Origin: a virus
Taxonomy: Duplodnaviria; Heunggongvirae; Uroviricota; Caudoviricetes
Reading direction: 5' to 3' (one strand)
Virus record (IMG/VR): IMGVR_UViG_3300035494_000066
Length of the DNA stretch: 64,000 nt
Shown: positions 1-64,000 of the stretch, one piece after another
How positions within the stretch are numbered: position 1 is the stretch's first letter
Layout of the letters: every line of letters starts with the position of its first letter
Position numbers and translations under genes: made by a program
The notes under the pieces: generated by a model
What the model was told of the DNA's origin: nothing
Seen by the model: only the letters and a program-made list of their open reading frames with translations
Database searches by the model: none

Positions 1-17
1 TTGTCATAAGGTTGAAT

Positions 18-93
18 TGGGGTGATGCATGGGACTCGAACCCATATCTGCCGGAGTCACATTCCGGAGCTCTACCATTAAGCTAGCACCACC
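18..93 (-). tRNA. tRNA-His (anticodon GTG), with encoded G-1 and C73
   Basis: Hand-folded cloverleaf on the minus strand. T-arm GGGTTCGAGTCCC, anticodon loop aTGTGAc, 8-bp acceptor with G-1, CCA encoded. Confidence 0.7.
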
Positions 94-229
94 ATAAACT
101 CTCCGTCGACGCCAACAGTATTGCACTGTTGCACGTTTCGTCTCTGAAAAGACTCATCAGGACGGCTGTCTTATTAATGTTTCTATATTATACAGCTGGT
201 ATACTATTATGTCAACTGCATTTTACATT

Positions 230-307
230 TGGCACCCTTTGTAGGATTTGAACCTACGACCTCCGAGTTCGAAGCACGGCGCTCTGGTCCAACTGAGCTA
301 AAAGGGC
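230..307 (-). tRNA. tRNA-Arg (anticodon TCG)
   Basis: Hand fold. Acceptor gcccttt/aaagggt, D-arm agctcagttggaccagagc, anticodon loop cTTCGAa, T-arm gtaggttcaaatcctac, CCA. Confidence 0.65.
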
Positions 308-319
308 ATATTTGTTATG

Positions 320-838
320 TTAATACGATTCGTACTGTAGTGTTTCGAGGTTTAACTTCTTACGCACATCTGTGAAGTACTGACAGTAATGTGTTGGCTT
401 TTTATAAACGCTAAACGCTTTAATAAAAGACATTGCATCGGCTTTGCGATGAAAGAATACAGTCATTGACTGAGTCTCATTTGCTCGGTATTCGGTGTTA
501 CCGATGCACCAGCCTTTTACGTTATCTTCGTCGTTCCGGTCTTTTACATTGCGATCGAGCCACTCTAATACGTGCGGCTTTAGATTTGGCACACAACGAG
601 TGCAGCACTTTGCAACTTCTTCATCAGACACATCAGGGTTAACTGATTGCATTGCAGATTTAAATCGATCAAACCCTTCAGTATCTAGGTATGGCTCTGC
701 GTTTGGATCAACAAGAGCATCCCAATCAGCGATATCAGAATCTACATATCCTTTCCAACTAACAAGATGGCGACAGTGATATACTTTATCATCCCAGTGA
801 CTATGATGACACCAGATGTGATTTTGTAGATAGTTCAT
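320..838 (-). CDS. hypothetical protein (172 aa), His/Cys-rich
   Basis: Long minus-strand ORF on the strand that carries the neighbouring genes. No recognisable domain. Confidence 0.45.
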   Translation of the reverse strand: MNYLQNHIWCHHSHWDDKVYHCRHLVSWKGYVDSDIADWDALVDPNAEPYLDTEGFDRFKSAMQSVNPDVSDEEVAKCCTRCVPNLKPHVLEWLDRNVKDRNDEDNVKGWCIGNTEYRANETQSMTVFFHRKADAMSFIKAFSVYKKPTHYCQYFTDVRKKLNLETLQYESY

Positions 839-2119
839 ACATCCCTCGAGGAAAGTTGTAAATTGACTAGAAATACTGCTGCGCGTGGTTGATTCTAAGA
901 TTTAGCAAGCGTGTACAGTAACATATCGTCGGTGCTGATTTTAACTGTTGTGCTTGCATACACTCTTGATGTTTTTTTGTTTTTCGAATCAACACGATAA
1001 ATTTTAATCGTCTTTTCGTGCGGCAGTGCGGCCACTACATAACATATTGAAATGCTGGCGTAATACGAAGCCCCTACATAGTCACCAGCGGTAATTTCCT
1101 TTCCTAACAGGTCAGTGTGAACATTCATGCTATATTAAGACAATTTGTTAGATTCAAATGCACGTTGTGACATACCGAAGAACATGTAGTGAAACCAACG
1201 TACATCACCGCTCTGGACTTTAATACGAAAACCGTTTTTGACTTTTTCGACAACCTCGTATGATTGTCCGTCAACAAGACCGCTCCATTTAAAATCGTCG
1301 CCGAGCATACGTGACCGTGCAATAATGTTCATATATGTTCTCCTTGACGTTCTAAGTTATGTGTTTATTATAAGACATGTGTTAGTGAAGGTCAATACTT
1401 TTTCTTACTTTAAGTAAGATCGGACGTAAAATCTGGCCTAGTATTCCAATGCTGTATGCATTCGCGCTTGCTATAACCGAGAATGGTAGCAGTGCACCCG
1501 CCGTAATGCTCTTGGCACACTATCTGCCAAAGCTGATTGCCTTCTGCGTCCTTCCTAGAAGCAGGATAAATTGTATCAATTGGGTCTTGATTATTTAGGT
1601 CATTTCCGCAGAACGGGCAAGGTAGCAAGTCGGCCATAGTTACTCATCTTCTAGTAAATCAAATTCAGCATTAAGTACAGTGAATGCATACTTCATTAAT
1701 TTGTGGAACGCAACCGGGTCTTCGTCTACTAAACGATTACCAACAGTCTCCATGTAGTATCCTTCGGAATCTTTCTTAAAGAACGCAATAGTAAAGCAGT
1801 ATTCTTTCATGTCAGGCATTCTCCAGCCTACAATTTCTGCTTCGCGATTCTCTATCCTCCGGAATTCTAAATCACCTACTCTCATATCAATCTGCCTTAA
1901 GTGTTGTTACTTTTGGTAATCGTCTTTTGGCCCAGCTGGGCGCACTGACCGAGATTGGTAATGTTGCTTAGCGTCTTCTCTCGATTTTTGTATGGTTCGC
2001 AACATTTACCGCACTGTATGTCTTTTTGGAGCAATCGCTGCTCTAGTGCTTCAGGAGAACTAAAGTCTTTACTGCTAATGTTTCTACAAATGCAAACTTT
2101 CATTATTATATCTTAAAGT

Positions 2120-2192
2120 TGGTAGCTCTGGGTGGAATCGAACCACCATTGCACGATTATCAGTCGTGTTTTCTACCGTTGAAATACAGAGC
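2120..2192 (-). tRNA. tRNA-Ile (anticodon GAT)
   Basis: Hand fold. Acceptor agctctg/cagagct, anticodon stem cacga/tcgtg, loop cTGATAa, T-arm ggtggttcgattccacc, CCA. Confidence 0.65.
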
Positions 2193-2199
2193 TAGTGAA

Positions 2200-2279
2200 T
2201 GGTGCCCACAGCAGGGGTCGAACCTGCATGTATCCAATTAACCTTTCTACGATTTCGTAGACCGAGGGTATATGTGGGC
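2200..2279 (-). tRNA. tRNA-like element with canonical acceptor and T-arm but irregular D/anticodon region (possible pseudo-tRNA or insert-bearing tRNA)
   Basis: Acceptor gcccaca/tgtgggc, T-arm gcaggttcgacccctgc and CCA are canonical. The 43-nt core contains a perfect ctacg-aaat-cgtag hairpin and no canonical 5-bp/7-nt anticodon arm. Confidence 0.35.
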
Positions 2280-2286
2280 ATTTAAT

Positions 2287-2362
2287 TGGCGACTGTGACG
2301 GGAGTCGAACCCGCACCAGACTGCTAGACAGGCAGTTATCCTTCCCAGAGGATCTCACAGCC
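2287..2362 (-). tRNA. tRNA-Asp (anticodon GTC), copy 1 (unusual T37)
   Basis: Hand fold. Acceptor ggctgtg/cacagtc, D atcc/ggat, anticodon arm actgc-cTGTCta-gcagt, T-arm gcgggttcgactcccgt, CCA. Confidence 0.55.
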
Positions 2363-2420
2363 AGAAACTTGGCCTTAAGCAGGAGCTACGCTCAACTGTA
2401 CTTAAGGTTACAAACTAATA

Positions 2421-2503
2421 TGGTTGGGGCAGTGGGATTCGAACCCGACATGCTCTCGCGACGGTGTTACAGACCGCTTCCTTTCCCAGAAGGAGTTACC
2501 CCA
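2421..2503 (-). tRNA. tRNA-Tyr (anticodon GTA), long variable arm, copy 1
   Basis: 83 nt. Anticodon arm gcggt-cTGTAac-accgt, long variable region. T-stem is weak (3 bp). CCA encoded. Confidence 0.5.
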
Positions 2504-2510
2504 ATTAAGC

Positions 2511-2586
2511 TGGTGCAGCCTCTCGGAATCGAACCGAGTTCTCTAATTCTTCAGACTAGCGTGAGGACCACCTTCACCAAAGCTGC
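2511..2586 (-). tRNA. tRNA-Phe (anticodon GAA), copy 1
   Basis: Hand fold. Acceptor gcagctt/aggctgc, D gtga/tcac, anticodon loop cTGAAga, T-arm ctcggttcgattccgag, CCA. Confidence 0.7.
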
Positions 2587-2591
2587 ATAAT

Positions 2592-2669
2592 TGGTCTCCC
2601 GGGTAGGATTCGAACCTACGACCACTCAGTTCCAAACCGAGTGCGCTAACCAGACTGCGCTACCGAGAG
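2592..2669 (-). tRNA. tRNA-Pro (anticodon TGG), copy 1
   Basis: Hand fold. Acceptor ctctcgg/ccgggag, D gcgc/gcgc, anticodon arm ctcgg-tTTGGaa-ctgag, T-arm gtaggttcgaatcctac, CCA. Confidence 0.65.
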
Positions 2670-2705
2670 TTTGTTCTATACTGATTCTATCAGTACTATT
2701 GTAAT

Positions 2706-2783
2706 TGGTCCGGATTGCAGGATTCGAACCTGCGACCCCTTGCTCCCAAAGCAAGTGCTCTGCACAAACTGAGCTAAACCCGG
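2706..2783 (-). tRNA. tRNA-Pro (anticodon TGG), copy 2
   Basis: Hand fold. Acceptor ccgggtt/aatccgg, D gctc/gagc, anticodon arm cttgc-tTTGGga-gcaag, T-arm gcaggttcgaatcctgc, CCA. Confidence 0.6.
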
Positions 2784-2790
2784 AATAAAA

Positions 2791-2865
2791 TGGTAGCTCC
2801 AACAAGAATCGAACTTGTATTTCACCGTTATCAGCGGTACGTTCTAGCCGTTGAACTATGGAGCT
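2791..2865 (-). tRNA. tRNA-Ile (anticodon GAT), copy 2
   Basis: Hand fold. Acceptor agctcca/tggagct, D gttc/gaac, anticodon arm taccg-cTGATaa-cggtg, T-arm acaagttcgattcttgt, CCA. Confidence 0.65.
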
Positions 2866-2871
2866 ATTATT

Positions 2872-2945
2872 TGGTGGACCGACGGGGAATCGAACCCCGA
2901 TCACTACAGTGCAAGTGTAGTATAATACCGTTATACTATCAGCCC
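2872..2945 (-). tRNA. tRNA-Ala (anticodon TGC) with G3:U70, copy 1
   Basis: Hand fold. Acceptor gggctga/tcggtcc carries a G3:U70 wobble (Ala identity). Anticodon arm ctaca-cTTGCac-tgtag, T-arm cggggttcgattccccg, CCA. Confidence 0.65.
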
Positions 2946-2980
2946 AAAACGTTTAAGTAAACTAATGCTTACTCTTAAAA

Positions 2981-3056
2981 TGGTATCCCGTAGGGGAATC
3001 GAACCCCTGTTAGCAGGTTGAAAACCTGCTGTCCTGACCGACTAGACGAACGGGAC
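2981..3056 (-). tRNA. tRNA-Glu (anticodon TTC), copy 1
   Basis: Strong resemblance to bacterial tRNA-Glu. gtcccgttcgtctag..., 3-bp D stem, anticodon arm gcagg-tTTTCaa-cctgc, T-arm aggggttcgattcccct, CCA. Confidence 0.75.
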
Positions 3057-3148
3057 ATTTAATAGTAACAGGGCAAGTCTACCTCTTGCTGTTAAGCGAA
3101 CTGTTGCACACACGTCAACTCCCCCGAAGGTTTTACAACGCTGTGCTC

Positions 3149-3224
3149 AGCTTATACCTGTTATAAATTGGCGGACCTGACGAGTTTCGATCTCGCTACC
3201 TCGACAGTGACAGTGTCGCGCTCT
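3149..3224 (-). tRNA. tRNA-Asp (anticodon GTC), copy 2 (T-loop has A54)
   Basis: Hand fold. Acceptor ggacctg/caggtcc, D gctc/gagc, anticodon arm cgaca-cTGTCac-tgtcg, T-arm gcgag-atcgaaa-ctcgt, CCA. Confidence 0.6.
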
Positions 3225-3332
3225 CCCGATTGAGCTACAGGTCCTTAAATTCTGACACCTATTCCGGCTTTTACGGCAACGTTTTTATTGCTGCTAGTGC
3301 CCAACAGCATGTTGCTTGATACTTCATGAATT

Positions 3333-3409
3333 TGGTGCAGCGAGTAGGAATTGAACCTACGACACCCTGGGCTTCAACCAAGTGCTCTACCGGACTGAGC
3401 TATCGCTGC
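3333..3409 (-). tRNA. tRNA-Phe (anticodon GAA), copy 2
   Basis: Hand fold. Acceptor gcagcga/tcgctgc, D gctc/gagc, anticodon arm cttgg-tTGAAgc-ccagg, T-arm gtaggttcaattcctac, CCA. Confidence 0.55.
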
Positions 3410-3410
3410 G

Positions 3411-3486
3411 TGGCGTTCCTGCAGGGACTCGAACCCTGTGCTGCGGAGTGAAAACCCGCTGATTTAACCACATAATCGACAGGAAC
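3411..3486 (-). tRNA. tRNA-Glu (anticodon TTC), copy 2
   Basis: Hand fold. Acceptor gttcctg/caggaac, D gatt/aatc, anticodon arm gcggg-tTTTCac-tccgc, T-arm cagggttcgagtccctg, CCA. Confidence 0.6.
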
Positions 3487-3492
3487 AAAAAT

Positions 3493-3568
3493 TGGTAGGA
3501 CCGGGCGGACTTGAACCGCCAACCACCCGCTTAAAAGGCGGATGCTCTAACCATTGAGCTACGATCCT
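3493..3568 (-). tRNA. tRNA-Lys (anticodon TTT)
   Basis: Hand fold. Acceptor aggatcg/cggtcct, D gctc/gagc, anticodon arm tccgc-cTTTTaa-gcggg, T-arm ggcggttcaagtccgcc, CCA. Confidence 0.7.
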
Positions 3569-3570
3569 AA

Positions 3571-3656
3571 TGGCTCCTCGGGTAGGCTTCGAACCTACAA
3601 TGCCTATCGGCGCCTGATTAACAGTCAGGTGACTTTACCAGTTTGTCTACCGAGGA
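3571..3656 (-). tRNA. type-II (long variable arm) tRNA with anticodon GTT; discriminator G73
   Basis: 86 nt. 3-bp D stem with 11-nt D loop, perfect anticodon arm cctga-cTGTTaa-tcagg, 14-nt variable arm, T-arm gtaggttcgaagcctac, CCA. This architecture is normally Ser/Leu/Tyr, not Asn. Confidence 0.5.
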
Positions 3657-3667
3657 ATTTTAAAAAT

Positions 3668-3752
3668 TGGTAGCGAGAGCAGGATTCGAACCTACGAAGC
3701 CATTGGCAATGGGTTATGAGCCCATTCACTTTGTCCGCTTGTATATCTCGCA
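3668..3752 (-). tRNA. type-II (long variable arm) tRNA with anticodon CAT; 1:72 mismatch; discriminator A73
   Basis: 85 nt. 3-bp D stem with 11-nt D loop, perfect anticodon arm atggg-cTCATaa-cccat, 13-nt variable arm, T-arm gtaggttcgaatcctgc, CCA. Confidence 0.5.
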
Positions 3753-3757
3753 ATAAT

Positions 3758-3841
3758 TGGTGGGCCAGGCTGGACTTGAACCAGCAGTGCTTTCGCGTCG
3801 GGTTTACAGCCCGATAGGGTTACCAATTTTCCTACTGACCC
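3758..3841 (-). tRNA. tRNA-Tyr (anticodon GTA), type II, copy 2
   Basis: 84 nt. Acceptor gggtcag/ctggccc, anticodon arm tcggg-cTGTAaa-cccga (canonical Tyr loop), 12-nt variable arm, T-arm gctggttcaagtccagc, CCA. Confidence 0.7.
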
Positions 3842-3891
3842 GTAACTGAAGTAGCTAGATTTGAATCTATAACATACTCCAATGAAAAATT

Positions 3892-3965
3892 TGGTGGAGA
3901 CATGGAGAATCGAACTCCAATCACTACAGTGCAAGTGTAGTATAATACCGTTATACTATATCCCC
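3892..3965 (-). tRNA. tRNA-Ala (anticodon TGC) with G3:U70, copy 2
   Basis: Body is nearly identical to the copy at 2872-2945 (shared ~50-nt core). Acceptor and T-stem differ (ggggata/tgtctcc, tggagttcgattctcca). CCA encoded. Confidence 0.65.
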
Positions 3966-3967
3966 AT

Positions 3968-4043
3968 TGGCTCCCTGGACTGGATTCGAACCAGTAGCGA
4001 CTTGGTTAAAGCCAAGTGCCCCTACCTATAGGGCCCCCAGGGA
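3968..4043 (-). tRNA. tRNA-Lys-like with 6-nt anticodon loop (cTTTaa)
   Basis: All four arms are otherwise canonical: acceptor tccctgg/ccaggga, D gccc/gggc, T-arm actggttcgaatccagt, CCA. The perfect anticodon stem cttgg/ccaag encloses only 6 nt, ctttaa. Confidence 0.45.
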
Positions 4044-4044
4044 A

Positions 4045-4120
4045 TGGTGCTCGGTGATGGAATCAAACCATCCTGAAACTTGCTTGTAAGGCAAGCGCCT
4101 CCTCAATCGGCCAACCGAGC
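4045..4120 (-). tRNA. tRNA-Val (anticodon TAC)
   Basis: Hand fold. Acceptor gctcggt/accgagc, anticodon arm cttgc-cTTACaa-gcaag, T-arm gatggtttgattccatc, CCA. Confidence 0.65.
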
Positions 4121-4124
4121 AGTT

Positions 4125-4200
4125 TGGTTGTAGTGGTGGGATTTGAACCCACAAACCTTCACATTATGAATGTGCTGCTCTACCATTGAGCTACACTACA
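4125..4200 (-). tRNA. tRNA-Met (anticodon CAT), elongator-type (1:72 paired)
   Basis: Hand fold. Acceptor tgtagtg/cactaca, D gctc/gagc, anticodon loop tTCATaa, T-arm gtgggttcaaatcccac, CCA. Confidence 0.65.
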
Positions 4201-4566
4201 ATTACAACTTTCCTAAAATGTTAAAGAGCGTTTGTCTAATTACAGACATTAAAAAAGGGTGCCTTTGCACCCTTTTTATTAAATTCTTTTCTACTTTACG
4301 AGCAAGGGTGCAGTTTCGTAAAGTAATCCTTATAATCGCGAGCGAAGAAAATCTCAGCCACAATCGCAGGGCGAACATTAGCCATCGGCTTAACATTATT
4401 CTCTGCAATGTTGTTATGATTGATTACGTTGTTCATTTCTTGCTCTCTTTAAGTTATGTTGTACAGTATACTACGTTTTTTTCTACTGTCAAGTCTTTTT
4501 GTAAAACTTTTTAAATTTCTTTTTGTTTAACTTTGTAAATTGTATAGTTTTATTTATATCTGTTAA

Positions 4567-4596
4567 CTAAAAAACCAGAACTTTTTTGGTTTTTAA
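4567..4596. terminator. A-run/hairpin/T-run bidirectional terminator-like element (repeat copy 1)
   Basis: Sequence aaaaaacc(a)gaacttttttggttttt. A near-identical copy lies at 6705-6728. Confidence 0.45.
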
Positions 4597-4733
4597 CTAC
4601 TCGGATAACAAAAAGAACACTAATTATGTTGCGTTTGTAACATAGTTAACTAAACTGTTGTTGTGTATACGCTTAGTCTTAAATTGTAATCTATGCATTA
4701 ATTATACAGATTAGTTACACACTGTCAACATAA

Positions 4734-6197
4734 TTATTTCAAATTTTTAATCGGTATTAGTTCGGGATGTGCGCTGTAAAAATCGGTGTTGCGCTTCTGG
4801 TCAAACGACTCAGTGCTAGTTACAAATTTGTGGCTTAGATCATTTCGATTATTAAACTTGCGTAAGAAGTTAGTAACCCAATTTAGCTCAGTGTAGTTAC
4901 TACTCTGATACTTTTCGATTGCTAAATCCCTGAGCCATTGAGGAGCATTAGCTACACTAAACTCTGCAGGATCTGTAACAAAACCCCAAACTAAATTAGC
5001 GTTAAGTGTTTTCGATAGAGACACAACATTGTCTAGATACAATAAATTTTGTGTATTAACAGTAACAGAAAAACTCAACTTAGCATGTGCATTCTGCATG
5101 CAGAACTTAGAAAAATCGTTAAGATTTTCTGCAACTTCGTTCCATTTACCACCGCGTTGGATTTCAAATCGACGACCGACGTCATCGATGCTTGCTATGA
5201 TTTCTATAGATTTGAACCTCTGCAATAGTTGCATAATGTCTGGTTTATACACACTACCGTTTGTGTTGATGCTAATGCTCATGTTGTGTGCTTGCTTTAA
5301 ATCGATTAGCCTTGTTAACAACTTCTCTAAGTTAGGATTAATCAACGGTTCACCGCCTAGTAAGTGAACACTTTCGCAACTGTTGAAATCAATTTTAGAC
5401 AGAAAATCTTCCTCTAGAGGAATTTTCCCAAAGACTTCAAATGCTCTGAGATTGTTTTGTTCTTTAGCAACTCGTGTGCTTGCGTCAGGATTGCATATTC
5501 GACATTTAAAGTTACAAAATGAAGTAGCCGACACAGTTATGTCCCGGAGCTCAATGTTATCAAACCACCGAGTGTTGCAAGCGTGTAAAAACTTTTCAAT
5601 AAACTGTTGCCGTCTGCTAATTGCTCCTTGCTCTTCTTTTCTCCAGCATTCATTGCAGCCTGGGTGCTTAGTATTGCTGCTTATAGCAGCCCTAATCGAA
5701 GCGTACTGACTGTTATCCTCAATTGAGAAATTTCTATCTGTGATAGTAACGCTGTTAGAGTACTCACAGCACGGTTTTGCACTTTTATTGCTGCGAATGT
5801 TAATCATTCCGTACGGTGCAGGACAAAATGTTTCGGATAGTGCTGGGAAAGAGTCTAGCTGTATTGGTGCAGTTATAGTTCCTTCATAATTAACTACTTC
5901 AAAATCGATGTCTGAATAATCAACTATGTTGTTTCTGACGTATTCTATTTCAGCAGTTAAGTCTTGGGGGGTTTCGAGACGAACAAAACACAGTGAAATG
6001 TCGGCACGTAAAGCAGCAAATGCTAAATGGGCAATGTGCTGCCATGTCATCGGGTGCGATGTATATAGGACAATACGCTCGTCTGGTCTAAAATACGGTT
6101 TTGTGATAGCTTGAAAATAACGATACGCAGTTGAGTGTACATCACCTAATACTTCGCTCAAGTCTGCCTTACTAACTATATTAATTTCTGCGGTCAT
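4734..6197 (-). CDS. radical SAM enzyme, SPASM/twitch-type, with N-terminal Cys-rich domain (487 aa)
   Basis: CxxxCxxC motif (CNFKCRIC), GGEPL-like motif, NTNGS motif. N-terminal CxxCW...RRQQ motif is shared with the rSAM at 18300-19610. Confidence 0.75.
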   Translation of the reverse strand: MTAEINIVSKADLSEVLGDVHSTAYRYFQAITKPYFRPDERIVLYTSHPMTWQHIAHLAFAALRADISLCFVRLETPQDLTAEIEYVRNNIVDYSDIDFEVVNYEGTITAPIQLDSFPALSETFCPAPYGMINIRSNKSAKPCCEYSNSVTITDRNFSIEDNSQYASIRAAISSNTKHPGCNECWRKEEQGAISRRQQFIEKFLHACNTRWFDNIELRDITVSATSFCNFKCRICNPDASTRVAKEQNNLRAFEVFGKIPLEEDFLSKIDFNSCESVHLLGGEPLINPNLEKLLTRLIDLKQAHNMSISINTNGSVYKPDIMQLLQRFKSIEIIASIDDVGRRFEIQRGGKWNEVAENLNDFSKFCMQNAHAKLSFSVTVNTQNLLYLDNVVSLSKTLNANLVWGFVTDPAEFSVANAPQWLRDLAIEKYQSSNYTELNWVTNFLRKFNNRNDLSHKFVTSTESFDQKRNTDFYSAHPELIPIKNLK

Positions 6198-6328
6198 AGT
6201 ACCCTAGTGTCGTGAAAGTGCAGTTCGGCGTCAAATCCAAGCAGTCCGATTGTAACTCGAAAACCAGCATGGTCGCACAGTGCGGAAACGTTAACGTCGA
6301 CGCTGACGATTGTTGGTGTTTTGTACAT
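6194..6328 (-). CDS. small ORF (43 aa) translationally coupled to the radical SAM gene (stop overlaps rSAM ATG as ATGA)
   Basis: Hand translation MYKTPTIVSVDVNVSALCDHAGFRVTIGLLGFDAELHFHDTRVL. Weak RBS. Not in the ORF track because it is shorter than 60 aa. Confidence 0.3.
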   Translation of the reverse strand: MYKTPTIVSVDVNVSALCDHAGFRVTIGLLGFDAELHFHDTRVL

Positions 6329-6692
6329 ATTGGCTTCTAGCACTTTGTTAACTTTTGGAAAGCTAAATGCTTTGTGTACAACAGTAGACCAACGGTTAAC
6401 GCCGGGTCTGACAAGTTGGTATTAAACGAAATCATTTGCTCGAATCCTTATACTTTTCGACTGCAGACGCAATGCGTTGCTTAAGGTCTAAATATGATGT
6501 TGAGTAATACTCATCGTCGGCTAAGTACGGAACTGCTACCCGTTCTACAGTCTTCTTAAAAGTCCAGCACATCGACGTAACCAATTCACTCTCACGACTT
6601 AAGCCTCCCATCACGCGAACGTGTAAACATGCTTCTAAAAACTAGCTAGTGTTTCTTTCTTTTTATTTATTATAGTGTCTTTTTGCGTAGTG

Positions 6693-6998
6693 TCAACTAA
6701 AAAACCGAAACTTTTTTGGTTTTTTAACTTCGTTGACTCGAGTCAACAAGCTGTGCAGCACACGTTGATATTTATTATCGCCGTCTAACTCAAAACGTTC
6801 GAGGCGATAGTAAAAATCTCCATCTCGGCGTGTACGAAGCACTTTATCTGCGCACAAGTAGTCTGTGCGATCGGACACATTGCGAAGCACGAAGTCGTAC
6901 ATAGCAGGATCGGATGATCTTTCTACCCGATACACAGATCCTTTAAAGTAGATGTTATTGCCTAGTTGCAAATCGTTAACTACTTTTACATGCATCAT
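6693..6998 (-). CDS. hypothetical protein (101 aa)
   Basis: Minus-strand ORF downstream of a TTGACA-17-TATACT promoter at about 7020-7060. Confidence 0.45.
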   Translation of the reverse strand: MMHVKVVNDLQLGNNIYFKGSVYRVERSSDPAMYDFVLRNVSDRTDYLCADKVLRTRRDGDFYYRLERFELDGDNKYQRVLHSLLTRVNEVKKPKKFRFFS

Positions 6999-7058
6999 GT
7001 CTGTGTCCTTCTTAACGTTTATGTATTAAGTATACAGCCTGTATTGTTGTTGTCAACC

Positions 7059-7700
7059 CTATTTACACGTGATCTTACTAATTTTTTCCACTATGCTTGA
7101 GTATGTAGAAGACGTGTACTCGGAGTCTACTAGATACGGTGTCTCGTATACTTGTACAATCTGTGTAGCTTGTGAAATAAATTGGTCAAACTCGTTAACG
7201 TCGCGGTTCAACATAGTGAATTCTTTGATTAGTTGTCTCAAGGTGTTGTTGTGCTTTACTAATACCTGTTCTAGTTCTTCGAGCTCAGGAAATTGATCCC
7301 AGCTTAGCTCGCTTAGTAATTCGGTAACATAGTGACAACTGTTTGCAACATATCCGTTTAAGAATCTTGACGTGTTCTTGAGTGCAACATTGCAATCTGA
7401 CAGTAAAGTTTCGACGTGTGTGTATTTTTGATCAACAACACGTTGCTTAGAAACAAAGTCTAACGCTACGTATCGGCTTAACATCTTCTTTGTTGTGCAG
7501 AACTTCTTTGTAATAGCTTGTTTAATTAGATCAGTTTTGCCGTCAATTGCATCCACTATTAGCGCAATCTGGTCCTGCTGTTTGACAATAATTGCAGTAG
7601 ATTGTTCAATTACCCGGTCACGTTTTGCAGTAGCAACGTTAATGGCTTCTTTTAGAGAATCAATTTCTGCAGCCGGGACTTTGCGCAAATCAACTTTCAT
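7059..7700 (-). CDS. hypothetical coiled-coil protein (213 aa)
   Basis: Long minus-strand ORF. No domain recognised. Confidence 0.5.
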   Translation of the reverse strand: MKVDLRKVPAAEIDSLKEAINVATAKRDRVIEQSTAIIVKQQDQIALIVDAIDGKTDLIKQAITKKFCTTKKMLSRYVALDFVSKQRVVDQKYTHVETLLSDCNVALKNTSRFLNGYVANSCHYVTELLSELSWDQFPELEELEQVLVKHNNTLRQLIKEFTMLNRDVNEFDQFISQATQIVQVYETPYLVDSEYTSSTYSSIVEKISKITCK

Positions 7701-8520
7701 GAAGTTTCCTTTTTGTGTTTAGTGACATCTGTACTATGGTGAAGTTGACTAGATGCTGAGTTAATCTTTTTGTTAGCAGTAACTTTAATCACTGACGTGT
7801 TAACAAGGACTACAGCAACAGCTATCATCGACGCAGCGTTAATAACAAATATCTCTAGTCCGTATAAAAATAGTTCCACAGCAGCTACTATCTGCTAATC
7901 AGTTGCGTAGTTAATTGTACACATTCGCTGCTAGTGTGTCAATTGAGACCCGGTGAGAGTGGCTCCGAATATAAAGTAGTCAGCGACGAACGTAAGTTCA
8001 GCACCGACGAAACTGATGCGTAGTACCTCCCTGAATAGTTCCACATCTGCTTAATTACAAACTACGCAACTATTACCCGGGCAGTGTAGGCAATGTTACT
8101 GAAGATTAGTGTCGACAGTAACGGTATTTCACTTGCACTAACGACAGCGGCATTATATAATGCCGCTGTCGTACACATAACTTACTTGTGCAGCTATTAA
8201 CACTGCGATATAGTAGTTGGTATACCGATGAATGAAGCGTACAATATGCGCAGTTATAAGCAGTCTGTACGCAACATACACAATGTTTGCAATCACTAAC
8301 TCCATGTTAGTCAGCAACGATACTTTCTTTGTATACAACTGGCTTACCGGTGTGTTGCATAAAGTCTACTAGGTTCCGGTAAGTTACTGGTGTAATTTGT
8401 TTTCGAAGTGCAGTTACTGCAGCTGTCATGTCGTCGCCGATAATCCATTCATACTCGCCGGTTTACCGACTTCTGATTTTCGAGACCAGCGCATTCAACC
8501 ACTCTGCCAACTTGCTAAAT

Positions 8521-8595
8521 TTGGCCTGCCTACCAGGACTCGAACCCGGATTAAAGGAGTAGAAATCCTCTGTGTTATCCGTTACACTATAGGCA
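8521..8595 (-). tRNA. tRNA-Arg (anticodon TCT)
   Basis: Hand fold. Acceptor ctgccta/taggcag, D gtgt/acac, anticodon arm gagga-tTTCTac-tcctt, T-arm ccgggttcgagtcctgg, CCA. Confidence 0.65.
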
Positions 8596-8825
8596 GGTGA
8601 AGTTTTACTTTGTGTGCTGTTTCCAGCGATTTAAATCTCGGAGCAGTTTATCTGCTCGATCAAATACATTTTGTAACATTAACCGTTCGTAGTCAGTTGG
8701 GTCATAACTAGGCGTGCCAACTGTTTCTTCTACTACCGCAGATCGAAGTTCTGCAATTTGAAGCAGCTTGTTGTCAATCCAACTTGTAGTATGGATGCTC
8801 ATTATTACTACTCCTTTTTAATGTA

Positions 8826-8911
8826 TGGTACCGATGAACGGACTCGAACTGTTACGCTATCTCTAGCAGAAGATTTTGAATCTCCTGTGTCTACCATTCC
8901 ACCACATCGGC
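8826..8911 (-). tRNA. tRNA-Leu (anticodon CAA), type II
   Basis: 86 nt. Acceptor gccgatg/catcggt, 3-bp D stem, anticodon arm ggaga-tTCAAaa-tcttc, 15-nt variable arm, T-arm aacagttcgagtccgtt, CCA. Confidence 0.6.
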
Positions 8912-9005
8912 ATAGTATGCGTTTTTACTTATCAGCGTAAGGCCGCACCCCCTGCTAATGAACTTTTTTAACGTAGTGTTCGTCTACGTTCACGGGCGTG
9001 TTGTT

Positions 9006-9186
9006 TGGTGCAAACGACGGGACTCGAACCCGCAATTACAGTTAACAAGGGCATTACTCCTTGCTAGTACAAGATTGGAAAAGCAGTCATCCCGCCTTGA
9101 AACCATGCTCCTGTGCTACTCGCTGTTAGGATTTTACTCCTCACTGTCCTTTTTCAGTGTGCGTATGCCATTTCCGCCACGTTTGC
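9006..9186 (-). ncRNA. tRNA-like RNA: canonical T-arm and 3' acceptor half with CCA, plus a matching 5' acceptor strand 181 nt away (insert of ~105 nt)
   Basis: 3' part gcgggttcgagtcccgt-cgtttgc-a-cca at 9006-9035. The complementary gcaaacg lies at 9180-9186. The interior contains a hairpin cactg-aaaaagga-cagtg. Confidence 0.3.
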
Positions 9187-9196
9187 ATGTTAAAAT

Positions 9197-9270
9197 TGGT
9201 GGGTCTGCCTGGAATCGAACCAGGACCGAGCGGTTATGAGCCGCCTGCTCGACCGTCAAGCTACAGACCC
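9197..9270 (-). tRNA. tRNA with CAT anticodon (Met elongator or Ile2-type; 1:72 paired)
   Basis: Hand fold. Acceptor gggtctg/cagaccc, D gctt/gagc, anticodon arm ggcgg-cTCATaa-ccgct, T-arm cctggttcgattccagg, CCA. Confidence 0.65.
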
Positions 9271-9963
9271 TTAAACTTTATTACTTGCGTAGTATACGCA
9301 TTTTTATTTATTATGTCAAGTATTTTTACATCACACTATACAAGCAGGCGTCTTAGCTGCTCTAGTATTAAAGTAACACCGCATTCTAGACCAACTCGGT
9401 ATAGTTACTTCCTAGACTTCTCTAGTTGACACAATACATGGTCATATAACTGATCGTGTTATATCGCGTCATGTCACTTGCTGTGTGCCGCAGCTATACA
9501 ATGTGATGTAAAAATACGCCTCGCGAAGCGTCACTAGTACCAATTTATCCAGTGATCTCATCTACACCAATGGAGGTCACTGTGATCCGGTGGTAATCGC
9601 CATATGCCTGATCCTGTATTAGGGCACCTGGTTTTACTGGGTTGTAGTTGCCGGTGCTGATCTCCGGCTTGCTGGTTGTGACATCTTAGGTTCCGTTTCA
9701 AACCATACAGCGCTGTATGTACGCGGTTCCCAGCGGCAGTCGGGCCAGCGACCATCTCAAGTCTTGAGATTCTTCGTGCGAGGATAAGTCGCACTTCATC
9801 TCGCGCATCAGCCTGCGCATTTACTACAACTAGAAGCATACTGCTGTTAGTGCTTGTATCGTCCGCACTCTTATACTCAGACAGTCTGCCGCTGCTCTCA
9901 CACCAACTCGCGTATTCTGGCGCAACAGCAATATGCTTGTAGTTTTAGTAAAATACAGTAATC

Positions 9964-10040
9964 TGGTGCCAGTAGTGGGATTCGAACCCACACTTTACAG
10001 AATCTCGACCTGCTACCTCTGCCAATTGGGCTATACTGGC
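9964..10040 (-). tRNA. tRNA-like (type undetermined; possibly degenerate or Leu-GAG-like)
   Basis: Perfect acceptor gccagta/tactggc, T-arm gtgggttcgaatcccac and CCA. D and anticodon arms fold poorly by hand. Confidence 0.35.
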
Positions 10041-10056
10041 TATCTCTTATATTGTT

Positions 10057-10085
10057 ATTGTATTTTCTATGTGCTTTTGTGTCAA
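10057..10085 (-). promoter_or_regulatory. sigma70-like promoter TTGACA-17-TACAAT directed into the tRNA-like element at 10040
   Basis: Minus-strand reading gTTGACAcaaaagcacatagaaaaTACAATaac. Consensus -35 box with 17-bp spacer. Confidence 0.5.
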
Positions 10086-10633
10086 CTACTTTTTGAGAGT
10101 TTTTACTGTTTCTTTTAGCTCGCATTCTTTAATTTTACGGATTGTAATGTAAGCTCCATAAATCATTACTGCTGACATAAACACAATCCCAGCGACACTA
10201 GGAATTACAGTCGACAACGTGTATGGATCGATATTTGGCATAGTTAGTCCTGTTGCAGGTTAGTATAATTTCAGAATGGAAGAATTAGCGCAACAATTGT
10301 GGAATTATACTTGCCTTTGTGCTTAGAGTAGCCTTTTTTAATAGCCTTTTTCTTATCAGTATGTGTAACGGCTTTGTTGTACTTTAATGCATTCTTTGCA
10401 ACGTAGTTTCTGTTATTCATCGTCTATCTCGTTTTTATTTTCTTTTTTGCTATGTTGCTGCTTGAGCTCGTGTGCTTGTTTGATCACTGATGCCTCGCAC
10501 GAAACGTTGATATCTCGCAGTCGAAAACCGCATGCTTGAATGTAGTTAATAGCAGTCCTGTAGTCCATTTGCAGCTCCGTTTAGTTTCTTATTTACCTGA
10601 ATATTATAGCAGAAACAGACTACAGGTCAACCT

Positions 10634-11080
10634 TTAATGTGATTTTTTCTCTTCGTCGTAGACACGTTTCCGCAGTGATGACGAACTAAACGAATGTTCG
10701 CGATCATTGAACACACACTTGTCCATGTGACCTGAGATGTCTTTGCCTGTAAAGTGCTTGGTTTTGTATTCATCGCCAAGAATACGAACATCATAGTCTA
10801 AGCACAGCAACAAGTCGTGCAAATCCTTCTCTGTGTGGTACACAATTGTGTGGTCTACATAACGTGAGGATGCTACTTGTATTTGGCGCTCAACGATCGA
10901 CTGTACTGGCTTATTCTTTGACGGACGATCTGCACTCGGGTCAATTTGGATTGCTACAATCAAATAGTCACAATGTTTCTTTGCGTCCCGGAACATCAAG
11001 TGATGCCCTGCATGACACAGGTCAAACGCACCAGCAGTAATGCCTACAGTCAAATTCTGTCTATTAGGAATGTCGATCAT
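10634..11080 (-). CDS. cytidylyltransferase-family nucleotidyltransferase (TagD / RfaE domain II-like, HxGH)
   Basis: GAFDLCHAGHHLMF (HxGH), DYLIVAIQID, ILGDEY and a C-terminal SSSSLR motif resemble glycerol-3-phosphate cytidylyltransferase. 148 aa. Confidence 0.6.
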   Translation of the reverse strand: MIDIPNRQNLTVGITAGAFDLCHAGHHLMFRDAKKHCDYLIVAIQIDPSADRPSKNKPVQSIVERQIQVASSRYVDHTIVYHTEKDLHDLLLCLDYDVRILGDEYKTKHFTGKDISGHMDKCVFNDREHSFSSSSLRKRVYDEEKKSH

Positions 11081-11409
11081 AAGTCTCTCTCATATTTTTC
11101 AAAAATAGCGATGAACACCAAGTCATCAGAGCTGCTATCGTTGTATACACGGTGGAAAGCGCCATCAGGTATCATAAAAAGAGAACCGCTCTCAACTTGG
11201 TAGAAATCGTTGTCGATTTGTATGCGGCCTGTCCCGGAATGAAAGATGTAAACCTCTTCAAGCCCTGGATGAGAGTGGCCGCGTGTCTGCATCTCAGGAT
11301 GCAATGTTGTTTTTGATACTGTTAGATGATTTAGGAACGTGTTATCTTCGAGTAAGTAAGTCTCGTTGTCTTTGATAACGGTTCCGTTTAAGTTTTGGAT
11401 TGATGTCAT
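11077..11409 (-). CDS. cupin-domain protein (110 aa)
   Basis: GHSHPGLEEVYIFHSGTGRI cupin motif. Start overlaps the upstream gene stop by 4 nt (coupled). Confidence 0.55.
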   Translation of the reverse strand: MTSIQNLNGTVIKDNETYLLEDNTFLNHLTVSKTTLHPEMQTRGHSHPGLEEVYIFHSGTGRIQIDNDFYQVESGSLFMIPDGAFHRVYNDSSSDDLVFIAIFEKYERDL

Positions 11410-11439
11410 ATTAATTGTGTATTATCTTTTTACCCGATA

Positions 11440-12075
11440 CTAAAGTATACTGCTTAGGAAAAGCTGGATATCCAGCTTTTCCTTAGAGCTTGCAGCAACT
11501 ATCTCAATAACCCGGGCGCGACCAACTACTCGCCCGCCGATTTTAAAGCATACACCGCGGTCAGTTTTTTCGATTGCAATTGGAGTTTTACGAGGGTTGC
11601 TGCCGCGGCTGTAAATGGTCATAGCAGCCGAACCGCCTTTTTGTACAGCTTCTTTCACAGCATTAACTGCAGCAGCAGCCTGCTTTGCACCAACTTCTAC
11701 ATCTGCATCAATTGCAGCTTGTTCAGCGTCACGCGCTGCAGCGTATTCGGCTTCTTTTTTAGCCCGGAACTCTGCATGCATTTTGCCTAGCTTGTCTAAG
11801 TCAATTGCTGCTGCAACTTCGGTGATTTCTTTAACTGCGTCAGCAAAATAAGAATATGCTTCAACATCGGACTCTACTTCTTTAGTGTCGCGTCCACCGG
11901 AAGAAACTGAAATTTCACAAGACCATTTCTCATCGCCGAACCCTACTGGACGAATATACAACCGGATCACGTCCGACCAAAAGCCTTTTACTTTTACTGA
12001 AACAGTTGGACGGGATTCAACAAGTTCTTCGTAGCTCGGAACAGAGTAAGAGTAGTTGTTGCTCATTTCTATCAC
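11440..12075 (-). CDS. hypothetical protein with Ala/Glu-rich central region (211 aa)
   Basis: Minus-strand ORF preceded by the TATAAT-leader promoter motif at 12083-12105. Confidence 0.5.
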   Translation of the reverse strand: MIEMSNNYSYSVPSYEELVESRPTVSVKVKGFWSDVIRLYIRPVGFGDEKWSCEISVSSGGRDTKEVESDVEAYSYFADAVKEITEVAAAIDLDKLGKMHAEFRAKKEAEYAAARDAEQAAIDADVEVGAKQAAAAVNAVKEAVQKGGSAAMTIYSRGSNPRKTPIAIEKTDRGVCFKIGGRVVGRARVIEIVAASSKEKLDIQLFLSSIL

Positions 12076-12144
12076 CTCAGTCGCTTAACTTATGCTTGTA
12101 TTATAGCACCGAGTGATACGAATGCAAGTGGTTTTTGCAATTAT

Positions 12145-12414
12145 CTAATTCTTTTCAACTAACTCAAGCAGTACGGATAGTCCGTGTGGGTTAGTTCCGT
12201 GCACAGTCCAGCGCTGACTTATGTCGTTAACGTTAATGCGGGCGTCTAACTCGTACGACACACTGTCAGACATTGTTACAACAAGCTTACAATATGCATT
12301 GTCGACTTTTTGAAACCCAGAAACATTAACGCTGTTGATTGTTAGCTCAGGACTGGTTGGCTTTCTTCTTTTGTACCAACTTTGCGGCATTACTTTAAAT
12401 GTGTATTCGGACAT
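12145..12414 (-). CDS. hypothetical protein (89 aa)
   Basis: Minus-strand ORF in the gene array. Confidence 0.4.
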   Translation of the reverse strand: MSEYTFKVMPQSWYKRRKPTSPELTINSVNVSGFQKVDNAYCKLVVTMSDSVSYELDARINVNDISQRWTVHGTNPHGLSVLLELVEKN

Positions 12415-12432
12415 TTAGTACCTTGTACAGCA

Positions 12433-12780
12433 CTACAACACCTTTAGTAATTTGAGTGCGTTTTTAGTTAATTGAACGTATGTGTAGTTTGTCGAGTACG
12501 GCTTGAACCCGTTGTACCGCTTCGTGGGAGAACTGAGTGATTCTCGTATACGGACTAAGTATCCTGTTTTGATTAGTTTTTGGAAATCTGCATCTCGGTT
12601 AATGACAAAGCAGTATCTGCGATTAACGGGTATTCGGAGATCACGACCGTAATCGTTAATGAACTTGAGTATAGCGTAGCGTCGAGGTTGACCCGACGAC
12701 ATTTGGCATATTTTGCGAAACGCTTCTGCTTTTGTTTCAACATGTATCGATTGGTTGAATGTCTTTTGCAAGTGCTTCAT
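12433..12780 (-). CDS. hypothetical basic protein (115 aa)
   Basis: Minus-strand ORF. Lys/Arg-rich. Confidence 0.4.
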   Translation of the reverse strand: MKHLQKTFNQSIHVETKAEAFRKICQMSSGQPRRYAILKFINDYGRDLRIPVNRRYCFVINRDADFQKLIKTGYLVRIRESLSSPTKRYNGFKPYSTNYTYVQLTKNALKLLKVL

Positions 12781-12794
12781 ACTATACTCGAAAT

Positions 12795-12870
12795 TGGCAG
12801 GTCGGGCGAGATTCGAACTCGCAACCTTGGTGTTTGGAGCACCCTGTTCTGCCGTTGGAACTACCGACCT
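12795..12870 (-). tRNA. tRNA-Trp (anticodon CCA)
   Basis: Hand fold. Acceptor aggtcgg/ccgacct, D gttc/gaac, anticodon loop cTCCAaa, T-arm gcgagttcgaatctcgc, CCA. Confidence 0.65.
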
Positions 12871-13057
12871 ATTTTTCTGTTATATCGAACTGACGCGTAG
12901 TATTTACACGTCTTAGCATACGAACTGTCGCTGTGACAGCTGTAATCTGCTTTAATGCACAACCCGTTTCGTGTAGTGCCCCAGTCCTTTATGCGAATAA
13001 AGTTAGTGCAGTTCCCACATGTTCTTCCAGTTGGCATATACATTTACTCTAAAATTG

Positions 13058-13131
13058 GCAGGGGTACCAAGAATTGAACTTGGACCACTGGAGTCAAAGG
13101 CCAGTGCTCTACCATTAAGCTATACCCCTAA
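13058..13131 (-). tRNA. tRNA-Gln (anticodon TTG)
   Basis: Hand fold. Acceptor aggggta/tacccct, D gctt/gagc, anticodon loop cTTTGac, T-arm ccaagttcaattcttgg, CCA. Confidence 0.65.
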
Positions 13132-13136
13132 ATTTG

Positions 13137-13211
13137 GAGGCGTGTGTGGGAATCTAACCCACAAAAACATGATTTGCAGTCATGCCCGTTAACATTCCGG
13201 CAACACGCCAA
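13137..13211 (-). tRNA. tRNA-Cys (anticodon GCA), U73
   Basis: Hand fold. Acceptor ggcgtgt/acacgcc, anticodon arm catga-cTGCAaa-tcatg, T-arm gtgggttagattcccac, discriminator T, CCA. Confidence 0.6.
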
Positions 13212-13356
13212 TAAAAAAGTCCTCGAGTATTTCTACCGGAGGACTTGTTACTATAACAAGTGTTACAGAATCAAATCCTCTAGAGACATACAGCACCATT
13301 GTTGTCGTTGTGTATTGCTATTGTGTTGCATGTCTTGTACTCCTCAGTATGTATAT

Positions 13357-13385
13357 AGTATATTTATCTCTTACGTTCTTGTCAA
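13357..13385 (-). promoter_or_regulatory. sigma70-like promoter TTGACA-17-TATACT upstream of the Cys/Gln/Trp tRNA island
   Basis: Minus strand cagTTGACAagaacgtaagagataaaTATACTata. Confidence 0.5.
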
Positions 13386-13909
13386 CTGGTTATTTTTGGT
13401 TTGTCGACAATAAAATTTGCATATCGAGTTAAAAATCCTCTTAAACAGTCAAGCCTAGCCTGCGTTTTAGTCTGACTATCTGCTACTAGCACGTCGACAG
13501 GAACAGAAACTTGTCCTACTTGGAACAGCTCGTCTGCTAATTCTTTAGATTCTTTAAGACCTTTTCCAGACACTGACCGAATTGATTTAATTAATGTTAC
13601 TTTATCTAAGCCAGCAGCCCGGCGAGCATCGCAGCGCTTATTGTATTCGTCCCCGCGGGTACCCCCGTCGCAGAACGCTTCTGGGACCTTTAAGCGGATC
13701 GTATCGTCTGATCCTATACCTAGTCTGTATGTAGATGATAGTGCAGCCATTAGATACGTGTCGATAACTGTAATGTCGTACCGGTTTACTACTTCTTCGA
13801 TTTCTTGCAAGATTCTTAGAGTAGTATCCGCTGACTCGGTAAGTGCATCGAGCTCCGACTTAAGCCAGTGTATTAAGACGGTATTCTCAAATGATTTCAT
13901 ATAAGGCAC
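13382..13909 (-). CDS. protein with C-terminal ribosomal L7/L12 C-terminal-domain-like region (175 aa), paralogue 1
   Basis: DKVTLIKSIRSVSGKGLKESKELADELFQVGQVSVPV aligns with the bL12 CTD core (vIKavRgaTGLGLKEAKdLVE). Paralogous to 13927-14427. Confidence 0.55.
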   Translation of the reverse strand: MPYMKSFENTVLIHWLKSELDALTESADTTLRILQEIEEVVNRYDITVIDTYLMAALSSTYRLGIGSDDTIRLKVPEAFCDGGTRGDEYNKRCDARRAAGLDKVTLIKSIRSVSGKGLKESKELADELFQVGQVSVPVDVLVADSQTKTQARLDCLRGFLTRYANFIVDKPKITS

Positions 13910-13926
13910 TCTCCTTAATAATTATC

Positions 13927-14427
13927 TTAATGTACACTGACAATAAACTGTTTAAACTGTTGATTAAACTCTCGGATAGCAGCAAGGTATTCAGTTACAT
14001 CTTCTAGTGACATTGTGAGCTGTGTTGCAGGTATTGATATCGAAGTTGATTTGCGAATCATCAATTCGTCTACTGAATTTTTTGCATCTTTAAGCAAAAC
14101 TCTAGAAACTTGTCTGATAGCTTTTATCATGCGTACACGATCTATGCCTAGATCAGATAACTTGCTGTATAGACCCTGACGCACTGCTAGTTGCTGCAGC
14201 AGAACTTCGATGTCTGCTGGCAATGCTAAATCGATTTGCACAGCAGATCCTTTGCCGGTTGAAAATTGATCAGTTAATACTGCTGCTACATAGCCACTGA
14301 TAAAAGTAATGTCGTACTTGTTTAAGGTGCATTCGATGTCGTTAAGAAGATCATGTACGTTTACAGTTCCGCCAGAGATTCCGTTAACAAGCCAGTTGAT
14401 GGCAATTGTATTATTGAGCGGTTTCAT
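13927..14427 (-). CDS. protein with L7/L12 CTD-like region (166 aa), paralogue 2
   Basis: Shares NKYDITFISGYVAAVL and RVRMIKAIRQVSRVLLKDAKNSVDEL blocks with the upstream paralogue. Confidence 0.5.
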   Translation of the reverse strand: MKPLNNTIAINWLVNGISGGTVNVHDLLNDIECTLNKYDITFISGYVAAVLTDQFSTGKGSAVQIDLALPADIEVLLQQLAVRQGLYSKLSDLGIDRVRMIKAIRQVSRVLLKDAKNSVDELMIRKSTSISIPATQLTMSLEDVTEYLAAIREFNQQFKQFIVSVH

Positions 14428-14453
14428 ACCTAACCCCAGATAGTTAAGTTAGA

Positions 14454-14708
14454 TTACTGTTGACTCTGACTCAGTAATGCTAACATAGCATATTCCTCCG
14501 GAGCCTTGCATAAATTAGTTCGATATACGTTAGCTTGCTCAGACCAGGTATTAGTGACTCGCTCTACGCGAACCGTTTTCGGATTAAACTTAACAATCCT
14601 GCCGATGTCTAAGCATCTAGAATATGGAGGCGTGTACACAACCAAGTCGCCGACACTAATGTCTTGTCCTAGCATGTCAGTCATTGGATATTCTACATTA
14701 GTAGCCAT
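14454..14708 (-). CDS. hypothetical protein (84 aa)
   Basis: Minus-strand ORF downstream of a TTGACA-17-TATAAT promoter at 14734-14762. Confidence 0.45.
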   Translation of the reverse strand: MATNVEYPMTDMLGQDISVGDLVVYTPPYSRCLDIGRIVKFNPKTVRVERVTNTWSEQANVYRTNLCKAPEEYAMLALLSQSQQ

Positions 14709-14733
14709 TGGGGTTCTCCTTGTGTAATACGTA

Positions 14734-14762
14734 TATTATACACGACTAGCAGAGTGTGTCAA
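14734..14762 (-). promoter_or_regulatory. sigma70-like promoter TTGACA-17-TATAAT
   Basis: Minus strand gagTTGACAcactctgctagtcgtgTATAATata. Confidence 0.5.
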
Positions 14763-15373
14763 CTCCGACAGCGAATTAAATCTTTATTTTTGAAATAGTC
14801 AACAACCACAGACCATGGCGCACTGTAAAGACTGCTGTTTTTGGACACACGGAGTGAAATGGTCCAACGGTCGGATCGGCTAGGGTAAACTGTGTGTAAC
14901 TCGCGGATATTAACAAGCACAGGGCTAGTACCAATAATACACTCGTCGACTAGATCATCTTTGCAAACATCGGCGATGTCCACTTCGCCGAAGTAATAGC
15001 TGTCTAGATTTGATGTGTTTAGTTTGTACTGTTCGCCGCTGAACCATGCCATCACTGAGGTGCACTCCTTGCTTGTCCAGTTGATTGCAAATGTTATATC
15101 GTCTGCGGGACTAGCATCAGTGTGTATAGTGTGATCAAACTGTCCGGCTTCTCTGTAAAAGATTACACACGAGTCAACATCTAGGCCTAAGTTTGACATG
15201 TAAGAAAGCCACTCTGGCTTTAGTAAGCTGTCAAGGAGACGGCCGTGGTATTTCCATACATAAAGGCCGTCTGTGTGCTCTGCTGCAGATTCGAGCAGTT
15301 TAGGTAAAGAAAAGTCGTCGACGAATGCATTCGACACGTCAGTTTTTACATCGTACCACATGTGATCGGGCAT
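14759..15373 (-). CDS. putative 2OG-Fe(II) oxygenase superfamily protein (AlkB/TET-like HxD...H...RxxxSxR), 204 aa
   Basis: HTIHTD (HxD), then ELHTVY (distal His), then DRWTISLR resembling the AlkB RxNxTxR 2OG-binding motif. Confidence 0.4.
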   Translation of the reverse strand: MPDHMWYDVKTDVSNAFVDDFSLPKLLESAAEHTDGLYVWKYHGRLLDSLLKPEWLSYMSNLGLDVDSCVIFYREAGQFDHTIHTDASPADDITFAINWTSKECTSVMAWFSGEQYKLNTSNLDSYYFGEVDIADVCKDDLVDECIIGTSPVLVNIRELHTVYPSRSDRWTISLRVSKNSSLYSAPWSVVVDYFKNKDLIRCRS

Positions 15374-15376
15374 TAT

Positions 15377-16381
15377 TTATAGCTCTCGGTTGTTTATGTA
15401 TTTAGTAAAATCTCCATAAACAGTAATCACGTATCGCGGCTCGTTGCTATAGTTACACGCTGCATGTGCAAATTGATGAGTGTTCACTAGCATGGGATGC
15501 GTGAGGTTCGAAACACCACCGTGCATGAACTTCAATGGCGCTCCTGGGCTCGGAACCTTAACTGGAATATACATTTTTGGACTAACCGGAGCTTCACATC
15601 CGTCTATATGAATTTCAACAAATCCACCTGGCTCAAGTTTGTTGATATAAAGGCCGTACAGCTCAGTTATACCTAAGCTCAAAAGCCAATTGGTAACATA
15701 CGGTAGCTCGTCACGGTGTTCGTTGACACTATAAACATTAGACCAGTCGGTGTTACCTGGGCCTTTGTTGTGGTCGCGGAGAACTGACCATCCTTTGTGT
15801 CGGCTGTAATGTGTAGCACTGCTAGACTGCGAAAGTAACTCGAGCACTTCGGTTGCAGCAATATCTTGATTAAATTCTTCGTTAACAACATAGTACGGCG
15901 CAGTATCTGACCCTTTTTTATAGTAAAACGGACCGTACGGATGCTCGAAAAAACTGCGCACAGAAGTTGACTCAACTACCTCCGGAACAGAAGTTCCGCT
16001 GTCGCACATTACGTAGTACTCGTCAAACAAGTCAGTGCCGTACTTACCGTCTGGGAGTACAGTTTTGTAATGGGCTCGCATAACACCTAGATTGCTATGG
16101 ACCATTAACTTAAAATGTCCTGTTTTTTGATCAACATACGTTGCAGGACAGGTTATTACGCCGGTTTGAGATTCCTCAAACCACCCGGTGTAAAGGATCT
16201 CACTAATCGATTGCCCGTTAATTAGGATATCGTCGATTTTAATAAGATCACCTTCGGGTTTAACCAAAAGCATTTGCCAGCCATTGTGCATAAGAGCTTC
16301 GTGACGGCCAGTGATTACATTGCCTGATTGTAATAAAGAAAAAGCACTAGGTGTGCCTAGTACTTTTATTGTTGAACTCAT
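15377..16381 (-). CDS. hypothetical protein (334 aa); C-terminal HxD...H pattern (EIHID ... THQFAH) could indicate a second cupin/oxygenase fold
   Basis: Long ORF tightly packed between the oxygenase-like gene and folE. Only weak motif evidence. Confidence 0.45.
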   Translation of the reverse strand: MSSTIKVLGTPSAFSLLQSGNVITGRHEALMHNGWQMLLVKPEGDLIKIDDILINGQSISEILYTGWFEESQTGVITCPATYVDQKTGHFKLMVHSNLGVMRAHYKTVLPDGKYGTDLFDEYYVMCDSGTSVPEVVESTSVRSFFEHPYGPFYYKKGSDTAPYYVVNEEFNQDIAATEVLELLSQSSSATHYSRHKGWSVLRDHNKGPGNTDWSNVYSVNEHRDELPYVTNWLLSLGITELYGLYINKLEPGGFVEIHIDGCEAPVSPKMYIPVKVPSPGAPLKFMHGGVSNLTHPMLVNTHQFAHAACNYSNEPRYVITVYGDFTKYINNREL

Positions 16382-16382
16382 G

Positions 16383-17054
16383 TTAACCTCGCGCTAGTGA
16401 CATAAACTCTGCCCTGGTAGTAGGATCTTCTTTAAAAGCACCGCCTAGCTTGCTTGTTACAGTGCTAGACCCAGTATCTTCTACACCACGCGCTGCTACA
16501 CAATAGTGTTTTGCGTCAATGACTACTGCTACATCTTCTGTTTCGAGAATGTAGCACAAGGCGTGAAAGACTTGCTCAGTAAGCCGTTCCTGGATCTGCG
16601 GCCGTTTCGAGAAGTACTCGACTACCCTGTTAATTTTTGACAATCCTAGGACTTTTTCGTTAGGGATATAGCCAACAGTTGCAAAACCGTCAATGACAAC
16701 AAAGTGGTGTTCGCAGTTGCTCTTGACATTCACATTACGTTCTACAACCATTTCGTTGTAACCCATTTTGTTTTCGACTGTTGTACACTTAGGAAACGCA
16801 TCTGGATCTAAGCCCCAAAACACTTCGCCTACGTACATTTTTGCGACCCGCTTCGGCGTTTCGGCTAAGCTATCGTCACTTAGGTCTAGACCTAAGGTTT
16901 CCATGATGTCTTTAAACTTTGTTTCAATAATATCGATTTTTGCAGTGCGGGAAAGATCTGTTTCAATTGTAGGAGTCGATACGCCTACGCTTGCAAGATG
17001 TTCGTGAACCATACGACCTAATTCAGGGTCGCATTTTGTTTTGTTAAAACTCAA
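16383..17054 (-). CDS. folE: GTP cyclohydrolase I (FolE), TTG start
   Basis: Conserved FolE core NCEHHFVVIDG and overall FolE-like sequence, 223 aa. A TTGACA-17-TATAAT promoter lies at about 17130-17180. Confidence 0.8.
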   Translation of the reverse strand: MSFNKTKCDPELGRMVHEHLASVGVSTPTIETDLSRTAKIDIIETKFKDIMETLGLDLSDDSLAETPKRVAKMYVGEVFWGLDPDAFPKCTTVENKMGYNEMVVERNVNVKSNCEHHFVVIDGFATVGYIPNEKVLGLSKINRVVEYFSKRPQIQERLTEQVFHALCYILETEDVAVVIDAKHYCVAARGVEDTGSSTVTSKLGGAFKEDPTTRAEFMSLARG

Positions 17055-17173
17055 TTGTATTTCTCCTTTAGATAGCGTCTAACGTTAACGCTCAACGGAC
17101 TAGTGTATAGTCGAATGTCACCGTTGTGTGACAGAGTATTTATTTTAAATTATACAGTTAAGACGTATTCTTG

Positions 17174-17590
17174 TCAACTATATCTTCCTTTTCCAGGGAT
17201 AACATTCCTTACACCTCCGGTTGGATCTTCAGTGTCATTGTTACGTCTGAATATCAAATGTACATGCGGGTACATAACAGTTTGTCCGGCGCTTTTGCCG
17301 ACATTGATCCCGATGTTGTATCCGGTGATATCAGTTGCCTCGCTTGACACATTTTGGTTTCCTAGCTCGAGTGCTGCCCGGGTACAGCTAGCAATGCATT
17401 CTGCAGAGTTTGTTTTTGGAACAAATAACATATGTCCCGGAGTAACCGGGTACTTGTCATTAAATGCAACATAATCTTTAGTTACGAACGCCACATCGTC
17501 CCATGGTGCCGTACCAGCTTGCTGTGCCCGCTGTAAGTCGTTAGTCAAGGTAGTACACTCCGTTATTCCAGTTGCTAGGCAATCCGGCAT
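17174..17590 (-). CDS. HIT-family (histidine triad) nucleotide hydrolase/transferase
   Basis: HVHLI histidine-triad motif near the C-terminus. 138 aa. Confidence 0.6.
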   Translation of the reverse strand: MPDCLATGITECTTLTNDLQRAQQAGTAPWDDVAFVTKDYVAFNDKYPVTPGHMLFVPKTNSAECIASCTRAALELGNQNVSSEATDITGYNIGINVGKSAGQTVMYPHVHLIFRRNNDTEDPTGGVRNVIPGKGRYS

Positions 17591-17966
17591 CTAAATACTC
17601 GTTAATGCGATCTGCTAAGACAGTATAAAACGAATCTAGCTCGCCTCCTAGCGATCCTACTAACATTGAAATCTTGTTTAGTGCAGCGTCTAGCTGTCCG
17701 GCTCTGTATTCGTCGATCATGGACTCGTGTAGTAGTTTAATGGCTCTCAGACTAGGCAAATCATCTAGCGACAGCTTTCCTGCGTCGATAAGAGCATACG
17801 ACTGTGTAGTAGACTGCGCCTGGTCAGAGCTGCTGCCAAAAACATCAAGTCGGAACAGCGTATGTCGATCTTTGATATCGTTCGTTAAGTTGTTTTCTAA
17901 AATTATATCCATAACTCGCCTTATTGTGTTATATACCAACCGTACTCTTTTATATCGTGTCTCCAT
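17541..17966 (-). CDS. hypothetical protein (141 aa)
   Basis: Minus-strand ORF overlapping its neighbours within the operon. Confidence 0.4.
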   Translation of the reverse strand: METRYKRVRLVYNTIRRVMDIILENNLTNDIKDRHTLFRLDVFGSSSDQAQSTTQSYALIDAGKLSLDDLPSLRAIKLLHESMIDEYRAGQLDAALNKISMLVGSLGGELDSFYTVLADRINEYLDAGLPSNWNNGVYYLD

Positions 17967-18370
17967 CGATAAAACGGTTTCGGAATATGTAACGTTAGTG
18001 TGCCGTTAAATCCTAAGTATGGCATCGGAGGTAGTTCACCGAATTCAGTATGGTACTTTCCGAATCGAAAAATATTCTCTGCCACATTAACATCGTCTAT
18101 GTATAACTCGTCGATTATAACAGCAGTTTCTTTCTCTACATAGTGCTTATTCTGCATGGATACTGTGATTGTAACGTCGTCTAACAACGGTATAGACGTG
18201 TTAACGTGTACATCATTGTACAAGTCGCAATCTAATAGAGTAATGCCGTTTACTGTCACAGTAACGCCAGGGAAGCCGGCGTCGACTATAGGACGTAACT
18301 TAGCTCTTACTTGAAGACGTAGGTCGCTGGTATCCGTGCCGGATAAAAAGTTCTGTATACACTGGGACAT
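17921..18370 (-). CDS. hypothetical protein (149 aa; true start may be internal)
   Basis: Overlaps the rSAM gene by about 70 nt. Confidence 0.4.
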   Translation of the reverse strand: MSQCIQNFLSGTDTSDLRLQVRAKLRPIVDAGFPGVTVTVNGITLLDCDLYNDVHVNTSIPLLDDVTITVSMQNKHYVEKETAVIIDELYIDDVNVAENIFRFGKYHTEFGELPPMPYLGFNGTLTLHIPKPFYRWRHDIKEYGWYITQ

Positions 18371-19610
18371 AATCTAATATTGAATTTTTCCTTACTGCTT
18401 CTATCTTAGTTATAAACGATATCAAGTCAGCAAACCTATAAGTGTCACTAGGCGCCGAGTTAAGATAGTTGATATAACTTGTCACATCATGATACAAACT
18501 TGATTCTACTACAGACGGCGCTCGGGCATTAGGATTAGAAGCACTCCTTGACACCTGTTCGGAGAATGTAGAGTCTCGCCAATTGGTAAGATCCTCGACA
18601 ATCGTTGCTCGAACACTGTCGGGCAAGACAGTTGGCCGCATGTACTCTGGAAATTCCAAGAAATTACAACTCTCTACGCTCATACTGTTTGCAAGTGCGT
18701 ACTCGTATATAGGGATTAGCTTGTGTACAGTAAAGATGGTAGGTGTTGTTCGGAGTTGGATTAACCATTTAACTCCGTCGTTAAGACTTGCCCAGCGATC
18801 TAGCTCAGCTTTTGCATCAGCAATGTTAGATCCGTATCGCACATAGTCATTGACTTCGTCTAGTGACTCAATACTTAGTCCGACATGCACTTGCCTAAAC
18901 TCGTGTAACAAGTGAACGATACTATCGTCCCAGCTGGATAAGTTTGTAGTAAACCCGATTATAACTTTGTTTGCTACACCAGCTGCTACAATTTCATTAA
19001 TTAAACGCTTAAATGCTGGGATAATTAACGTTTCACCGCCGATGAAATGCAAGTATGCCGGCTGATTCAGCTTAACTAGATCATTAACAAATTTGTCAAC
19101 TAGGTCTGGATCATCAGTCCAGTTTTTGTGAGAGTGCGAATCGATTATTTTTGCTTTTATCAAATCGTGCGCTAGTCGGCTACTCGATTCTGGTTTGCAA
19201 AATATACATGCATTATTGCAGTAATTTCCTAGATCTATTTGCCAGTCGACCGGAAATATCTGAGCAGTAGAATCCGTTAGCCTGTCTTTCCATTCTGAGC
19301 TTAGTAGAGATTTTTCAAACGCAGTTATGTCGATACCGGTCTTAATTAGCTGCTGTGCTCTACCACTGGTTTTTCCATACTTGTCCATGTTGTAACACGG
19401 AGTACAATTATGCACAACTTCGCCGTTGACATGTTGTTGCCTAACAGCTTGCATCACATTATTAAAGTATTCCAAAGGAGACATATCGGATATGTGGGGC
19501 ATTGTAGATGGGCGATACGCCCATCTACAATAGTTGTAGTGCCCCGACGCAGTTATCCGGAAATGAAACCAAGGGCTCGAGCAAAATGTTGTTTTGAGGT
19601 CAGACATCAA
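18300..19610 (-). CDS. radical SAM enzyme, SPASM/twitch-type, with N-terminal Cys-rich domain (436 aa)
   Basis: CNNACIFC (CxxxCxxC), [14 protein letters not shown] and ESLDEV blocks parallel the 4734-6197 protein. N-terminal CTPCY...GRAQQ motif. Confidence 0.75.
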
Positions 19611-20227
19611 TTTCTTTTAGTAACTACTTCGTCGGCAAAACCGTTTGCAACTGCTTCACTGGCCGACAAAAACGTATCGAATTTCATTGTTTCGAACAGT
19701 TCGTCGTATGTCTTGCCAGCAGTGTTGTGATGCTCGTACAGTTGTGTTAGCCGTTCGTTTAGGCGCTTCGATTCTTGCAAGTGTCGTGCTGCATCTTCGA
19801 ATTCAAGTTCCTGGACGTGCACAGATCCGGTAGTACCTCGCGTTCCTGAGCTTACTCGGTGGATCATTGTGCGAGACTCTGGTAGTACAAACCGCTTGCC
19901 AGGAGCGCCAGCTTGAGCTAGGAAACTACCCATTGAAGCTGCTTGGCCTAGGACAATAGTCGATACATCAGGGCGAATAAATTGCATAGTGTCGTAAATT
20001 GCCAAGCCTGCAGTTACTGAGCCACCAGGAGAATTGATGTACATAATAATGTCTTCAGTTGGCGATTCTGCTTCTAGGAATAACAGCTGTGACACAACTA
20101 AGTTAGCCATACTGTCAGTGACCGGGCCGTTGAGCATCACAATGCGGTCTTTCATGAGTCGACTGTAAAGGTCGTAACTACGCTCGCCCTGTGATGTTTG
20201 TTCGACTACGATGGGTACTAGGTTCAT
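19607..20227 (-). CDS. clpP: ATP-dependent Clp protease proteolytic subunit ClpP homologue
   Basis: ClpP family. [10 protein letters not shown] active-site Ser, conserved His/Asp context. 206 aa. Stop overlaps the rSAM start. Confidence 0.8.
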
Positions 20228-20840
20228 TGATTTTTCCTTAATTAACGTTAACGTGAAACTTCTTATCGATAAAGTGGCTGTATGCTGATTTTACTGTATC
20301 TTCGCTTACCCCGGGTACGTTTCTTATTACAAATCTCAATGCATGTTCCTTATCCATGTACATTACACTTGCTTCTTGCAGTGCGTATTCGATGTTTGAG
20401 CTATTACTAAGATCTGTCATTTGTTGTACTCCTACTGCTATGTCTAGTTAGTATAGCAAGAGTAGCAATTTTTGCAACCAGTTATTTTCTATAAAGTTTT
20501 ACAGCTTCTTCAACAAGAGACATTGATGTGTGCTTCGCATCGTTTAGCGCAGCATACACTTCGCGAAGTGTAGTAGCGCCTGCTAGATTAGCTGCAGTTG
20601 CAGTGTATGCGCACATACAGAAGAACGAGTACTGCAGACATGCATTAACTATAGAAGCGCTTACAGAAGCATTTAGACGTCTTGCTGCGGATCGATGTGT
20701 AGTTGGTACTGTTAGTTTAATACTCATGTTCTAGGATAATATCAAAAGTAGACAACAAGTGTTCGGGTGTAGAAATGCGTAGGTACTCGATAGCACGCCA
20801 CGTGACTACAATCACATGCTGTCTAACTCGGATTAGTGCT

Positions 20841-22166
20841 CTAAATTTTTTCACCCGGAGCAAAGCCCCTGAACGTTTTAAATCTCGGGAATCTTAGCGA
20901 GTACGTACCGTCTTGGTTTTGCGTTATCGCATCTGCACGTATCTCTACTAGATTGTTAACACACAACTCTCTAAAATCCCAGTATTGCTGCCGTTCTCGG
21001 TCACTAAAGCCGCTGCCGCAGTTAACTTCGATATAACAACCATCGTCTGTTCCTTTGCACACAAATGCACCTAGACGACCTTCGTTGCGACCGGTCCCTT
21101 CTTCAACAGCAACTACAGTTAGCGTAACTTCGATGAACGGTTTAATCTTAAGCCAACTAGCAGTACGTTTACATTCATACGGCGCAAGAGGGTCTTTAAG
21201 CATAATACCTTCGTATCCGCCGTCGATTGCACGTTTATTGATTTCGTTGAGCTCAGTCTTGCCAGCCGGGGTATCTAGGTTAATATCGGCATACTCAAGC
21301 AACTCTACATTTTCTAATTTTGTAAACACGTTCTCTGTGTTATAAAATTTGTGTAACTGCTTGAGTCGATCGAGCTGAGAAGTAGAGCACTGACCGTTCA
21401 TAAAGTCTGCAAGTGGAATCATGTCAAACAAGAATAGCACAGCATCCTCTGCAGCTACGTCTTTTTTGCGCCGTACTTGTTTCATTAGGTCTTGAAAACT
21501 GCTAGACATAATCTCGCCATCGAACACGTACGGCTCGGACAGCATAGCTGCAATATTACTAAACTGTTCTTCGATGTGGGTAAAGTTAGAAAATTGTTTT
21601 CCGTTGCGACTAAACATAGTTACGCCGCCGGATGGATAAACGATCGTTATAGTGCGAACTCCGTCTAGTTTAGTTTCGACTAGTTTCCGGCCTGCGATCT
21701 TTTTTTCATGCTTTGCACCGTCGTGTGCTAGTTGGCAACTAAACACCGGAACTTGGTACTTAGGCAGTTTCTTTGCCTTTGCAACTTTGTTAACAGTTTT
21801 TTCAGAGACACCGCACCGCAAGTCTTTAATTAAAATCCGACGATACCAGTTGTTCCACTGGTCTGCTGTAGCAACATCCATTGCAAGGTTAATTGCATCT
21901 CTTGCTGCATGCCCAGTTAGTTCCCTGCGTTGCAACTTCTCAGCTAAATCGAGAAAAACGTCCCATGGTAATCCTTGACTAGGCGTGTCTTCTTTTGACG
22001 GAACTTGCTTGACGCCGAATGTGCATAATGTGTCAAGGCACATTCTAACACCTAGGAAAAACTCATCTAAGACTTCGTCCATCGCATCGGCTAAAATTTG
22101 TTCTTTTGCTAACCTCGAATTATCTGCTTCGAGTTTTTTGATAATATCTTGTGGTTGTGTTCTCAT
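20841..22166 (-). CDS. ATP-dependent DNA ligase
   Basis: Motif I KLDGVR (KxDG), EGIMLK motif, 441 aa with an OB-fold region. Confidence 0.8.
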   Translation of the reverse strand: MRTQPQDIIKKLEADNSRLAKEQILADAMDEVLDEFFLGVRMCLDTLCTFGVKQVPSKEDTPSQGLPWDVFLDLAEKLQRRELTGHAARDAINLAMDVATADQWNNWYRRILIKDLRCGVSEKTVNKVAKAKKLPKYQVPVFSCQLAHDGAKHEKKIAGRKLVETKLDGVRTITIVYPSGGVTMFSRNGKQFSNFTHIEEQFSNIAAMLSEPYVFDGEIMSSSFQDLMKQVRRKKDVAAEDAVLFLFDMIPLADFMNGQCSTSQLDRLKQLHKFYNTENVFTKLENVELLEYADINLDTPAGKTELNEINKRAIDGGYEGIMLKDPLAPYECKRTASWLKIKPFIEVTLTVVAVEEGTGRNEGRLGAFVCKGTDDGCYIEVNCGSGFSDRERQQYWDFRELCVNNLVEIRADAITQNQDGTYSLRFPRFKTFRGFAPGEKI

Positions 22167-22168
22167 CG

Positions 22169-22438
22169 TTAGCTCAGGTTAAGGTGAAATTGCATCGACC
22201 ACATGCAATTTCCTGCGTGGATTCGTTGATTAAGAGCATCTGGAACATAATGGCCCCATTGGGCGAAGAACTCATCCTTGCCCCATGTTCTTGCTCCGAT
22301 CGAAAAGTACTCTCCGAACTTAGCACGAAATTTATCGAGTGCTTCTTGGTCGGATTGTGCAGTTGTGATTAATAAAGACAGGGTACGGCCTTCGCCGGTT
22401 GCAAAGTGGTCGGCGCCGACGTAATAGATCTGAGACAT
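22169..22438 (-). CDS. hypothetical protein (89 aa)
   Basis: Minus-strand ORF abutting the ligase gene. Confidence 0.4.
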   Translation of the reverse strand: MSQIYYVGADHFATGEGRTLSLLITTAQSDQEALDKFRAKFGEYFSIGARTWGKDEFFAQWGHYVPDALNQRIHAGNCMWSMQFHLNLS

Positions 22439-22439
22439 T

Positions 22440-22658
22440 TTAATACACCGCGGTCAAGTTAGGTGTCTGAATTATTTTTTGTAGGCACTTGTGGTATACT
22501 GTGGTTAAGCCTTCTGAGATTGAATACTCTTTAATACCACTTAGCGACTCGATTCGTTTAGCTTCGTAGCCAACACGAACTTGCGAGTCAGTGTCAATCG
22601 AGTAAGAGTTAGTGAACCCAGACACCCATGTTAATTTGATTGTATATGTTTTATTCAT
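22440..22658 (-). CDS. hypothetical protein (72 aa)
   Basis: Minus-strand ORF. Confidence 0.35.
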   Translation of the reverse strand: MNKTYTIKLTWVSGFTNSYSIDTDSQVRVGYEAKRIESLSGIKEYSISEGLTTVYHKCLQKIIQTPNLTAVY

Positions 22659-22870
22659 TAATTGTTGATTTATCTTTTATCAGCTGATCAAGTACTTTAG
22701 TAATATGATCAATCTCGTTGCTAGTTACAGCAGACGCTGGTAGCTTGCCTTCGAGGACTAGCATAAGGATTTTGATTCGCTCTTGCGACATAGATATTTA
22801 ATCTCTATTAATTAAGTTGATCGGTAATTTTCTTAAGATTTTGGCCAGGCTTGTTTAGCGCACCTGATCC

Positions 22871-23125
22871 CTAACAACAGTTGCACACATCGCATCTAGG
22901 ATCTGCAGGCGCTGGGTCGATAGTAACTTCTTGCCAAGTTGCTGCTGTCGGGTATAGTTTAGTACCAGACCCGCGACATGATGTGCAAATAGTATCGTTG
23001 TCAGGATCTAATCCTCTCCACTCTAAGAATCGCATAAACTCTTTGCTTATGTATTCCTCGAGGTTCTTCGTGTGTTGTTGGAGACGTTCTAATTCAGTCT
23101 CGTCGGATGGGTATATGTTATTCAT
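22871..23125 (-). CDS. small zinc-finger protein (CxxCxGxG DnaJ-type motif)
   Basis: CTSCRGSG plus a C-terminal CDVCNCC. Confidence 0.4.
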   Translation of the reverse strand: MNNIYPSDETELERLQQHTKNLEEYISKEFMRFLEWRGLDPDNDTICTSCRGSGTKLYPTAATWQEVTIDPAPADPRCDVCNCC

Positions 23126-23409
23126 TGTTAGTACCTTGCCTTGTACATAAAGATAACCTAAGGCTACTACATCTAAGTGTCAAGGACTATCGTTTTAGCG
23201 GCGCACCGAATATGTTAGAGTCAACATCGAGCGCGTTCTTTACAGTACCGTCTGGGTTCTTAAGCTGAGGAGCTTCAGGAACACCTAGGTCTGTTTTCTT
23301 TTTTAGCTTTCGTTTTGCTGCACTAGGATTGTTAAGAGTTGCAATGTTTGCAGCACTTGTACTCCCGGGCGTAGCATCTTCTAATATAATCTCGTCTATA
23401 CGCATACAA

Positions 23410-23955
23410 CTATTTATATACAGATGCTTCAATTGGCATCCCTGGTGTAGCAAAGTCTTTAATAAATGCTACTGTTTCATATGAGTATATGCTAATAATG
23501 TAGTCATCTAGCCCAATGTTCCTGTCGCCTAGTGCGTTAATTTTATCGTTTAGTGCAGCACTAATGTGGTTGTATGAATTAACACACTCCTCGTGGTCAG
23601 TAATGATGCCAATATCTACACCCAAACAGTCACATGCGGCCCGCTGACCGTGTTTCTGGGTTAGCTCGCAAAACTTGCTAAATTTAGTTGTTGTGGCAGG
23701 AAAGATGCCAAACTTTTTCGTTTTAATGTTAGTGTATTTGAGTGCGCAGATTAGATCTAATTTCTGCCTACATGTTTCGGCTCGATACAGGTCGTAGTTT
23801 TTTAGTGCACTGTTAATTGCTGATACTAGAATATTCATACGCCAACCTCTTAAAAAAGCCCTACAGTCTGTAGGGCAGTATAGGAGCAATAAACTATGTC
23901 TATTGTTGTTTTGACTGACTATGTGCGCTTGATGAAAAGGTTTGAAACTGTTCAA
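23410..23955 (-). CDS. hypothetical protein (181 aa)
   Basis: Minus-strand ORF upstream of the kinase gene. Confidence 0.45.
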   Translation of the reverse strand: MNSFKPFHQAHIVSQNNNRHSLLLLYCPTDCRAFLRGWRMNILVSAINSALKNYDLYRAETCRQKLDLICALKYTNIKTKKFGIFPATTTKFSKFCELTQKHGQRAACDCLGVDIGIITDHEECVNSYNHISAALNDKINALGDRNIGLDDYIISIYSYETVAFIKDFATPGMPIEASVYK

Positions 23956-24105
23956 AAAACTCGGTCATAGTCTTCGGCCATGCAGACATCGACTCGGCTG
24001 TTAGGGCATCGACGTACTGCTTGGCTGCTTCTTTAAAGAATTGTTCTACAGTAGATGTACCAACAAGTTCTTTAAATTCTTCGGGCGTTAGTTCGAATGT
24101 AAATT

Positions 24106-24501
24106 TCAAAGTTCAATCTCCTGCCATCGGGCTTTCACTTGGGCTACTTTTTCTTCCGGTACTCCGTGTACATTTTGAAACTGCCCTTTGCACTCGATCA
24201 GTTGAATGTAAGCATTATATTCGTTTGCAAGAGCTACGTACGGTTTAACTTCTTTTCGAGTAGTAAATGTATTGCTCACAATCACATCGCGGCCTGCTTT
24301 GAGTTCGAGCTCAACTTGCTGCTGGCACCATGAGTGCGCTGACCGGAGTTTACTAGGATCAAATTCGTACGCAGCTGTTTCGGGGTTTACAAAGTACATA
24401 TCAGCTTCGTAGTACCGAATAGCGCTTGCATTTGCAAGAGCCTTAGCAATAGTGCTTTTGCCTGAACCCGGTACGCCGCGTACGATAGTAAGTGTTGCCA
24501 T
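24106..24501 (-). CDS. P-loop polynucleotide kinase domain protein (T4 Pnk kinase-domain-like, no phosphatase domain)
   Basis: GVPGSGKST Walker A. VIVSNTFTTRKEV...ANEYNAYIQLIE aligns with the T4 Pnk N-terminal domain. Confidence 0.6.
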   Translation of the reverse strand: MATLTIVRGVPGSGKSTIAKALANASAIRYYEADMYFVNPETAAYEFDPSKLRSAHSWCQQQVELELKAGRDVIVSNTFTTRKEVKPYVALANEYNAYIQLIECKGQFQNVHGVPEEKVAQVKARWQEIEL

Positions 24502-24531
24502 GTATTACATTCCTTTGGTATAGTTGTGTCT

Positions 24532-25092
24532 TTATTGTGTAATTATACTATCTGCGCGAATATAGTCAACTAGTTTGTCATTGATCTTGTAATAGTCGAC
24601 TTCTGCCTGTTTGCATTCGTCGTTGGCTTTGATTGTATTATGTATTGTGCGCTCAAACATTCTAAGTTTTGCAATGGTACGCACACTAGGCCGCCCGGAA
24701 GGTTTAACATACACAGACAGCCCAGGCGCGCTGGTGCGCATAGATGTAATGCTATGCGGGAGCTTCGTTAACGGATTGTCCTGTGCACAGTTGTTGACAA
24801 AAAACAGTAGGCCTTTGCGCGACACACATGTGGTCCCGTATGCATACGGATAGTTAGATATCCACGTTGTTGCGATCACGTCTTCGCCGGAGATAAAATC
24901 TATTTCGTGCCGGCTAACCGAAATGTTGTCAATTGCTTGCTTGCCTGGCATTGTTTTCATGCTGTGTGTTACCATATAGTCGACTACTGCGTCTACATAC
25001 GGGCAATACTTGTTTTGCATAAAACCTGTCAGGTAAGTTTGTGCAATGTTCAGGTACATTAACAGATATCTAATTTTTTCTCGCACAGACAT
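24532..25092 (-). CDS. hypothetical protein (186 aa)
   Basis: Minus-strand ORF. Confidence 0.45.
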   Translation of the reverse strand: MSVREKIRYLLMYLNIAQTYLTGFMQNKYCPYVDAVVDYMVTHSMKTMPGKQAIDNISVSRHEIDFISGEDVIATTWISNYPYAYGTTCVSRKGLLFFVNNCAQDNPLTKLPHSITSMRTSAPGLSVYVKPSGRPSVRTIAKLRMFERTIHNTIKANDECKQAEVDYYKINDKLVDYIRADSIITQ

Positions 25093-25264
25093 ATAACTTA
25101 CCTTGTAATTTGTGTAGAGTTAAGGACTATCTGCCGGCAGCAACCTAGCCTAGGTGCACACCTGTTGCAAACAGTGCAATAAAAAATATTAGAGCCGGAA
25201 GAAACCGTTTCATTGATGTTACCTTTAGACAGTTAGTATAGTATAATAAGTGGCTTTTTGTAAA

Positions 25265-25591
25265 TCAAAACCGGCGCTTTTTTAAATCGTGCGACCTTTC
25301 TAATGTAACGTCGTTGTCTTCGGAATAATTGTCGCTTAGTTCTCTAAAAGTTAATTCTTTATCTGACAACCAAATTTCTTTACGGGACCCAAATGTGTAT
25401 TCTAGATAGATAAAGCCAGGTCCTGCTCTATGCTGTTGCTTAGCGCTAGAGACATCCTTGAAGCCGCCGTGTTTAATTTCGATGTACTTTTTCTTGCCTA
25501 AGAACAAGTTTCTGTTAACAGCTAGTGCTTCGGCTCGTTCTGCAATACGATCAGTTATAGACTTTTCGCCTTTGTTTCGATGCTGTTTCAT
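25265..25591 (-). CDS. hypothetical protein (108 aa)
   Basis: Minus-strand ORF. Confidence 0.4.
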   Translation of the reverse strand: MKQHRNKGEKSITDRIAERAEALAVNRNLFLGKKKYIEIKHGGFKDVSSAKQQHRAGPGFIYLEYTFGSRKEIWLSDKELTFRELSDNYSEDNDVTLERSHDLKKRRF

Positions 25592-25603
25592 TATTAGTAT
25601 TAC

Positions 25604-26068
25604 TCAATTGTTTTTACTAAGTGTATGTATGACATCGAGCTGCTGCTTTAACTCTAACAATTCAGCTGCGGTTCTGGGAGATATACCGTCTGAGCGTAAT
25701 AGTATTTCGTATGCTGCTGTACTCTTGCTTTTATTCCGTACTTGCTGCACAACTTGCCGGACTATCGAGTGGATGTTCCATATTGCACTAGATGTGTTTT
25801 TTGCGGCATCTGCAGACTCATACAACTCCTCTGATGTTATCGAGAGTATGTTATACAACGCATCAGACATTATAGATATAACACTACAATCGCCTAGCTG
25901 AAGATTGTTTCTTCCTTCAGCAAATGTAGTACTAGTTAACTGATCTGTAGTTGTCATTGATTGTGCGGCTTCGTTTGCTGCGATGCACGCCTTTAAGCTT
26001 TTATTTTCTTCCCTAAGCAATGCGATCTCGGCTAATAGCTTCTTTAGGTCCGAATTATCAGTTAACAT
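25604..26068 (-). CDS. hypothetical coiled-coil protein (154 aa)
   Basis: Minus-strand ORF. Confidence 0.4.
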   Translation of the reverse strand: MLTDNSDLKKLLAEIALLREENKSLKACIAANEAAQSMTTTDQLTSTTFAEGRNNLQLGDCSVISIMSDALYNILSITSEELYESADAAKNTSSAIWNIHSIVRQVVQQVRNKSKSTAAYEILLRSDGISPRTAAELLELKQQLDVIHTLSKNN

Positions 26069-26070
26069 TG

Positions 26071-26355
26071 CTACTCCAGAGAATCTATAATCTTCTTCTC
26101 GATGTCTGCATATCCGTCTGGGTCGATTTCTTTAAGTGCAGCCCGGTGATTAACGATATATTGACTTAGAAGTTTGTTTAGTCCTATTGCACGCCGGAGG
26201 TTCATTGAAGTTTCAACATACGATCTTGTTGTGTCGTCGAACTGCCGCCGGAGCTCGTCGTGGTCGTCTTTAATTCGATACACTTCGGATCGTAAATTGT
26301 CGAGATTGAACACAAGAGCAATGTTGTCTTTAACCCGTTTAAAGAATTTTATCAT
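26071..26355 (-). CDS. hypothetical protein (94 aa)
   Basis: Minus-strand ORF. Confidence 0.4.
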   Translation of the reverse strand: MIKFFKRVKDNIALVFNLDNLRSEVYRIKDDHDELRRQFDDTTRSYVETSMNLRRAIGLNKLLSQYIVNHRAALKEIDPDGYADIEKKIIDSLE

Positions 26356-26381
26356 ATCAAACGTTCCTAATAAGCTGCTAG

Positions 26382-27497
26382 TTAAACTAGCAGCTGTTCA
26401 AGGTTGATGTTGTTAGACTCGGAGAACATTTCTGCTTTTACTAGCAGGTTTTCATCTTCATCATAGAATACGACAGTGTTGCCTTCTCGTACAACAATGT
26501 CTCCGAGATCAACGACCGCGTAATCAGTGTACGAGTCTGAGGTGCCCGGATTGACAACAAATCGAACTTTAGACGATTTAGTACCGACTGGCATGTCAAT
26601 GACGTCGAACCCTGTACGGACTTCTACCGGTGTGTCGGACCCTTTTTTCAGCAGCTGATTGATGCGCAGTTTGTTAGAAGTGCCGCCTAGCGGATTATAC
26701 GGAGTATCTACGTTTAGATCACTAATCAGCTCAGTCACCGACCCGCCGTATCGCTTGTACTCTTCGATGATAGCTTGCAGCACATCAAACGAGAACTCGA
26801 ACATCCGGAATGCAAGTTCTGCAATTTCTTCTGCAACACTGTCCGGAACGCCTTGGTCTTTGCAATAATCTAGGATTGCAGATTCTTCAAGCTTTCCGTA
26901 ACGGAAGTGATAGTGCACACGCCCCGGGCGGTTACGCATAAACTCGTTAACTTTGAACTCGTTGTTTTCTGTTAGGATAATAAGCCGCTTCTGACTTCCT
27001 GTACCGTCAAACAGCGTTAGCAGATTGTTCTGCGGGTCGTCGTCTTCTGTTGCGTTGAACGTTTTTGCAAACTCGTCGAAAAACATAGCACACTCGCCGA
27101 TGTTATTAACAAATTCGTTAAACCCAGAGCCGCTGAACGGTTCGTTGACAGTAATAACTGGTAGACCTTGGTCGATGACAGTATTGGCGATGATGGAGCT
27201 AGTTAGAGTTTTCCCTGCGCCTTTGTCGCCAGTTAGCATAACACCAGTTGAAGATGTTCTGCTGTTATAAGTAGTAACTACTTTGTTAGCACGGGCCAGA
27301 GCTGAGCCATATACTTTTTCAGGGACAGTAAACCGTTCCTTTTCGTACGTTAGGTAAAAACCGCGGTTCGGGTGAAATCTAGCAGAATACACAGCTGGGC
27401 GAAGTGTATCAGTGAAGTCAGATACTTGCAGACTTAGAACCTGTACAGTGTTACCGTCCTTAAGGAACTTAGTAGTTTTCATTGAATGTTCTCTCAT
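26382..27497 (-). CDS. AAA-family ATPase (371 aa)
   Basis: GDKGAGKT Walker A and DEF Walker B-like motifs. Preceded by a TTGACA-17-TACACT promoter at 27521-27549. Confidence 0.6.
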   Translation of the reverse strand: MREHSMKTTKFLKDGNTVQVLSLQVSDFTDTLRPAVYSARFHPNRGFYLTYEKERFTVPEKVYGSALARANKVVTTYNSRTSSTGVMLTGDKGAGKTLTSSIIANTVIDQGLPVITVNEPFSGSGFNEFVNNIGECAMFFDEFAKTFNATEDDDPQNNLLTLFDGTGSQKRLIILTENNEFKVNEFMRNRPGRVHYHFRYGKLEESAILDYCKDQGVPDSVAEEIAELAFRMFEFSFDVLQAIIEEYKRYGGSVTELISDLNVDTPYNPLGGTSNKLRINQLLKKGSDTPVEVRTGFDVIDMPVGTKSSKVRFVVNPGTSDSYTDYAVVDLGDIVVREGNTVVFYDEDENLLVKAEMFSESNNINLEQLLV

Positions 27498-27520
27498 TTA
27501 ATGTGTTGTTGAATGTAACT

Positions 27521-27549
27521 AGTGTAAAGCAGTTCTGGTAAATTGTCAA
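27521..27549 (-). promoter_or_regulatory. sigma70-like promoter TTGACA-17-TACACT upstream of the AAA ATPase gene
   Basis: Minus strand ccgTTGACAatttaccagaactgcttTACACTagt. Confidence 0.5.
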
Positions 27550-27744
27550 CGGGTTTTTGAAAGTTGCCATGTATCATTGTGTAATACATGAGGTAAAACT
27601 TCAGTAAGTGCTTCGTCTAAATCCATTCCGTCAATGGCCGCATGGTAACCATGCATAAAGACGTCAGGCACACTGTCTTGCATTGCAGCTATTTGACGCT
27701 TTAGCTCGCGGATTTCAAACTCTAGTTGCTCTTTATGTGGCATA

Positions 27745-28032
27745 TCAGTATCCCTGTGAATCCTTGATTAGTTCTAGTCGTTCTACTGCTTCGGTGTACA
27801 TGGTTGTCCCTTCTTTGTAAGTCGACAGAATTTCGGCAATGTGTTTGTATTCACGCGCTAATCGCGAAGCGGTATTGCACCAGTCGGCGAGTTCGTCGTA
27901 TGTAGGACAGACCATATACTTATTGCAGCTAGCAGTCTCAACGCCATTTGTTACATGAGCGTATCGAGCCTCTTGTCCGCAATTGCATTTCATCATGAAA
28001 ATTTCCTCTCGTGTTCCATTCGTCGCAAGCAC
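27745..28032 (-). CDS. small Cys-rich zinc-ribbon protein (95 aa)
   Basis: CNCG...CNKYMVCP...WCN cysteine pattern. Confidence 0.4.
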   Translation of the reverse strand: MLATNGTREEIFMMKCNCGQEARYAHVTNGVETASCNKYMVCPTYDELADWCNTASRLAREYKHIAEILSTYKEGTTMYTEAVERLELIKDSQGY

Positions 28033-28751
28033 TGCTCAATCGTCTCGTTAGGCAACATCTCATATGATGTGCCAGTTACTCCGCCCTTCCAAGATCCGGA
28101 ACGCTCGCCGACTTCATTACTGAAACTAATATCAATGCATTTATGTTTCAACTTTAGGAATGGCAGCCATTTGCGATGCCACACTCTTTGCTCAACAGTG
28201 CAAGTTGCATCAACCTCTTGCACTTTTCCACTCTTAAGAGTGTAAGTGTATTTGTGTGTCTCAGTCAATGCCCCGTCTTGACGAAAATCCCACGAGTCTG
28301 GACATCCTTTGGCACCTACTTTGACCCATCCGCCGTCTTTTGACAGTATTTCGTGAGTTTCGAACACCATACTAACAAACGGCAGGTCCCAGCACTTAAC
28401 ACGCGGTTTTGACATCTGGCCAATCGACTCATCAAATTCTCCGCCCCAGTAGAACATTGCAGTATTATTAGAGACACAAAACCCGTATTGAGGTAAATTG
28501 CAACCCTCTGCTAACTTTGTTTTAAATGGCAGCTTGACATGGAACACGCCCCAGATAAAACAAAAGCCGATTGCATAACGTTGATCAAAATAGCCTCCCC
28601 TCATGAGGCGAAGCTCTAGCCCGAACCTAGGAGCAAAATACCCCCATGAGAAATCAATAGAGTCTCTATTGATTCTCCACATGCCTAAGAGATGGTGTAA
28701 AATTTTTTGCCACCAATTGAACTCATACTTTAGGACTTCTCTCATACTCAA
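27993..28751 (-). CDS. hypothetical protein (252 aa)
   Basis: Minus-strand ORF. Confidence 0.45.
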   Translation of the reverse strand: MSMREVLKYEFNWWQKILHHLLGMWRINRDSIDFSWGYFAPRFGLELRLMRGGYFDQRYAIGFCFIWGVFHVKLPFKTKLAEGCNLPQYGFCVSNNTAMFYWGGEFDESIGQMSKPRVKCWDLPFVSMVFETHEILSKDGGWVKVGAKGCPDSWDFRQDGALTETHKYTYTLKSGKVQEVDATCTVEQRVWHRKWLPFLKLKHKCIDISFSNEVGERSGSWKGGVTGTSYEMLPNETIEQCLRRMEHERKFS

Positions 28752-29149
28752 TAAACTCTCTTGAAATCAGAAATTATATGGCGCTGGCCAGCAGCACATC
28801 GATGATGTTGAAAGCCCAAAGCAACAAATGCTGTATCGATTTCTTGTCTGATTTCGAGTTCGTCTATTACTTCATCGACAGTGTATGTTTTCTTTTTGTT
28901 TGGTTGGTTTTCCAGCGTGTCACGGGCATCTAGTATATCTTGAAGAGAGTAATACTTACCAGTGTGTTCCTTAGAATTTACAGGCACGAAAGCATCTTTA
29001 GCTGCATCTACATCGTCCGGGTAGAAATCATGTATTGCTGTACCCGTAAAACGAACCTCACCGTCAGCATCCAAACGAACACTTGTGGCAGCATTAGGCC
29101 AATTCGTTTCATCCAAAATACTTGCAAGAAACCTCAGATCCTTGTTCAT
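28748..29149 (-). CDS. hypothetical protein (133 aa)
   Basis: Minus-strand ORF coupled to the upstream gene. Confidence 0.45.
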   Translation of the reverse strand: MNKDLRFLASILDETNWPNAATSVRLDADGEVRFTGTAIHDFYPDDVDAAKDAFVPVNSKEHTGKYYSLQDILDARDTLENQPNKKKTYTVDEVIDELEIRQEIDTAFVALGFQHHRCAAGQRHIISDFKRVY

Positions 29150-29382
29150 TTTGACTCTCCATTAACGACATCATTGATGATCCCTACTGATTCATTTGCT
29201 TTCTTCACAGTAGCTCTCAGTGCTACAAAAGTCTGCTCAATCTCACTTACAAGATAGTCAGGAACCATGTAAGTGCCTCCAACTTTGGGGCACCGTGTTA
29301 GTTGGTCAATCAATTCTTTCATGCCAACTCCTCTCTTTAAGCTATGTGTATTATAAACAACTAAACGAGCTACGCAAACCAT
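29146..29382 (-). CDS. hypothetical protein (78 aa)
   Basis: Minus-strand ORF. Confidence 0.35.
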   Translation of the reverse strand: MVCVARLVVYNTHSLKRGVGMKELIDQLTRCPKVGGTYMVPDYLVSEIEQTFVALRATVKKANESVGIINDVVNGESK

Positions 29383-29423
29383 TAAATGCGCTATTTTAAG
29401 ACAAAGAAACTACCGCATAGCGA

Positions 29424-29711
29424 CTACTTCTCTTTGATCCCTCTCCTGATATACACTCGATAAATTGCTAGCAGCAGTCTGTATACTAGGTAGATCACTA
29501 CTAGTGCTATTCCGCTAAACACAACCATAAACAACCACATTACAGTAGAAATAACGTACTCGTTGGTTACGCAGTCCTCTGGACATTCGACTAGAAAATA
29601 ATCCAATAGAATAGGTGGTACAAAAATAAAAGCCAAAAGACTGAAACAGATAACGAACACCTGAATAACGGCCTTGTCAGTGTTTAATGTTTCTTGCTGG
29701 TAATATTTCAT
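29424..29711 (-). CDS. small membrane protein (2 TM helices, 95 aa)
   Basis: Two long hydrophobic stretches. Confidence 0.4.
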   Translation of the reverse strand: MKYYQQETLNTDKAVIQVFVICFSLLAFIFVPPILLDYFLVECPEDCVTNEYVISTVMWLFMVVFSGIALVVIYLVYRLLLAIYRVYIRRGIKEK

Positions 29712-29773
29712 CTTAGTACCTTTATTGTTAGCATGTTTGCAATTTTAACAAAATAAGCTGCTATTGTATTGTG

Positions 29774-30580
29774 TTATCGGGCAGCTAGCTGGTTGAGTTC
29801 TGCTGCAACTTCTTCTTTGTACTCACAAGCCTTAACTTCTTCAACCTTGTTGACTAACTCGTTCCAGAGGTCAACTGCTTTGTCATGCTCAGCATTGTAA
29901 GCCTTGGAATTCTTTCGGGCGTTACTGTAGTGCTTCGAAGCTATTTCGAGGACGATATCAATGCCGCGGCCAGCGGGCAAGTTACCAACTTTCAAGCCTG
30001 CTAGAACGTCCTTAGCAAAGTAGCCCTCGGTAGCAGCCAGCGGCCTGGCAAAATAAGCTACTGCATCCTCTAGATCGCGCTTGCGGAAAGTCTTAATCAG
30101 CTTGCGCTTTGCTTCTTCTAGCTCTGCGTCAGTTAGTCCGCCGTTTGCAGCACGTTCTGCTTCTTCACGGGCATTACGCTCTTCGATAACTTTGAGACGC
30201 TTAGCCTCCCGTTCAGCTTCGCGCTTCTTGCGATTTAACTCGCGCTTGCGCTTCAGCTCAGCAGCCTTTACAGCAGATATTAACGCAGTGTCACCTAGTC
30301 TCTCGACACAGCTAGAACCGATAGCAAAGAACTTGCCTTCTGCGTCTTTGATGATAAAGTGGTGCAGGATAGGAGTGCCGCAATGGGCACATGTGAAGTT
30401 GCAACACGTAGGGCGCAATGCCATTGCGTTGTTGTAGGCATTCGGATTGGCTTCTAGCAGACCTTTGCTCGGAGCTGACCAAACACCGGTTAAGCGGTAA
30501 GGGGCTACGCCCATTTCAAAGACATTGTGGTGGACAACTTTGTTCTCGGGCATTGCAACAAAAGTAGTTTCAACTGTCAT
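29774..30580 (-). CDS. hypothetical protein with N-terminal Cys/His cluster and Lys/Glu-rich coiled coil (268 aa)
   Basis: CCNFTCAHCGTP followed by a KRKRELNRKKREAEREAKRLK-type segment. Confidence 0.45.
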   Translation of the reverse strand: MTVETTFVAMPENKVVHHNVFEMGVAPYRLTGVWSAPSKGLLEANPNAYNNAMALRPTCCNFTCAHCGTPILHHFIIKDAEGKFFAIGSSCVERLGDTALISAVKAAELKRKRELNRKKREAEREAKRLKVIEERNAREEAERAANGGLTDAELEEAKRKLIKTFRKRDLEDAVAYFARPLAATEGYFAKDVLAGLKVGNLPAGRGIDIVLEIASKHYSNARKNSKAYNAEHDKAVDLWNELVNKVEEVKACEYKEEVAAELNQLAAR

Positions 30581-30623
30581 AGCGTAGTCCTCTCTTTAAG
30601 CTATGTATGTATTATAAACAACG

Positions 30624-30660
30624 AAAGGGGCTATGTAAACCCCTTTCTCTCAATTATTTT
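30624..30660 (-). terminator. hairpin terminator AAAGGGG-ctatgtaaa-CCCCTTT fused to a TATAAT promoter (repeat copy 1)
   Basis: Identical 37-nt element at 31097-31133. Followed on the minus strand by gtttataat and a leader. Confidence 0.5.
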
Positions 30661-31072
30661 AATCTATCATCTGACCAGCGCGATAGGCGAATTCTGCAAT
30701 CTCTATGAGATCTTCGAACTTATCTTCAATGTCGTAGTAGCAGGAACTACCAGAAACAAACCCCCAAATTTTACTGTTGATTGTATCAACGCCAAACCCA
30801 TATTCTTCGAACAAAGCTTCCTTGAATTGTTCCTCTATCTCATTCAGCTGCTTATCGTATTCTCGCGCTTTACTTATATATGTTGTAGCAACCAAATCAG
30901 TCAGACGTTTTTCCTCGTCACTGATCTCTTCCTTTGTGCCAACGAATTTATCGAATCCAACAAATACTTCTTTTTCGATTTCTAAACGACTCGGGCATTC
31001 GACGTCATTCTCAAAATCTTCCACCATCTTTTCGTATTTCTCATAGATCATGGCACGTCTCCTTCGTTTCAA
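30659..31072 (-). CDS. hypothetical acidic protein (137 aa)
   Basis: Minus-strand ORF between the two terminator-promoter repeat copies. Confidence 0.45.
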   Translation of the reverse strand: MKRRRRAMIYEKYEKMVEDFENDVECPSRLEIEKEVFVGFDKFVGTKEEISDEEKRLTDLVATTYISKAREYDKQLNEIEEQFKEALFEEYGFGVDTINSKIWGFVSGSSCYYDIEDKFEDLIEIAEFAYRAGQMID

Positions 31073-31096
31073 TTTATGAATCCATTATAAACAAAA

Positions 31097-31133
31097 AGAG
31101 GGGCTATGTAAACCCCTTTCTCTCAATTATTTT
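31097..31133 (-). terminator. hairpin terminator/promoter cassette (repeat copy 2)
   Basis: Exact repeat of 30624-30660. Confidence 0.5.
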
Positions 31134-31483
31134 GAATAATCCACCAACTTCTCAAAATCTTCACGGTTGTTAGCTTCGATCGGTTTAGACATGTCACGAA
31201 TAACAGTAGGACGATCTGCATCTGCTTTGTTATACATTTCAACTTGTTTCTGTTCTTGTAGCTTGTCAAACGGCTCATGTTTATAAGTGATGGATGAATC
31301 AACCATAACCAAAGCGAGGGAGATAAACCAAGCTATCGCCGCGCCTTCAATGAACCAATTGGGCGCTTTCTCGTGTTGTTTCTTTAGGAACTTCCTGAAA
31401 AAGAGACTTGCAATAACAACCGCAAGCACTGCAACAGTAGGAGCTGCCATTCCTAGTGCTACGTTAATCATGTACTCAATCAT
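31127..31483 (-). CDS. small membrane protein (2 TM helices + soluble C-terminus), possible NfeD-like partner of the SPFH protein
   Basis: Hydrophobic segments at the N-terminus and mid-protein. Sits immediately downstream of the SPFH gene. Confidence 0.35.
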   Translation of the reverse strand: MIEYMINVALGMAAPTVAVLAVVIASLFFRKFLKKQHEKAPNWFIEGAAIAWFISLALVMVDSSITYKHEPFDKLQEQKQVEMYNKADADRPTVIRDMSKPIEANNREDFEKLVDYSK

Positions 31484-31535
31484 TTTCTGACCCTCTGTTC
31501 AATAAAAAGATGGGGCCTTTTGACCCCAATTAAAA

Positions 31536-32429
31536 TCACTTACCGAGTTGCATCTGACCAGCTACAGTCTGCATCATATCAACCGGCATGAACACCTTGT
31601 TATCGCTTGCTGCCATCTGTTCCATGATCTGGAAGGAACGATATACTTTGTAATTAGGGGTCATACTATCACCCATGATCTTATTGACTTCAGCTTCAGC
31701 ACGGGCTTTCTCAACTTCAATCTTACGGCGCATTTCCTGTTCTTGTAGCTCACGTTCTAGCTGAACCTTGCTAATTTCCAGTTGAGCATTCTCTTGTTCA
31801 ATCTGCTCACGTCGCTCAGCAGCTTTTTCCTGTGCCTGGGTAATGATCGGAGGATATCCTACATCAGCAAGACCGAGGTAACGAACCTTGAAGGGAGTGC
31901 GTTTCTCGATGCTCTCAGCAAGACGACTTGACAGTTCCTTATTGATTGCGTCACGGCTACTAGCAATCTCTGCAATGGTGAACTGACTCAGATACTCTCG
32001 CGCTTCAGATCGAATAATGTCTTTAGCGTAAGTGTTATAAACAGTAGCTAGCGGAATTTGATAAACACGATCATCATCTGTAGGTCTGGGAGTTACCTTT
32101 GCAAACACCTGTTCATAATCATTAGGATTGACAGACAAGGTTGCGCGTAGATCGAAGGTCATCATCAGCTTATCACGAGGCATGAACAGCTCCATCTTCT
32201 CAGTCACGCTCTGGTCTGCAGCATTCAAAGTGACTAGCTTATCACAATACGCCCAACACCAATCCAGGCGGAACTTGGAGGTTGGAATTACGCCTTCCTT
32301 ATATCCGTTTTTGGTCATGACCTTGCCAACTTCAGCTGGAGCAACTTCTGCGACCTGGCCACAACCCACCATGCCAACAGCAAGGCCTGCGATTGCAGCT
32401 ACTTTAAGAATCTTAGACTTAATAGACAT
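31536..32429 (-). CDS. SPFH/band-7 (stomatin/prohibitin/HflKC-like) lipoprotein
   Basis: Lipobox LAVGMVGCG. SPFH-like core followed by a long EQ/RK-rich coiled coil (REQIEQENAQLEISKVQLERELQEQEMRRKIEVEKARAEAE). Confidence 0.55.
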   Translation of the reverse strand: MSIKSKILKVAAIAGLAVGMVGCGQVAEVAPAEVGKVMTKNGYKEGVIPTSKFRLDWCWAYCDKLVTLNAADQSVTEKMELFMPRDKLMMTFDLRATLSVNPNDYEQVFAKVTPRPTDDDRVYQIPLATVYNTYAKDIIRSEAREYLSQFTIAEIASSRDAINKELSSRLAESIEKRTPFKVRYLGLADVGYPPIITQAQEKAAERREQIEQENAQLEISKVQLERELQEQEMRRKIEVEKARAEAEVNKIMGDSMTPNYKVYRSFQIMEQMAASDNKVFMPVDMMQTVAGQMQLGK

Positions 32430-32771
32430 TTTTATTTCCTTTTTTGAGTTTATATTATTACGTTAATAGTTAAGGCTAGTCGAAGTTAATCGGTTCGGCA
32501 CCGTCGAAGTCTTGCGGGATGCTCGGAAGCTGCTTCCACGGTTTTGTGTTACTTAAGCCATGTTGCACGTCAATGGCCCACACTGTACCATCGTCGCATA
32601 GTGCAACAGCGGTTGCCTGTCCGTTGTTGTACGGCGTAGTTGAGATTGATATCGGTTTACGTCTAGTTGGTTGTTTCATCTGTTCCTTCTGTATTTCTGT
32701 TTGTGTTACTAAGTATAACGCTGGTAGATAGGATTGTACAAGATCTTTTTTTAAATTCTGTACTATCTGTG

Positions 32772-33086
32772 TTAATTTAGATCAAAGCTGTGTATGTCTT
32801 GGTTATCCCGGGGGCGGCTGTTAGAAAATTCAGTGTTAACAGTTTCTGGGCAGCGCACGCCTGTTCCTTCTTCGTTGATCAACTGTACTACATCATTCGG
32901 AGTAGACCCGTACCAGCTTAATACGACAAATTGGTATCCTGCTTTGCATATAGTCTCAGGTTTCGGCGGCTCAGGTCTTGCTTGATGCCCTATTATAGGT
33001 GGCAGTAGAATAGCCGCAGCTAGTCCAAGGATTGCTATTATAAGCATTAGTTCGATTAGTGTGAACCCGCGACTGTTGTGAGTCAT
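32772..33086 (-). CDS. prepilin-type N-terminal cleavage/methylation-domain protein (type IV pilin/pseudopilin-like)
   Basis: N-terminus MTHNSRGFTLIELMLIIAILGLAAAILLPP, a class III signal motif G/FTLIE plus a hydrophobic helix. Confidence 0.55.
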   Translation of the reverse strand: MTHNSRGFTLIELMLIIAILGLAAAILLPPIIGHQARPEPPKPETICKAGYQFVVLSWYGSTPNDVVQLINEEGTGVRCPETVNTEFSNSRPRDNQDIHSFDLN

Positions 33087-33355
33087 TAATCTATCTCTAC
33101 TGGTTTGTCAGTTGTTCGACTGTGTAGCTGTCCGTTTTTAATATAAAACGCTTTGTCTATTTTTCGAATTGTATTTTTTAAGTGTCTGATTGTTTCTGGG
33201 TCATTTAAGTCAACCCGGAAACCGTTGTCAAATACTTCTAGTCGTACCCCCGACTTTGTGCGGACATACGACGATCCAGGCTGAGGGAGCCACGCATTTT
33301 GTAAGGCATTAACGACCTTACAAACAAAGTTTTTACTTGCTTTTAATAAGCGCAA
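33086..33355 (-). CDS. hypothetical protein (89 aa)
   Basis: Minus-strand ORF. Confidence 0.35.
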   Translation of the reverse strand: MRLLKASKNFVCKVVNALQNAWLPQPGSSYVRTKSGVRLEVFDNGFRVDLNDPETIRHLKNTIRKIDKAFYIKNGQLHSRTTDKPVEID

Positions 33356-33707
33356 AATTACGCTCCCGCTGATCTACCTTACGGTTGCTAACTTTAAGGA
33401 AGCTCACCGGAATCCGGTAAACATACGCAACCCAATGACCTGGGCGAACAACTTCAGTTATTACACCGCGTTTTGACTTCCGGCGTGTTGTTTTCCGGCG
33501 AAGTTTTTGTAAGTTGTAAGCAATGATATATTCGCCTTGGCGATCAATCAGTGCGCCCGAAGAAACACTACTAAACGTAGATGTGAGCCCTTTGTAATTG
33601 TTCTTGATTTTGCTAACAATTTCATTTTTCGTCGAAGCAACAACTTTGCTGTTACTGTACGAGGTTATTACGAGTTTAGTTGGCTTGATATCGATCGAAA
33701 GACGCAT
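33333..33707 (-). CDS. hypothetical basic protein (124 aa)
   Basis: Minus-strand ORF. Confidence 0.4.
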   Translation of the reverse strand: MRLSIDIKPTKLVITSYSNSKVVASTKNEIVSKIKNNYKGLTSTFSSVSSGALIDRQGEYIIAYNLQKLRRKTTRRKSKRGVITEVVRPGHWVAYVYRIPVSFLKVSNRKVDQRERNFALIKSK

Positions 33708-33728
33708 CTTAGCTACCTTGTTATCTGG

Positions 33729-34004
33729 TTAATCCAACATGTTACGGTGAGCTGCTACACTAGCACAGTACTCGCTAATGCGCTCTGCAGAACCCCATGC
33801 TCCTCGGGGAACTTGATTGTAGATGAACTTAGCAATCTCTGGGATAGCAACAGCGTTCATAGAGTCTGCCCGGGCAACAGCACCCATTAAGTCATTTGAC
33901 AATACTGCGCACAAAAAGCCGCCCGGTTCAAAACCGTGTTCGATGTAGTTAGAAAGGGCATGTTGAGTGTGTTCCGGGATATTATAACCAGCAAAGTTCA
34001 TCAT
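33729..34004 (-). CDS. hypothetical protein (91 aa)
   Basis: Minus-strand ORF. Confidence 0.35.
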   Translation of the reverse strand: MMNFAGYNIPEHTQHALSNYIEHGFEPGGFLCAVLSNDLMGAVARADSMNAVAIPEIAKFIYNQVPRGAWGSAERISEYCASVAAHRNMLD

Positions 34005-34271
34005 GATGTGATCCTCTATTCCTAACTCTTTATGTGTGTATTATAGTGCCAAATTAGCATTAGTGTCAAGCTTAAATTTTACAAAATTATCAATTATTAG
34101 AAGGATTAACAAGGCACTCGGCTTTAACTTCTTCCTTGATACTATCGACTACCATTGAATGGTACGACAAGTTGTAGTTAATCCAGCGCGATGCTACAAA
34201 CGAAAAATATCCGCCAATGGCTAACACTGCTATTACAACAACACCAATTGCGATCATGATAAAATTATCTT

Positions 34272-34550
34272 TCATTGTGCCTCTTCCTCACGGAATATAA
34301 AATTTGGAGCAGCTGATGCAGTAACAACTAGCTGCCCTTCGTATGCCAACTGGCGAACCTGATGTGCACTAAGCTGTTCGTTAAGTGCGCCGAAAACCGG
34401 ATGATCTACTTTATAACGAAACAACCCATCAGACAACTTAATAACAACAGAGCTAACTCCCCAGTGGTCAACTACACCCATGATTGCAACAGATCTCGAC
34501 TCTGCATAATCAACTGCAATAAGCGTGTTCTTGTATGCATTGTAACTCAT
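34272..34550 (-). CDS. hypothetical protein (92 aa)
   Basis: Minus-strand ORF. Confidence 0.35.
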   Translation of the reverse strand: MSYNAYKNTLIAVDYAESRSVAIMGVVDHWGVSSVVIKLSDGLFRYKVDHPVFGALNEQLSAHQVRQLAYEGQLVVTASAAPNFIFREEEAQ

Positions 34551-34856
34551 GATGCACCTTTAGTTGCTGCTCTTGACACAGTTATTATACTAAAGGCGCA
34601 ACCACAATACAACCTGTTTATCTGTAAATTGTAGTTAATGGTCGGAGTTTTACGTAGTCGGCCCAGATGAGCGCAAGCCACATTGCATTTAGTAAATACC
34701 AAATCGAATCCGGGGCTTCTACAGTGTACCCGGCGCTCGACATAATTCCGTTAACGCACATTTCAGTGGCTATAATTGCTAGCATAATGTGGTTAATGTT
34801 AACAGACAAAGTTCCTAAGATGCTGCCTTTTTTCATTGCGGTAGTCCTGTGTCCTA

Positions 34857-36476
34857 TTACTTGTACGCTGCTAGTCGTTGCCGGATATCACTTAGTGTAC
34901 TAGTGTTGTACATCACACCATTGCAATATCTCAGTTTAAGTTCGCCGGTTGCAGCTTGCTCTTCGGTTTGCTGATCATACAGTACAAAAGAACCGTTTTC
35001 TTTTTCAACTCGCAGCAGACCTTTTGCCGACTTCTTAACGCCAGAGTCTGTAGCAGGGTCTTTAAAGATCTCCCGGCCAACGCCGTCGACCTCGCCGTAT
35101 GTTGCTTTCATTGCGTAGCCCAGGCTATCGCGTGTGTTGTACTGGTATGTATACGACCCGATGCCAAACACAACGTTGGTGCTAGCAAAACCTTTGTCTT
35201 TGAGTCGTTGCATAATTGCATCTGCCCGATCGAGTGTAATCGAATCACCGTAAATCAACCCGATGTGCTCGTCGAGGAGTTTATAACCCATTCCGGTCAC
35301 GGTACCTCCGAACGTGTCCCAAAGACACTCAACTGCTCCCTTAACTTCTGCTTCGCTAAGTTCGACAGAAGAGTTGTAATCATCACTTGGATCAGAGACT
35401 GTTCTAATAACACCGCGATACTTGTACGCTTCGTACTTCTCTTGTACGAGCTCTGGGTAACTTAGCTCATGATTAGCGTCCATGTCGTACATTTTATAGC
35501 CTGTTAGGATTTTAACAGGATCGCCTGAATCAGGGCGCAGTACTACTTTGGACAACCCGATTGCATTCCGGTCCCGTTTCATGATGCCATCTTTCAGTTT
35601 TGGCATGTACTCAGTCACCACTTTCCAGAAATCCCACGTGTCAGACACAACTGACACAACACCAGCTGGGTACAAGTCGAAGATAATACGCCGGAACGTT
35701 TCGATTTCTTCGTCTTTTTGGCCTAGGCACATAACCGAGTGTTCTGTTGCTGGAACACTAATGCCAACAATCTCATTGTCAGAATTAGCACCGTAGTACT
35801 CTTCTAGGTAATCAATTGCAGGAACTGTGTCAGTGCCGATAAACGATAGCAAGTGTCCGGAGCACGAACTTGCAGCATCGTGCAGGCCGCTCATACCGCG
35901 GAAGCTGAAGTCGTGTCCCTGGATTGCACTGAAATCAGTATTGCCTACAGTCTCTAGTGCATAACGATCGATGATACGTCGGTAATCTTTTGCAATAGTA
36001 GCAACAGTCGAAGGCTTCCACAGTTCGGCTGACATTACGCTTTCGATGTAGTTCACTAGCCAGTAAAACTGCGAGTAGCCAGGACTAACATCTACTGTTA
36101 CTGTTGGGATTTTTGCGCCGACCATTTCGCCTTCATCGATGCCTTTGATTGTTAGCGGCAAGAACCCTAGGTCGTGTAGTTCACCGATGTGCTCTACAGG
36201 AACGGCATTCATTCCGAGCGCGTTGTCCAGTCGACGTTTGTATTTTCTTACCACTTTCGCTTTCGGCTTACTAAAAAATGTATCACGCCAGTGATCGATG
36301 AGATACCATTTAATAAAGCCCTGCAGACCGAACACAACAGCAGTGTCACTCGTGCCTTTGTACAGTCGCATAGAACGAGGAGTAAAGTTAGAATACACTC
36401 GGGTAGTACCCGGAGTATATTGCCGGCGATGATCTGCTTTATAAAAATCAATCGCAGTTGGTGCAAATAGGTTCAT
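34857..36476 (-). CDS. nadV: nicotinamide phosphoribosyltransferase (Nampt/NadV)
   Basis: 539 aa. Nampt-like sequence throughout (type II phosphoribosyltransferase). Resembles KVP40-type phage NadV. Confidence 0.75.
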   Translation of the reverse strand: MNLFAPTAIDFYKADHRRQYTPGTTRVYSNFTPRSMRLYKGTSDTAVVFGLQGFIKWYLIDHWRDTFFSKPKAKVVRKYKRRLDNALGMNAVPVEHIGELHDLGFLPLTIKGIDEGEMVGAKIPTVTVDVSPGYSQFYWLVNYIESVMSAELWKPSTVATIAKDYRRIIDRYALETVGNTDFSAIQGHDFSFRGMSGLHDAASSCSGHLLSFIGTDTVPAIDYLEEYYGANSDNEIVGISVPATEHSVMCLGQKDEEIETFRRIIFDLYPAGVVSVVSDTWDFWKVVTEYMPKLKDGIMKRDRNAIGLSKVVLRPDSGDPVKILTGYKMYDMDANHELSYPELVQEKYEAYKYRGVIRTVSDPSDDYNSSVELSEAEVKGAVECLWDTFGGTVTGMGYKLLDEHIGLIYGDSITLDRADAIMQRLKDKGFASTNVVFGIGSYTYQYNTRDSLGYAMKATYGEVDGVGREIFKDPATDSGVKKSAKGLLRVEKENGSFVLYDQQTEEQAATGELKLRYCNGVMYNTSTLSDIRQRLAAYK

Positions 36477-36529
36477 GGATGATCCTTTGGTTTAATTTAA
36501 AAGTAGAGTTGTAAGTAACACAATTAACG

Positions 36530-36841
36530 TTAAGTGCCGCGCGTACCCCAGGTGGGCATTTCGAAGCATCCTTCGAGGTTTTCGATGCGAGTGGCTTCTA
36601 GGTACAAATCTGTAAATTCTTTACCGTATACTTCGTACCATTTTTTGACTTTACCTTCCGGAGCATACATGTAGCTAAAGCAGCAAGCATCAGACCAAAA
36701 TTTTCGGGCTTCGTCAGTGTAGCCGGCGTCGAGGATACATTGTTTGCATCGATTAATAACACCGTCCTCAAACCCGGCCCGGAAGTCTTTTGCAATAAGA
36801 GATGTTAGTAACGGGGTGCAAAGTTTAGCAACTATAGACAT
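36530..36841 (-). CDS. hypothetical Cys-rich protein (103 aa)
   Basis: Minus-strand ORF. Confidence 0.4.
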   Translation of the reverse strand: MSIVAKLCTPLLTSLIAKDFRAGFEDGVINRCKQCILDAGYTDEARKFWSDACCFSYMYAPEGKVKKWYEVYGKEFTDLYLEATRIENLEGCFEMPTWGTRGT

Positions 36842-36860
36842 TGTCGATACCTCTCAGAGT

Positions 36861-37061
36861 TTAGGCTCCGAGTGCGTAGAGTTCGTAGTTGAGTTCTTCT
36901 TGGTAATCGTTATAGCGTACATGGTCGTCTTCTGCAAGCATTGCAACTTGCTTATCAGTTAGCAGCAGGAAGTGATCGAACATGTTAACTAGTGTACCGT
37001 CTTCGTTACGGTCTAGTGCACGGAACTCTTTCATAGTGTACTTCTTAGTACGAGCGTTCAT
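36861..37061 (-). CDS. hypothetical protein (66 aa)
   Basis: Minus-strand ORF. Confidence 0.3.
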   Translation of the reverse strand: MNARTKKYTMKEFRALDRNEDGTLVNMFDHFLLLTDKQVAMLAEDDHVRYNDYQEELNYELYALGA

Positions 37062-37164
37062 ATCGCTGACCTCGTTTCCTTAGTTGATATGCATAGTATA
37101 CAACCAAAGAAAAGAGAAGTCGACTCTTTTTTGGCAAATTAATTAGTTTAATAGAACAGTAGTG

Positions 37165-38076
37165 TTACACTGACGCAACGATCAACTCGATGTTTGCATC
37201 TGCAGCAGAGTCGAAACTGTCTTGGTTAACAAACGTGTTTGTTGTAATAACAGTATCAATCAGGTTACTAAAAGGTTCGAAGCCTTTTGAAAAAATACCA
37301 TGCGGTGCTGCTAGTGTTACACTAGCCGGATTTAGTTCTTGCAAACGTTCTGCAATTTTAATGAACGTCATCCCACCGTCAACTATGTCGTCGTAAATAA
37401 TCACATGTGCAGACTCGACGTCTTCTCTTGCAGCGCGAACCGTAGTACGTACAATCTGACCGTTAGAAACATTCCTAACTTTGTCTGCACAAACAACACT
37501 AACAGTTGGCGCTTCTGCGTTCGTAGTAGCGTTATACGTGTTCCATTTAGTAACAAAGTCGAGTGTACGCTTAGTTGCACCAGCGTCTGGGCTGAGCACT
37601 ACTACGTTTTTCTTGGTTTCGGAATACAAAGAGTTGCCGTATGCAATCAGTTTATTATTCCACTTGGTTGTCATCGTCTCGGTTTCGACATTGTCGATAA
37701 GAGCACCAGTTACGTCCGAGTGAGGCATTAGTGTATACACAACATCAAATCCTAAGGAATTAATGATATTAGCCATCACCTTGATACCAAACGCCTCGCC
37801 TTCGGTGCACACTCGATCCTGTCGGCCGTACGGTACATAAGGCACTTTTAGGACTAGGTGCTTCGGTTTGTATGTTCGCTTAACAGCATCAGTTAGTAGC
37901 ACTAGCGCAACAATATCGCTGGCAGATTTGAGTTCAGCTGTAATAGTTGTTACGTTACTACGACCTAGTAGATTCGGAGTGCACTTCGGATGTAGTTCGC
38001 CGCCTGCAAACTCAATCCATCTAACATCAGCAATAGACCCGTCATTAGTGACTGTAAAGTTAGTTTTAGTTGTCAT
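37165..38076 (-). CDS. prs: ribose-phosphate pyrophosphokinase (PRPP synthetase)
   Basis: 303 aa. PRPP-binding region IIYDDIVDGGMT and Prs-like N-domain. Confidence 0.7.
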   Translation of the reverse strand: MTTKTNFTVTNDGSIADVRWIEFAGGELHPKCTPNLLGRSNVTTITAELKSASDIVALVLLTDAVKRTYKPKHLVLKVPYVPYGRQDRVCTEGEAFGIKVMANIINSLGFDVVYTLMPHSDVTGALIDNVETETMTTKWNNKLIAYGNSLYSETKKNVVVLSPDAGATKRTLDFVTKWNTYNATTNAEAPTVSVVCADKVRNVSNGQIVRTTVRAAREDVESAHVIIYDDIVDGGMTFIKIAERLQELNPASVTLAAPHGIFSKGFEPFSNLIDTVITTNTFVNQDSFDSAADANIELIVASV

Positions 38077-38313
38077 TCTTTTCTCCTACTGTTACACATC
38101 GAACAACTAGCTCGCCGCGGTCGTGACTTTTTAGTCCGTATGTTGTATTGATTTGCTGAATCACTTCTGCACGGAGCGTTTCGCATATGTGCAACGTTGG
38201 AACTGGTGTTACAGAAACACCGCCGTACCCTTTGTGACCAAATGGCGATACCCCTAACGTTACTACTAAAAATATTACCATTGTATTCATGAAGCACCTA
38301 ACACTATTTTAAA

Positions 38314-38928
38314 TTATTTGATAACAGCGTAAAACGTGCCGATTTCGTTTATCAGTGTGTTTGCTAAGTGTTGATAAACAGTGTCTGGGCTGTTGTCAGG
38401 GGTATACTCCTTGCCATCGGCATACGCACTAAAAAAGGTTGTGAACACTGATTTATACATGCCGGCTTCGATTGCAGTGTACAAATCTTTTTGTTCAATT
38501 AGTCCTTCACACACCTTGCGCATAGAGTAAACGTTTTCGTAATAACAAGATGTCATTAGCGGAAAGTTATGTGACTCAAACCCACTAGCGTCGATGGTAA
38601 ATTCGAAACAATCTGCGTTACCTTTCCAGCGAACATTAGTGATACGAGCTAACGATCCTTCTTCGGTCCAATCGTCTTCAAAAAAAGCGTTTTTAGTGAA
38701 GTGGACAATAATATTACGGTTAGTGCGAAGTGCTTCTGCTAGTTCGTCACAGGTCAATGGTGTCTGCGCTAACGTTGCTTCGATAGCGGCCTGAGCCTCG
38801 ACGTCTAGCATTGCACGCAAGGAGTTAATATCATCGCGAATTGCAATAGCACTATTGCTAGCGTCGAGCTTGGCTTCGATCGCATCTAGTGTAGGGATGA
38901 CGTGTTTGATAACATCGATAGTATTCAT
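38314..38928 (-). CDS. hypothetical protein (204 aa)
   Basis: Minus-strand ORF. Confidence 0.45.
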   Translation of the reverse strand: MNTIDVIKHVIPTLDAIEAKLDASNSAIAIRDDINSLRAMLDVEAQAAIEATLAQTPLTCDELAEALRTNRNIIVHFTKNAFFEDDWTEEGSLARITNVRWKGNADCFEFTIDASGFESHNFPLMTSCYYENVYSMRKVCEGLIEQKDLYTAIEAGMYKSVFTTFFSAYADGKEYTPDNSPDTVYQHLANTLINEIGTFYAVIK

Positions 38929-39000
38929 GTAGCTACTCCTGCAAGTGCTATTAATTTATGTATACATTATAGCACCTGCAGGCTAAGAGTAAAGGCCCGA

Positions 39001-39564
39001 TTACTTATTTTTATTGTCTAAGTGAAAAACTCGCCGCACCCAACCGTAGAAGAATTCTTCTTGAGTCTCTCGAGATTCTGTGATGTCTAGTAGGTACGAA
39101 GTTCGAATTGCGTTGAATGCGTATAACAAAACATCCATGCCTTCTTGGCCTCGGGTCTGCTTAAACTCGCCTAAGGTGTATATAGTGATAGGACCTATTG
39201 CGCCATCAGCATTAATGTCTTCGTAATCACGACCTTGTCTGTTCAGCGCGTTTAGTAAGCGCTGCAGAGTCTTAACACTAACTTTAGTGCCTGAGTTGAC
39301 GCCGAAATCAAACATAGCTTCTGCTAACTCCTGGTGTAAGTCTGCAACCTTACTGAACCCGGGGGCATTCCAATAACGTGATGTGTATATCTTTACTGCT
39401 GTTGAGCGAGGCATGTCTCGCATAGGTCCATTATAACCATATGCTCGTGCTACTTTAGCTGTAACACCCCAATTTGTTTCGCCGCCCCGGTCGTTGGGGT
39501 TGTTTACATAACCACCTTCCCTGTCAATTAAATCGTTGATGTATGTTAATAAGTGTGAATTCAT
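39001..39564 (-). CDS. GH108-family protein with PG_binding_3 peptidoglycan-binding domain (putative lysozyme/endolysin-like)
   Basis: N-terminus EGGYVNNPNDRGGETNWGVT is the GH108 signature. C-terminal peptidoglycan-binding-like region. Confidence 0.6.
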   Translation of the reverse strand: MNSHLLTYINDLIDREGGYVNNPNDRGGETNWGVTAKVARAYGYNGPMRDMPRSTAVKIYTSRYWNAPGFSKVADLHQELAEAMFDFGVNSGTKVSVKTLQRLLNALNRQGRDYEDINADGAIGPITIYTLGEFKQTRGQEGMDVLLYAFNAIRTSYLLDITESRETQEEFFYGWVRRVFHLDNKNK

Positions 39565-39568
39565 TGCA

Positions 39569-39916
39569 TTACCTGTTTAGTTCGGGCTCTGATATAAGTG
39601 CGAGCCATGCACTAGAGCCGTAACTTCTGCAGAAGAACTGCTCATTGAAGACATTGCACACATCTTCAAATGTACTTACCGGTTTTCTAAACCCGTATCG
39701 CCCGGTGATCACTAACTCCCCATCTTCATCAGTCAAATACATGCCGCAGTATGTCTCTGCATGCAAGTCGAGAACAACCGCATTGGAGTTAGTCTGTACC
39801 ACTGTTACTGGAATATTACGCTGGATAATATCATTGACCAGGGACGACATCCTTGTGCTCATAGCGATCAGGTTGTTCGAGTTGTCTGTGTAGATAAGCT
39901 GTTCTTGATTGCGCAT
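39569..39916 (-). CDS. hypothetical protein (115 aa)
   Basis: Minus-strand ORF. Confidence 0.4.
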   Translation of the reverse strand: MRNQEQLIYTDNSNNLIAMSTRMSSLVNDIIQRNIPVTVVQTNSNAVVLDLHAETYCGMYLTDEDGELVITGRYGFRKPVSTFEDVCNVFNEQFFCRSYGSSAWLALISEPELNR

Positions 39917-39927
39917 TAGTTACTGCC

Positions 39928-40476
39928 TCATATACCAAAGAAATTATCAAATTTGGAAATATTTTTCTTCCAGCTATCTAAGTCGGATACTATAGCTTTT
40001 TCTGTGACACTAAGATCAGTGTTGCTAGTGTTGGGGAGTTTTGCATGTTTAATAACATTTGAAAAGAATCGTGCATGATCTAGTAGATCTGGACAGCTGC
40101 AGTTCTGCAAGAACTCGTACGGTTTGTGCTCCTCGTCCCATGCGCTATATACCACTAGCTTGTCAGGAATTGCGTTATAACGAGATTTCCAATTCAGTGC
40201 ATGCTCAACTTTAGCTACGTCAACTTGATTAGGGTCGATGTCGAGCGATTCTAATAGATTCCTGTACTTTTTAATCAGATGTGTGCGCGGATCCTTAACC
40301 GCTCTAGGATGGATAATATCGTCAGTTCGTAAGCAGCCGAGTCTATCCAAGTAAACGCCATTGCCTGGCACTGTAAATAGATGAACTAGTACGTCAACTC
40401 GAGTGTCGAAGATTGAGCTATGATTAAACATGCTAGCCTCGACGTACTCTGTTACTGTGTAAAACACTGTTGTCAT
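39928..40476 (-). CDS. hypothetical protein (182 aa)
   Basis: Minus-strand ORF. Confidence 0.45.
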   Translation of the reverse strand: MTTVFYTVTEYVEASMFNHSSIFDTRVDVLVHLFTVPGNGVYLDRLGCLRTDDIIHPRAVKDPRTHLIKKYRNLLESLDIDPNQVDVAKVEHALNWKSRYNAIPDKLVVYSAWDEEHKPYEFLQNCSCPDLLDHARFFSNVIKHAKLPNTSNTDLSVTEKAIVSDLDSWKKNISKFDNFFGI

Positions 40477-40559
40477 ATCGGTACCGATTGCGTTAGTAAA
40501 CGAATGCGTCTATTAGCGCGCCAGCTGCAATTGCTGCAGCTCCAGTAAAAAACGCTACC

Positions 40560-40931
40560 TCAAGTAACTTTATTTTTAACTTTCTCGACAATTGCACAAT
40601 CAGCCACTGTATTAGGAATGGATTGCTGTTTTGGTTTCTTTCTCAGACTGTTTTCGCGCCAAGCTAGACTGTACACTGGCTGATGGTCAGTTAAGTAGTA
40701 CCATCCCGGAATTCCGGACTCGAGCAGTTCTTCGTCTGCATAGAACAAATGAATTACAGTAGCAGAGTCGGTGTCATGGTCGGATCGTGTCTCACCCCGG
40801 ACCATTACTTCTTCCCCGACACTAAACATAGGAGCAGATCCTGCAGGCGGCTCAGACCCTTGTTCGTTGCGTAGGTCGCTCAGTTGCTCTAGTAAACGTC
40901 GAATAATGTCTTCGGAATCATGTAAGTTCAT
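40560..40931 (-). CDS. hypothetical protein (123 aa)
   Basis: Minus-strand ORF. Confidence 0.4.
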   Translation of the reverse strand: MNLHDSEDIIRRLLEQLSDLRNEQGSEPPAGSAPMFSVGEEVMVRGETRSDHDTDSATVIHLFYADEELLESGIPGWYYLTDHQPVYSLAWRENSLRKKPKQQSIPNTVADCAIVEKVKNKVT

Positions 40932-41245
40932 GTTTTTAAACCTTTATTTTTTATATCAATCAATGACTTATTTAAAAGATAGGCAAGCTGCTTGAATTGT
41001 GTAGCAGTGTGCACATTTTGCAAAAGCTGCGGTCTTTTGCCTAGTAGAATCAATAAGTTAGCACTGTTAACAACAGTGTTTTACGGGTTTAGCTTAGTTT
41101 TGTCGTACGGCACTAAGATGATTGAATCTCGCGTCATCCTAGTAGGGTTGCGCAAAAGTTCCTCTCTTGCGCGATCTACACTCTTGCGAGACTGACTCAA
41201 CCGGCTCTTGCACATTAGAATTTTCTTAGCGATTCGGTAGTTCAT

Positions 41246-42259
41246 TTAGCCACCAGTCTTCAGAAGATACTTGTTGCTAATAGCCTTCCAGTGGTGGCCG
41301 CCATTTACTTCCTTGAACACTAGACCTTCTTGCTGCTTCTTGGGATTCACTGTACTAAAGTTCTCAGCGCGAGCTAGTACTTGCTCAATTGTTGCGTCTG
41401 TGTCAAACATGTACTCGGCGTCGACAACCGGAACGTGCTTTAACCCTAGTGTTTTGCACAGTGCAACACGTTCTGCGGCAGGCAGATACTTTCCTACACT
41501 GTAGTCGTATACAGTGTACACATAAAAATCTTGTCCTTTGATTCCGTAGTAGTTGCCCTGAATTCCTTCCCCAACAATCTCACCTTGGAGTGCTAGCGTA
41601 GTCAAGTTGTTGTCTCGCAACCGCTGTTCGATGTTATATGCGCGGGCAACTTTCCAAAGAGAGTTCTTCTCGCTCTCTTTGAGATTTAAGTTTCTGCCGC
41701 AAACGATAAAATCACCATCGGCGTCGATTGCAACTGTCATTGAGCTACCTTCGAGTTTTTCGGTAACTTCGTATGTTAGCTGTTTTAGGTCGCCCCACTG
41801 ACTAGCTAGATTCTGGATTCGTTCTTCATCGGTTTTCGGAATGTAGCCAGGGAACACACCTTTAACTTCGCCCGATAGGCACGCTGGGATAGGCGGCTCG
41901 TATTTGAGGATCCCGAGCATCTGAGTAACGTCATCGCCAACTGCAATGTCCATTTTACTGCGCACCAGTGACATAGGAAGGAGCAGGCCTTGACTCAATT
42001 GGCCGCGGAGTCGCATAGTTCGAAGGCGATAACCTTGCACGCCGGAAAATTCAGTCGGGCCAGTGCCGCGGTCAAGGAATGGCGCAATTTCATGCGGGAT
42101 AAAACTGTCAACTTCACAATAAATTGCACGATCGCCAGCAGTGTACTCGCCTTTGCGAACAACAACAGTCCAACCGTCGATAACAGCACACTCAATCTGG
42201 TCGGCTCCGGGGATGCTGCGAACAGAGTCAATTGTACGAATAGATGCTAGCTTTCTCAT
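41246..42259 (-). CDS. ATP-dependent RNA ligase-like nucleotidyltransferase (337 aa)
   Basis: Motif I-like EKLEGSS (KxxG). Ligase-size protein next to a tRNA-rich region and a Pnk-like kinase elsewhere in the window. Confidence 0.5.
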   Translation of the reverse strand: MRKLASIRTIDSVRSIPGADQIECAVIDGWTVVVRKGEYTAGDRAIYCEVDSFIPHEIAPFLDRGTGPTEFSGVQGYRLRTMRLRGQLSQGLLLPMSLVRSKMDIAVGDDVTQMLGILKYEPPIPACLSGEVKGVFPGYIPKTDEERIQNLASQWGDLKQLTYEVTEKLEGSSMTVAIDADGDFIVCGRNLNLKESEKNSLWKVARAYNIEQRLRDNNLTTLALQGEIVGEGIQGNYYGIKGQDFYVYTVYDYSVGKYLPAAERVALCKTLGLKHVPVVDAEYMFDTDATIEQVLARAENFSTVNPKKQQEGLVFKEVNGGHHWKAISNKYLLKTGG

Positions 42260-42352
42260 TAAGCCTCCTTAATCATTCTAAAAATTGCGTAGGAAATAAT
42301 AGGTCCAAAAAACACAGCCATGATTACCATATCAATGATCATGTCTAACTCC

Positions 42353-42604
42353 TTACACCAAAAATCCCAGTGAACGTGCTTCTTTGATTACTGCTTCGTT
42401 AACATCTTTGTTTGGAAATGTGATGTCTAGCAAGTAATCAACACAGTCTTCTTTCGGTAGCGATTCTTTTAAACTCACCATCTGGATGTCACTGTGGCCG
42501 TTTTTCTCGAGCACTTTGGCTCGCGACTTGCTGTTTGCATAACGCACTTTGTATTCGCCGTTGAAGAAAGAAACACCTACAAAAGAAAAAGTTTTGTCGT
42601 TCAT
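42353..42604 (-). CDS. hypothetical protein (83 aa), paralogue of the interrupted gene at 44615-45001
   Basis: Shares KVRYANSKSRAKVLEKNG-type blocks and an about 100-bp upstream promoter/leader region with the 45001 gene. Confidence 0.5.
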   Translation of the reverse strand: MNDKTFSFVGVSFFNGEYKVRYANSKSRAKVLEKNGHSDIQMVSLKESLPKEDCVDYLLDITFPNKDVNEAVIKEARSLGFLV

Positions 42605-42620
42605 TTTGCTTTCCTCTATC

Positions 42621-42690
42621 GCTTAACTTTATGTTTACATTATAGCTACACAACAAGCCCAGGTCAACACATTTTTTGGTATATTTTTAA
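42621..42690 (-). promoter_or_regulatory. sigma70-like promoter TTGACC-17-TATAAT with conserved leader (cctctatcgcttaactttatg...)
   Basis: Minus strand tgTTGACCtgggcttgttgtgtagcTATAATgtaaacataaagttaagcgatagagg then ATG. Duplicated at 45018-45075. Confidence 0.5.
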
Positions 42691-43013
42691 ATATTTCTAG
42701 CATGTGACACGATACCGAACGCGTCGACGATTTCTTCTACGGTGTACTCTGCTAGCAACACTGTTGCTTTATTCAAGTAACGTCTGCGGGTGCTTCCGGG
42801 TCTCTCCCAGTTTTCGTAGCCCCAGCCGCACTGGTCGATGTGATTTGCAGTACACAAACTCGAATGTAGCAACTCTGCAATTCGTTGCTCCGGAGGAACA
42901 GCTGCCTCGAGTAAAGCTTTACGCTGTTTTTCGAGCTCGACGATATTCTGTTGTGCAAGCTCTATTAGAGCGGTGATCTAGTCGAGCTCTGCTTTAGTGC
43001 GGTCGTTGGTCAT

Positions 43014-43376
43014 TTACGCAGCCTCCAGTTCGGTGCAAACATACGGCTTATTCCAACGGCCGACATTAATGTCGATGTAGTAAGCAGTGTCAAAATAGTC
43101 AGTCATCGCGTCACTGCGATCATACCACCCGGTGCCTTTCATTGCTTTAACAAGCTCGTTAAAGAAGTCTTTTACTTCGCCAGTGTAGTGTTCGTTGATC
43201 CAGTAAGTGTTAACGCCGAAATGGTCTTTGTTAAACTTAAACTTACCTTCTTTAAGAGTAACAACAAGAGTTGAGTGGTTATTAACGGAAATAGTACCTT
43301 TCATGTTGTACTTCTTAAGAACTGCTTTGATTGCAGGAGCAAGTTCTTTTTTACGTTCTTGATTAATGTAAGCCAT
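43014..43376 (-). CDS. hypothetical protein (120 aa)
   Basis: Minus-strand ORF. Confidence 0.45.
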   Translation of the reverse strand: MAYINQERKKELAPAIKAVLKKYNMKGTISVNNHSTLVVTLKEGKFKFNKDHFGVNTYWINEHYTGEVKDFFNELVKAMKGTGWYDRSDAMTDYFDTAYYIDINVGRWNKPYVCTELEAA

Positions 43377-43471
43377 GTCATTTACCTCTTGCTGTTTCTC
43401 TTAGTCACAATTGTATTATAGCTGCTCGAGTGGTCAAGGTCAAGCGGCTACAACACTTTTTTTAGAAAAAT

Positions 43472-44074
43472 TTACGCATTTACGATAAACAATATTCCAG
43501 GTAGGTTAAGGACGAGCAAGCTCCCGAGGTACACAAAGTATGTAGTACCAGTGCTTTCATCGTGTGTGAATTCCCTAGTTGAGAGCAGTGTTAGGCGATG
43601 AGTATATCGAGACTTGAACTTTTTAGTAACAGACCCGTCTTTGTTAGTTGTTTCAGACACCAAAACATCTTCGCGAGTCCGGAACACTCGATTAACAGTG
43701 CGTGTTGCAACTATGCAAAGCACAATCCCGATCACATAAAATGCAACCGTATGGCCGAAAAAATACAACGAGCCTACAATTATTACTAGAATTCCAGCTT
43801 CCGACGTAGCAAACTCAGTTGCAGCTACTCCGATTTGCGAAGCAAATGCTACAATAGCTTTCCCGGCCTCTTCGCCAACTGCTTTCCAATTTGCGATATT
43901 AGTAGCATCTAGGCTAGCAGCACTGTTAGTTGTTTGAGATGCCGCTAGTTCCTCAACTTTTTGAGATATCTGTTCTTTAGTCAGCCTGGTTGTGTCGATG
44001 GTGATAGTTGCAGCATGTGCAGTACTAACCGTCGCTAGGATTGATAGCACGAATGCAATAATATACGTTTTCAT
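43472..44074 (-). CDS. secreted/membrane protein with signal peptide and C-terminal TM helices (200 aa)
   Basis: N-terminus MKTYIIAFVLSILATVSTAHA. Hydrophobic C-terminal half. Confidence 0.45.
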   Translation of the reverse strand: MKTYIIAFVLSILATVSTAHAATITIDTTRLTKEQISQKVEELAASQTTNSAASLDATNIANWKAVGEEAGKAIVAFASQIGVAATEFATSEAGILVIIVGSLYFFGHTVAFYVIGIVLCIVATRTVNRVFRTREDVLVSETTNKDGSVTKKFKSRYTHRLTLLSTREFTHDESTGTTYFVYLGSLLVLNLPGILFIVNA

Positions 44075-44107
44075 AGTTTTTCCTTTTTCCGCTCGTTGAT
44101 GTTTAAT

Positions 44108-44593
44108 TTATAGTGTCCAGTGACCATTGTCGTCGATTAGTCTTAGGATAACATGGTGGCCGACTTTACCTAGTTGAATACCCTTTTTCATCCAATCTTG
44201 AACTCTAGCAATCTTGTCGGGGTTATAGTAGTGATCAGCGCCGTTTGTAATGTCAGCTAGCTTGCCTTGTACCGCAAGATATGCTATTCGGGCAGTCTCT
44301 TTAAAAGATGCTCGATCAGCAGGTTTAGACAAGTTAACGCGAAGTCCTTTGTTGTAAGTAAACTGACCTCCATAATGAATAGTAGTGCACCACGAGTCCC
44401 ACTTTTCAACGCGATCCATTCTATTCTGAATTACGTTAGCAACAACTTGTTTACCTCTGTACCCTTCACCGTTTGCTTCGTAATGAATTGCTTCAACTAA
44501 ACAGAAGTAATCGTTGATCGGCACTTCGAGCGGCTCGCTGTTTGCTAGCAACGCAGCGATTACATAAGTGCCAACAGTTGAGGTATTGATCAT
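44108..44593 (-). CDS. SleB-family cell-wall hydrolase (Hydrolase_2)
   Basis: AIHYEANGEGYRGKQVVANVIQNRM matches the SleB/CwlJ core (EARGE...V..NR). 161 aa. Confidence 0.55.
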   Translation of the reverse strand: MINTSTVGTYVIAALLANSEPLEVPINDYFCLVEAIHYEANGEGYRGKQVVANVIQNRMDRVEKWDSWCTTIHYGGQFTYNKGLRVNLSKPADRASFKETARIAYLAVQGKLADITNGADHYYNPDKIARVQDWMKKGIQLGKVGHHVILRLIDDNGHWTL

Positions 44594-44614
44594 CTTGCAG
44601 TCCTTTGAGTTAAG

Positions 44615-45001
44615 TTACAGCTCAACAAGCTTCAAGTTATTGTTCCAATCTGGCTCAATTGAAAATTTACGTCCAATGTACTTGACTTTCATTCCGTGCG
44701 ATACTGCAATAGCTTTAAACGCCGGCTCGTTGTTGTTTGAAATCACTGAACTCTTTGAGTTGATCCACACAAGCTGGCGACCATTTTCTTTAGCTCGAGC
44801 AGCATCTTCTTCTGGATTGCGGTTTGATTTAAGTGCGCGGGATCACACGTTGCCAGTGTAATACAGCTTAGTGTATGCAGAGCGCTCGGATTTAAGAGCT
44901 AGCACGTCAGCGTCGGAAATCTCCACAAATCCTTCAGTGTCAGCTTCGCGTGAAAAAACACTGAACGCCGGAAAACTAACAAGCAGCATTTCGTTTGACA
45001 T
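44615..45001 (-). pseudogene. paralogue of 42353-42604 interrupted by an in-frame TGA (at 44843-44845); pseudogene or read-through candidate
   Basis: Hand translation 52 aa, then TGA, then 75 aa. The stop aligns with a sense position in the intact paralogue. Same promoter/leader upstream. Confidence 0.4.
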
Positions 45002-45082
45002 GTCTCTTTCCTCTATCGCTTAACTTTATGTACTAAGTATAGTGGACAGAAGGCCAGGGGTCAACACATTTTTTCAAATTTC

Positions 45083-45337
45083 TTAGATAATTAGCAAATA
45101 AGTTGCTGCACAGCCTGCTACAAAACCAACAGCTAATGCAACAGATGAATAGTGTTTAGCTAGCCTAGATCGGTTCCAGCCGGATCTAGATCGAGCTCGG
45201 TCTATTCTGTTTGCTACTGTTAGTAAAACTACAGACACAACAAACATAGTAAACATACCAACTAGTACCGGAAACAACACTCCTGAGTTGTACAGTGCTG
45301 CTTCAAGTGGAGATCTGTATACGATTACTTCGGTCAT
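45083..45337 (-). CDS. small membrane protein (2 TM, 84 aa)
   Basis: Two hydrophobic helices. Downstream of the rSAM gene. Confidence 0.4.
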   Translation of the reverse strand: MTEVIVYRSPLEAALYNSGVLFPVLVGMFTMFVVSVVLLTVANRIDRARSRSGWNRSRLAKHYSSVALAVGFVAGCAATYLLII

Positions 45338-45358
45338 TTGTTTTCATCTCTGTAATAG

Positions 45359-46225
45359 TTAGCGAAAGTTTACTTCGTACTGGAGTTCTATTTCAGGTTT
45401 TGTCTTATTACATAATTTGTTTACACTACACACAATAGAACATGTTTTTTCTGGCGAATCCGATGTCCATGACGGTGCAACATCATCGATTGTTTTATGT
45501 ACTCCGAATATTCCGAAAAAGCAGCACGGGAATAAATCTCCTTTTGCATCGATGTATGCTTTCTTGCCGCGCAAACTAAGGCAATCGATGTGTCCCGGTT
45601 CAGAAGCAGGAGGTACCCAGCCAGTTGGATATTCTAATCCCGGAACCAATGCACGGGTACTTACTTTTGCACGGAATTGAGCAAACCCCAGTGATCTCGC
45701 TAACTCGATGCAGTCTTCTACTTGGTGTTCGTTGTGCTTATATATTAGCATATCCCAGCGGGCATTCCCCCCGGCGTTGATGAACGTCTGTACATTATCA
45801 ATAAGCTTATTCCAGTTGACATTCCGACGGTATATATGATTAGTGTCTGCTAATCCGTCGATGCTAAATGTAACATAATCTGTTTCGTACGAAAGAATGT
45901 CAGCAAGCTCTGCCCACCAACTCGGGCTTCGAATAGCACCGTTGGTGTTTATCGAAAGAGAGCACAGCGGGTTAATCTGTTTAGTTTGTTTTAATATATC
46001 CAGTGTGTGGCGGCCAGCAGCAGGATCGCCGAAGTTCCCGCAGAGTAGCAATCGCTTAAGTTGCTTAATCTGCTCGATGCTAAAATGCGTTAGCACTTGT
46101 TCGAATGACAAATGATTGTTTGACCTTTTATCAAACAATCCAGCGTCTTCTCTAGGACATTGCGGGCAAGCTGCCTGACATACATCAGTACTTTCTAAGT
46201 GTAATACGTTAATTTCTCTGATCAT
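45359..46225 (-). CDS. radical SAM enzyme, SPASM/twitch-type (288 aa)
   Basis: CQAACPQC (CxxxCxxC) at the N-terminus. LCGNFGDP and SINTNGA blocks. C-terminal Cys cluster CLSLRG...PCCFFG. Confidence 0.7.
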   Translation of the reverse strand: MIREINVLHLESTDVCQAACPQCPREDAGLFDKRSNNHLSFEQVLTHFSIEQIKQLKRLLLCGNFGDPAAGRHTLDILKQTKQINPLCSLSINTNGAIRSPSWWAELADILSYETDYVTFSIDGLADTNHIYRRNVNWNKLIDNVQTFINAGGNARWDMLIYKHNEHQVEDCIELARSLGFAQFRAKVSTRALVPGLEYPTGWVPPASEPGHIDCLSLRGKKAYIDAKGDLFPCCFFGIFGVHKTIDDVAPSWTSDSPEKTCSIVCSVNKLCNKTKPEIELQYEVNFR

Positions 46226-46232
46226 ACTTTAT

Positions 46233-46805
46233 TTACCAGCCGCTAACTACTAGGTCATCGTTCGCCCAATCAAAGGTATGATAGGTATAGATCAAGTTAA
46301 AAAACGAATACTCTAAGTTGTGCGCAGTAATCGGTTCGTTGGCATTCGTCAGCGAGTACAAATGATTAGCCGGGCCGGACTTGTAATTAAACTTCTCCCA
46401 CGAAAATAATCTGCTTCGCGTGTCGTTTTCTAATTCGTCGATAACAAACTTATCAGCTAGCGAAAGGGACTTTCCTGCTCTAACTGATTCTAAAACTTTC
46501 GCTAGCATAGTGTACCGTTCTTCGAAGCTACTATACAAGAGTTCAGCAACGTAGTCGATATAGTCTGCAAACTCTTTCTTTGTAACACAATTAAACATAT
46601 CCTCGTCTAAATCGACGTTGCGGTAGTACGGAACGCCTAGGCTTCCCGGAACAACAGGTAATTGATACAGCTCTTCGGCAAAAAACGGCCGGTATAGATA
46701 TGTTGAATACTCTGAACACACTGCTTCTAGTTCATCACGCGGCATAGATCGAAATTGTGCCGATGCACGTTTTGGAACTTTATTGATACGAACACGGTAC
46801 GACAT
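46233..46805 (-). CDS. hypothetical protein (190 aa)
   Basis: Minus-strand ORF directly upstream of the rSAM gene. Confidence 0.45.
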   Translation of the reverse strand: MSYRVRINKVPKRASAQFRSMPRDELEAVCSEYSTYLYRPFFAEELYQLPVVPGSLGVPYYRNVDLDEDMFNCVTKKEFADYIDYVAELLYSSFEERYTMLAKVLESVRAGKSLSLADKFVIDELENDTRSRLFSWEKFNYKSGPANHLYSLTNANEPITAHNLEYSFFNLIYTYHTFDWANDDLVVSGW

Positions 46806-46982
46806 TAACTTTCCTCAGAGTCGATTAGATCGATGAAGTCACCTTTAGTAAGGTAAGCCTTAAAACTGCTAGTAACTTGAACTGTCACAGTTGATGCCAG
46901 TCGAAGTACTAGCGTCGGACGCTTCACACACCAAGCGTCCGTCTTTAGCATATAGTTTATAAAAATGACCCACAATACAGTG

Positions 46983-47252
46983 TTACTCCTGCGGCAGTTT
47001 CAGCCGAGTTGACTCTATTTTGATATGCGGACCGTTGCGACCAAATCCGAGCACTACAGTTTCTGGCAGTTCAGCAAACGTTTTGTTAACTTCCTAGTGA
47101 ATGTCGCGCTCCCACTTGGTCTTAGTGTAGCATCCCAGGCGCTGGTTAAACCCTTTGTCTCGGGAAAATACAGCACCGTCTTCGCGGATTGCATACTCTG
47201 CTCCGGTGTTAACTGGCTGAGTGTAGTAGCAAACAGACTTGAGCTTAGACAT
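46983..47252 (-). pseudogene. NUMOD4-containing homing-endonuclease remnant interrupted by in-frame TAG (at 47094-47096)
   Basis: Hand translation MSKLKSVCYYTQPVNTGAEYAIREDGAVFSRDKGF... carries a Y-x-VS/IR-x-x-G-x-V-x-S NUMOD4-like motif. 52 aa, then TAG, then 36 aa. Too short for an intact HNH enzyme. Confidence 0.35.
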
Positions 47253-47342
47253 ACTGCCTCCTAGTGGCATCGTTTAACTTAAGTATATTGTAGTGCCGCG
47301 CAGTCTCAAGGTCAACACCTTTGAGCAGATAATGTTACTTTT

Positions 47343-48689
47343 TTAGAACGTAAGATTAGAAATGTCATCTAGTAGCAGCTGTTCAAACGATAGCTTCTTG
47401 TATGCTGCGATTTCTTTCTTAAGCTGGGTGGCTTTTGCTGTTAGCTTTGCAATTTCTTCTTTGGTTAAGCTGCGCATAGGCAAGCCCAGGAACTTAGACA
47501 CATAAGGTTCCAACGTCGAGTCATATGCAATGGTTTGAGTTACTACGTCTTTCTCTGCCGTGTTGCGCAGCTCAATCTTGCCCTGTACAACGCCTTTGAT
47601 GAAACTTGCTCTAGCGATAGCTAGGTCTGCTTCCTCTTGCATACGCTGCAGTTTGAGCTGTTTACGCAAGTCGTTGAACTCGATCCGTTTAACATACCAA
47701 GCGTTTAGCATACTAGTCAGTGAGTCAAACACTGTCACTTTGTTATTCTCGTCGGTGCACGTAAAGTTCTCGCTCACTTTCTTGACAAGCTTGAGCTTAT
47801 TAAGAATCCACTCATCGTCGTGGCTTGTGAACTTAGTGTCAACGACAACATCAAACTCAAACACGTCATTGTCTGACAGGTCGTCATAATCCTTGATTAC
47901 TTTGTCTTCGACAAGTTTTTCAAGAACAGCCTGATACTGCTTTAGGGTATATCCGATCGGAAGACTAGTGATGTTAATCCGAGCTCGACTTTTACGATTA
48001 AACGTCCCTTTAATAATCCACTGGACCGGAGTCTCACCTTGTTCAACTGTACAAGTCATCCCTTTCCACCACGGTGTTAGGTCTGCAGTGATATTCTTTT
48101 CACCAGTGGCTTTTTGTTCGACCCATTTTTTAATCTCTGCTGGGTTACGAGGTAGAATTTTTTGTGCGAAGCCAATCGAAACACCGTCGCTACCATTGAT
48201 TGCAATCATCGGCAACGTTGGCACGTAAAACCTAGGTTCTATGCTCGATCCTTCAAAGCTCTGTGCTACTAGGTTATTGTAGTCGTCTTTATTAAACAGC
48301 TGACGCAGTACTGGATTCATGCGAGCAAAAATATATCGAGTTGCTGCTGCTTCCGGAATGAAGGCGGACCCGAAGTTACCGTCACCTTCGAGGAGCGGCA
48401 GGTTGTTGCCCGAGCCAACGTAGTTTGCGGTCATGTTAACGATTGTACCTTCTAGACTGCCGTGCAAATACTGTGCATAGTCTTGTACTTTTGGTCCTAG
48501 GTTAGAAACCTTAACGAACTTATCAATGTTTTGCTGTAGCACAGTATGAAGGATTTTTCGAGAGGCATTCTTCTGCCCGTCGATGTAACTTGCAATTTTT
48601 CGAACGTTGTCGTACACACTGAAGTCGATGTACTCGTTCTTGAAAAAATCTTCTAGTTTTAGCAAGTTACTTACTACTGCATCAGTCAT
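47343..48689 (-). CDS. DNA topoisomerase II medium subunit (GyrA-like breakage-reunion domain, T4 gp52-like)
   Basis: KILHTVLQ and YLHGSLEGTIVNM...GDGNFGS...AAATRYIFARM blocks match the GyrA/ParC N-terminal domain. 448 aa. Confidence 0.75.
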   Translation of the reverse strand: MTDAVVSNLLKLEDFFKNEYIDFSVYDNVRKIASYIDGQKNASRKILHTVLQQNIDKFVKVSNLGPKVQDYAQYLHGSLEGTIVNMTANYVGSGNNLPLLEGDGNFGSAFIPEAAATRYIFARMNPVLRQLFNKDDYNNLVAQSFEGSSIEPRFYVPTLPMIAINGSDGVSIGFAQKILPRNPAEIKKWVEQKATGEKNITADLTPWWKGMTCTVEQGETPVQWIIKGTFNRKSRARINITSLPIGYTLKQYQAVLEKLVEDKVIKDYDDLSDNDVFEFDVVVDTKFTSHDDEWILNKLKLVKKVSENFTCTDENNKVTVFDSLTSMLNAWYVKRIEFNDLRKQLKLQRMQEEADLAIARASFIKGVVQGKIELRNTAEKDVVTQTIAYDSTLEPYVSKFLGLPMRSLTKEEIAKLTAKATQLKKEIAAYKKLSFEQLLLDDISNLTF

Positions 48690-49354
48690 TCACTGTCTCC
48701 ATGCTTGTTATCAATGTGTTGTTTCATATTGTTTTTACCATAAATCATTTGTCCACAGTGAGGACAAGGCTTAGTATTCCTTGCTCTACGCTCTGCAACT
48801 CGTTGCGGATCTTTCTGCGTTTGCATTTTCTTTTCGAATGCATCTTTCCAAACTGTTTCTTTCCATTCTTTAGACTGCTTCGTCTCTGAGATATGCTTAC
48901 CTCTATCTTTCATCTTAACAGACTTGGCGTGTCCTTCTTTTATTCTCTTGCTATGTGCTAGTTTAAACTCTGGTGTATTCATTGTCAAGCGAACTTTCTC
49001 ACTAAAGTATTTTCGCCATGCTGGATCCGCGCTAATGTCTTTCATTATTTCACTCATTTTTTGTTTATGTAAATCAGTATGTTTGAGTCCAGAACTCCCT
49101 TCACCGCCATCTGTTTTATTATACAGTATTCCGGATCCTAAATCTTTGCGACCGTACTTAGCAATAAGTTCAATTTCTAAATCCCAGGCTTCTTGTTCTG
49201 TAAGATTTTGTTTAATGATGTTAACTCTGTCATCACCTGGATAGTACTTGCGCCTTTTATCGAACGCTCGTTTCTTTTTACCTTTTCCGATATAGTAAGG
49301 AGTCCCATCTGTGCGGACCCACTCGTAGACATAATAAATATTATTAGCTGACAT
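48686..49354 (-). CDS. GIY-YIG homing endonuclease with C-terminal zinc finger (Seg-like), inserted between the topoisomerase II subunit genes
   Basis: NIYYVYEW...GTPYYIGKGKKKR GIY-YIG motif, LYNKTDGGEG motif, C-terminal CPHCG...H...H zinc finger. Confidence 0.7.
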   Translation of the reverse strand: MSANNIYYVYEWVRTDGTPYYIGKGKKKRAFDKRRKYYPGDDRVNIIKQNLTEQEAWDLEIELIAKYGRKDLGSGILYNKTDGGEGSSGLKHTDLHKQKMSEIMKDISADPAWRKYFSEKVRLTMNTPEFKLAHSKRIKEGHAKSVKMKDRGKHISETKQSKEWKETVWKDAFEKKMQTQKDPQRVAERRARNTKPCPHCGQMIYGKNNMKQHIDNKHGDSE

Positions 49355-49443
49355 ATTACCTTCCTTATGTTAGTGCAGTTGGATGTTGGCGCATCGCGAA
49401 CTGCTTCTAATAATATTTATCTTTTTATCATAATATCAAAAGG

Positions 49444-51231
49444 TCATATTCTCATTATGTCAAACGGCGGACTTTGCAGGATTTGTTCTTTTCGATAATC
49501 GATCGTGTCTCCAGAGAACCAGTACGTAAACAGGTCAGTATCTGTGATGTGCACAGTAGGCAACATGTTGCTCATACCGTCTGCAGCGATGATATCTTTG
49601 AGATCCTTTTCGCTCCAAGACCCTAGTCCCTTTACGTAAGAAACGTCGAGGCTTTTGCTAATCTTGTTAACGTCGGCAAATGTGTAAGCCCACTCTTTAA
49701 CAATGTTATTCTTCTTCCCGATTGCAATCGGAGTCCGGAGAATCTTCATCTTTCCGTTTGTTAGGTGGTCTGGGAAGAACTTATTCATAAACAAAGCAAC
49801 TAGACCCCGGATACGCGAACCGTCTGCGTCTGCGTCTGTTGCAATACAAATCTCAGCATCTGGGTAGGTAGTGATAATTGCATACAGTTCAGACAGCTCT
49901 TTGTTAGCCATGAACTTTTGATGGCTTACTTCTAGCACGTTAAGCGGAACACCCTTGAGTGCGTAAAATGCATTGCCTTTGCGACCTAAGCATTTAATAA
50001 GACCGCCTGAAGCACTGTCCCCTTCTACAACGTAAATTCTCTTAGTATGACCTATTGCCGCAAAGTACTTGTCGCTTGTTACCTTGCGTTTCTTTTCAAG
50101 CTTCTTAAGGTCTTTCTTTGTAGCAAGTTCATCTTGGAGACGACTATACGCGGTAATCTCCTCAATGAGGTCTACATTCTTCATTAGCTTAGCAACAATC
50201 TTTTTAGAGTCGAACTCTCCAATAGCATCGCGGCACTCAGCAGGTGCGTTTGTAACGCGCTCTTTTGTCTGACTGTCGAACTTTAATGCATGGAACCCAT
50301 TGACAACTGCGTGAACTCGAAGGTGCTGTCGGAGTCGGGCTGGTGTGATGTCAACTTTCTTTCGGCGCTTGATTGCATCACGCAAATCATTAATGATTGT
50401 GTTTACAAAATAGTCGATGTGCGTTCCTGACTTAACAGACAACCCGTTTACTAGCGAGTGTGTTTGAAAGCTTCCGTCGGACTTAGTAATGCCAAACACC
50501 GCCTTTTCTGTTTGGAACACATCACACTCGCCAAAGTAGTCCGCAAACTTTACTTTAACTAGCTTGTTGTTAAATCGGAATTTAATGTCGTCAAATGCTA
50601 GTGCTAGCGAAGTAACACGTTCAGCAATCATACCTACGTGGGCACTGTCAATACCGTCGAGGCCGAAGAAGCCGTAGTCTGGTTTAAATTTGATGATCGT
50701 GCCTTTTCGTACGGTCTTTTTAGTCGAAATGTTGATAACCTGGCCGTGACGACCTTCGAGGTGTACTTCTGAAGTTCCGTCGGCACTCTTAGCATCAAAC
50801 ATCTCAGATGTAACAAACGTGATCATCGATCCAACACCATTCATGCCGATCGATTCGCGAGAGCTGTCATCAAAGTTCGAGCCAGCGCGAGCACGGGTAA
50901 ACGCGGCAACCATCTGGTACTCTTTACCGTCCGGTGTGTCAATTAGCTTAGCAGGGATACCCCGTCCGTTGTCCGAAACAGTAATAGTACCGTCTGCATC
51001 AACGGAGACATCAATCTTGTTTGCGTATTCGCCTTTAGTGCGAACATATTCGTCGATTGAGTTGTCAATGATTTCGTTGATAACTTTTAGCAAGCCGCCT
51101 ACTAAGCTAACTTTTGAAAACTCGCGGTTGAGGAATACTGATTCCTCTTGAACAACCTGACTGCCACCGTACATCGAAAACCGTTGCTTAATGTGGTGTG
51201 CGTCAGATAGAATTTTAAAATTGTCGGTCAT
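49444..51231 (-). CDS. DNA topoisomerase II large subunit (GyrB-like GHKL ATPase + TOPRIM, T4 gp39-like)
   Basis: NEIIDNSIDE, DNGRGIP (GHKL), EGDSASG (TOPRIM). 595 aa. Confidence 0.8.
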   Translation of the reverse strand: MTDNFKILSDAHHIKQRFSMYGGSQVVQEESVFLNREFSKVSLVGGLLKVINEIIDNSIDEYVRTKGEYANKIDVSVDADGTITVSDNGRGIPAKLIDTPDGKEYQMVAAFTRARAGSNFDDSSRESIGMNGVGSMITFVTSEMFDAKSADGTSEVHLEGRHGQVINISTKKTVRKGTIIKFKPDYGFFGLDGIDSAHVGMIAERVTSLALAFDDIKFRFNNKLVKVKFADYFGECDVFQTEKAVFGITKSDGSFQTHSLVNGLSVKSGTHIDYFVNTIINDLRDAIKRRKKVDITPARLRQHLRVHAVVNGFHALKFDSQTKERVTNAPAECRDAIGEFDSKKIVAKLMKNVDLIEEITAYSRLQDELATKKDLKKLEKKRKVTSDKYFAAIGHTKRIYVVEGDSASGGLIKCLGRKGNAFYALKGVPLNVLEVSHQKFMANKELSELYAIITTYPDAEICIATDADADGSRIRGLVALFMNKFFPDHLTNGKMKILRTPIAIGKKNNIVKEWAYTFADVNKISKSLDVSYVKGLGSWSEKDLKDIIAADGMSNMLPTVHITDTDLFTYWFSGDTIDYRKEQILQSPPFDIMRI

Positions 51232-51295
51232 TTTTTTCCTTAACGTGTAATACTTCTCAAATGCTATTCAGTGCAGCAACTATTTAGTTTAGGCG

Positions 51296-51532
51296 TTATT
51301 TTGAACGCCACGCTGCTTGCAATGTATACAGAACAGCAGCAATCGGTAACACCACTGGACCTAGAAGCATCATTCTTGCTGCTTTTTTGATTTTTGAAAA
51401 AACACCAACTGTATAATTATGCATCTCACTTAACAATGCATCACTAACAGTGTCGATATTAGCATGAGTAGGAACATGCTCATAGAACTGTGCAGTTCGG
51501 TACGCTACTACAATATACATTACTGCTCCCAA
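51296..51532 (-). CDS. small membrane protein (78 aa)
   Basis: Hydrophobic ORF. Confidence 0.35.
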   Translation of the reverse strand: MGAVMYIVVAYRTAQFYEHVPTHANIDTVSDALLSEMHNYTVGVFSKIKKAARMMLLGPVVLPIAAVLYTLQAAWRSK

Positions 51533-51948
51533 TGTTTACCCGACAGAATAGATGTAATACCCGGCTGATAGATATTAACTTTTGCTCGGGCCTCTTCAAC
51601 TGTAATTACGATGCTCAACTTCTCAATATCTTCAGCACATGCATCAGTAAGCGCCCAATTCTTAGTCATAGCAGTCGGAGCAAAATGTCCTTGGACAAAT
51701 GCGTACTCGGGCCCAAACTCTTTGTTACAGGCATACTGTGCAAGTCTCTGTTGCATGCTCACAGCGTTAACCGCGACCAATCCAGCGCGTTGGAGTCCGC
51801 GGCCTTCTGTCAGGTCCGGAGAATATCGAACAACATAGTACGCAACACAATCAATTAGTGCTTGGTGCTGCTCTGCATCTGCGCGTTTATCAAAAACTTT
51901 ACCGTCGGTGCATTTGAAATGCTCAACTAGAATAGACCTGACACTCAT
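51520..51948 (-). CDS. hypothetical protein (142 aa)
   Basis: Minus-strand ORF. Confidence 0.45.
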   Translation of the reverse strand: MSVRSILVEHFKCTDGKVFDKRADAEQHQALIDCVAYYVVRYSPDLTEGRGLQRAGLVAVNAVSMQQRLAQYACNKEFGPEYAFVQGHFAPTAMTKNWALTDACAEDIEKLSIVITVEEARAKVNIYQPGITSILSGKHWEQ

Positions 51949-51963
51949 TTTGTGATCCTTCTG

Positions 51964-52173
51964 TTAGACGTGATATGATTTAACCACTCGAATGCATTCG
52001 CTGTCGACATACTTTTCGTTAACAAATCCTAACTCCGGATCTAACGGCTTAGCTAGTCGGCGAGCAACGGTTTCGCGGAACAGGTATCCGGAATCTGCAG
52101 ACACAACTTGTGATGCAAATACTTTGCGAGTGTCATTATGCAAGACTTCAATTACGTAATATGGTGCGCTCAT
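51964..52173 (-). CDS. hypothetical protein (69 aa)
   Basis: Minus-strand ORF. Confidence 0.3.
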   Translation of the reverse strand: MSAPYYVIEVLHNDTRKVFASQVVSADSGYLFRETVARRLAKPLDPELGFVNEKYVDSECIRVVKSYHV

Positions 52174-52219
52174 TAGTGGCTCCGTGCTGCCTATCTACCA
52201 TGAATACAGTATAGCAACT

Positions 52220-52459
52220 TCACACTGTGAGATCAACTCCTAGACGGCCTAATTCGTGTCGAGCAACGTCTAAATCTGCACACATACCGTTAGTAATGTA
52301 ACGCACCAGATCGTCGTGTGGTAGCGCAGCGAGCATTCTAGTCAATTTATCCTTAGGTGCAAGTCCGCCGATCTGAACTAGCAAGGATTCAGCGCGTTCG
52401 ACGGTTGCAAAGTGCTCGCGGGCTTTTACAAATTCAGAGCGATCCATATTAAACCTCAC
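52220..52459 (-). CDS. hypothetical protein (79 aa)
   Basis: Minus-strand ORF. Confidence 0.35.
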   Translation of the reverse strand: MRFNMDRSEFVKAREHFATVERAESLLVQIGGLAPKDKLTRMLAALPHDDLVRYITNGMCADLDVARHELGRLGVDLTV

Positions 52460-52674
52460 AGACCAAAGACGTGGTCGTATACGTTTTGCAAAACAATAGC
52501 ATCTACTACTTCGGGGTAACCAGTAACTGCAAGACGTTTAAAGTTAACGTAGATAAACTCATCAATTTCAGACATTGTTGCGCCACGTTCGTTGAGCAAG
52601 AGTCGCGCAGCATCGGCAATTCGAAAAACCAGTTGGTCGCCTTCTTCGGAGTACATGTCAAACATATCAATCAC
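52456..52674 (-). CDS. hypothetical protein (72 aa)
   Basis: Minus-strand ORF coupled to its neighbour. Confidence 0.35.
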   Translation of the reverse strand: MIDMFDMYSEEGDQLVFRIADAARLLLNERGATMSEIDEFIYVNFKRLAVTGYPEVVDAIVLQNVYDHVFGL

Positions 52675-52675
52675 C

Positions 52676-52945
52676 TTAAAAGTATTGACGACGGCTGTCG
52701 TCGGTTGCTAAGTCGCGGCGTACATTGCCGTTTTCGTCAATGTGGATACCCGGCAAGCCGTTAACATCCGGGCCAAGCATTTCAGCGGTTAGGTACCCGA
52801 ATCCTTTGTAATTACCAGTCTCCATTAGCGCAAGCTCGATAACATTGCACATACCGTATCGCATTTCTGCACTGCAGGTGCTATTTGCAAGCATGTCGTT
52901 AACACGAGTCTTCAGTTCGTCAACATTAACAGTTTTACGGGCCAT
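52676..52945 (-). CDS. hypothetical protein (89 aa)
   Basis: Preceded by the conserved TATAAT-leader promoter at 52962-52984. Confidence 0.4.
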   Translation of the reverse strand: MARKTVNVDELKTRVNDMLANSTCSAEMRYGMCNVIELALMETGNYKGFGYLTAEMLGPDVNGLPGIHIDENGNVRRDLATDDSRRQYF

Positions 52946-52961
52946 GTCGTCTACCTCGTTT

Positions 52962-52984
52962 GCTTAACTTATGCTTGTATTATA
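52962..52984 (-). promoter_or_regulatory. conserved promoter/leader element TATAATACAAGCATAAGTTAAGC (minus strand), copy
   Basis: Near-identical 23-mer at 12083-12105 and 57716-57738. -35-like TTGTAT 17 bp upstream. Confidence 0.5.
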
Positions 52985-53063
52985 AAGCCACCACGAGACT
53001 GATACAAGACTTTTCTTTAAAAATTTTGCCCAGCTTGGTCTGTTAGAGAACAGCACTGCTTAG

Positions 53064-53336
53064 TCAAATGAACTTACGCTTGTACTTAAACAGTGCCCTC
53101 TTTGAGAGAATATATGCCGTTAGCAAGCCTAACGGGCCCGCTAACGCCCACAGCATAGCAAACGTCATGTCGAACCAGTAATCCTGTGCTGCGATAATTT
53201 CGTATTTCCCTTGCCAGTAGCCGAAAACGTAACCGTAACAAACAACTGAACAAATAAGATAAAACACTACGAGTATTGCAAGAAACACCAGGCTGTTATC
53301 CTTTTTTTTTGTTTTAAGAGTTTCTGATGAAGACAT
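53064..53336 (-). CDS. small membrane protein (2 TM, 90 aa)
   Basis: Hydrophobic ORF. Confidence 0.35.
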   Translation of the reverse strand: MSSSETLKTKKKDNSLVFLAILVVFYLICSVVCYGYVFGYWQGKYEIIAAQDYWFDMTFAMLWALAGPLGLLTAYILSKRALFKYKRKFI

Positions 53337-53358
53337 GTGGCGATTGTTCCTTACATCT

Positions 53359-53829
53359 TCATGCTTCGTATTCTACACAAGTAAACTCAACATCATACAG
53401 TTGTTCGACATCAAGAAGAATTTGTTCAATGATGTTCCAGTCACCGCCTCCTAGCCCACATCCGATATACTTCGGGATGATCAACTCATAGTCAACTTCG
53501 TCGGAGTCGCTATTTACTAGTTGTGTTATTGCGTTTACGAATGCGGCGTAATTAGTATGTCGCTCGCCAGTTCCATAATTAAACTGTGAGAATAGACCGA
53601 CTACACTATGATATGAATCGATCATAGTAAAAAAGTACTCACCAAACATTTCACTAGAACCAAAATGATCTACACACTCTTTGTAGTCATCAAAATGATT
53701 TGGATATGTGTCTCGAATCTGCTTTGCAATACCAGAACCCATTACACCTTGGCAATTTACTTGATGTATGAGGACTGCAGATTTCGAGTTTTTGAAAACT
53801 TCAATTGCGTCGCCGCTAATGTATTTCAT
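53359..53829 (-). CDS. macro-domain (ADP-ribose-binding/processing) protein
   Basis: LIHQVNCQGVMGSGIAKQI and IGCGLGGGDW match the macro-domain nucleotide-binding loops. 156 aa. Confidence 0.6.
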   Translation of the reverse strand: MKYISGDAIEVFKNSKSAVLIHQVNCQGVMGSGIAKQIRDTYPNHFDDYKECVDHFGSSEMFGEYFFTMIDSYHSVVGLFSQFNYGTGERHTNYAAFVNAITQLVNSDSDEVDYELIIPKYIGCGLGGGDWNIIEQILLDVEQLYDVEFTCVEYEA

Positions 53830-54256
53830 AGTTGCCCTATATTCGAGTTCATTTAAACATAGTATAGCATGCTAGTATCCGAGCTGCAAGTTAAGTAGCA
53901 TCGTCTTGTCGCCAGTAGAAGCCCAAGCCTAGTTTCTTATAAGAAACCATACCTAAGTAAAATCCAGACTCTAGGCACTTAACATTGGACCAAAGCAGTT
54001 TGCCTAACTTTAAAAATACCATACGTTACCTTTATATTCTTCTTGCAACTTAGCTAAGAAGTCCTTTTTAATATCTGCTTAGCTTCGTCGACTAACGAAA
54101 CTACTGCATTTACATCATATCTACTAGGACCGTATACATCAATACCGCTGCGAGTTGTATATTGATAACTTCCTTGCTCTAGAGATAGCTTTGCTAGCTT
54201 CTTGATCAACTTTGTCTTTCTGCCCATTACACAGTGCTCCTATCATTGCTCTAGTA

Positions 54257-54562
54257 CTATCGATCAGCAGCATCATGCAGTGCAGCTTTCAACGCTTTAT
54301 TCTCATTGATAATCTCGAGTAGCTGCCGAGGCTGGATCACAACTGGACAGACAAGCGTCTCGAGATTATCATGATTATCGCCGCCGTATACCCAACAGTC
54401 TTCATTACCGAATTGAACGAAACGCTCAACGCGCAGTTGTCGGTTGTGCTGAGCTTCTCGGTCAGCTTCCTCAACAATCAACGCGTTCCTCCGTTTTAGC
54501 TTTTCTACTTCAGCTATTAACCGCTTATTTTCCTTTTGCAATTCTAACATGTCTGTTTTCAC
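54257..54562 (-). CDS. hypothetical coiled-coil protein (101 aa)
   Basis: Minus-strand ORF. Confidence 0.35.
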   Translation of the reverse strand: MKTDMLELQKENKRLIAEVEKLKRRNALIVEEADREAQHNRQLRVERFVQFGNEDCWVYGGDNHDNLETLVCPVVIQPRQLLEIINENKALKAALHDAADR

Positions 54563-54594
54563 TTAGTGATCTCGTTATGTAGCTCAACAACGTG

Positions 54595-55011
54595 TTACTT
54601 TGCAGATATGTGCTTGCTGCTCTGGACTGCTGCTGCAATATCTACAAATTTTGTAAGCCAATTGATTCCTAGTGAATTATCAACTGGTGTGTCGTTATCA
54701 AGGTGGTATTTTGTCCAAAGCTCTAGACCGAGATGTGCATAGCCGTTCCACGGCTTTCCGTACGGATCGAGCTCACTTGTAAGACCCGCATTTCCGATTG
54801 GGCGGATTCTAGCACAGTTTACAAGCGCATCCCAGCGCCCGGCTGATTCTTTAAGCCGGGCTACTTCGTCAAGAAGAGATAAGTAAGTCACCGGATTCAT
54901 TGATGAAGTTTTTTCCAAACATTTATCACACAACGTTAACCCGGTTACTAGTGTTGATGTGTTAACAGTTTCAGAACAATAAATGCAGTGTCGTTCGAAC
55001 ACAGCGTTCAT
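54595..55011 (-). CDS. hypothetical protein with N-terminal CxxC...CxxC zinc ribbon (138 aa)
   Basis: CIYCSE...CDKCLE. Confidence 0.4.
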   Translation of the reverse strand: MNAVFERHCIYCSETVNTSTLVTGLTLCDKCLEKTSSMNPVTYLSLLDEVARLKESAGRWDALVNCARIRPIGNAGLTSELDPYGKPWNGYAHLGLELWTKYHLDNDTPVDNSLGINWLTKFVDIAAAVQSSKHISAK

Positions 55012-55050
55012 AATATAGGCCTGTTGGTTGGTTTTGTTATTAACAGTATC

Positions 55051-55386
55051 TTACTTCGACATCTGTTCAAGTGCAGCTAACACGATCGCTAAGCGAGTTG
55101 CAGACTCAACGTCAGTGCCATGGTCTACTATTGCAGTACTGCTAGCAACAGTGACATTATTTTTCATATCTACGTCGACCTTAAGTCCTGCAGTGCACAT
55201 TAGTTTCATAGCGTCACTATTTTCAGTAATCGGGTTCCAGTGAAACGTCTTAGCGCCTGCAGGTGTGTTGACGGACACATTTAACTTATCGTGCTGCACA
55301 GACAGCACTTTAAACCCAACGCATTCTGCTAACGCATACAGTATAATATACATCTGGTCTTCAGTAAAATCAGATACCTTCATCAA
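55051..55386 (-). CDS. hypothetical protein (111 aa)
   Basis: Minus-strand ORF. Confidence 0.4.
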   Translation of the reverse strand: MMKVSDFTEDQMYIILYALAECVGFKVLSVQHDKLNVSVNTPAGAKTFHWNPITENSDAMKLMCTAGLKVDVDMKNNVTVASSTAIVDHGTDVESATRLAIVLAALEQMSK

Positions 55387-56070
55387 TTGCTCCTGTAGTT
55401 ATAGCAGATATTGTTTGAATCAACTCCTCTAGACGATTAACTTTATCTGTTAAGGCTCTGATCTGGTTGTCTTTATCAGTTAGTTCGCGACTTGCTCTGA
55501 GGTAAAAACTATAACGCTGGCAAACATCGATCTCGTCGCCTTGCCAGCAGTCAGGCGGCATTTGCAGCACCGCATGTAACATTAGATCACTCATGTTGTA
55601 TTCTAATAGATAGTGAAAAAACCAATTACGTCTGGTTGAGTTCTGACCGGTCTTTCATTACTTCGTCATAAATCTTAGCAGACATTACAGCTATTACAGG
55701 TGACTGAGTTTTTTCTTCGACTTTACGCCGGGCATCAGCTGCAGACTGCGCAAACACACGGGTAGTAGTGAACCCAGAATTCGATTTTACGGATGCAATA
55801 AATTCTTTCATGTTAGTCTCCCAAAATTTGATTTTATACAATTCGTTCGAACAACTCAACATACAGATGCAAGCGGCCGACTGTTAGACCTACCGACAAG
55901 AAACAGTGCTTGTTACACCCGATACTGAATCCAACCTCAGGTACATCTTGCATTGCGTAGCCAGCGATCACGACTTCCCGGCTACCAGTGCTTCCTATGC
56001 CGATTTCTTTACCAAACATTAAGTCTAGTGTTCGGGTAGTAACATGCATTTATTGCTCCTCGATTTACTA

Positions 56071-56673
56071 TTACAGAGATCGACTAGACACAGTCTGTGC
56101 AACATACTCAGCAGCTGCTTTGAATGTCACAAATGTTTCACCCGGGAACTGCTTAGCAAGCCGTTCCGCTTCGGCAGCAGCAGCCTCGGCGCTAGAGTGT
56201 ACTTTTGGTGTGCTAGCAAACGCCGGGTTGCCTTTAACGATCTTGGCAATTACATAGCCACCGTTGAATGTCACAGGTGCATTATCAGACGGTGTAGCAA
56301 TCAGTTCAGCTTTGGTTTCAGCTTTGGGTTTCGAGTTTGCAGGAACTGACGGCTCACGGATTGCCAAATAGTGACTTAACTGTTTTACTAGAGAAGAGAC
56401 TTCGCTATCTGTTAGTGATCGACCGTTGTAGTGATACAACTTACATAAAGCAGATTGACTATAAACCCGGCGGTAGCCATTAATGGTTAGTCGATACGAC
56501 GGGCTATTTGACGGCCCTGTATACTGCATAAAATACGGCTTTTGCAGCTCAGCTGATGGTTTCTCAAACGCAATTGCATGAAAAATGCCATTGACGGTTT
56601 TAATGATTGCATAGTTGGTATGTCGACTACCGGTAATAAGCGTGATCGGTGTGTTCTTTTCGATGTAATACAT
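56071..56673 (-). CDS. hypothetical protein (200 aa); N-terminal region may be a NUMOD-like DNA-binding module
   Basis: YRLTINGYRRVYSQSAL-type motif. Weak evidence. Confidence 0.4.
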   Translation of the reverse strand: MYYIEKNTPITLITGSRHTNYAIIKTVNGIFHAIAFEKPSAELQKPYFMQYTGPSNSPSYRLTINGYRRVYSQSALCKLYHYNGRSLTDSEVSSLVKQLSHYLAIREPSVPANSKPKAETKAELIATPSDNAPVTFNGGYVIAKIVKGNPAFASTPKVHSSAEAAAAEAERLAKQFPGETFVTFKAAAEYVAQTVSSRSL

Positions 56674-56683
56674 GTTGATACCT

Positions 56684-56962
56684 TTAATTGAGTTCTTCTA
56701 AGAGTTTATTAAATTGTTGTTCGGGCAGGGAATGAAAGTGCTCGTATTGCCATGTGATGCCGATATCCTGCGCCCGGCGCTTCGTTGCATTGAGTAACTC
56801 GCTAAATCCACGAGTTACGATTTTGTACGGAAGATAGAAGTCGGCTATGTGTTTACGAGATCGATCTTTAAACACTAAAACATGAACAAGGTTATTGCTT
56901 TCGCGTTCCCGGATCGCAATTTGTACTACACCCAAGTCAGTTACTGTCTTTTTCTTACTCAT
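56684..56962 (-). CDS. hypothetical protein (92 aa)
   Basis: Minus-strand ORF. Confidence 0.35.
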   Translation of the reverse strand: MSKKKTVTDLGVVQIAIRERESNNLVHVLVFKDRSRKHIADFYLPYKIVTRGFSELLNATKRRAQDIGITWQYEHFHSLPEQQFNKLLEELN

Positions 56963-57699
56963 ACTGCTACCTTTTCCCAGTTGTTTTTTACATACGTACG
57001 AGCCTGACCACGAGCCATATCTAGCGTAGACATTGCACTAGCAATAACATCGTCGATTGATTGACCTGCTGCCTTTGCTGCTGCAATCAGGTCTCGTACT
57101 GCATCAGCTTTTGAGCCAGTGCGTTTAACAGGCGCTGATTTTACTTTTTTTGCAGGAGTCGATTCTGTAATGTAGTTTCCGTTAATACCAATTACTCGAT
57201 GCTCACACTTGTTAGTCAGCTCGCCACCGTTCTTAACACGAAACGTCTTGCCTGCTACTAGCTTTTTATGATAGTGTTCGCTCAGTGTTACTTTGCGGCC
57301 GCATGTTGCTACGTACTCGTACGTTTTTCCACGTGCATACACAACAGGCAAATCATGAGTGCGAGTGGCGTTTCCGCCTAGTGCTTTACACACACGCTGC
57401 CATCCAGCATCGTGGCCGCGGCCGAGTTTGTTATTAAACTGACAAATAGTATGGGCAACTTCGTGCGGCACAGTATCGTTTAACATCTGTTCAGTCGCCA
57501 ACTCAAGCAGTGTGCTGTTAAATCGCAGAATAAACTGCGGATCAAGTCCGCCAGCGCGGCGGCGGATTGCTTGTCCTGCACAAGTACCTTTAAGGTCGAA
57601 CTTAATTACCGGCACAGGACAGTTGATGTTGTACAATTCGTTAGCAGTTTTGATCAGCTTCTGTACTTTCTCGATTACAGCAGTTTGATTCGGAGTCAT
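56959..57699 (-). CDS. SprT-like zinc metalloprotease domain protein
   Basis: HEVAHTICQF HExxH motif in a SprT-like context. 246 aa. Preceded by a TTGACC-17-TATAAT promoter with the conserved leader. Confidence 0.5.
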   Translation of the reverse strand: MTPNQTAVIEKVQKLIKTANELYNINCPVPVIKFDLKGTCAGQAIRRRAGGLDPQFILRFNSTLLELATEQMLNDTVPHEVAHTICQFNNKLGRGHDAGWQRVCKALGGNATRTHDLPVVYARGKTYEYVATCGRKVTLSEHYHKKLVAGKTFRVKNGGELTNKCEHRVIGINGNYITESTPAKKVKSAPVKRTGSKADAVRDLIAAAKAAGQSIDDVIASAMSTLDMARGQARTYVKNNWEKVAV

Positions 57700-57715
57700 G
57701 TCACTTGCCTTGTTT

Positions 57716-57768
57716 GCTTAACTTATGCTTGTATTATAAGGCCAGCTAGCTAGGTGGTCAACAACTTT
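57716..57768 (-). promoter_or_regulatory. sigma70-like promoter TTGACC-17-TATAAT plus conserved leader ACAAGCATAAGTTAAGC
   Basis: Minus strand gtTGTTGACCacctagctagctggccTTATAATacaagcataagttaagcaaaca. Confidence 0.55.
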
Positions 57769-58051
57769 TTTGCAATAAGAAAAACATTTTATCTTCTGAG
57801 TCGTCGAAAACAACACATCGTCCGTACTGACTATAGGTCCCTTTGCAATTAGCTTCTAACCAGCTGGTTAGAGCAGACTGTTCCATACCAGAATGCACAA
57901 CATCTACACCAGCTGCTTCTAGAATTGAGATCAATACAGTATTGTCAAGCTCGTGTGCTATTTTGTTAGCTAAGATCTCCTTAAGTTCGCGATCGGGTGT
58001 CTTAACCTGTGTTGATGCTTTTAAATGCTTTGTAACGCCACGGTTAATCAT
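57758..58051 (-). CDS. hypothetical protein (97 aa)
   Basis: Minus-strand ORF. Confidence 0.35.
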   Translation of the reverse strand: MINRGVTKHLKASTQVKTPDRELKEILANKIAHELDNTVLISILEAAGVDVVHSGMEQSALTSWLEANCKGTYSQYGRCVVFDDSEDKMFFLLQKSC

Positions 58052-58435
58052 AATATCAGTCGTTTGAGCTATTGCTTCGGGGGCCGAGGGCGTCGATTAG
58101 CTGAGCGATTGCTTCTGCAGAAATACAGCCGTTTTCGTCTAGAGGCAACGAGAACCCATCTGTGCGAAGCACTACAACTGGATTCTCGAGCTCGTAGTCT
58201 ACTTCGAGTTCAAGCTCTTGCTGACTTTCGTTTGTGAGTGTGATGATTTTATTAGTTACAGTTAGCATCGTTAGCCTCGTGTGTTAGTATCAGCGATTTG
58301 ATCCGGACAATCTCAGCAATACACATGTCACGGTATTCTTTGTAGTAAGGGTGTTTATACTTAAAATATTCGAAGCTAGCTAAATCAGCTAGCTTTTGTA
58401 AGTTTATGATTTCGTTTTGATACTGCAACCGCAGA

Positions 58436-59104
58436 TCATGTCCAGAGGTTTCTAAAGTATTTCCCGAACAGTAAGAGGCCATTGTCGATCCTTTTCTGGT
58501 ATTTAGCCATCCCTTCGCGATCGACTTTGTAAGTGTGTTTCGGGCCGTGTACTAGTTCGTACATTTGAATTTTACGATCGTCATCGCACGGCTGCCAGTC
58601 GAAGTCAATTTCACCACTGGTAAACTGATCTTCCCACTCACCGTCTAGGTTCTCGAATGCAAAAATCATTTCGTTAATGACCCAATCCCATCGATCAAAG
58701 AACTTAGGATCGGTTTCACCTTTTTCTTTGTACAAGGCTACTTCATCTGGTGTAGGGCGTAGCTCTTCCGGGACATCTTCTACATCAACAAACGGAGCTC
58801 CTTGCTTTTGCTCTTGTAGTTGCTTGAGCATTGGCAGAATAATCGGCTGCAAGGTGGTGTCCATGCTCCATGTATCCCACGGATCGATCCGTACCTTAAC
58901 AGTTTGCTCCATGCGATCGAGCACTACGTTGATAGTGTGATTATAGAACCACTGGATGGCATCGTCTAAGACCTCGATAAGTCTATCGACTCGATCGGGT
59001 TCGAAGCCTCTATAAAACTGCTTCTCGCTGTACTTATAATCCATCCAGTCGCGATGAATATTTGTGATCTTACGTGATACGTATTTTCCGATTTTTACTT
59101 TCAT
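58436..59104 (-). CDS. hypothetical protein (222 aa)
   Basis: Minus-strand ORF. Confidence 0.45.
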   Translation of the reverse strand: MKVKIGKYVSRKITNIHRDWMDYKYSEKQFYRGFEPDRVDRLIEVLDDAIQWFYNHTINVVLDRMEQTVKVRIDPWDTWSMDTTLQPIILPMLKQLQEQKQGAPFVDVEDVPEELRPTPDEVALYKEKGETDPKFFDRWDWVINEMIFAFENLDGEWEDQFTSGEIDFDWQPCDDDRKIQMYELVHGPKHTYKVDREGMAKYQKRIDNGLLLFGKYFRNLWT

Positions 59105-59115
59105 GTAGTGAGGCC

Positions 59116-59586
59116 TTAAGATCCTTGTTGTTCTAAATTAGTGTAATAACTGCGCAAGGTTGGGATATTTGCTGCTTCAAGAAGTGTATAATAAACCCAG
59201 TGATTATGGCCAGCGTATGACTCGAGATACTCATCGCCGAGCATAAAATATTCATTAACAAACTTTGCAACAGCGCCGGATCGACTAATGCCAGCAAAGC
59301 AATGAACGATCACATCTTTCTTTCGGCGAAACGATTCGTCAACAAAGCTAACAATAGTCTTTGCTTTGTTCTCAGTAAACCCACTCTGATCAGACGAGAT
59401 ATCTGCAAAATTAAGAAAAATTGCAGCTGACTCAGCGGACTTGTTTGCAACCCACATGTCTCGCATTTGATTCTTTTCCGAGTTTGTGTCGCTAATCGAA
59501 ATAAAGTCAACAGCATTCTTCTCAAAATACCCACTGAGAACTAGTTTGATTGCTTCTGCCCGCGACACGAACTTTACAGATTTCAT
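59116..59586 (-). CDS. dual-specificity/tyrosine protein phosphatase (CX5R)
   Basis: VHCFAGISRSG matches the HCxxGxxRS P-loop. Confidence 0.65.
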   Translation of the reverse strand: MKSVKFVSRAEAIKLVLSGYFEKNAVDFISISDTNSEKNQMRDMWVANKSAESAAIFLNFADISSDQSGFTENKAKTIVSFVDESFRRKKDVIVHCFAGISRSGAVAKFVNEYFMLGDEYLESYAGHNHWVYYTLLEAANIPTLRSYYTNLEQQGS

Positions 59587-59633
59587 ATGTGAATCACCGT
59601 TTTGCCTAGTAGTTAATGTACGTAGTATAGTGC

Positions 59634-60173
59634 CTACTGCAGATGTGTGTCGATCAGTTTTTGCACATGTTCATTGAGCCGTTTGTATAAATCGTCGGGC
59701 AACTTAGTTAACACTTCTGCAACTTTCTTTTTTTCCGGAAGATACACTGCAGCAAATTTCCGATCTAGATTTGCAATGCTACTAGTGTTCGAAATGATAT
59801 CAAACGCTTTAACAATTTGACTTTTTTCGGATGCTGCAGCAACATGGTTGCGATCAATTGCTGCCCGGGTTGCTCGGTTGCCGTCGGCTAACGTGCTAAC
59901 GTCAGTTACCCCTGCAACAATATCTGCAATTGCCGGGCCGAACATCTGGCTCACTAGCTCAATCGACACATTAGTATCTTCAACTACGTCATGAAGAAGC
60001 GTTGCTGCTAACACGTCAGAGTCAGTAGTAAACTCTCTTGCATAACAGTATACTTCTACAGGGTGGACAATATACGGTTCGTTTGTATATTTCCGCAACT
60101 GACCTACTGCAGCGTGTGCTGCCGAAGCAAAGATGTACGCATCTTGTTCGATTTGAGTCAGAGGTTCTATCAT
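59634..60173 (-). CDS. HD-domain hydrolase resembling the RelA/SpoT (p)ppGpp-hydrolase domain (small alarmone hydrolase-like)
   Basis: YIVHPVEV...LLHDVVEDT...GVTDVS mirrors the SpoT HD motif set (HP...LLHDvvEDT...GVTKl). 179 aa. Confidence 0.55.
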   Translation of the reverse strand: MIEPLTQIEQDAYIFASAAHAAVGQLRKYTNEPYIVHPVEVYCYAREFTTDSDVLAATLLHDVVEDTNVSIELVSQMFGPAIADIVAGVTDVSTLADGNRATRAAIDRNHVAAASEKSQIVKAFDIISNTSSIANLDRKFAAVYLPEKKKVAEVLTKLPDDLYKRLNEHVQKLIDTHLQ

Positions 60174-60194
60174 TTGTATACCTCACTATGGTAG

Positions 60195-60491
60195 TTATAA
60201 CAAGTCGGGAGTGTTGGGGTATTCTGCGAATGCGATTGCAGTTACAGCGCCTGCAGCTACTTCAGTTAGCCCTAAATCACGCTGGACTACTGTATTCGTA
60301 CATAGTTTAGCATCATTGAACATTTTGTCAAGTTTTGCAGTACGGGCTTCGAGTACAATTATCCGACTAGGAGATGCTTGAATTTGTAAGCTTAAACGTG
60401 ACACTGCATGACCAACTTGGCTTGCAATCTTGCCCGGGGACATATTGAGAGACTTGTTGTAATAGCACTTAAACACAATGTCATTGCTCAT
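60195..60491 (-). CDS. PTH2-family peptidyl-tRNA hydrolase-like protein
   Basis: SPGKIASQVGHA resembles the PTH2 GKGKIAAQCSHA block. C-terminal DLGLTEVAAGAVTAIAF resembles the PTH2 C-terminus. 98 aa. Confidence 0.45.
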   Translation of the reverse strand: MSNDIVFKCYYNKSLNMSPGKIASQVGHAVSRLSLQIQASPSRIIVLEARTAKLDKMFNDAKLCTNTVVQRDLGLTEVAAGAVTAIAFAEYPNTPDLL

Positions 60492-60811
60492 TTTAGTAGG
60501 ACTCCATCAGAAAAGTTGCCTTTTACACTAGTCTTATGCCGGCGCAGCCGCTGGACTGTTGCAGCAAAATCACAGCCTTTTACTGCTAGCAAACTGTCGA
60601 CAACATCCAGTAGATCACCGATTTCTTCAGCAAGTTCTGAGTCTGATTCCGCGGCGTCGATTTCGATAGCTTCTTCGACTATTTTTTTAACCAAATAGTA
60701 CTGGACCATTCGGGGCACTAGCTCAGCTGGATAAGTTTCTCTGATAGTAGTAAACTCACACGGAGTGGTGTAGCCTATAATCTCAGGTATGTGGTTTCTA
60801 ACAAGTTTCAT
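60488..60811 (-). CDS. MazG/HisE-like NTP pyrophosphohydrolase
   Basis: EEIGDLLDVV EExxD/ELGD motif typical of all-alpha NTP-PPases. 107 aa. Confidence 0.5.
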   Translation of the reverse strand: MKLVRNHIPEIIGYTTPCEFTTIRETYPAELVPRMVQYYLVKKIVEEAIEIDAAESDSELAEEIGDLLDVVDSLLAVKGCDFAATVQRLRRHKTSVKGNFSDGVLLK

Positions 60812-61098
60812 TTGAGTTCTCTATTAATGTATTCAATTAAGTCACTAACATAACACACATCGACACCGTTCTTTACAGTCTTAACCTGGTCGATAGCATC
60901 GCGTATTGCCTGAGCCTTAAGGGATAAGATAGACTCGTCGGGGTTTTCTCGCAACATTGTTTGCACATCGCGCCATGCTAATGTGCCTGCTAAAAAATCC
61001 GAGTTTGTTGTTTTTATTCTTGCGATCAATTCGATTGCATCGTGTAGTCGTTCGCATCTCGCGTTTAGTTTTGTTAAGCGGTCATCGTCTGTGGTCAT
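60808..61098 (-). CDS. hypothetical protein (96 aa)
   Basis: Minus-strand ORF coupled to the MazG-like gene. Confidence 0.35.
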   Translation of the reverse strand: MTTDDDRLTKLNARCERLHDAIELIARIKTTNSDFLAGTLAWRDVQTMLRENPDESILSLKAQAIRDAIDQVKTVKNGVDVCYVSDLIEYINRELK

Positions 61099-61163
61099 TG
61101 CTAGCCTTACTGTGCAGAACTTCTGCTACCTAACGCAGAGAGGCTTCTTGATATACTGCAGTA

Positions 61164-61646
61164 TTATTTATGCATATATTGTGCAATTGCACGAGCAATA
61201 ATTTCAGCGTCAGCTAATGCCCTATGCGGCCGGTGTTGCTGCGCTAAGTACGAAACGCAATTGCTAAACTTATCCCACGGCACTACAGTTTCGATACCAA
61301 CAATATCGAAGCTCGGCGTCATGTTCGCAGCATCGTATAACACGCTAAGCCAGTTTGCGTCAAACCCCGGAGCGTCTGATACCATAACACTATCGCACAC
61401 TGCATTAATGCGCTCGCATGCTTCAGTAACCGAAATGCCAAACTCGTTAATTTGCTCGCGAGACAACCCGTGTATGAGCTCGGCATTATAATCCCAGTGG
61501 GTCCACTGCGGCTCGGGCTTGATGTAAAAGCTAATACGTTTAGCAGGATCGGCTAGATCAAATATACCTACTTCAATTGGGTAACTGTCGGGGTGTAACC
61601 CTGATGCTTCTACGTCAACTACCTGAATGTTATTTACTGAGTTCAT
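61164..61646 (-). CDS. DEDD-family 3'-5' exonuclease (DnaQ/RNase T-like)
   Basis: VVDVEASGL Exo I motif. 160 aa. Confidence 0.55.
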   Translation of the reverse strand: MNSVNNIQVVDVEASGLHPDSYPIEVGIFDLADPAKRISFYIKPEPQWTHWDYNAELIHGLSREQINEFGISVTEACERINAVCDSVMVSDAPGFDANWLSVLYDAANMTPSFDIVGIETVVPWDKFSNCVSYLAQQHRPHRALADAEIIARAIAQYMHK

Positions 61647-61981
61647 TTACACTTTCCTAGGTATGTGTTTTTTACATATGCAATAAGTTCCGGCTCTTGG
61701 GTTTCATGTTCGACATTACAATCGAGACATGTGCTAGTGTACTGAACATTATTGCCTTCTACAGTAGAGTAGACTTGCACATGCTGCGAGCCGCAGCAAT
61801 CGCAGGTTCGGAATGATTCGAATTCAACAATGTCATAAATCATCTCTGACCTAACAATGATACTATCTAGATGAGAAGCAGCTTCACGATAGCTACAAAA
61901 TAAAAACGGCTTGTTTTGCAAGCCAACCACCTTATGCGGTTTTGCTGCTGATCCTACTTCTACAACACCGTATATAATCAT
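61643..61981 (-). CDS. hypothetical Cys-rich protein (112 aa)
   Basis: CDCCG...CLDC. Confidence 0.4.
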   Translation of the reverse strand: MIIYGVVEVGSAAKPHKVVGLQNKPFLFCSYREAASHLDSIIVRSEMIYDIVEFESFRTCDCCGSQHVQVYSTVEGNNVQYTSTCLDCNVEHETQEPELIAYVKNTYLGKCK

Positions 61982-62057
61982 TGTAATCCCACTATAGATT
62001 CATTTTTCCTGCTGCGACCCGAGCAGCGACTATGTTGTTATTCTTGTAACCTACGTG

Positions 62058-62357
62058 CTAATATGAGCTAAAGCTCTCGCCTCGGTAAAATGCAGACTCT
62101 ACTTGGACATAGACCCAGCTGGGGAAATCGCCGACTAATTTCCCTACTTCATAACTCGGACGGAATGCGGTACGTGCATAATTAACAACTGGTTGCTCGT
62201 TCCAGTTTTTGACTGGGTCGTATGCCAGGCATTCTTTGTGACAAGTTAGTGATTTCGCAGTGATGGTTTCTCCTGAACCCATCAGACGAACTCGAAGTGT
62301 CTGTCCGTTTCTCTTAATTTTGAATTCTTTTTGTACGTCCGAAGTCATACTATTCAC
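62058..62357 (-). CDS. hypothetical protein (99 aa)
   Basis: Minus-strand ORF. Confidence 0.35.
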   Translation of the reverse strand: MNSMTSDVQKEFKIKRNGQTLRVRLMGSGETITAKSLTCHKECLAYDPVKNWNEQPVVNYARTAFRPSYEVGKLVGDFPSWVYVQVESAFYRGESFSSY

Positions 62358-62623
62358 CAGTTGCAGAGTTCGTTAGATGAGTTCTCCGACTCGAACATCC
62401 AAAACGAGTCAAAATCGCACTGTACATTTAGCGGGAGAGATGGGTTGAAATCAATTGACCCAACGTCACCGTGGCTCCCGGAACAAAAGTATTTAACTCC
62501 GGAATCCGGGTCAGTGACAGTAAACATTAGCACGCCTTTTTCGATATAAAAGTCAGCCGGTACTTGGTGTAAGATACGCAAACCGCTCTTAACAAAACTT
62601 TCCCAACTAGTGTAGTGTGCCAT
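62354..62623 (-). CDS. hypothetical protein (89 aa)
   Basis: Minus-strand ORF. Confidence 0.35.
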   Translation of the reverse strand: MAHYTSWESFVKSGLRILHQVPADFYIEKGVLMFTVTDPDSGVKYFCSGSHGDVGSIDFNPSLPLNVQCDFDSFWMFESENSSNELCNW

Positions 62624-62703
62624 GCTAAAAACACCTCGCTGTATTATTTAAGTACAGTATATGCGGTCTTAATCACAAAGTAAAGAATTATTTAGAATTT
62701 TTT

Positions 62704-63012
62704 CTATCTATCCGGGGATTGACCCGAGTTGAACTGACTCGAGTCGAATGCGAACGGCTCATTGTGCATTAAATCCATTTTTCCTTTTTTCATTCTTGAC
62801 AAGACATGTTTATCTGGTAGCGGGTCGACAACATACAGCAGTAACGTTGTGTGAGGCAATGGCTCGTTGTTTATAGCTGCTTGCACTTGGTCAAGGACCT
62901 TGCTATCAGCGTCTAGCGCACCAAGTACTTGGTACAGCTCGCATAGAAGAGCAGTATGGTTGTCTGAATTTGATCTAAACCAGTCCCGGAGCTGTAGTAA
63001 AAATTGTATCAT
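62704..63012 (-). CDS. hypothetical protein (102 aa)
   Basis: Minus-strand ORF. Confidence 0.35.
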   Translation of the reverse strand: MIQFLLQLRDWFRSNSDNHTALLCELYQVLGALDADSKVLDQVQAAINNEPLPHTTLLLYVVDPLPDKHVLSRMKKGKMDLMHNEPFAFDSSQFNSGQSPDR

Positions 63013-63052
63013 ATCGTAATTTTGCCCAACTTAATTTCTCGATATAGTTCTT

Positions 63053-63295
63053 TCACTTATCTAACTCTTTCAATCGTTCAAGATAAGTTTCAATTCCATA
63101 GTCGTCTTCGAGATAGTAATCGAGATGATGAATCCTCTGTCGTACTTCCTTAAGCTTTGGTAATAGATCGATTATACTATCTTTCACTTCATCTGTGAAC
63201 TTTTCTTTCGGGTCTCCATTGATGAGAAGGTGTTCAATCTCATCTTCAAGTTGGATCAGTCTATACTGAATGTAATCAAAGTATCCTCCAGACAT
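63053..63295 (-). CDS. hypothetical protein (80 aa)
   Basis: Minus-strand ORF. Confidence 0.3.
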   Translation of the reverse strand: MSGGYFDYIQYRLIQLEDEIEHLLINGDPKEKFTDEVKDSIIDLLPKLKEVRQRIHHLDYYLEDDYGIETYLERLKELDK

Positions 63296-63681
63296 TATTC
63301 ATCTCCCGATGGAAGTGTAATCTCTACCCAGCATTCGCCACATGGTCGATCTTCACATTTATACAAAGCGTGAAAACCACGCAATTGAAGTTGGCTTATA
63401 AAGTGCTGAGTTTCAATATCATACCGAGACAATGTTCTGGTTGTCACCTTAATAATGTCGACGCCTTGCATAAAAGATGATTCACACTCTTTAGAAATAA
63501 ACTCATCTATTCTTGGGTCAAATTGATTAACCTTCTCCCGAAGGTCTTTAGCCATAATTGGTTTCATTTTGCTGTTCTCATCAAAGCTACAAAGGAAAGT
63601 ATCGTGCACTAGCAGTTCTTTATAGTTCTGCGCTATTGTGCTCGAGTGTAATCTGCTGCAAGCACGCCTTGTTAAATACAA
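63295..63681 (-). CDS. hypothetical protein (128 aa)
   Basis: Minus-strand ORF. Confidence 0.4.
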   Translation of the reverse strand: MYLTRRACSRLHSSTIAQNYKELLVHDTFLCSFDENSKMKPIMAKDLREKVNQFDPRIDEFISKECESSFMQGVDIIKVTTRTLSRYDIETQHFISQLQLRGFHALYKCEDRPCGECWVEITLPSGDE

Positions 63682-64000
63682 TCTCGTACGGGATGTAATT
63701 CACTGTATATTCATGCTTAAGCGGAGTTACTACCGAAGTATACTCTAGTGAGTTAGTGCAAACCAACAGCTGGATACAATAGTAATCCGGATGCTTTAGA
63801 TACGCACCAAAATCATCATCAGCTAGTAAAAAACCAGTTGGGCCAGATATTAGCGGACGAATTTCAATAACTTGCCCTTTTGCGCCAGGACCAACACTGC
63901 TTCCAACTGGGTCAATATCGACGTACTTTTCTGCAGTTTTGATATTAATACTTATAATCCCGTTGAGCTGTTCTCCAGCCGAAATGCTAGTAATAACATC

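What the first reader, a model, noticed from the sequence alone, without database searches (positions are those of the whole stretch)
13382..14427. Tandem paralogues carrying a ribosomal protein L7/L12 C-terminal-domain-like region
Both proteins end with a segment that aligns closely to the bL12 CTD factor-binding core. The bL12 consensus is vIKavRgaTGLGLKEAKdLVE. The matching segments are DKVTLIKSIRSVSGKGLKESKELADEL in the first protein and DRVRMIKAIRQVSRVLLKDAKNSVDEL in the second.

The bL12 CTD recruits IF2, EF-Tu, EF-G and RF3 to the ribosome. A phage protein displaying this surface could decoy translational GTPases, or could join the ribosome stalk. Virus-encoded ribosomal proteins, including bL12, have been reported. 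Here the domain is fused to a novel N-terminal domain and is duplicated.
Basis: partly seen in the sequence, partly recalled or inferred. Interest (0 to 1): 0.75.

Follow-up and report, generated by a model that had tools for sequence, protein, structure and literature searches.

The report
Phage proteins with bL12-like helix pair
Two neighbouring early genes of an uncultured T4-like jumbo phage encode sister proteins that carry a diverged copy of the part of ribosomal protein bL12 that contacts translation factors. Phage proteins with this module are already known and their function is still untested, so this is a modest addition.

Summary
Two minus-strand genes, gpB (13927-14427, 166 aa) and gpA (13382-13900, 172 aa), are paralogues (32% identity, E 4e-20). 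Both carry a ~30-residue match to helices alpha4-alpha5 of the bL12 C-terminal domain (CTD).

- **Match strength.** Pfam Ribosomal_L12 is just below threshold for both (E 1e-4 and 1e-3). The only other family member, P0003, passes it. hhalign against bL12-CTD domains gives 96.9% probability. In a six-frame scan of the window only these two ORFs match.
- **Key residues.** The bL12 positions K65, V66, I69, K70, R73, L80, K81, E82 and K84 are all retained in gpA.
- **Position.** The motif is not at the C-terminus; about 45 residues follow it. They may complete the CTD fold, but their similarity is not significant on its own.
- **Not a true bL12.** The N-terminal helical domain has no detectable relatives and does not resemble the bL12 stalk-anchoring domain.
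- **Context.** A consensus sigma-70 promoter precedes the genes and a 29-gene tRNA region follows. A related phage keeps the same gene order with one copy.

Phage proteins with embedded bL12-CTD modules, including tandem pairs, are already published. The likeliest role is a free, early-expressed translation-factor-binding module. That role is inferred, not shown.

The parts
13382..13900 (-). gpA: 172-aa protein (identical to P0001). N-terminal three-helix domain (~1-60) followed by a bL12-CTD-like C-terminal domain.
   Evidence: ORF and translation. Identical public gene call on contigs up to 302,565 bp. Pfam PF00542 E 1.1e-4. AF2 secondary structure.
13927..14427 (-). gpB: 166-aa paralogue of gpA (identical to P0002). 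Same architecture, more diverged.
   Evidence: BLASTP against gpA E 4e-20, 32% identity. Pfam PF00542 E 1.3e-3. 27% identity to P0003.
13526..13612 (-). gpA residues 97-125, GLDKVTLIKSIRSVSGKGLKESKELADEL: the bL12 alpha4-turn-alpha5 motif. It aligns to E. coli bL12 G62-E88.
   Evidence: HMM alignments. Residue map. This is the best-predicted stretch of the AF2 model, pLDDT 87-93.
14062..14148 (-). gpB residues 94-122, GIDRVRMIKAIRQVSRVLLKDAKNSVDEL: the same motif. The Gly-x-Gly turn is lost and E82 is replaced by D.
13910..13916 (-). Shine-Dalgarno AAGGAGA, 9 nt upstream of the gpA ATG.
   Evidence: Read directly from the sequence.
14735..14762 (-). Consensus sigma-70 promoter (TTGACA-16-TATAAT, 12/12) upstream of the DUF7205 gene, gpB and gpA.
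   Evidence: No T4-type late motif TATAAATA lies between it and the genes.
14454..14708 (-). 84-aa DUF7205 protein, the first gene of the presumed early unit. It is syntenic in the related phage.
   Evidence: A homologue is encoded directly upstream of P0003 in L006.
13357..13385 (-). Second promoter-like site (TTGACA-17-TATACT, 11/12) that overlaps the gpA stop codon and lies ahead of the tRNA genes.
12795..13209 (-). tRNA-Cys, tRNA-Gln and tRNA-Trp immediately downstream of gpA. In the direction of transcription they open the 29-gene tRNA region.
   Evidence: The same three tRNAs follow P0003 in L006.

Best explanation
gpA and gpB are early-expressed proteins of a divergent T4-like jumbo phage. 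Each has a family-specific N-terminal helical domain joined to a diverged bL12 CTD-type domain.

**Domain layout (AF2 prediction).** The predicted order is beta1, an inserted helix, alpha4, alpha5, an 8-residue insertion, beta2, alpha6, beta3.

**Not stalk proteins.** They lack the bL12 N-terminal domain that dimerises and binds uL10.

**Proposed mechanism.** The conserved alpha4/alpha5 face is the one bL12 uses to contact the G domains of EF-Tu, EF-G, IF2 and RF3. I propose it still binds a translational GTPase or the GTPase-associated centre, off the stalk. The N-terminal domain would provide self-association (possibly a gpA/gpB pairing) or targeting. Early in infection the phage would thereby titrate or redirect translation factors, alongside its own large tRNA set.

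**Shown:** the two genes, their paralogy, the homology of the helix pair, retention of the key residues, the missing bL12 N-terminal domain, the promoter sequence, and the conserved gene order.

**Inferred:** completion of the full CTD fold (moderate support), early expression (from the promoter sequence only), and all binding and physiological effects.

**My estimates:** about 0.9 for 'diverged bL12-CTD-type module in a non-stalk phage protein', and about 0.3-0.35 for the factor-binding mechanism.
For: **Homology of alpha4-alpha5**
- Pfam hits for gpA and gpB.
- P0003 exceeds the Pfam gathering score, 26.5 against 25.9 bits.
- PDB profile hits are all bL12.
- The exhaustive HMMER search finds 77 proteins, and every hit runs through profile positions ~98-130.
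- hhalign gives 96.9% probability.
- The match is specific within the window.

**Key residues**
- bL12 K65, V66, I69, K70, R73, L80, K81, E82 and K84 are identical in gpA. In gpB they are identical or conservative (K65R, E82D).
- K65, K70, K81 and K84 are the conserved lysines, and K65 and K70 affect EF-Tu binding (PMC10602876, which cites Kothe 2004 and Diaconu 2005).
- Within the three-member family (27-44% pairwise identity), 11 of 29 positions in this stretch are invariant, against 32 of 172 overall.

**Fold**
- Both AF2 runs give the same order of elements, beta-(alpha)-alpha-alpha-beta-alpha. The first run had no bL12 rows in its alignment.
- Alignments place gpA P134 and G155 on the conserved Pro and Gly of the CTD.

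**Context**
- A 12/12 sigma-70 promoter precedes the genes.
- The genes sit directly upstream of the tRNA region.
- The order DUF7205, gpA-like gene, tRNA-Cys/Gln/Trp is conserved in a relative.

**Translation link of the module in other phages**
- In Pseudomonas phage UNO-G1W1 it is fused to an RF-1/GGQ domain.
- The bL12-domain protein of Salmonella phage FSL SP-076 was found in 70S ribosome fractions (PMC6375957).
Against: - No binding or structural experiment exists.
- gpA and gpB are themselves below the Pfam gathering score.
- The C-terminal 45 residues are not independently similar to the second half of the CTD (hhalign P 0.014, probability 3%).
- The same GLGLKEAKDL-type motif is conserved in many non-ribosomal cellular repeat proteins. 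Some have segments that look by eye like signal peptides or membrane anchors. Motif conservation alone therefore does not prove factor binding.
- From my own recollection, isolated bL12 CTD binds factors only weakly, so a simple decoy would need high copy number or avidity.
- Neighbouring genes give no functional hint.
Confidence: 0.4

Rival explanations
1. **Generic interaction module.** The bL12-like helix pair has been re-used as a helix-turn-helix-like protein- or nucleic-acid-binding unit with no link to translation factors. gpA and gpB would then be early host-takeover proteins with some other target.
For: - About 146 of 262 domain instances in the retrieved proteins are helix-pair-only units, in very varied and often membrane-anchored architectures.
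- The C-terminal domains are basic, pI 8.9-9.1.
- In phages the module occurs in unrelated contexts such as rIIB-like proteins (PMC6375957).
Against: - No Pfam HTH or DNA-binding family matches gpA or gpB even at E<=10.
- The conserved positions are exactly the bL12 factor-contact residues.
- The whole proteins are mildly acidic, pI 5.5-6.1.
- One phage fusion partner is a release-factor domain.
Confidence: 0.3
2. **Surrogate stalk protein.** gpA and gpB (perhaps as a heterodimer) replace host bL12 on uL10 through their non-homologous N-terminal helical domain, placing a phage-specific factor-recruiting domain on the ribosome.
For: - The layout (N-terminal helical domain, then a CTD-like domain) mimics bL12.
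- bL12 works as dimers, and here there are two paralogues.
- bL12 is an exchangeable ribosomal protein, and a phage bL12-domain protein was detected in 70S fractions (PMC6375957).
Against: - The N-domain shows no similarity to the bL12 N-terminal domain (hhalign E 0.17; no PF16320 hit at E<=10).
- There is no flexible Ala/Gly hinge (sequence).
- The full-length bL12 model scores 20.8 against an 84.4-bit cut-off.
- The related phage has only one copy.
Confidence: 0.1
3. **ClpS-like adaptor.** The C-terminal domain is a diverged ClpS-type adaptor working with the phage-encoded ClpP (19607-20227).
For: - ClpP is encoded 5 kb away.
- Phage ClpS proteins exist.
Against: - ClpS and bL12 CTD share one fold (my own knowledge), so these matches do not discriminate between them.
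- All sequence evidence points to bL12.
- The ClpS 'NDDYTP' pocket motif (recalled, not looked up) is absent from the sequence.
- All fold scores are non-significant.
Confidence: 0.05
4. **Chance resemblance.** The match is a chance similarity of a helical, Lys/Leu/Glu-rich segment, or the ORFs are not real genes.
For: The match is short (~30 residues), and both window proteins are below the Pfam gathering threshold.
Against: - Three independent models agree: Pfam, NCBIfam and a PDB profile.
- E-values corrected for a library of 1.84 billion proteins reach 2e-15.
- Only these two of 1041 ORFs match.
- The paralogues and a 44%-identical orthologue keep an open frame and the same architecture.
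- A strong Shine-Dalgarno precedes gpA.
Confidence: 0.02

Closest known systems
Bacterial ribosomal protein bL12 (L7/L12, RplL), C-terminal domain (Pfam PF00542)
   Same: The alpha4-turn-alpha5 segment is homologous, and K65, V66, I69, K70, R73, L80, K81, E82 and K84 are retained. The predicted order of secondary-structure elements is compatible with the beta-alpha-alpha-beta-alpha-beta CTD.
   Different: - No bL12 N-terminal dimerisation/uL10-binding domain and no hinge.
- A ~25-residue insertion with a helix lies between the predicted beta1 and alpha4, and an 8-residue insertion follows alpha5.
- The second half of the domain is not detectably similar.
- The proteins are 166-172 aa, against ~120 aa for bL12.
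Phage-encoded bL12-domain proteins described by Mizuno et al. 2019 (for example Salmonella phage FSL SP-076 gp, 418 aa; Erwinia phage Ea9-2, 724 aa; Ralstonia phage RSB3, 98 aa)
   Same: A bL12 CTD-type module sits inside an otherwise unrelated phage polypeptide, the factor-contact residues are conserved, and the genomic context is variable (PMC6375957). Weak tblastn hits from gpA land in these same phage groups.
   Different: - There is no full-length homology; the N-terminal domain here has only three known members.
- Those phages have genomes under 80 kb, whereas this contig is 302 kb and T4-like.
- This domain is more diverged (sub-threshold Pfam) and tandemly duplicated.
Tandem 'ribosomal protein L7/L12 C-terminus domain' genes of Streptomyces cluster BE1 phages (Riptide 258/259; Bmoc gp3/gp4)
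   Same: - Two adjacent paralogous genes of ~145-165 aa carry the helix pair in mid-protein.
- The host phage is tRNA-rich (39 tRNAs) (PMC12509530).
   Different: - The N-terminal regions are unrelated.
- By inspection, the Bmoc proteins appear to carry only the helix pair, with no beta-alpha-beta after it.
- They are siphoviruses of Actinobacteria.
RF-1 (GGQ-type) domain fused to a bL12 helix pair in Otagovirus phages (Pseudomonas phage UNO-G1W1 CDS0179; annotated prfA in phage VCM)
   Same: A 160-aa phage protein with the bL12 alpha4-alpha5 module at residues 89-116 (PF00542 E 1.2e-8, profile positions 10-37).
   Different: Its N-terminal domain is a recognisable release-factor/peptidyl-tRNA-hydrolase domain (PF00472, E 2.3e-15). 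gpA and gpB have an orphan helical domain instead.
ClpS (ClpAP N-degron adaptor)
   Same: ClpS has the same general alpha/beta fold class and gives the best structural matches to the model.
   Different: There is no sequence relationship, and no ClpS pocket motif is seen.

Membership tests
Ribosomal protein bL12 (full-length, TIGR00855 equivalog) | Score above the curated full-length cut-off (84.4 bits) | tested here: not met
   gpA 20.8 bits and gpB 13.5 bits. Only model positions ~66-95 of 125 match.
Ribosomal protein bL12 (full-length, TIGR00855 equivalog) | N-terminal dimerisation/uL10-binding domain followed by a flexible Ala/Gly/Pro-rich hinge | tested here: not met
   hhalign of the family alignment against five bL12 N-terminal domains gives E 0.17, probability 0.4%. 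No Ribosomal_L12_N hit at E<=10. No Ala/Gly-rich linker in the sequence.
Ribosomal protein bL12 (full-length, TIGR00855 equivalog) | Physical residence on the ribosomal stalk | not testable with these tools
   Needs ribosome co-sedimentation or cryo-EM.
bL12 C-terminal domain superfamily (Pfam PF00542) | Significant profile match to the alpha4-alpha5 factor-binding helices | tested here: met
   Family member P0003 is above the gathering score. gpA and gpB themselves are 3.0 and 6.4 bits below it.
bL12 C-terminal domain superfamily (Pfam PF00542) | Conserved factor-contact residues (E. coli K65, V66, I69, K70, R73, L80, K81, E82, K84) | tested here: met
   All nine are identical in gpA. gpB has K65R and E82D, and P0003 has V66I. 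The role of the residues is taken from PMC10602876 and the papers it cites.
bL12 C-terminal domain superfamily (Pfam PF00542) | Complete beta1-alpha4-alpha5-beta2-alpha6-beta3 fold over all 67 profile positions | tested here: inconclusive
   - Only positions 8-37 match in Pfam.
- hhalign extends to position 64 of 73, but with low per-column confidence.
- The C-terminal half alone gives P 0.014.
- The AF2 element order fits, with insertions; pLDDT is 58-71 in that half and the alignment was bL12-biased.
- Fold matches (ClpS-like fold, phage L7/L12 CTD proteins) are not significant.
Phage-encoded bL12-domain proteins (sensu Mizuno et al. 2019) | Encoded by a phage genome | tested here: met
   T4-type topoisomerase II large subunit at 36% identity to Aeromonas T4-like phages. 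29 tRNA genes. Phage-type DNA ligase and ClpP. Contig of 302,565 bp.
Phage-encoded bL12-domain proteins (sensu Mizuno et al. 2019) | bL12 CTD-type module embedded in a polypeptide that is otherwise not a ribosomal protein | tested here: met
   The definition is from PMC6375957.
ClpS adaptor family | Sequence membership (Pfam ClpS) and N-degron pocket motif | tested here: not met
   No ClpS hit at E<=10. Only a fold-class resemblance is seen.
Helix-turn-helix DNA-binding proteins | Match to any HTH family profile | tested here: not met

The most novel reading that the evidence does not exclude
gpA and gpB form a phage-specific bL12 mimic that binds a translational GTPase (for example helix D of EF-Tu or the G' domain of EF-G) away from the stalk, or docks on uL10/uL11 through the orphan N-domain. 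Either way, factor recruitment would be rewired early in infection in concert with the phage's 29 tRNAs. Possible outcomes include favouring phage translation or shielding EF-Tu from abortive-infection systems. This would be the first mechanistically defined viral hijack of the stalk-factor interface.
Probability: 0.15. Interest if true: 0.75.

Novelty: new member of a known kind. Interest (0 to 1): 0.35.

Why it matters
The bL12 CTD is the ribosome's common landing pad for IF2, EF-Tu, EF-G and RF3. Phages have picked up copies of it repeatedly, and no one has shown what the phage copies do.

This pair adds a compact, early-promoter-driven and highly diverged example. It comes from a T4-like jumbo phage and sits at the head of the phage's tRNA region. 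The factor-contact residues are the best-conserved part of the protein. That makes it a reasonable, small (~170 aa) candidate for testing whether such modules bind translation factors.

As an observation it extends a known class rather than opening a new one. The family is also tiny: three sequences in 1.84 billion cluster representatives.

Tried and rejected
- **Full-length diverged bL12.** I noticed by eye that gpA 'ILQEIEEVVNRYDIT' resembles bL12 'LISAMEEKFGVS'. hhalign against bL12 N-terminal domains rejected the idea (E 0.17, probability 0.4%).
- **ClpS membership.** Rejected at the sequence level, despite ClpS giving the best fold matches.
- **Close relatives in cultured phages.**
  - megablast of 4 kb against 50,697 phage records: no match.
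  - tblastn of gpA at E<=0.01: no match.
  - At E<=10, only motif-level hits.
- **More family members.**
  - Word-indexed searches returned only the proteins themselves, P0003 and two motif-level hits.
  - Scans of IMG/VR and JGI metagenome contigs with the family alignment found nothing.
- **First AF2 run.** With a two-sequence alignment the model was unusable (pLDDT 39.8). Only its secondary-structure string was used, as a control free of bL12 bias.
- **Independent test of the C-terminal 45 residues.** Compared with the second half of the CTD they were not significant.
- **Neighbouring genes.** Pfam and PHROGs gave no functional link.
- **T4 late promoter motif.** TATAAATA occurs at chance level in the window, and none lies upstream of the pair.
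- **PHROG families.** The families hit by gpA and gpB (35727, 26927, 23470) all have unknown function.
Full report
**What is there.**

On the minus strand, 13927-14427 encodes a 166-aa protein (gpB). Next, 13382-13900 encodes a 172-aa protein (gpA). The ORF lister starts gpA at a GTG at 13909. The ATG at 13900 is the better start: it follows AAGGAGA at the right spacing, and it is the start used in public gene calls, where the identical protein P0001 occurs on contigs up to 302,565 bp. The two proteins are full-length paralogues, with 32% identity and E 4e-20.

**Source.**

The window comes from an uncultured, divergent T4-like jumbo phage.
- A topoisomerase II large subunit is 36% identical to those of Aeromonas and Vibrio T4-like phages.
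- There are 29 tRNA genes.
- ClpP, DNA ligase, GTP cyclohydrolase I and a radical-SAM protein lie nearby.
- No cultured phage shares DNA similarity with the region.

**Is the bL12 resemblance real?**

Yes, for a ~30-residue segment.
- Pfam Ribosomal_L12 (PF00542) matches gpA residues 99-128 at E 1.1e-4 (22.9 bits). It matches gpB residues 90-122 at E 1.3e-3. Both are just under the 25.9-bit gathering score, and both cover profile positions ~5-37 of 67.
- NCBIfam's bL12 model matches the same stretch, but far below its full-length cut-off.
- A profile of the two paralogues searched against all PDB sequences returns bL12 for its 14 best hits, best E 8e-4.
- An exhaustive HMMER search of 1.84 billion cluster representatives found one further full-length relative, P0003 (171 aa, E 6e-34). 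It also found 77 proteins that match only through profile positions ~98-130, with E down to 2e-15. These are bL12 proteins with duplicated CTDs and many non-ribosomal proteins with 2-6 tandem bL12-CTD or helix-pair repeats.
- P0003 itself passes the Pfam threshold at 26.5 bits.
- hhalign of the three-member family against 116 CTD instances gives 96.9% probability, E 1.8e-10.
- A CTD HMM scanned over all 1041 six-frame ORFs of the window hits only gpA (8.8e-7) and gpB (5.6e-5). The next best is E=3. That HMM was built from sequences retrieved with the gpA/gpB profile, so it is not fully independent. Pfam is independent.

**Which part matches, and which residues.**

The segment corresponds to E. 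coli bL12 G62-E88, that is helices alpha4 and alpha5. In gpA, K65, V66, I69, K70, R73, L80, K81, E82 and K84 are all identical. gpB has K65R and E82D and has lost the Gly-x-Gly turn. P0003 has V66I.

K65, K70, K81 and K84 are the conserved lysines of bL12, and K65 and K70 affect EF-Tu binding (PMC10602876, citing Kothe 2004 and Diaconu 2005). The wider list of factor-contact residues is from my own knowledge of that literature.

Within the three-member family (27-44% pairwise identity) this stretch is the most conserved region. It has 11 of 29 invariant positions, against 32 of 172 overall.

**Is the whole CTD present?**

This is plausible but not proven. The motif is not C-terminal; about 45 residues follow it.
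- Alignments put gpA P134 and G155 on the conserved Pro and Gly of the CTD, with an 8-residue insertion after alpha5.
- The tail alone is not significantly similar to the second half of the CTD (P 0.014, probability 3%).
- AF2 with only the two paralogues was unusable in 3D (pLDDT 39.8). It still predicted strand 67-71, helices 83-95, 100-111 and 115-128, strand 130-134 and helix 147-165.
- AF2 with a 52-row alignment that included bL12-CTD-type domains gave pLDDT 72.1 and pTM 0.61. The element order was the same, plus a final strand at 164-166: beta1, an inserted helix, alpha4, alpha5, beta2, alpha6, beta3. pLDDT was 87-93 on alpha4-alpha5 but only 58-71 on the last third. This model leans towards the bL12 fold by construction.
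- Fold searches give no significant hit.
  - Foldseek against the PDB is dominated by ClpS (E 0.4-2, TM ~0.55 normalised to the target).
  - The top Foldseek viral hit is an uncultured-phage 'Ribosomal protein L7/L12, C-terminal' protein at E 0.042. Phage ClpS and a Ralstonia phage bL12-CTD protein follow.
- From my own knowledge, ClpS and bL12 CTD share one fold, so these hits support the fold class only weakly.

**What it is not.**

- *Not a bona fide bL12.* The N-terminal ~60 residues (three predicted helices) show no similarity to the bL12 N-terminal domain (E 0.17, probability 0.4%). This is despite a resemblance I noticed by eye. There is no Ala/Gly hinge. The N-domain has no relatives outside the three proteins.
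- *Not ClpS by sequence*.
- *Not a recognised HTH protein.* No HTH family matches.

**Context.**

A 12/12 consensus sigma-70 promoter at 14762-14735 precedes three genes: an 84-aa DUF7205 gene, gpB and gpA. A second 11/12 site overlaps the gpA stop codon, ahead of tRNA-Cys, tRNA-Gln and tRNA-Trp. The T4 late-promoter motif is at chance level in the window, and none lies upstream of the pair. From sequence alone, this looks like an early transcription unit.

In the only related phage fragment (L006, 1483 bp) the order is DUF7205 homologue, a single gpA-like gene (P0003), then tRNA-Cys, tRNA-Gln and tRNA-Trp. Position at the head of the tRNA region is therefore conserved, but copy number is not. 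gpA is the orthologue of P0003 (43-44% identity), while gpB is more distant (27%). I cannot tell whether gpB is an old duplicate lost in the relative or a fast-evolving recent one.

**Comparison with what is known.**

- Mizuno et al. (PMC6375957) reported bL12 domains in seven cultured phages and in many uncultured ones. The domains are usually embedded in larger unrelated polypeptides, they retain the residues for uL11, EF-G and EF-Tu contacts, and they were acquired repeatedly. [quoted passage not shown] It could not be affinity-purified with ribosomes.
- Streptomyces BE1 phages carry two adjacent 'L7/L12 C-terminus domain' genes and about 39 tRNAs (PMC12509530). I confirmed the pair in phage Bmoc.
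- In Pseudomonas Otagovirus phages the same helix pair is fused to an RF-1/GGQ domain.

gpA and gpB therefore belong to an established class. They differ in having an orphan N-domain, a more diverged and insertion-bearing CTD, and a T4-like jumbo-phage host genome.

**Mechanism.**

My best reading is that the alpha4/alpha5 face still contacts a translational GTPase, or the GTPase-associated centre, off the stalk. The N-domain would provide oligomerisation or targeting. The proteins would act early, alongside the tRNA set. I give the mechanism about 0.3-0.35.

The main rival, at about 0.3, is that the helix pair is a re-used generic interaction module with a different partner. The same motif is strongly conserved in many cellular repeat proteins, and some of these look secreted or membrane-anchored by eye. 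That observation favours the rival. Stalk replacement (0.1), a ClpS-like adaptor (0.05) and chance (0.02) are less likely.

**Verdict.**

This is a new member of a known kind, of moderate interest.

Noticed in passing
window 3968-4043 (-): This tRNA gene has an abnormal anticodon arm. ARAGORN reports identity '???' with a 2-nt anticodon 'tt'. The fold shows a 6-bp stem (ACUUGG/CCAAGU) and a 6-nt loop CUUUAA; opening the closing G-C pair would give an 8-nt loop. Read as C-U-UUA-A it would carry a UUA (ochre-reading) anticodon, yet TAA is used as an ordinary stop nearby (for example in gpB). Rfam scores it as a tRNA at 46.9 bits.
   Followed up: partly
window 18-13209 (-): 29 tRNA genes lie on one strand, with duplicates (Pro-TGG x2, Ile-GAT x2, Asp, Phe, Glu, Tyr, Ala, three Met-CAT). 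They are interspersed with small ORFs. gpA sits directly upstream of the first three, Cys, Gln and Trp.
   Followed up: partly
L009:2252-2734 (Pseudomonas phage UNO-G1W1, PP551948.2 96036-96518): A 160-aa phage protein fuses an RF-1/GGQ-type release-factor domain (PF00472, E 2.3e-15; the sequence reads GAGGM where RFs have GGQ) to a bL12 alpha4-alpha5 helix pair (PF00542, E 1.2e-8). The homologous gene in phage VCM is annotated prfA.
   Followed up: partly
L008:1643-2692 (Streptomyces phage Bmoc gp4 and gp3): Two adjacent paralogous genes of 144 and 162 aa each carry a bL12-like helix pair in mid-protein. gp3 matches PF00542 at E 6e-10. gp4 is too diverged for Pfam (RKIRCIKKLRETYPTMDLRAAKSIIESL). 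This is a second, independent case of tandem duplication of such genes in a tRNA-rich phage (PMC12509530).
   Followed up: partly
proteins P0004-P0080 (hits): There is a large, apparently uncharacterised set of non-ribosomal cellular proteins with 2-6 tandem bL12-CTD domains or helix-pair-only repeats of ~30 aa. Of 262 domain instances, 116 are full CTDs and 146 are helix pairs only. Several carry N- or C-terminal hydrophobic segments or signal-peptide-like starts (P0006, P0009, P0016, P0036, P0007, P0066), judged by eye only. Pfam DUF6793 overlaps some of the repeats.
   Followed up: partly
window 15377-20227 (-): A gene cluster comprises a 334-aa protein with a weak Asp/Arg-hydroxylase (2OG-oxygenase cupin) match (E 0.004), GTP cyclohydrolase I (E 1.6e-62), a HIT-family protein, a radical-SAM protein and ClpP (E 1.8e-63). 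The combination of GTP cyclohydrolase I and a radical-SAM protein suggests a deazaguanine or other nucleotide-modification pathway.
   Followed up: no
window 17149-17177 (-) and 14735-14762 (-): Two perfect 12/12 sigma-70 consensus promoters (TTGACA-N16/17-TATAAT) lie within 2.5 kb, upstream of the GTP cyclohydrolase I gene and the DUF7205 gene. The 64-kb window has genes almost entirely on one strand and only three T4-late-type TATAAATA motifs, which is the chance level. It looks like an early region.
   Followed up: partly
L007:2114-2497 (ENA metagenome scaffold, 9315 bp): P0081 and P0082 are 127-aa proteins with a different ~55-aa N-terminal region plus a bL12 CTD-like domain. Its post-alpha5 sequence (DEVFAGRVVGLIVE...CIVA) resembles gpA (DELFQVGQVSVPVD...FIVD), so these proteins bridge gpA and canonical CTDs. 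The locus looks phage-like: many small ORFs and a NadR-like CTP_transf/NUDIX gene.
   Followed up: partly
window 12861-13043 (-): A Cys-rich 60-aa ORF (MYMPTGRTCGNCTNF...) lies between tRNA-Gln and tRNA-Trp. It was not checked for conservation or coding signal.
   Followed up: no

Follow-up and report, generated by a model that had tools for sequence, protein, structure and literature searches.

An array of eight minus-strand ORFs in a large phage of the class Caudoviricetes raises the question of whether genes for a ClpP protease, a radical-SAM (rSAM) enzyme, a GTP cyclohydrolase I (FolE) and candidate oxygenases act in one pathway. The initial annotation, made from the sequence alone, proposed that they form a single operon for an uncharacterised modification pathway. 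The array lies in a 64-kb window (the whole stretch of DNA analysed) of a genome of ~302 kb, about a quarter of which was inspected.

Layout and recurrence of the eight genes

All eight ORFs were found where they had been described (Table 1), and so was their tight packing with partial overlaps. The ClpP stop and rSAM start codons share the sequence TGATG, the 149-aa ORF overlaps the 3′ end of the rSAM gene by 71 nt, and the 149/141-aa and 141-aa/HIT pairs overlap by ~46-50 nt when counted as maximal ORFs. In identical contigs, gene callers chose shorter starts for these ORFs, yielding products of 112, 123 and 124 aa.

Table 1. Coordinates of genes and promoters in the array
Feature	Coordinates	Strand	Evidence or remark
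ClpP, 206 aa	19607..20227	-	Pfam CLP_protease 1.8e-63; NF001368 249 bits
Radical-SAM enzyme (rSAM), 435 aa	18300..19607	-	Radical_SAM 1.8e-10; NF033640 223 bits
rSAM partner protein, 149 aa	17921..18370	-	Overlaps rSAM in 63/63 loci
141-aa ORF (123 aa by gene callers)	17541..17966	-	Lineage-specific
HIT-family (Hint-branch) nucleotide hydrolase/transferase	17174..17590	-	Pfam HIT 1.7e-10
Sigma-70 consensus promoter, HIT-FolE gap	17149..17177	-	TTGACA-N17-TATAAT
FolE (type IA GTP cyclohydrolase I), 223 aa	16383..17054	-	NF006824 312 bits; TIGR00063 241 bits
334-aa two-domain protein, C-terminal 2OG/Fe(II) oxygenase	15377..16381	-	DSBH fold
204-aa ORFan, AlkB-like motif	14759..15373	-	Motif only
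Second sigma-70 consensus promoter	14735..14762	-	Overlaps 204-aa stop codon

When all eight proteins were compared by tblastn with 84 loci, only ClpP, rSAM and the 149-aa protein recurred at related loci. Homologues of FolE, HIT and the 141-, 334- and 204-aa proteins were detected within 10 kb of rSAM in none of ~60 related loci, and the next commonest neighbour of rSAM beyond the recurrent trio was present at 33 of 64 loci. The HIT assignment itself holds, with the motif YPHVHLI (middle and last His kept), phrog_19494 (3e-16) and HIT proteins in the PDB (1.7e-8) adding to the Pfam match; the gene is specific to this lineage at this position and missing from the other rSAM loci. The 141-aa ORF has no match in Pfam, PHROG or NCBIfam and no homologue at any related locus.

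The promoters point in the same direction. The window contains six perfect sigma-70 sites, every one of them on the minus strand, where 0.07 would be expected, and two of them bracket the FolE, 334-aa and 204-aa genes exactly. One, matching the consensus at 12 of 12 positions, lies in the 119-nt gap between HIT and FolE and is followed by the palindrome TGTCAC-N6-GTGACA (17116-17133); the other lies directly past the 204-aa gene and marks the start of the next unit. The three bracketed genes therefore constitute a unit of their own, at odds with the one-operon description. We found no terminator between HIT and FolE, so that read-through from the upstream unit into the downstream one is possible, and the internal promoter is compatible with co-transcription of both. 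Given that five of the eight genes never recur with rSAM, that a promoter splits the array and that homologues of the 334-aa protein occur elsewhere independently of FolE, the eight-gene pathway is not upheld. We consider it probable (roughly 0.6) that accessory genes of at least two units are combined here as a mosaic rather than forming a single pathway.

FolE and the oxygenase candidates

FolE, correctly named at the outset, starts at a TTG codon preceded by AAGGAG and displays CEHH and HYC motifs, which we take to be the zinc ligands. Its closest phage counterpart is that of KVP40 (65% identity), which is embedded in a QueD-FolE-x-QueF-QueC cluster. The two phages also share genes for NAD salvage (NAMPT, PRPP synthetase) and an extensive set of tRNAs, here of at least 29 genes that include tRNAs with GUN anticodons for Asp, Asn, Tyr and His. 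Such tRNAs receive queuosine. Unlike in KVP40, the genes after FolE here are those of a 2OG oxygenase and of an ORFan, and the window holds no PTPS, QueC, QueF, QueE or TGT. In agreement with the earlier remark that QueD and QueC are missing, no Que or TGT gene was found among minus-strand ORFs of at least ~60 aa in the window, nor any member of these families in ~10 kb past its left end. Most probably, FolE is what remains of, or has become detached from, a KVP40-type 7-deazaguanine/preQ supply route. That it still feeds standard preQ0/preQ1 modification of DNA or tRNA, with QueD, QueE, QueC and DpdA encoded outside the window, is a credible minority view: the closest FolE homologues sit in KVP40-like clusters and most of the genome lies beyond the window, but the KVP40 genes are contiguous with folE, which is not the case here.

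The 334-aa protein, initially listed as having no recognisable identity, is a demonstrable 2OG/Fe(II) oxygenase. An N-terminal beta-rich domain precedes a C-terminal double-stranded beta-helix (DSBH) with the signature H258-x-D260...H306...R316, and structure comparison ranks L-Pro cis-4-hydroxylase, AspH and phage Fe2OG proteins first. Its nearest fold relatives are hydroxylases of amino acids and proteins rather than nucleic-acid oxygenases. It shares the DSBH fold and the invariant HxD...H...R with the Asp/Asn/Pro-hydroxylase-like oxygenases that cyanophages and marine T4-like phages encode, but carries an extra N-terminal domain of ~130 aa, and its identity to any named protein is at most 26% over the full alignment. 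Other phages have homologues unaccompanied by FolE, HIT or the 204-aa protein.

For the 204-aa protein, described as 2OG-oxygenase-like, the AlkB-like motif stands (H84xD86...H160...R169xTxSxR175), whereas the fold finds no profile or structural support. The protein matched only itself among 5.8 billion proteins, had no match in Pfam, PHROG, NCBIfam or the PDB and scored no better than shuffled copies of itself against the 334-aa family profile. The full motif arises in 0.2% of shuffles and its HxD..H..R core in 32%. This ORFan may be a second, AlkB-like oxygenase.

The radical-SAM enzyme and its overlapping partner

The rSAM gene starts at an ATG one codon past the listed TTG, and an identical 435-aa product is on record. 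The protein matches the NCBIfam family NF033640 over its full length, well above the curated cutoff (170 bits). Members of this family ('twitch domain-containing radical SAM protein', N_Twi_rSAM), which is uncharacterised and lacks a functional name, share a CX3CX2C core preceded by a Cys-rich N-terminal region for the auxiliary cluster. In the present enzyme the core corresponds to C130/C134/C137, the invariant cysteines further include N-terminal C9, C27, C68 and C71 as well as C314, and there is no C-terminal Cys-rich motif. Thus, the initial label 'SPASM radical-SAM' is right as to the superfamily and wrong as to the subtype: the auxiliary cysteines are N-terminal, and the enzyme belongs to the N-terminal-twitch subfamily, not to SPASM. 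It is not QueE either, in line with the annotation. A second NF033640 paralogue (236 bits) is encoded in the window at 4734-6197.

The best HMM matches outside the family are SkfB and MftC, and the nearest HMM or fold relatives include the peptide and protein modifiers SkfB, MftC, SuiB and anSME. The fold is equally close to the nucleotide and sugar enzymes BlsE, MoaA and viperin, so a small-molecule substrate is possible. Maturation of a peptide or protein, raised initially as the alternative to a nucleotide product, fits the conserved part of the array better than the nucleotide idea, although the folds do not discriminate between the two.

The rSAM orthogroup is narrowly distributed. Among 185,579 species genomes it is represented by only two short MAG contigs, and it is absent from 50,697 GenBank phage records save two matches at 21% identity. 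We counted 63 related phage loci, corresponding to 51 lineages after dereplication at 90%, and a partner homologue lies directly downstream of rSAM, overlapping it, in every one (63/63; 51/51). Conversely, a search with the partner motif alone recovered rSAM upstream in 34 of 34 loci; nine of these lie on additional contigs that lack ClpP and encode an rSAM of 35% identity. For the enzyme and its partner, pairwise identities are correlated (Spearman 0.50).

Partner proteins range from 81 to 164 aa and have no relative in Pfam or the PDB. Their conservation peaks in a short aromatic motif at the C-terminus, PFYxWxHxxSGQGWLLxP in the alignment, in which G144, followed by an aromatic residue, is the sole invariant position; the middle tolerates deletions of ~60 aa (82 versus ~150 aa). 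A conserved N-terminal decapeptide is not independent evidence of a leader peptide, because its coding nucleotides are shared with the conserved rSAM C-terminus. We tentatively favour, at somewhat less than even odds, the partner itself as the rSAM substrate, modified in the motif PFYxWxH..GQGW. A non-catalytic subunit of the enzyme is a serious competitor, if a step further from even odds: such an arrangement, with the gene downstream and translationally coupled, is commoner for subunits than for RiPP precursors.

Known systems offer partial parallels. PqqE/PqqD/PqqA/PqqF, MftC/MftB/MftA/MftE, SkfB and SuiB likewise combine an rSAM enzyme carrying an auxiliary Fe-S cluster with a linked small protein, and the short aromatic C-terminal motif and neighbouring protease gene recall Pqq/Mft-type systems. 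Unlike in these, however, the auxiliary domain is N-terminal rather than a C-terminal SPASM/twitch, no RRE or PqqD-like domain was detected, the partner measures 81-164 aa and its gene is downstream of and overlaps the enzyme gene, and a ClpP chamber subunit takes the place of a dedicated leader peptidase. Pairing of an enzyme with a dedicated protein in one operon is also seen in anSME/AtsB-sulfatase, PflA-PflB/GrcA and NrdG-NrdD. The sequence RVSGQGW in short partner forms loosely recalls what we take to be the glycyl-radical loop RVSGY; yet the present rSAM does not belong to the activase family, and none of 46 partner sequences has a Gly_radical or sulfatase match in Pfam.

ClpP and the competing readings

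The gene at the head of the array encodes, as annotated, a canonical S14 serine protease subunit, which begins at the mature N-terminus, keeps the Ser/His/Asp triad and has an insertion of 10 aa in its handle. An alignment read by eye shows close similarity to the E. coli enzyme for roughly the first 125 residues. Because the triad is kept and the N-terminal two-thirds are E. coli-like, the unfoldase-docking surface is probably host-like, and the phage ClpP would form complexes with the host's ClpX or ClpA that degrade or trim proteins. By its NF001368 score it is a true ClpP, like that of the PA5oct group of Pseudomonas phages (65% identity), rather than a prohead-protease-type S14/S49 relative. 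A DNA ligase gene is nearby in both phages, but the PA5oct ClpP is not followed by rSAM and partner, and the handle insertion distinguishes the present protein.

ClpP adjoins the rSAM start in 42 of 61 related loci (37 of 50 dereplicated). In about a quarter of lineages it is not adjacent, and therefore the rSAM pair does not need the phage ClpP. It is rather unlikely, but worth weighing, that ClpP stands beside the pair by inherited synteny only, within one large-phage family, serving independently in host-proteome remodelling or head maturation (the annotation given to it in PA5oct-like phages) while the pair does something unrelated. The correlation between rSAM and ClpP identities is weak (Spearman 0.11, far below that of rSAM and partner), one clade dispenses with ClpP, and the closest ClpP of an isolated phage, that of the PA5oct group, has no adjacent rSAM and is reported in virions; nevertheless, overlap or near-abutment is kept in those 37 lineages while flanking genes change, and two ClpP length classes both hold the same position.

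The opposite extreme, in which ClpP, rSAM and partner make a peptide-derived product comparable to PQQ, mycofactocin or darobactin, we regard as improbable. In that scheme rSAM would introduce crosslinks at aromatic residues of the partner motif, and ClpP with a host unfoldase would break down the remainder, freeing the modified peptide or cofactor. The strict two-way linkage of enzyme and partner, the focused conservation of the motif, the peptide maturases among the HMM neighbours and the adjoining protease gene speak for it, whereas the undetected RRE, the downstream position of the partner gene, the lineages without adjacent ClpP and the nearly uncorrelated ClpP divergence speak against it. 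Moreover, ClpP works processively within a chamber and is not known to serve as a leader peptidase.

Far less probable still is cooperation of all eight genes toward a new modified base or nucleotide, with FolE supplying a pterin or deazapurine precursor, rSAM rearranging it, HIT handling the nucleotide and the oxygenases decorating it: common strand and packing, two nucleotide-acting enzymes (FolE and HIT), the proximity of the rSAM fold to MoaA (a GTP cyclase), BlsE and viperin, the GUN-anticodon tRNAs and the AlkB-like motif are outweighed by the co-occurrence data, the dividing promoter, the window's lack of QueD, QueC, QueF and TGT, and the hydroxylase-like fold and independent occurrence of the 334-aa protein.

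Under the mosaic reading, unit A (20227-17174) would have as its core the N-terminal-twitch rSAM and the small protein overlapping its 3′ end, preceded in one large clade by a host-like ClpP gene with a stop/start overlap. The enzyme would cleave SAM at the CX3CX2C [4Fe-4S] cluster, the N-terminal four-Cys auxiliary cluster assisting radical reactions of a peptide or protein substrate, and a direct link between ClpP and the modified partner is possible; the 141-aa ORF and HIT would be add-ons particular to this phage. Unit B (17177-14759) would be transcribed from a separate early-type consensus promoter, with FolE converting GTP to dihydroneopterin triphosphate, followed by a protein-hydroxylase-like 2OG oxygenase of a kind common in marine T4-like phages. 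FolE and the oxygenase genes are an addition with a promoter of its own, found only in this phage among the loci compared. A literature search yielded no report of an overlapping partner gene, a ClpP neighbour or phage restriction for NF033640-type rSAM enzymes, and the conserved core is best read as a previously undescribed pair of an rSAM enzyme and a partner protein, often coupled to ClpP. This pair is phage-restricted and occurs in dozens of uncultured large phages.

The radical-SAM gene and its overlapping partner

The region between positions 14759 and 20227 is a mosaic, of which the noteworthy part is a radical-SAM (rSAM) gene paired with a small overlapping gene (hereafter, the partner), with or without clpP. 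All eight ORFs of the region were confirmed on the same strand in a tightly packed arrangement (see the table). The initial annotation had identified most of them correctly, and profile searches recovered its ClpP, rSAM, HIT and FolE (GTP cyclohydrolase I) calls; its designation of the rSAM enzyme as a SPASM protein did not hold. The radical-SAM core is recognized by Pfam (1.8e-10), and residues 7-421 match NF033640, "twitch domain-containing radical SAM protein", with 223.2 bits against a cutoff of 170. The full-length extent of this match, the N-terminal cysteines and the CX3CX2C motif identify it as an N-terminal-twitch enzyme. In an alignment of 17 rSAM sequences, the invariant cysteines are C9, C27, C68 and C71 in the N-terminal part, C130, C134 and C137 of the CX3CX2C motif, and C314. 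The last of these is the only invariant cysteine beyond the core, and the C-terminal seven-cysteine SPASM motif (CX2CX5CX3C-type) is absent from the protein, the last 100 residues of which are predicted to be helical and contain no invariant cysteine (model and alignment). Assignment to QueE was also rejected.

Coordinates of the features discussed (positions in the window)
Feature	Coordinates	Strand	Remarks
ClpP	19607-20227	minus	
rSAM	18300-19607	minus	435 aa
Partner	17921-18370	minus	149 aa
141-aa ORF	17541-17966	minus	141 aa
HIT	17174-17590	minus	
FolE	16383-17054	minus	
334-aa protein	15377-16381	minus	334 aa
204-aa protein	14759-15373	minus	204 aa
Second N-terminal-twitch rSAM paralogue	4734-6197	minus	487 aa; NF033640, 236 bits
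Third, short radical-SAM gene	45359-46225	minus	288 aa; weak matches only, to W-cofactor maturase, ScmF and MoaA-type models
Perfect promoter	187-215	minus	TTGACA-N16-18-TATAAT
Perfect promoter	4701-4728	minus	same consensus
Perfect promoter	6669-6696	minus	same consensus
Perfect promoter	14735-14762	minus	same consensus
Perfect promoter	17149-17177	minus	same consensus
Perfect promoter	34040-34069	minus	same consensus
Perfect palindrome	17116-17133		TGTCAC-N6-GTGACA
29 tRNA genes	18-13209	minus	several duplicated: Pro, Ile, Asp, Phe, Glu, Tyr, Ala, Met
tRNA gene with abnormal two-base anticodon	3968-4043		
Tandem paralogues	13382-13909; 13927-14427	minus	175 aa; 166 aa
AAA protein	26382-27497		weak generic AAA match
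Acb3 homologue	27993-28751	minus	PF25187, 1.8e-60

The conserved unit emerges from comparison of related loci. The rSAM has 1745 metagenomic homologues, and a scan of IMG/VR yielded 77 loci with 10-kb flanks. When all eight proteins were compared by tblastn with the IMG/VR rSAM loci and their 10-kb flanks, ClpP homologues (50-78% identity) were found to end at the rSAM start and a homologue of the 149-aa partner to begin within the rSAM 3′ end; the 141-aa ORF, HIT, FolE and the 334-aa and 204-aa proteins had zero matches there. Across the 63 loci of the rSAM orthogroup, which collapse into 51 clusters at 90% identity, the rSAM gene is invariably overlapped by a partner gene (63/63 loci, 51/51 clusters), in most cases by exactly 32 nt. 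The distance of a canonical ClpP from the rSAM start falls between -74 and +31 nt in 42 of 61 loci (37 of 50 clusters), and the next commonest neighbour is found in only 33 of 64. Conversely, when IMG/VR was searched with the partner's own motif, each of the 34 loci recovered (34/34) had an rSAM gene immediately upstream; nine of them are new contigs encoding an rSAM with 35% identity and lacking ClpP. Pairwise identities of rSAM covary with those of the partner (Spearman 0.50) and hardly with those of ClpP (0.11). From these co-occurrence statistics, the robust unit is therefore rSAM plus partner, and ClpP is a frequent, fixed-position companion of the pair in one large clade.

A survey of 185,579 bacterial and archaeal species genomes yielded only two short MAG contigs with the orthogroup, which is thus nearly absent from them and has essentially no bacterial context. 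Among 50,697 GenBank phage records, it was not found either, barring two matches of 21% identity. Pfam searches of the recurrent cassette neighbours were uninformative, and our literature search retrieved nothing specific to the cassette and no description of the rSAM-partner pair, with or without ClpP.

Two additional radical-SAM genes reside elsewhere in the window, and at least three rSAM enzymes are thus encoded within 64 kb; one published large-phage genome contains twelve radical-SAM genes (PMC5332604). The larger of the two is 23% identical to the first rSAM and carries an extra N-terminal region of ~120 aa; no partner-like gene adjoins it. It is bracketed by two of the perfect promoters, those at 6669-6696 and 4701-4728, and preceded by small ORFs of 49 and 60 aa.

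Partner proteins come in long (~140-160 aa) and short (~82 aa) forms, the latter without the internal segments. The family corresponds to no Pfam family and has no credible PDB relative; a profile match to 2p1a (E 0.002), a helical protein, covers a short stretch and was judged to be due to chance. Independent conservation is concentrated in a ..ILPKY.. motif and in the C-terminal PFYxWxHxxSGQGWLLxP, with G144 as the sole invariant residue. The conserved partner N-terminus, MKNFSDLLAT, shares its coding nucleotides with the equally conserved rSAM C-terminus, YEELFRSAGY*, and is therefore not separate evidence for a leader peptide. As for a RiPP or peptide-derived cofactor pathway, strict linkage joins the candidate precursor and the rSAM, the peptidase at hand is ClpP, and an RRE was detected in none of 46 partner sequences. 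Long-form partners retain YLG[FIYV]NG at residues ~125-131 of the 149-aa protein. The LGF tripeptide resembles the IGF/LGF loops that Clp ATPases use for docking to ClpP, a likeness that may be coincidental, since short partners lack the segment.

The accompanying ClpP

With matches to Pfam (1.8e-63) and NF001368 (249 bits), the ClpP-encoding gene, whose stop codon overlaps the rSAM ATG at 19607 as TGATG, specifies a true ClpP rather than a relative of prohead proteases. In the alignment with E. coli ClpP, the Ser-His-Asp triad is intact (GQAASMG, MIH and the retained Asp position). The protein begins at the mature N-terminus and is close to its E. coli counterpart over residues 1 to ~125; its handle carries an extra 10 aa. 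These features would fit a protein that assembles with a host unfoldase. A search of the vicinity of clpP revealed no ClpX-like gene, and the AAA protein encoded in the window, considered as a phage unfoldase, was dismissed as not ClpX-like.

Many cassette phages have another ClpP-like gene 2-4 kb upstream. Its divergent product (~190 aa, 25-30% identity) seems to possess the Ser, His and Asp residues; examples are found in the related phage loci L018 (6267-6839), L039 (7784-8359) and L052 (9429-9995) and in ~30 others. Some loci have no other ClpP-like gene in the neighbourhood of the rSAM; this window contains no gene of this second type.

Transcription units, FolE and the genomic setting

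The initial annotation had proposed a single eight-gene pathway, which is unsupported: the array has an internal promoter, and only three of its eight genes are co-conserved. The window contains six perfect TTGACA-N16-18-TATAAT promoters, where chance would give 0.07, and every one is on the minus (coding) strand. They have the look of strong early promoters recognized by host sigma-70 and would delimit small transcription units. The one at 17149-17177, matching the consensus at 12/12 positions, lies in the 119-nt gap between HIT and FolE and is followed by a palindrome, directly downstream of the -10 box, and then by a good Shine-Dalgarno sequence ahead of the FolE TTG start. The palindrome could be an operator or a 5′-UTR hairpin. 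The stop codon of the 204-aa gene is where another promoter (14735-14762) starts; bracketed by the two promoters, the FolE, 334-aa and 204-aa genes would therefore form a separate unit. Between HIT and FolE, a convincing terminator could not be discerned, so that read-through from the upstream genes is possible. Judged by sequence, the array does not appear to be one transcription unit, and we have high confidence in its modular architecture.

FolE is a GTP cyclohydrolase I (NF006824, 312 bits; Pfam 1.6e-62), the closest phage relatives of which, with 65% identity, are those of KVP40-like vibriophages. In these phages, folE sits inside a QueD(PTPS)-FolE-x-QueF-QueC cluster. The earlier observation that the region is not a standard Que cluster was confirmed: Pfam detected no QueD (PTPS), QueC, QueF or TGT/DpdA among the 74 minus-strand ORFs of the window, and no Que/TGT genes occur in the 10 kb past its left end. 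FolE is most likely a detached relative of the KVP40 preQ-cluster enzyme, and the attractive reading of the region as a new FolE-based nucleotide pathway has to be corrected as unsupported.

The HIT protein matches the Pfam family (1.7e-10) and PDB HIT proteins (1.7e-8); in its YPHVHLI motif, Tyr replaces the first His of HxHxH, the other two being retained. The 334-aa protein has the hallmarks of a 2OG/Fe(II) oxygenase, namely a DSBH fold, iron ligands of the HxD/E...H type and a basic residue for 2OG binding. Searches against phages by tblastn gave no match and a word-indexed homologue search gave only the protein itself; exhaustive HMMER searching recovered 118 remote relatives. On L085, another T4-like phage contig, a homologue of this protein (8001-8966) lies ~4 kb from a more distant rSAM (27% identity) with an overlapping partner-like gene (12691-14509), the sole case seen of the two families near each other. 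The 204-aa protein is an ORFan with only a self-match in the word-indexed search and no Pfam, NCBIfam, PHROG, PDB or profile-profile match. Its motif H84xD86...H160...R169xTxSxR175 resembles the AlkB RxNxTxR signature; the full motif arises in 0.2% of shuffles, but was defined post hoc, and the core HxD..H..R arises in 32%. Despite parallels visible by eye, hhalign and hmmsearch gave no signal above shuffled controls, and the notion that the 204-aa protein arose as a divergent copy of the catalytic domain of the 334-aa protein is therefore rejected as unsupported.

The window, with its genes almost all on the minus strand, comes from a large phage genome; genes identical to its own are found on metagenomic contigs as long as 302,565 bp. 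T4/KVP40-like accessory genes in the window encode DNA ligase, NAMPT, PRPP synthetase, RNA ligase, topoisomerase II and a homologue of the CBASS inhibitor Acb3, the last ~8 kb upstream of ClpP. Megablast of 14700-20300 found no DNA-level match among GenBank phages, and Rfam found no RNA family, riboswitches included, over 14000-21000. The tandem paralogues have sub-threshold matches to the C-terminal domain of ribosomal protein L7/L12 (E 1e-4 and 1e-3, respectively). Past the left end of the window, locus L103 of the same phage encodes (6504-11826) thymidylate synthase, a Thg1-like tRNA-His guanylyltransferase, a flavin-dependent tryptophan-halogenase-like protein (458 aa) and a methyltransferase.

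Possible function and significance of the cassette

We lean towards chemistry on a protein or peptide, aimed at the C-terminal motif of the partner. Specifically, the cassette might be a not-yet-described phage protein-radical or peptide-maturation system, in which the rSAM would introduce a crosslink or other radical modification into the invariant PFYxWxH..GQGW tail of the partner, the candidate substrate peptide being PFYRWRHDIKEYGWYITQ, and the phage ClpP, docked on host ClpX or ClpA, would then process the modified partner. We put the probability of this scheme at roughly one in five. The partner may instead be a subunit, or the rSAM may act on a small molecule, and because of these alternatives we have little confidence in the mechanism.

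Radical-SAM genes without a known role are numerous in large marine and freshwater phages, and one of them is now singled out. It belongs to a phage-restricted module of two strictly paired genes, which a host-like ClpP usually accompanies, and the pairing, the restriction to phages, the occurrence in at least 51 lineages and the absence from isolated phages in GenBank make the module a concrete, clonable target. If the proposed maturation scheme is true, large aquatic phages would use a conserved modified peptide, cofactor or protein during infection.

What the first reader, a model, noticed from the sequence alone, without database searches (positions are those of the whole stretch)
31127..33086. 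Membrane module: SPFH/band-7 lipoprotein, small two-helix membrane partner, and a prepilin-like protein
The SPFH lipoprotein has a lipobox followed by a long EQ/RK coiled coil. It is followed immediately by a small two-TM protein, which mirrors the bacterial SPFH/NfeD operon partnership.

Three genes further on is a protein with a type IV pilin class III signal sequence, GFTLIELM plus a hydrophobic helix. Phage-encoded SPFH and pilin-like proteins are uncommon. Possible roles are membrane microdomain remodelling, superinfection exclusion, or interference with host type IV pili or T2SS, which are frequent phage receptors.
Basis: partly seen in the sequence, partly recalled or inferred. Interest (0 to 1): 0.55.

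Follow-up and report, generated by a model that had tools for sequence, protein, structure and literature searches.

The report
Phage SPFH lipoprotein module plus mini-pilin
A large T4-like marine phage carries a membrane-scaffold (SPFH) lipoprotein with a small two-helix partner, a gene pair that many phages and some bacteria share, and next to it an orphan "headless" pilin-like gene; all three genes are real, but what they do during infection is unknown.

Summary
On the minus strand, in transcription order, lie four genes:
- a 104-aa prepilin-like protein (32772-33086; Pfam N_methyl 8e-8)
- a 67-aa ORF (32476-32679)
- a 297-aa SPFH/Band_7 lipoprotein (31536-32429; 6.9e-16)
- a 118-aa two-TM protein (31127-31483)

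The SPFH protein belongs to a widespread, already annotated phage family (phrog_200, 142 phage records) whose function is unknown.

The two-TM gene is a real conserved partner. A partner-profile hit lies directly downstream of the SPFH gene in 36 of 41 viral loci and within two genes in 4 more. A small two-TM ORF also follows it in 42 of 52 bacterial chromosomal loci (Microbulbifer, Comamonas, Neiella and others). It is not NfeD: no member hits the NfeD profile, and the model shows no OB fold.

The pilin-like protein has a canonical class III signal (G-1, F+1, E+5, G14, P22) but no recognisable pilin head and no homologues. It is not part of the conserved pair. Even so, short pilin-like genes sit next to SPFH genes in at least four other phage lineages.

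Best reading: a gene pair shared with bacterial chromosomes that forms a periplasm-facing SPFH scaffold, plus a separate, probably co-transcribed mini-pilin accessory gene. Modest interest; new member of a known kind.

The parts
34040..34069 (-). Sigma-70-type promoter-like site (TTGACA, 18 nt, TATAAT; 12 of 12). Likely start of the transcript that runs through the pilin-like and SPFH genes.
   Evidence: No terminator-like site lies on the minus strand between this site and 31528. This is a consensus match only, so it is an inference.
32772..33086 (-). 104-aa prepilin-like 'mini-pilin'. It has a 7-residue leader MTHNSRG, then FTLIELM... with E+5, G14 and P22, then a Pro-rich linker and a roughly 58-residue tail with two Cys (C47, C79).
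   Evidence: Pfam N_methyl 8e-8. TIGR02532 is above its cutoff, while the PilA, GspG and GspH equivalog scores are far below theirs. It is the only member of its cluster among 5.8 billion protein clusters. The tail has no credible homologue among 1.84 billion representative proteins. In the AF2 model only helix 10-27 is confident. Its start overlaps the stop of the upstream 89-aa ORF (TAATG).
32476..32679 (-). 67-aa soluble ORF of unknown function, between the pilin-like and SPFH genes.
   Evidence: phrog_16915 1.3e-6, no Pfam hit. Absent from the close relative L043.
31536..32429 (-). 297-aa SPFH/Band_7 lipoprotein. Lipobox Cys23, conserved CxxxC (C58, C62), SPFH domain 29-218, EQ/RK coiled coil about 197-256, and a C-terminal NKVFMP segment.
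   Evidence: Band_7 6.9e-16. phrog_200 'lipoprotein' 2.3e-47. 142 phage records, the best being Alteromonas phage PT11-V22 at 58.6%. Invariant C23, G24, C58 and C62 in alignment A2. The nearest solved relatives are PH stomatin and prohibitin, both weak matches.
31511..31528 (-). GC-rich hairpin followed by a T-run, between the SPFH and partner genes. Possibly a partial terminator.
   Evidence: -13.2 kcal/mol, z -1.7. It is kept, with pair-preserving changes, in relative L043. It is specific to this lineage: in most other loci the two genes abut or overlap.
31127..31483 (-). 118-aa two-TM partner of the SPFH lipoprotein. The inferred topology is N-out/C-out, with a K/R-rich cytoplasmic loop and a 57-residue charged tail in the periplasm.
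   Evidence: A partner-profile HMM hit lies directly downstream of the SPFH gene in 36 of 41 viral loci, and within two genes in 4 more. The family motif after TM2 is QPSYxPKG...FE...IxDRxxKP. Pairwise match to PT11-V22 ORF41: 26% identity, E 3e-4. AF2 gives helices 2-36, 42-68 and 104-114 with a disordered stretch between. No Pfam family reaches its cutoff.
31084..31117 (-). Terminator hairpin fused to a promoter-like site (TTTACA, 17 nt, TATAAT). It closes the unit after the partner gene.
   Evidence: z -2.65; 0 of 200 shuffles fold as well. A second exact copy of the 17-nt core lies at 30627-30643.

Best explanation
The core of the finding is a conserved two-gene envelope module.

1. The first gene encodes an SPFH/Band_7 protein that is exported and lipid-anchored through Cys23, so its SPFH domain, coiled coil and C-terminal segment lie in the periplasm.
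2. The gene immediately downstream encodes a small inner-membrane hairpin protein whose charged C-terminal tail also faces the periplasm.
3. By analogy with solved SPFH assemblies (HflK/C, prohibitin, stomatin, flotillin), the lipoprotein most likely oligomerises through its coiled coil into a ring or dome on a membrane surface. The hairpin protein would then be its membrane adaptor or client, probably docking through the conserved motif just after TM2.
4. The same pair sits in ordinary chromosomal contexts in several bacterial genera. Phages therefore probably share it with their hosts by gene transfer (direction not determined), and it probably acts like an auxiliary host function: organising or stabilising the inner membrane, or controlling membrane-protein turnover, so that the infected cell keeps working until lysis.
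5. The pilin-like gene is a separate accessory gene. It is probably transcribed from the same early promoter. Its product has everything needed for recognition by the host prepilin peptidase and for entering a type IV filament core, but it has no normal pilin head. Its most likely action is therefore on the host's type IV pilus, T2SS or prepilin-peptidase machinery.

Shown: the domain identities, the lipobox, the class III signal, conservation of the partner, the bacterial counterparts, and recurrence of pilin-like neighbours.

Inferred: topology, oligomerisation, physical interaction, co-transcription, and every physiological role.
For: Identity of the proteins:
- Band_7 and N_methyl hits above cutoff.
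- phrog_200, and 142 phage records including KVP40, XacN1, PT11-V22 and PAK_P3.
- Invariant lipobox Cys, and a conserved CxxxC pair that fits an oxidising compartment.

Partner gene:
- A partner-profile HMM hit directly downstream in 36 of 41 viral loci, plus 4 within two genes.
- A small two-TM ORF directly downstream in 37 of 41 viral and 42 of 52 bacterial loci.
- In most loci the stop and start abut or overlap.
- Shared family motifs.
- In the close relative L043 only these two genes are shared with the window (82% nucleotide identity over 1396 bp) and the flanks differ. In KVP40 the pair lies on the opposite strand inside the baseplate gene cluster. Both observations point to a two-gene cassette.

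Bacterial copies: found in Microbulbifer, Comamonas, Neiella and others. The Neiella copy lies beside ATP synthase genes.

Topology: 5 K/R in the 16-residue loop between the TM helices and none at the N-terminus.

Pilin-like gene:
- G-1, F+1, E+5, G14 and P22 can be read directly from the sequence.
- No polytopic peptidase-like ORF in the window.
- Pilin-like genes adjoin SPFH genes in Aeromonas T4-like phages of two genera, and in L034, L140 and L129.

Transcription: a promoter-like site at 34069, with the first terminator-like site on that strand at 31528.
Against: - No experiment or structure exists for any member. Recent papers state that the role of phage SPFH lipoproteins is unclear (PMC13239085; PMC8540360).
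- No model of the SPFH protein or of the complex was made here, so oligomerisation and partner binding are analogy only.
- The residue after the lipidated Cys is Gly. Sorting to the inner or the outer membrane therefore cannot be decided from sequence.
- The partner model has low confidence (pLDDT 62).
- PAK_P3-type phages have the SPFH gene but no detectable partner.
- The partner profile detects only 22 of 52 bacterial neighbours. The remaining bacterial cases rest on architecture alone.
- Promoter and terminator calls are consensus matches. The number of promoter-like sites in the region does not exceed shuffled expectation (12 found against a mean of 13.8).
- The pilin-like protein has no homologues, so nothing constrains its function.
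Confidence: 0.5

Rival explanations
1. The three proteins form one superinfection-exclusion or receptor-masking system. The mini-pilin poisons or caps host type IV pili or the T2SS pseudopilus. The SPFH cage and its hairpin partner trap the pilus platform or block DNA entry at the inner membrane.
For: Pilin-like and SPFH genes recur as neighbours in at least five phage lineages. Three of the 120 sampled pilin-motif viral loci have a Pfam-verified Band_7 gene immediately adjacent, which I roughly estimate at tens of times more than expected. The two genes are probably co-transcribed from an early promoter. In L140 the SPFH stop overlaps the pilin-like start.
Against: Most SPFH modules have no pilin-like neighbour: only 1 of the 35 loci returned by the viral-contig scan has one. 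The closest relative keeps the pair without the pilin-like gene. Bacteria carry the pair chromosomally with no pilin gene recognised among the neighbours inspected. The head domains of the neighbouring mini-pilins are unrelated to one another. There are no PADLOC hits.
Confidence: 0.15
2. The SPFH lipoprotein mimics HflK/C. It forms a periplasmic cage that captures or shields the host FtsH protease, or another inner-membrane protease, and so changes the turnover of phage or host membrane proteins.
For: HflK/C is the known periplasm-facing SPFH cage and it controls FtsH (PMC12048511, listed). The old KVP40 annotation matched the hflK model TIGR01933. The domain order (SPFH, coiled coil, C-terminal segment) aligns with prohibitin. 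The PT11-V22 authors classed their copy under 'quality control of membrane proteins'.
Against: No current NCBIfam model, including HflK and HflC, matches at E<=0.01. The anchor is a lipid rather than an N-terminal TM helix. The family has its own dedicated partner, which differs from anything in the HflK/C system. No interaction data exist.
Confidence: 0.15
3. This is a classical SPFH/NfeD operon. The small membrane protein would be a short NfeD whose C-terminal OB-fold domain binds the SPFH C-terminus.
For: A small membrane protein is conserved next to an SPFH gene.
Against: None of 28 family members hits Pfam NfeD, even at E 0.05. AF2 predicts no beta strands, and the tail is charged and disordered. 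The gene lies downstream rather than upstream. The SPFH domain here is periplasmic, whereas from general knowledge the NfeD-partnered stomatin-like proteins such as QmcA and YqiK face the cytoplasm.
Confidence: 0.04
4. The pair is an envelope-spanning, spanin-like or lysis-timing device: an outer-membrane lipoprotein bound to an inner-membrane protein through the periplasm.
For: The layout, a lipoprotein plus an inner-membrane protein with a periplasmic tail, resembles two-component spanins. The residue after the lipidated Cys is not Asp, which by the E. coli rule (general knowledge) would allow outer-membrane sorting. In Aeromonas T4-like phages the SPFH gene lies a few kb from rI.
Against: The lipoprotein is a 297-aa Band_7 protein, not a short proline-rich o-spanin. 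The partner has two TM helices and no long periplasmic coiled coil. The pair is chromosomal in non-phage contexts in bacteria. It sits among early-type promoters rather than in a lysis cassette.
Confidence: 0.05

Closest known systems
Phage SPFH/Band_7 lipoproteins (phrog_200; e.g. KVP40.0339, PAK_P3 gp041, XacN1 ORF080, Alteromonas phage PT11-V22 ORF42 'stomatin-like protein')
   Same: Full-length homology: 58.6% to PT11-V22 and 28-52% to the others. Same lipobox, CxxxC pair, SPFH domain, coiled coil and C-terminal segment. Except in PAK_P3, the same two-TM gene follows directly downstream.
   Different: Nothing essential. The window copy has a hairpin and T-run between the two genes and a pilin-like gene two genes upstream. 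None of these proteins has a tested function.
HflK/HflC, prohibitin and stomatin cage-forming SPFH proteins
   Same: Band_7 domain followed by a long coiled coil and a short C-terminal segment. Profile matches to PH stomatin (E 0.002) and prohibitin (E 0.0055). Like HflK/C, the SPFH domain is predicted to face the periplasm.
   Different: The anchor is a lipid on Cys23 rather than a TM helix or hairpin. There is no hit to the HflK or HflC models. It has a dedicated small two-TM partner. Cage formation was not tested.
SPFH/NfeD operons (e.g. ybbJ-qmcA, yqiJ-yqiK, yuaF-floT)
   Same: An SPFH gene is paired with a small membrane-protein gene.
   Different: The partner has no NfeD domain and no OB fold. 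The gene order is reversed. The predicted compartment is the periplasm.
Type IV pilins and T2SS pseudopilins (class III signal proteins)
   Same: Short basic leader ending in Gly, then F+1, E+5, G14 and P22. N_methyl and TIGR02532 are above their cutoffs.
   Different: The mature protein is only 97 residues. The helix ends at P22-P23 and is followed by a Pro-rich linker. There is no detectable alpha1-C or alpha-beta head (low confidence). Equivalog scores are far below cutoff. There are no homologues.
Short pilin-like ORFs of T4-like Aeromonas phages (44RR2.8t ORF097c, phage 25 ORF086c)
   Same: They have a class III signal, are much shorter than real pilins, carry a single Cys pair, and lie beside an SPFH gene in the early region of a T4-like phage.
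   Different: There is no sequence similarity beyond the N-terminal helix. In those phages the pilin-like gene lies immediately downstream of a TM-anchored, 20%-identical SPFH protein and no two-TM partner is present.

Membership tests
SPFH / Band_7 (PF01145) | Profile match above the curated gathering score | tested here: met
   59.2 bits against a cutoff of 23.6, E 6.9e-16, residues 29-218.
SPFH / Band_7 (PF01145) | Coiled-coil region after the SPFH domain, with a C-terminal segment, as in cage-forming members | tested here: met
   Residues 197-256 are 55% E/Q/R/K with no Pro. The region aligns with the prohibitin coiled coil.
SPFH / Band_7 (PF01145) | Assembly into a ring or cage oligomer on a membrane | not testable with these tools
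   No multimer prediction was available.
Bacterial lipoprotein (signal peptidase II substrate) | Lipobox with an invariant Cys at the end of an N-terminal hydrophobic signal | tested here: met
   MSIKSKILKVAAIAGLAVGMVG-C23 fits the PROSITE-type pattern. C23 is invariant in alignment A2. Lipidation itself was not tested.
NfeD (PF01957), partner of SPFH | NfeD profile match | tested here: not met
   None of 28 family members matches at E<=0.05. The window protein has only sub-threshold hits to unrelated membrane families.
NfeD (PF01957), partner of SPFH | C-terminal OB-fold beta-barrel domain | tested here: not met
   The AF2 model built with a 36-sequence alignment has three helices and no strands, and residues 69-103 are disordered. 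Mean pLDDT is 62, so confidence is moderate.
Phage/bacterial 'SPFH-lipoprotein partner' family (unnamed; phrog_36640 and phrog_15523 cover a few members) | Position directly downstream of the SPFH lipoprotein gene; two N-terminal TM helices; a conserved motif after TM2 and an IxDxxxKP motif in the tail | tested here: met
   Position and TM helices. The window protein scores E 3.3e-9 against the family profile (P0041). The divergent motif versions ITYKHEP and VIRDMSKP align with the family motifs.
Type IV pilin-like proteins (class III signal; PF07963 / TIGR02532) | Prepilin cleavage/methylation motif: short basic leader, Gly-1, hydrophobic +1, Glu+5 | tested here: met
   N_methyl 32 bits (cutoff 21.2) and TIGR02532 21 bits (cutoff 16.3). 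MTHNSRG|FTLIE is read directly from the sequence.
Type IV pilin-like proteins (class III signal; PF07963 / TIGR02532) | Long alpha1 helix (about 50 residues) packed on a beta-sheet head domain | tested here: inconclusive
   The single-sequence AF2 model shows a helix only to residue 27, and the rest has pLDDT below 50. P22-P23 and the PEPPKPE linker argue against an alpha1-C helix.
Type IV pilin-like proteins (class III signal; PF07963 / TIGR02532) | Cleavage and N-methylation by a prepilin peptidase | not testable with these tools
   No polytopic peptidase-like ORF lies in the window, so a host enzyme would be needed.
Specific pilin or pseudopilin families (PilA, GspG, GspH, PpdD, ComGE) | Equivalog model score above the curated cutoff | tested here: not met
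   Scores of 17-37 bits against cutoffs of 49-400. The matches cover only the N-terminal helix.
Two-component spanin | A short outer-membrane lipoprotein plus a type II inner-membrane protein with a periplasmic coiled coil, in a lysis cassette | tested here: not met
   The lipoprotein is a 297-aa Band_7 protein. The partner has two TM helices and a disordered tail. The pair also occurs in bacterial chromosomes.

The most novel reading that the evidence does not exclude
Headless pilin-like proteins and SPFH scaffolds could form a recurrent phage system aimed at the host's type IV filament machinery. In this reading the mini-pilin is processed by host PilD and enters or jams the pilus or T2SS assembly platform, and the periplasm-facing SPFH cage, with its hairpin adaptor, corrals that platform or the pool of membrane-embedded pilins. 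The infected cell would thereby shut down pili and secretion, which would exclude pilus-dependent competitors or stop progeny adsorbing to infected cells.
Probability: 0.1. Interest if true: 0.7.

Novelty: new member of a known kind. Interest (0 to 1): 0.4.

Why it matters
SPFH lipoproteins are annotated in well over a hundred large virulent phages, including KVP40, the PAK_P3 group used in therapy models, and several jumbo phages, yet nobody knows what they do.

Three results here make the question easier to approach experimentally:
- The SPFH gene nearly always comes with one specific small two-TM partner, so the two should be studied together.
- The same pair exists in bacterial chromosomes. 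That offers culturable bacterial hosts of the pair (for example Comamonas and Microbulbifer) in which to study it, and it suggests a cellular envelope function rather than a phage-specific one.
- It would be a second kind of periplasm-facing bacterial SPFH system besides HflK/C.

The recurrent 'headless pilin' neighbours are a cheap lead to a possible new way for phages to interfere with type IV pili or type II secretion. None of this changes current understanding unless the experiments are done.

Tried and rejected
- Megablast of 7.5 kb around the locus against the phage collection found nothing, so there is no close sequenced relative there.
- tblastn of the two-TM protein and of the pilin-like protein against phages found nothing. 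The partner relationship only appeared through synteny and a family profile.
- The first eight-sequence SPFH alignment (A1) was too diverse for the locus scan. A five-sequence alignment (A2) worked.
- PADLOC gave no hit for any of the four proteins. NCBIfam gave none for the SPFH protein, the partner or the 67-aa ORF.
- A full HMMER search with the pilin-like tail (residues 35-104) returned only itself plus summed short matches to repeats in giant HYR_4C/REJ-repeat proteins and one unannotated 336-aa repeat protein. I judged those spurious.
- The single-sequence AF2 model of the pilin-like protein (pLDDT 56) and the partner model (pLDDT 62) were too weak for a fold search, so none was run.
- The structure tool does not accept locus-derived sequences. 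The partner alignment therefore had to be rebuilt from database hits.
- I looked for a phage prepilin peptidase by searching the window for polytopic ORFs and found none. The rest of the roughly 300-kb genome was not available.
- I considered that the hairpin between the SPFH and partner genes sets their stoichiometry. It is conserved only in the nearest relative, and in most loci the genes abut or overlap. It is kept as a minor, lineage-specific feature.
- Literature searches found no functional study of phage SPFH lipoproteins or of phage pilin-like proteins.
Full report
**What is there**

All genes in this part of the window are on the minus strand. In transcription order the finding covers four ORFs:
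- a 104-aa ORF at 32772-33086
- a 67-aa ORF at 32476-32679
- a 297-aa ORF at 31536-32429
- a 118-aa ORF at 31127-31483

The 297-aa protein hits Pfam Band_7 at 6.9e-16, well above the gathering score, and PHROG 200 'lipoprotein' at 2.3e-47. Its N-terminus, MSIKSKILKVAAIAGLAVGMVG-C, fits a lipobox pattern. Residues 197-256 are 55% E/Q/R/K with no proline, against 23% in the SPFH domain.

The 104-aa protein hits Pfam N_methyl (8e-8) and TIGR02532, both above cutoff. It reads MTHNSRG|FTLIELMLIIAILGLAAAILLPP..., which gives Gly-1, Phe+1, Glu+5, Gly14 and Pro22.

The 118-aa protein has two hydrophobic helices separated by a K/R-rich loop.

The one slip is direction: the pilin-like gene lies upstream of the SPFH gene, with one gene between them.

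**Genomic setting**

The window comes from a distant T4-like phage.
- The topoisomerase II large subunit is 36% identical to those of Aeromonas T4-like phages.
- The window holds 29 tRNA genes.
- The same proteins occur on a metagenomic contig of 302,565 bp.
- There is no close nucleotide relative in the phage collection.

Transcription signals come from consensus scans only.
- A perfect sigma-70-type promoter-like site lies at 34069-34040.
- The next terminator-like site on that strand is the hairpin at 31528-31511, just after the SPFH gene.
- A stronger terminator fused to a promoter-like site follows the 118-aa gene at 31117-31084.
- The pilin-like start codon overlaps the stop codon of the upstream 89-aa ORF.

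On these predictions the pilin-like, 67-aa, SPFH and partner genes would be expressed together as early genes. The number of promoter-like sites in the region is no higher than in shuffled sequence, so this remains an inference.

**The SPFH lipoprotein is a known, widespread phage family**

tblastn finds full-length relatives in 142 phage records. They include Vibrio KVP40-like phages, the Pseudomonas PAK_P3 group and jumbo phages, Aeromonas T5-like phages, Xanthomonas XacN1 and, closest at 58.6%, Alteromonas phage PT11-V22.

The family alignment keeps the lipobox Cys, the following Gly and a CxxxC pair (C58, C62) invariant among the closer members. That pattern fits a periplasmic protein.

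The nearest solved relatives by sequence are archaeal stomatin and prohibitin, both weak matches, with the prohibitin match extending through the coiled coil.

Pfam hits to Band_7 and N_methyl in T4-like phages were tabulated in 2006 (PMC1524935). Recent papers still say the role of the phage SPFH protein is unclear (PMC13239085, PMC8540360, PMC7289586).

**The two-TM protein is a real partner, but it is not NfeD**

In PT11-V22, KVP40, XacN1 and Aeromonas phage Akh-2, a protein of 116-139 residues with the same two-TM-plus-charged-tail design follows the SPFH gene directly. The window protein matches the PT11-V22 one at 26% identity, E 3e-4.

Thirty-five further viral loci were retrieved with the SPFH alignment. 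Most show the same neighbour, often with overlapping or abutting stop and start codons. The counts are:

| Test | Viral loci | Bacterial loci |
|---|---|---|
| Partner-profile hit directly downstream of SPFH | 36 of 41 | 14 of 52 |
| Partner-profile hit elsewhere nearby (viral: within two genes; bacterial: start overlapping the called SPFH ORF) | 4 more | 8 more |
| Small two-TM ORF directly downstream, by architecture | 37 of 41 | 42 of 52 |

Only PAK_P3 lacks a detectable partner. The family shares motifs: QPSYxPKG right after TM2, then FE, then IxDRxxKP. The window protein carries divergent versions of them and scores E 3.3e-9 against the family profile.

Evidence against NfeD:
- None of 28 members hits Pfam NfeD.
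- The AF2 model, built on 36 sequences, shows helices 2-36, 42-68 and 104-114, a disordered stretch between them and no strands (pLDDT 62).

With 5 K/R in the inter-helix loop and none at the N-terminus, the favoured topology puts both ends, including the 57-residue tail, in the periplasm. That is the same compartment as the SPFH domain.

**The pair behaves as a cassette and has cellular counterparts**

A metagenomic relative (L043) shares only these two genes with the window, at 82% nucleotide identity over 1396 bp and including the intergenic hairpin. Its flanks are different and it has no pilin-like gene. In KVP40 the pair sits on the opposite strand inside the baseplate gene cluster.

A scan of one genome per bacterial species found the SPFH lipoprotein in many Microbulbifer and Comamonas species, and in Neiella, Endozoicomonas, Bdellovibrionota and candidate-phyla-radiation (CPR) bacteria. 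The neighbouring genes differ between genera. In Neiella the pair lies beside ATP synthase genes. This points to a cellular two-gene system that phages and bacteria share, rather than a phage invention. The direction of transfer was not determined.

**The pilin-like protein**

It has a complete class III signal and the G14 and P22 hallmarks. After P22-P23 comes a proline-rich linker and a tail of about 58 residues with two cysteines.

Evidence that it is not a standard pilin:
- Equivalog models for PilA, GspG, GspH and others match only the N-terminal helix and fall far below their cutoffs.
- It is the only member of its cluster in the 5.8-billion-cluster protein collection.
- Its tail has no credible relative among 1.84 billion representative proteins. 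The only other hits are summed short matches to repeats in giant proteins.
- The single-sequence model is confident only for helix 10-27.

It is best described as a short, 'headless' pilin-like protein. No peptidase-like polytopic ORF lies in the window, so it would depend on a host prepilin peptidase or on a gene elsewhere in the genome.

**Is the pilin-like gene linked to the SPFH gene?**

It is not obligately linked, but the neighbourhood recurs.

| Phage or locus | Arrangement |
|---|---|
| Aeromonas T4-like phages of two genera (44RR2.8t, 31, 25, UP87) | TM-anchored SPFH gene, then directly a 72-75-aa pilin-like ORF, then a second membrane or lipoprotein gene |
| L034 (Aeromonas T5-like contig) | SPFH lipoprotein, two-TM partner, then a 38-residue pilin-like ORF |
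| L140 | Band_7 gene (5.4e-32) overlapping the start of a 122-aa N_methyl protein |
| L129 | 55-aa N_methyl protein, then a Band_7 gene 55 nt downstream |
| L185 (Aeromonas phage 25, same phage as row 1) | Adjacent pair |

The last three came from an independent scan of viral contigs for DNA encoding GFTLIELM. That scan gave 120 loci totalling 1.08 Mb.

Homologues of this SPFH occur in about 0.3% of phage records. Three immediate adjacencies in 120 loci is therefore, by my rough estimate, tens of times more than chance.

The head regions of these neighbours are unrelated to one another. About 40 of the 107 phage pilin-like ORFs sampled are under 100 residues. The shared element is therefore only the signal and the alpha1-N helix.

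**Most likely mechanism**

Shown: the domain identities, the lipobox, the conserved partner, the bacterial counterparts and the recurrent pilin-like neighbours.

Inferred:
- The lipoprotein oligomerises through its coiled coil into a periplasm-facing ring or dome, as solved SPFH proteins do.
- The hairpin protein is its inner-membrane adaptor or client.
- Phages use the pair as an auxiliary host-type function that keeps the inner membrane organised or controls membrane-protein turnover during infection.
- The mini-pilin acts separately on the host's prepilin peptidase or type IV filament machinery.

I put about 0.5 on the structural core of this account and less on any specific physiological role.

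The rivals are:
- a single three-part exclusion system (0.15)
- an HflK/C mimic acting on FtsH (0.15)
- a spanin-like or lysis device (0.05)
- a true NfeD operon (0.04)

**Verdict**

The SPFH lipoprotein and the pilin-like ORF are new members of kinds already seen and annotated in phages.

Two points appear to be undescribed: the dedicated two-TM partner family, with its bacterial counterparts, and the repeated pairing of headless pilins with SPFH genes. They give the finding modest interest (0.4).

Noticed in passing
window 30611-30647 and 31084-31117 (minus strand): Two copies of a roughly 55-nt element, AAAATAATTGAGAGAAAGGGGTTTACATAGCCCCT..GTTTATAAT, bracket the 137-aa ORF at 30659-31072. 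Each is a terminator hairpin whose loop and 3' arm carry a TTTACA -35 box, followed 17 nt later by TATAAT. The 17-nt core is identical in both copies (expected 0.06 by chance). The design recalls the promoter-stem-loop cassettes proposed to shuffle genes in T4-type phages; that comparison is from memory and was not tested.
   Followed up: partly
window 29424-34836: Six of the 13 minus-strand ORFs in the window that have a hydrophobic segment lie within this 5.4-kb stretch: 29424-29711 (95 aa, two TM), 31127-31483, 31536-32429, 32772-33086, 34090-34275 (61 aa) and 34618-34836 (72 aa). This is a local cluster of small envelope-targeted proteins.
   Followed up: partly
window 34857-36476 and 37165-38076: A nicotinamide/nicotinate phosphoribosyltransferase (NAPRTase 1.2e-37) and a ribose-phosphate pyrophosphokinase-like protein lie just upstream of the locus. 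The same two enzymes lie a few kb from the SPFH pair in Alteromonas phage PT11-V22 (L001).
   Followed up: no
window 18-13209: 29 tRNA genes, mostly in a dense array at 2120-4200, including duplicates (Pro, Ile, Asp, Phe, Glu, Tyr, Ala, Met) and one with an aberrant anticodon loop at 3968-4043.
   Followed up: no
L006 3455-3694; L019 6953-7156; L030 2997-3185; L031 6901-7089; L032 6884-7159: In Pseudomonas phage Boevelstad and similar viral contigs, a 62-91-aa soluble protein ending ...LEPDxxGLSWxTFF is inserted directly downstream of the SPFH lipoprotein gene. In L006, L019 and L032 the two-TM partner then follows it one gene further on.
   Followed up: partly
L007 9385-9993 (44RR2.8t ORF096c); L048 2646-3254 (phage 25 ORF085c): In Aeromonas T4-like phages the SPFH gene and mini-pilin gene are followed by a conserved 202-aa protein with a lipobox-like N-terminus (AALSGC) and a Gly/Ser-rich tail. 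Together they form a conserved three-gene envelope set across two genera.
   Followed up: no
window 26382-27497; L043 3210-4292: A 371-aa AAA/nSTAND3-like ATPase in the window has a counterpart (360 aa, the same weak Pfam hits) a few kb upstream of the SPFH pair in the related contig L043. However, nucleotide similarity between the two contigs is essentially confined to the SPFH pair.
   Followed up: no
window 4734-6197 and 18300-19610: Two radical-SAM proteins (487 and 436 aa) are encoded among the tRNA and nucleotide-metabolism genes. Their function was not examined.
   Followed up: no
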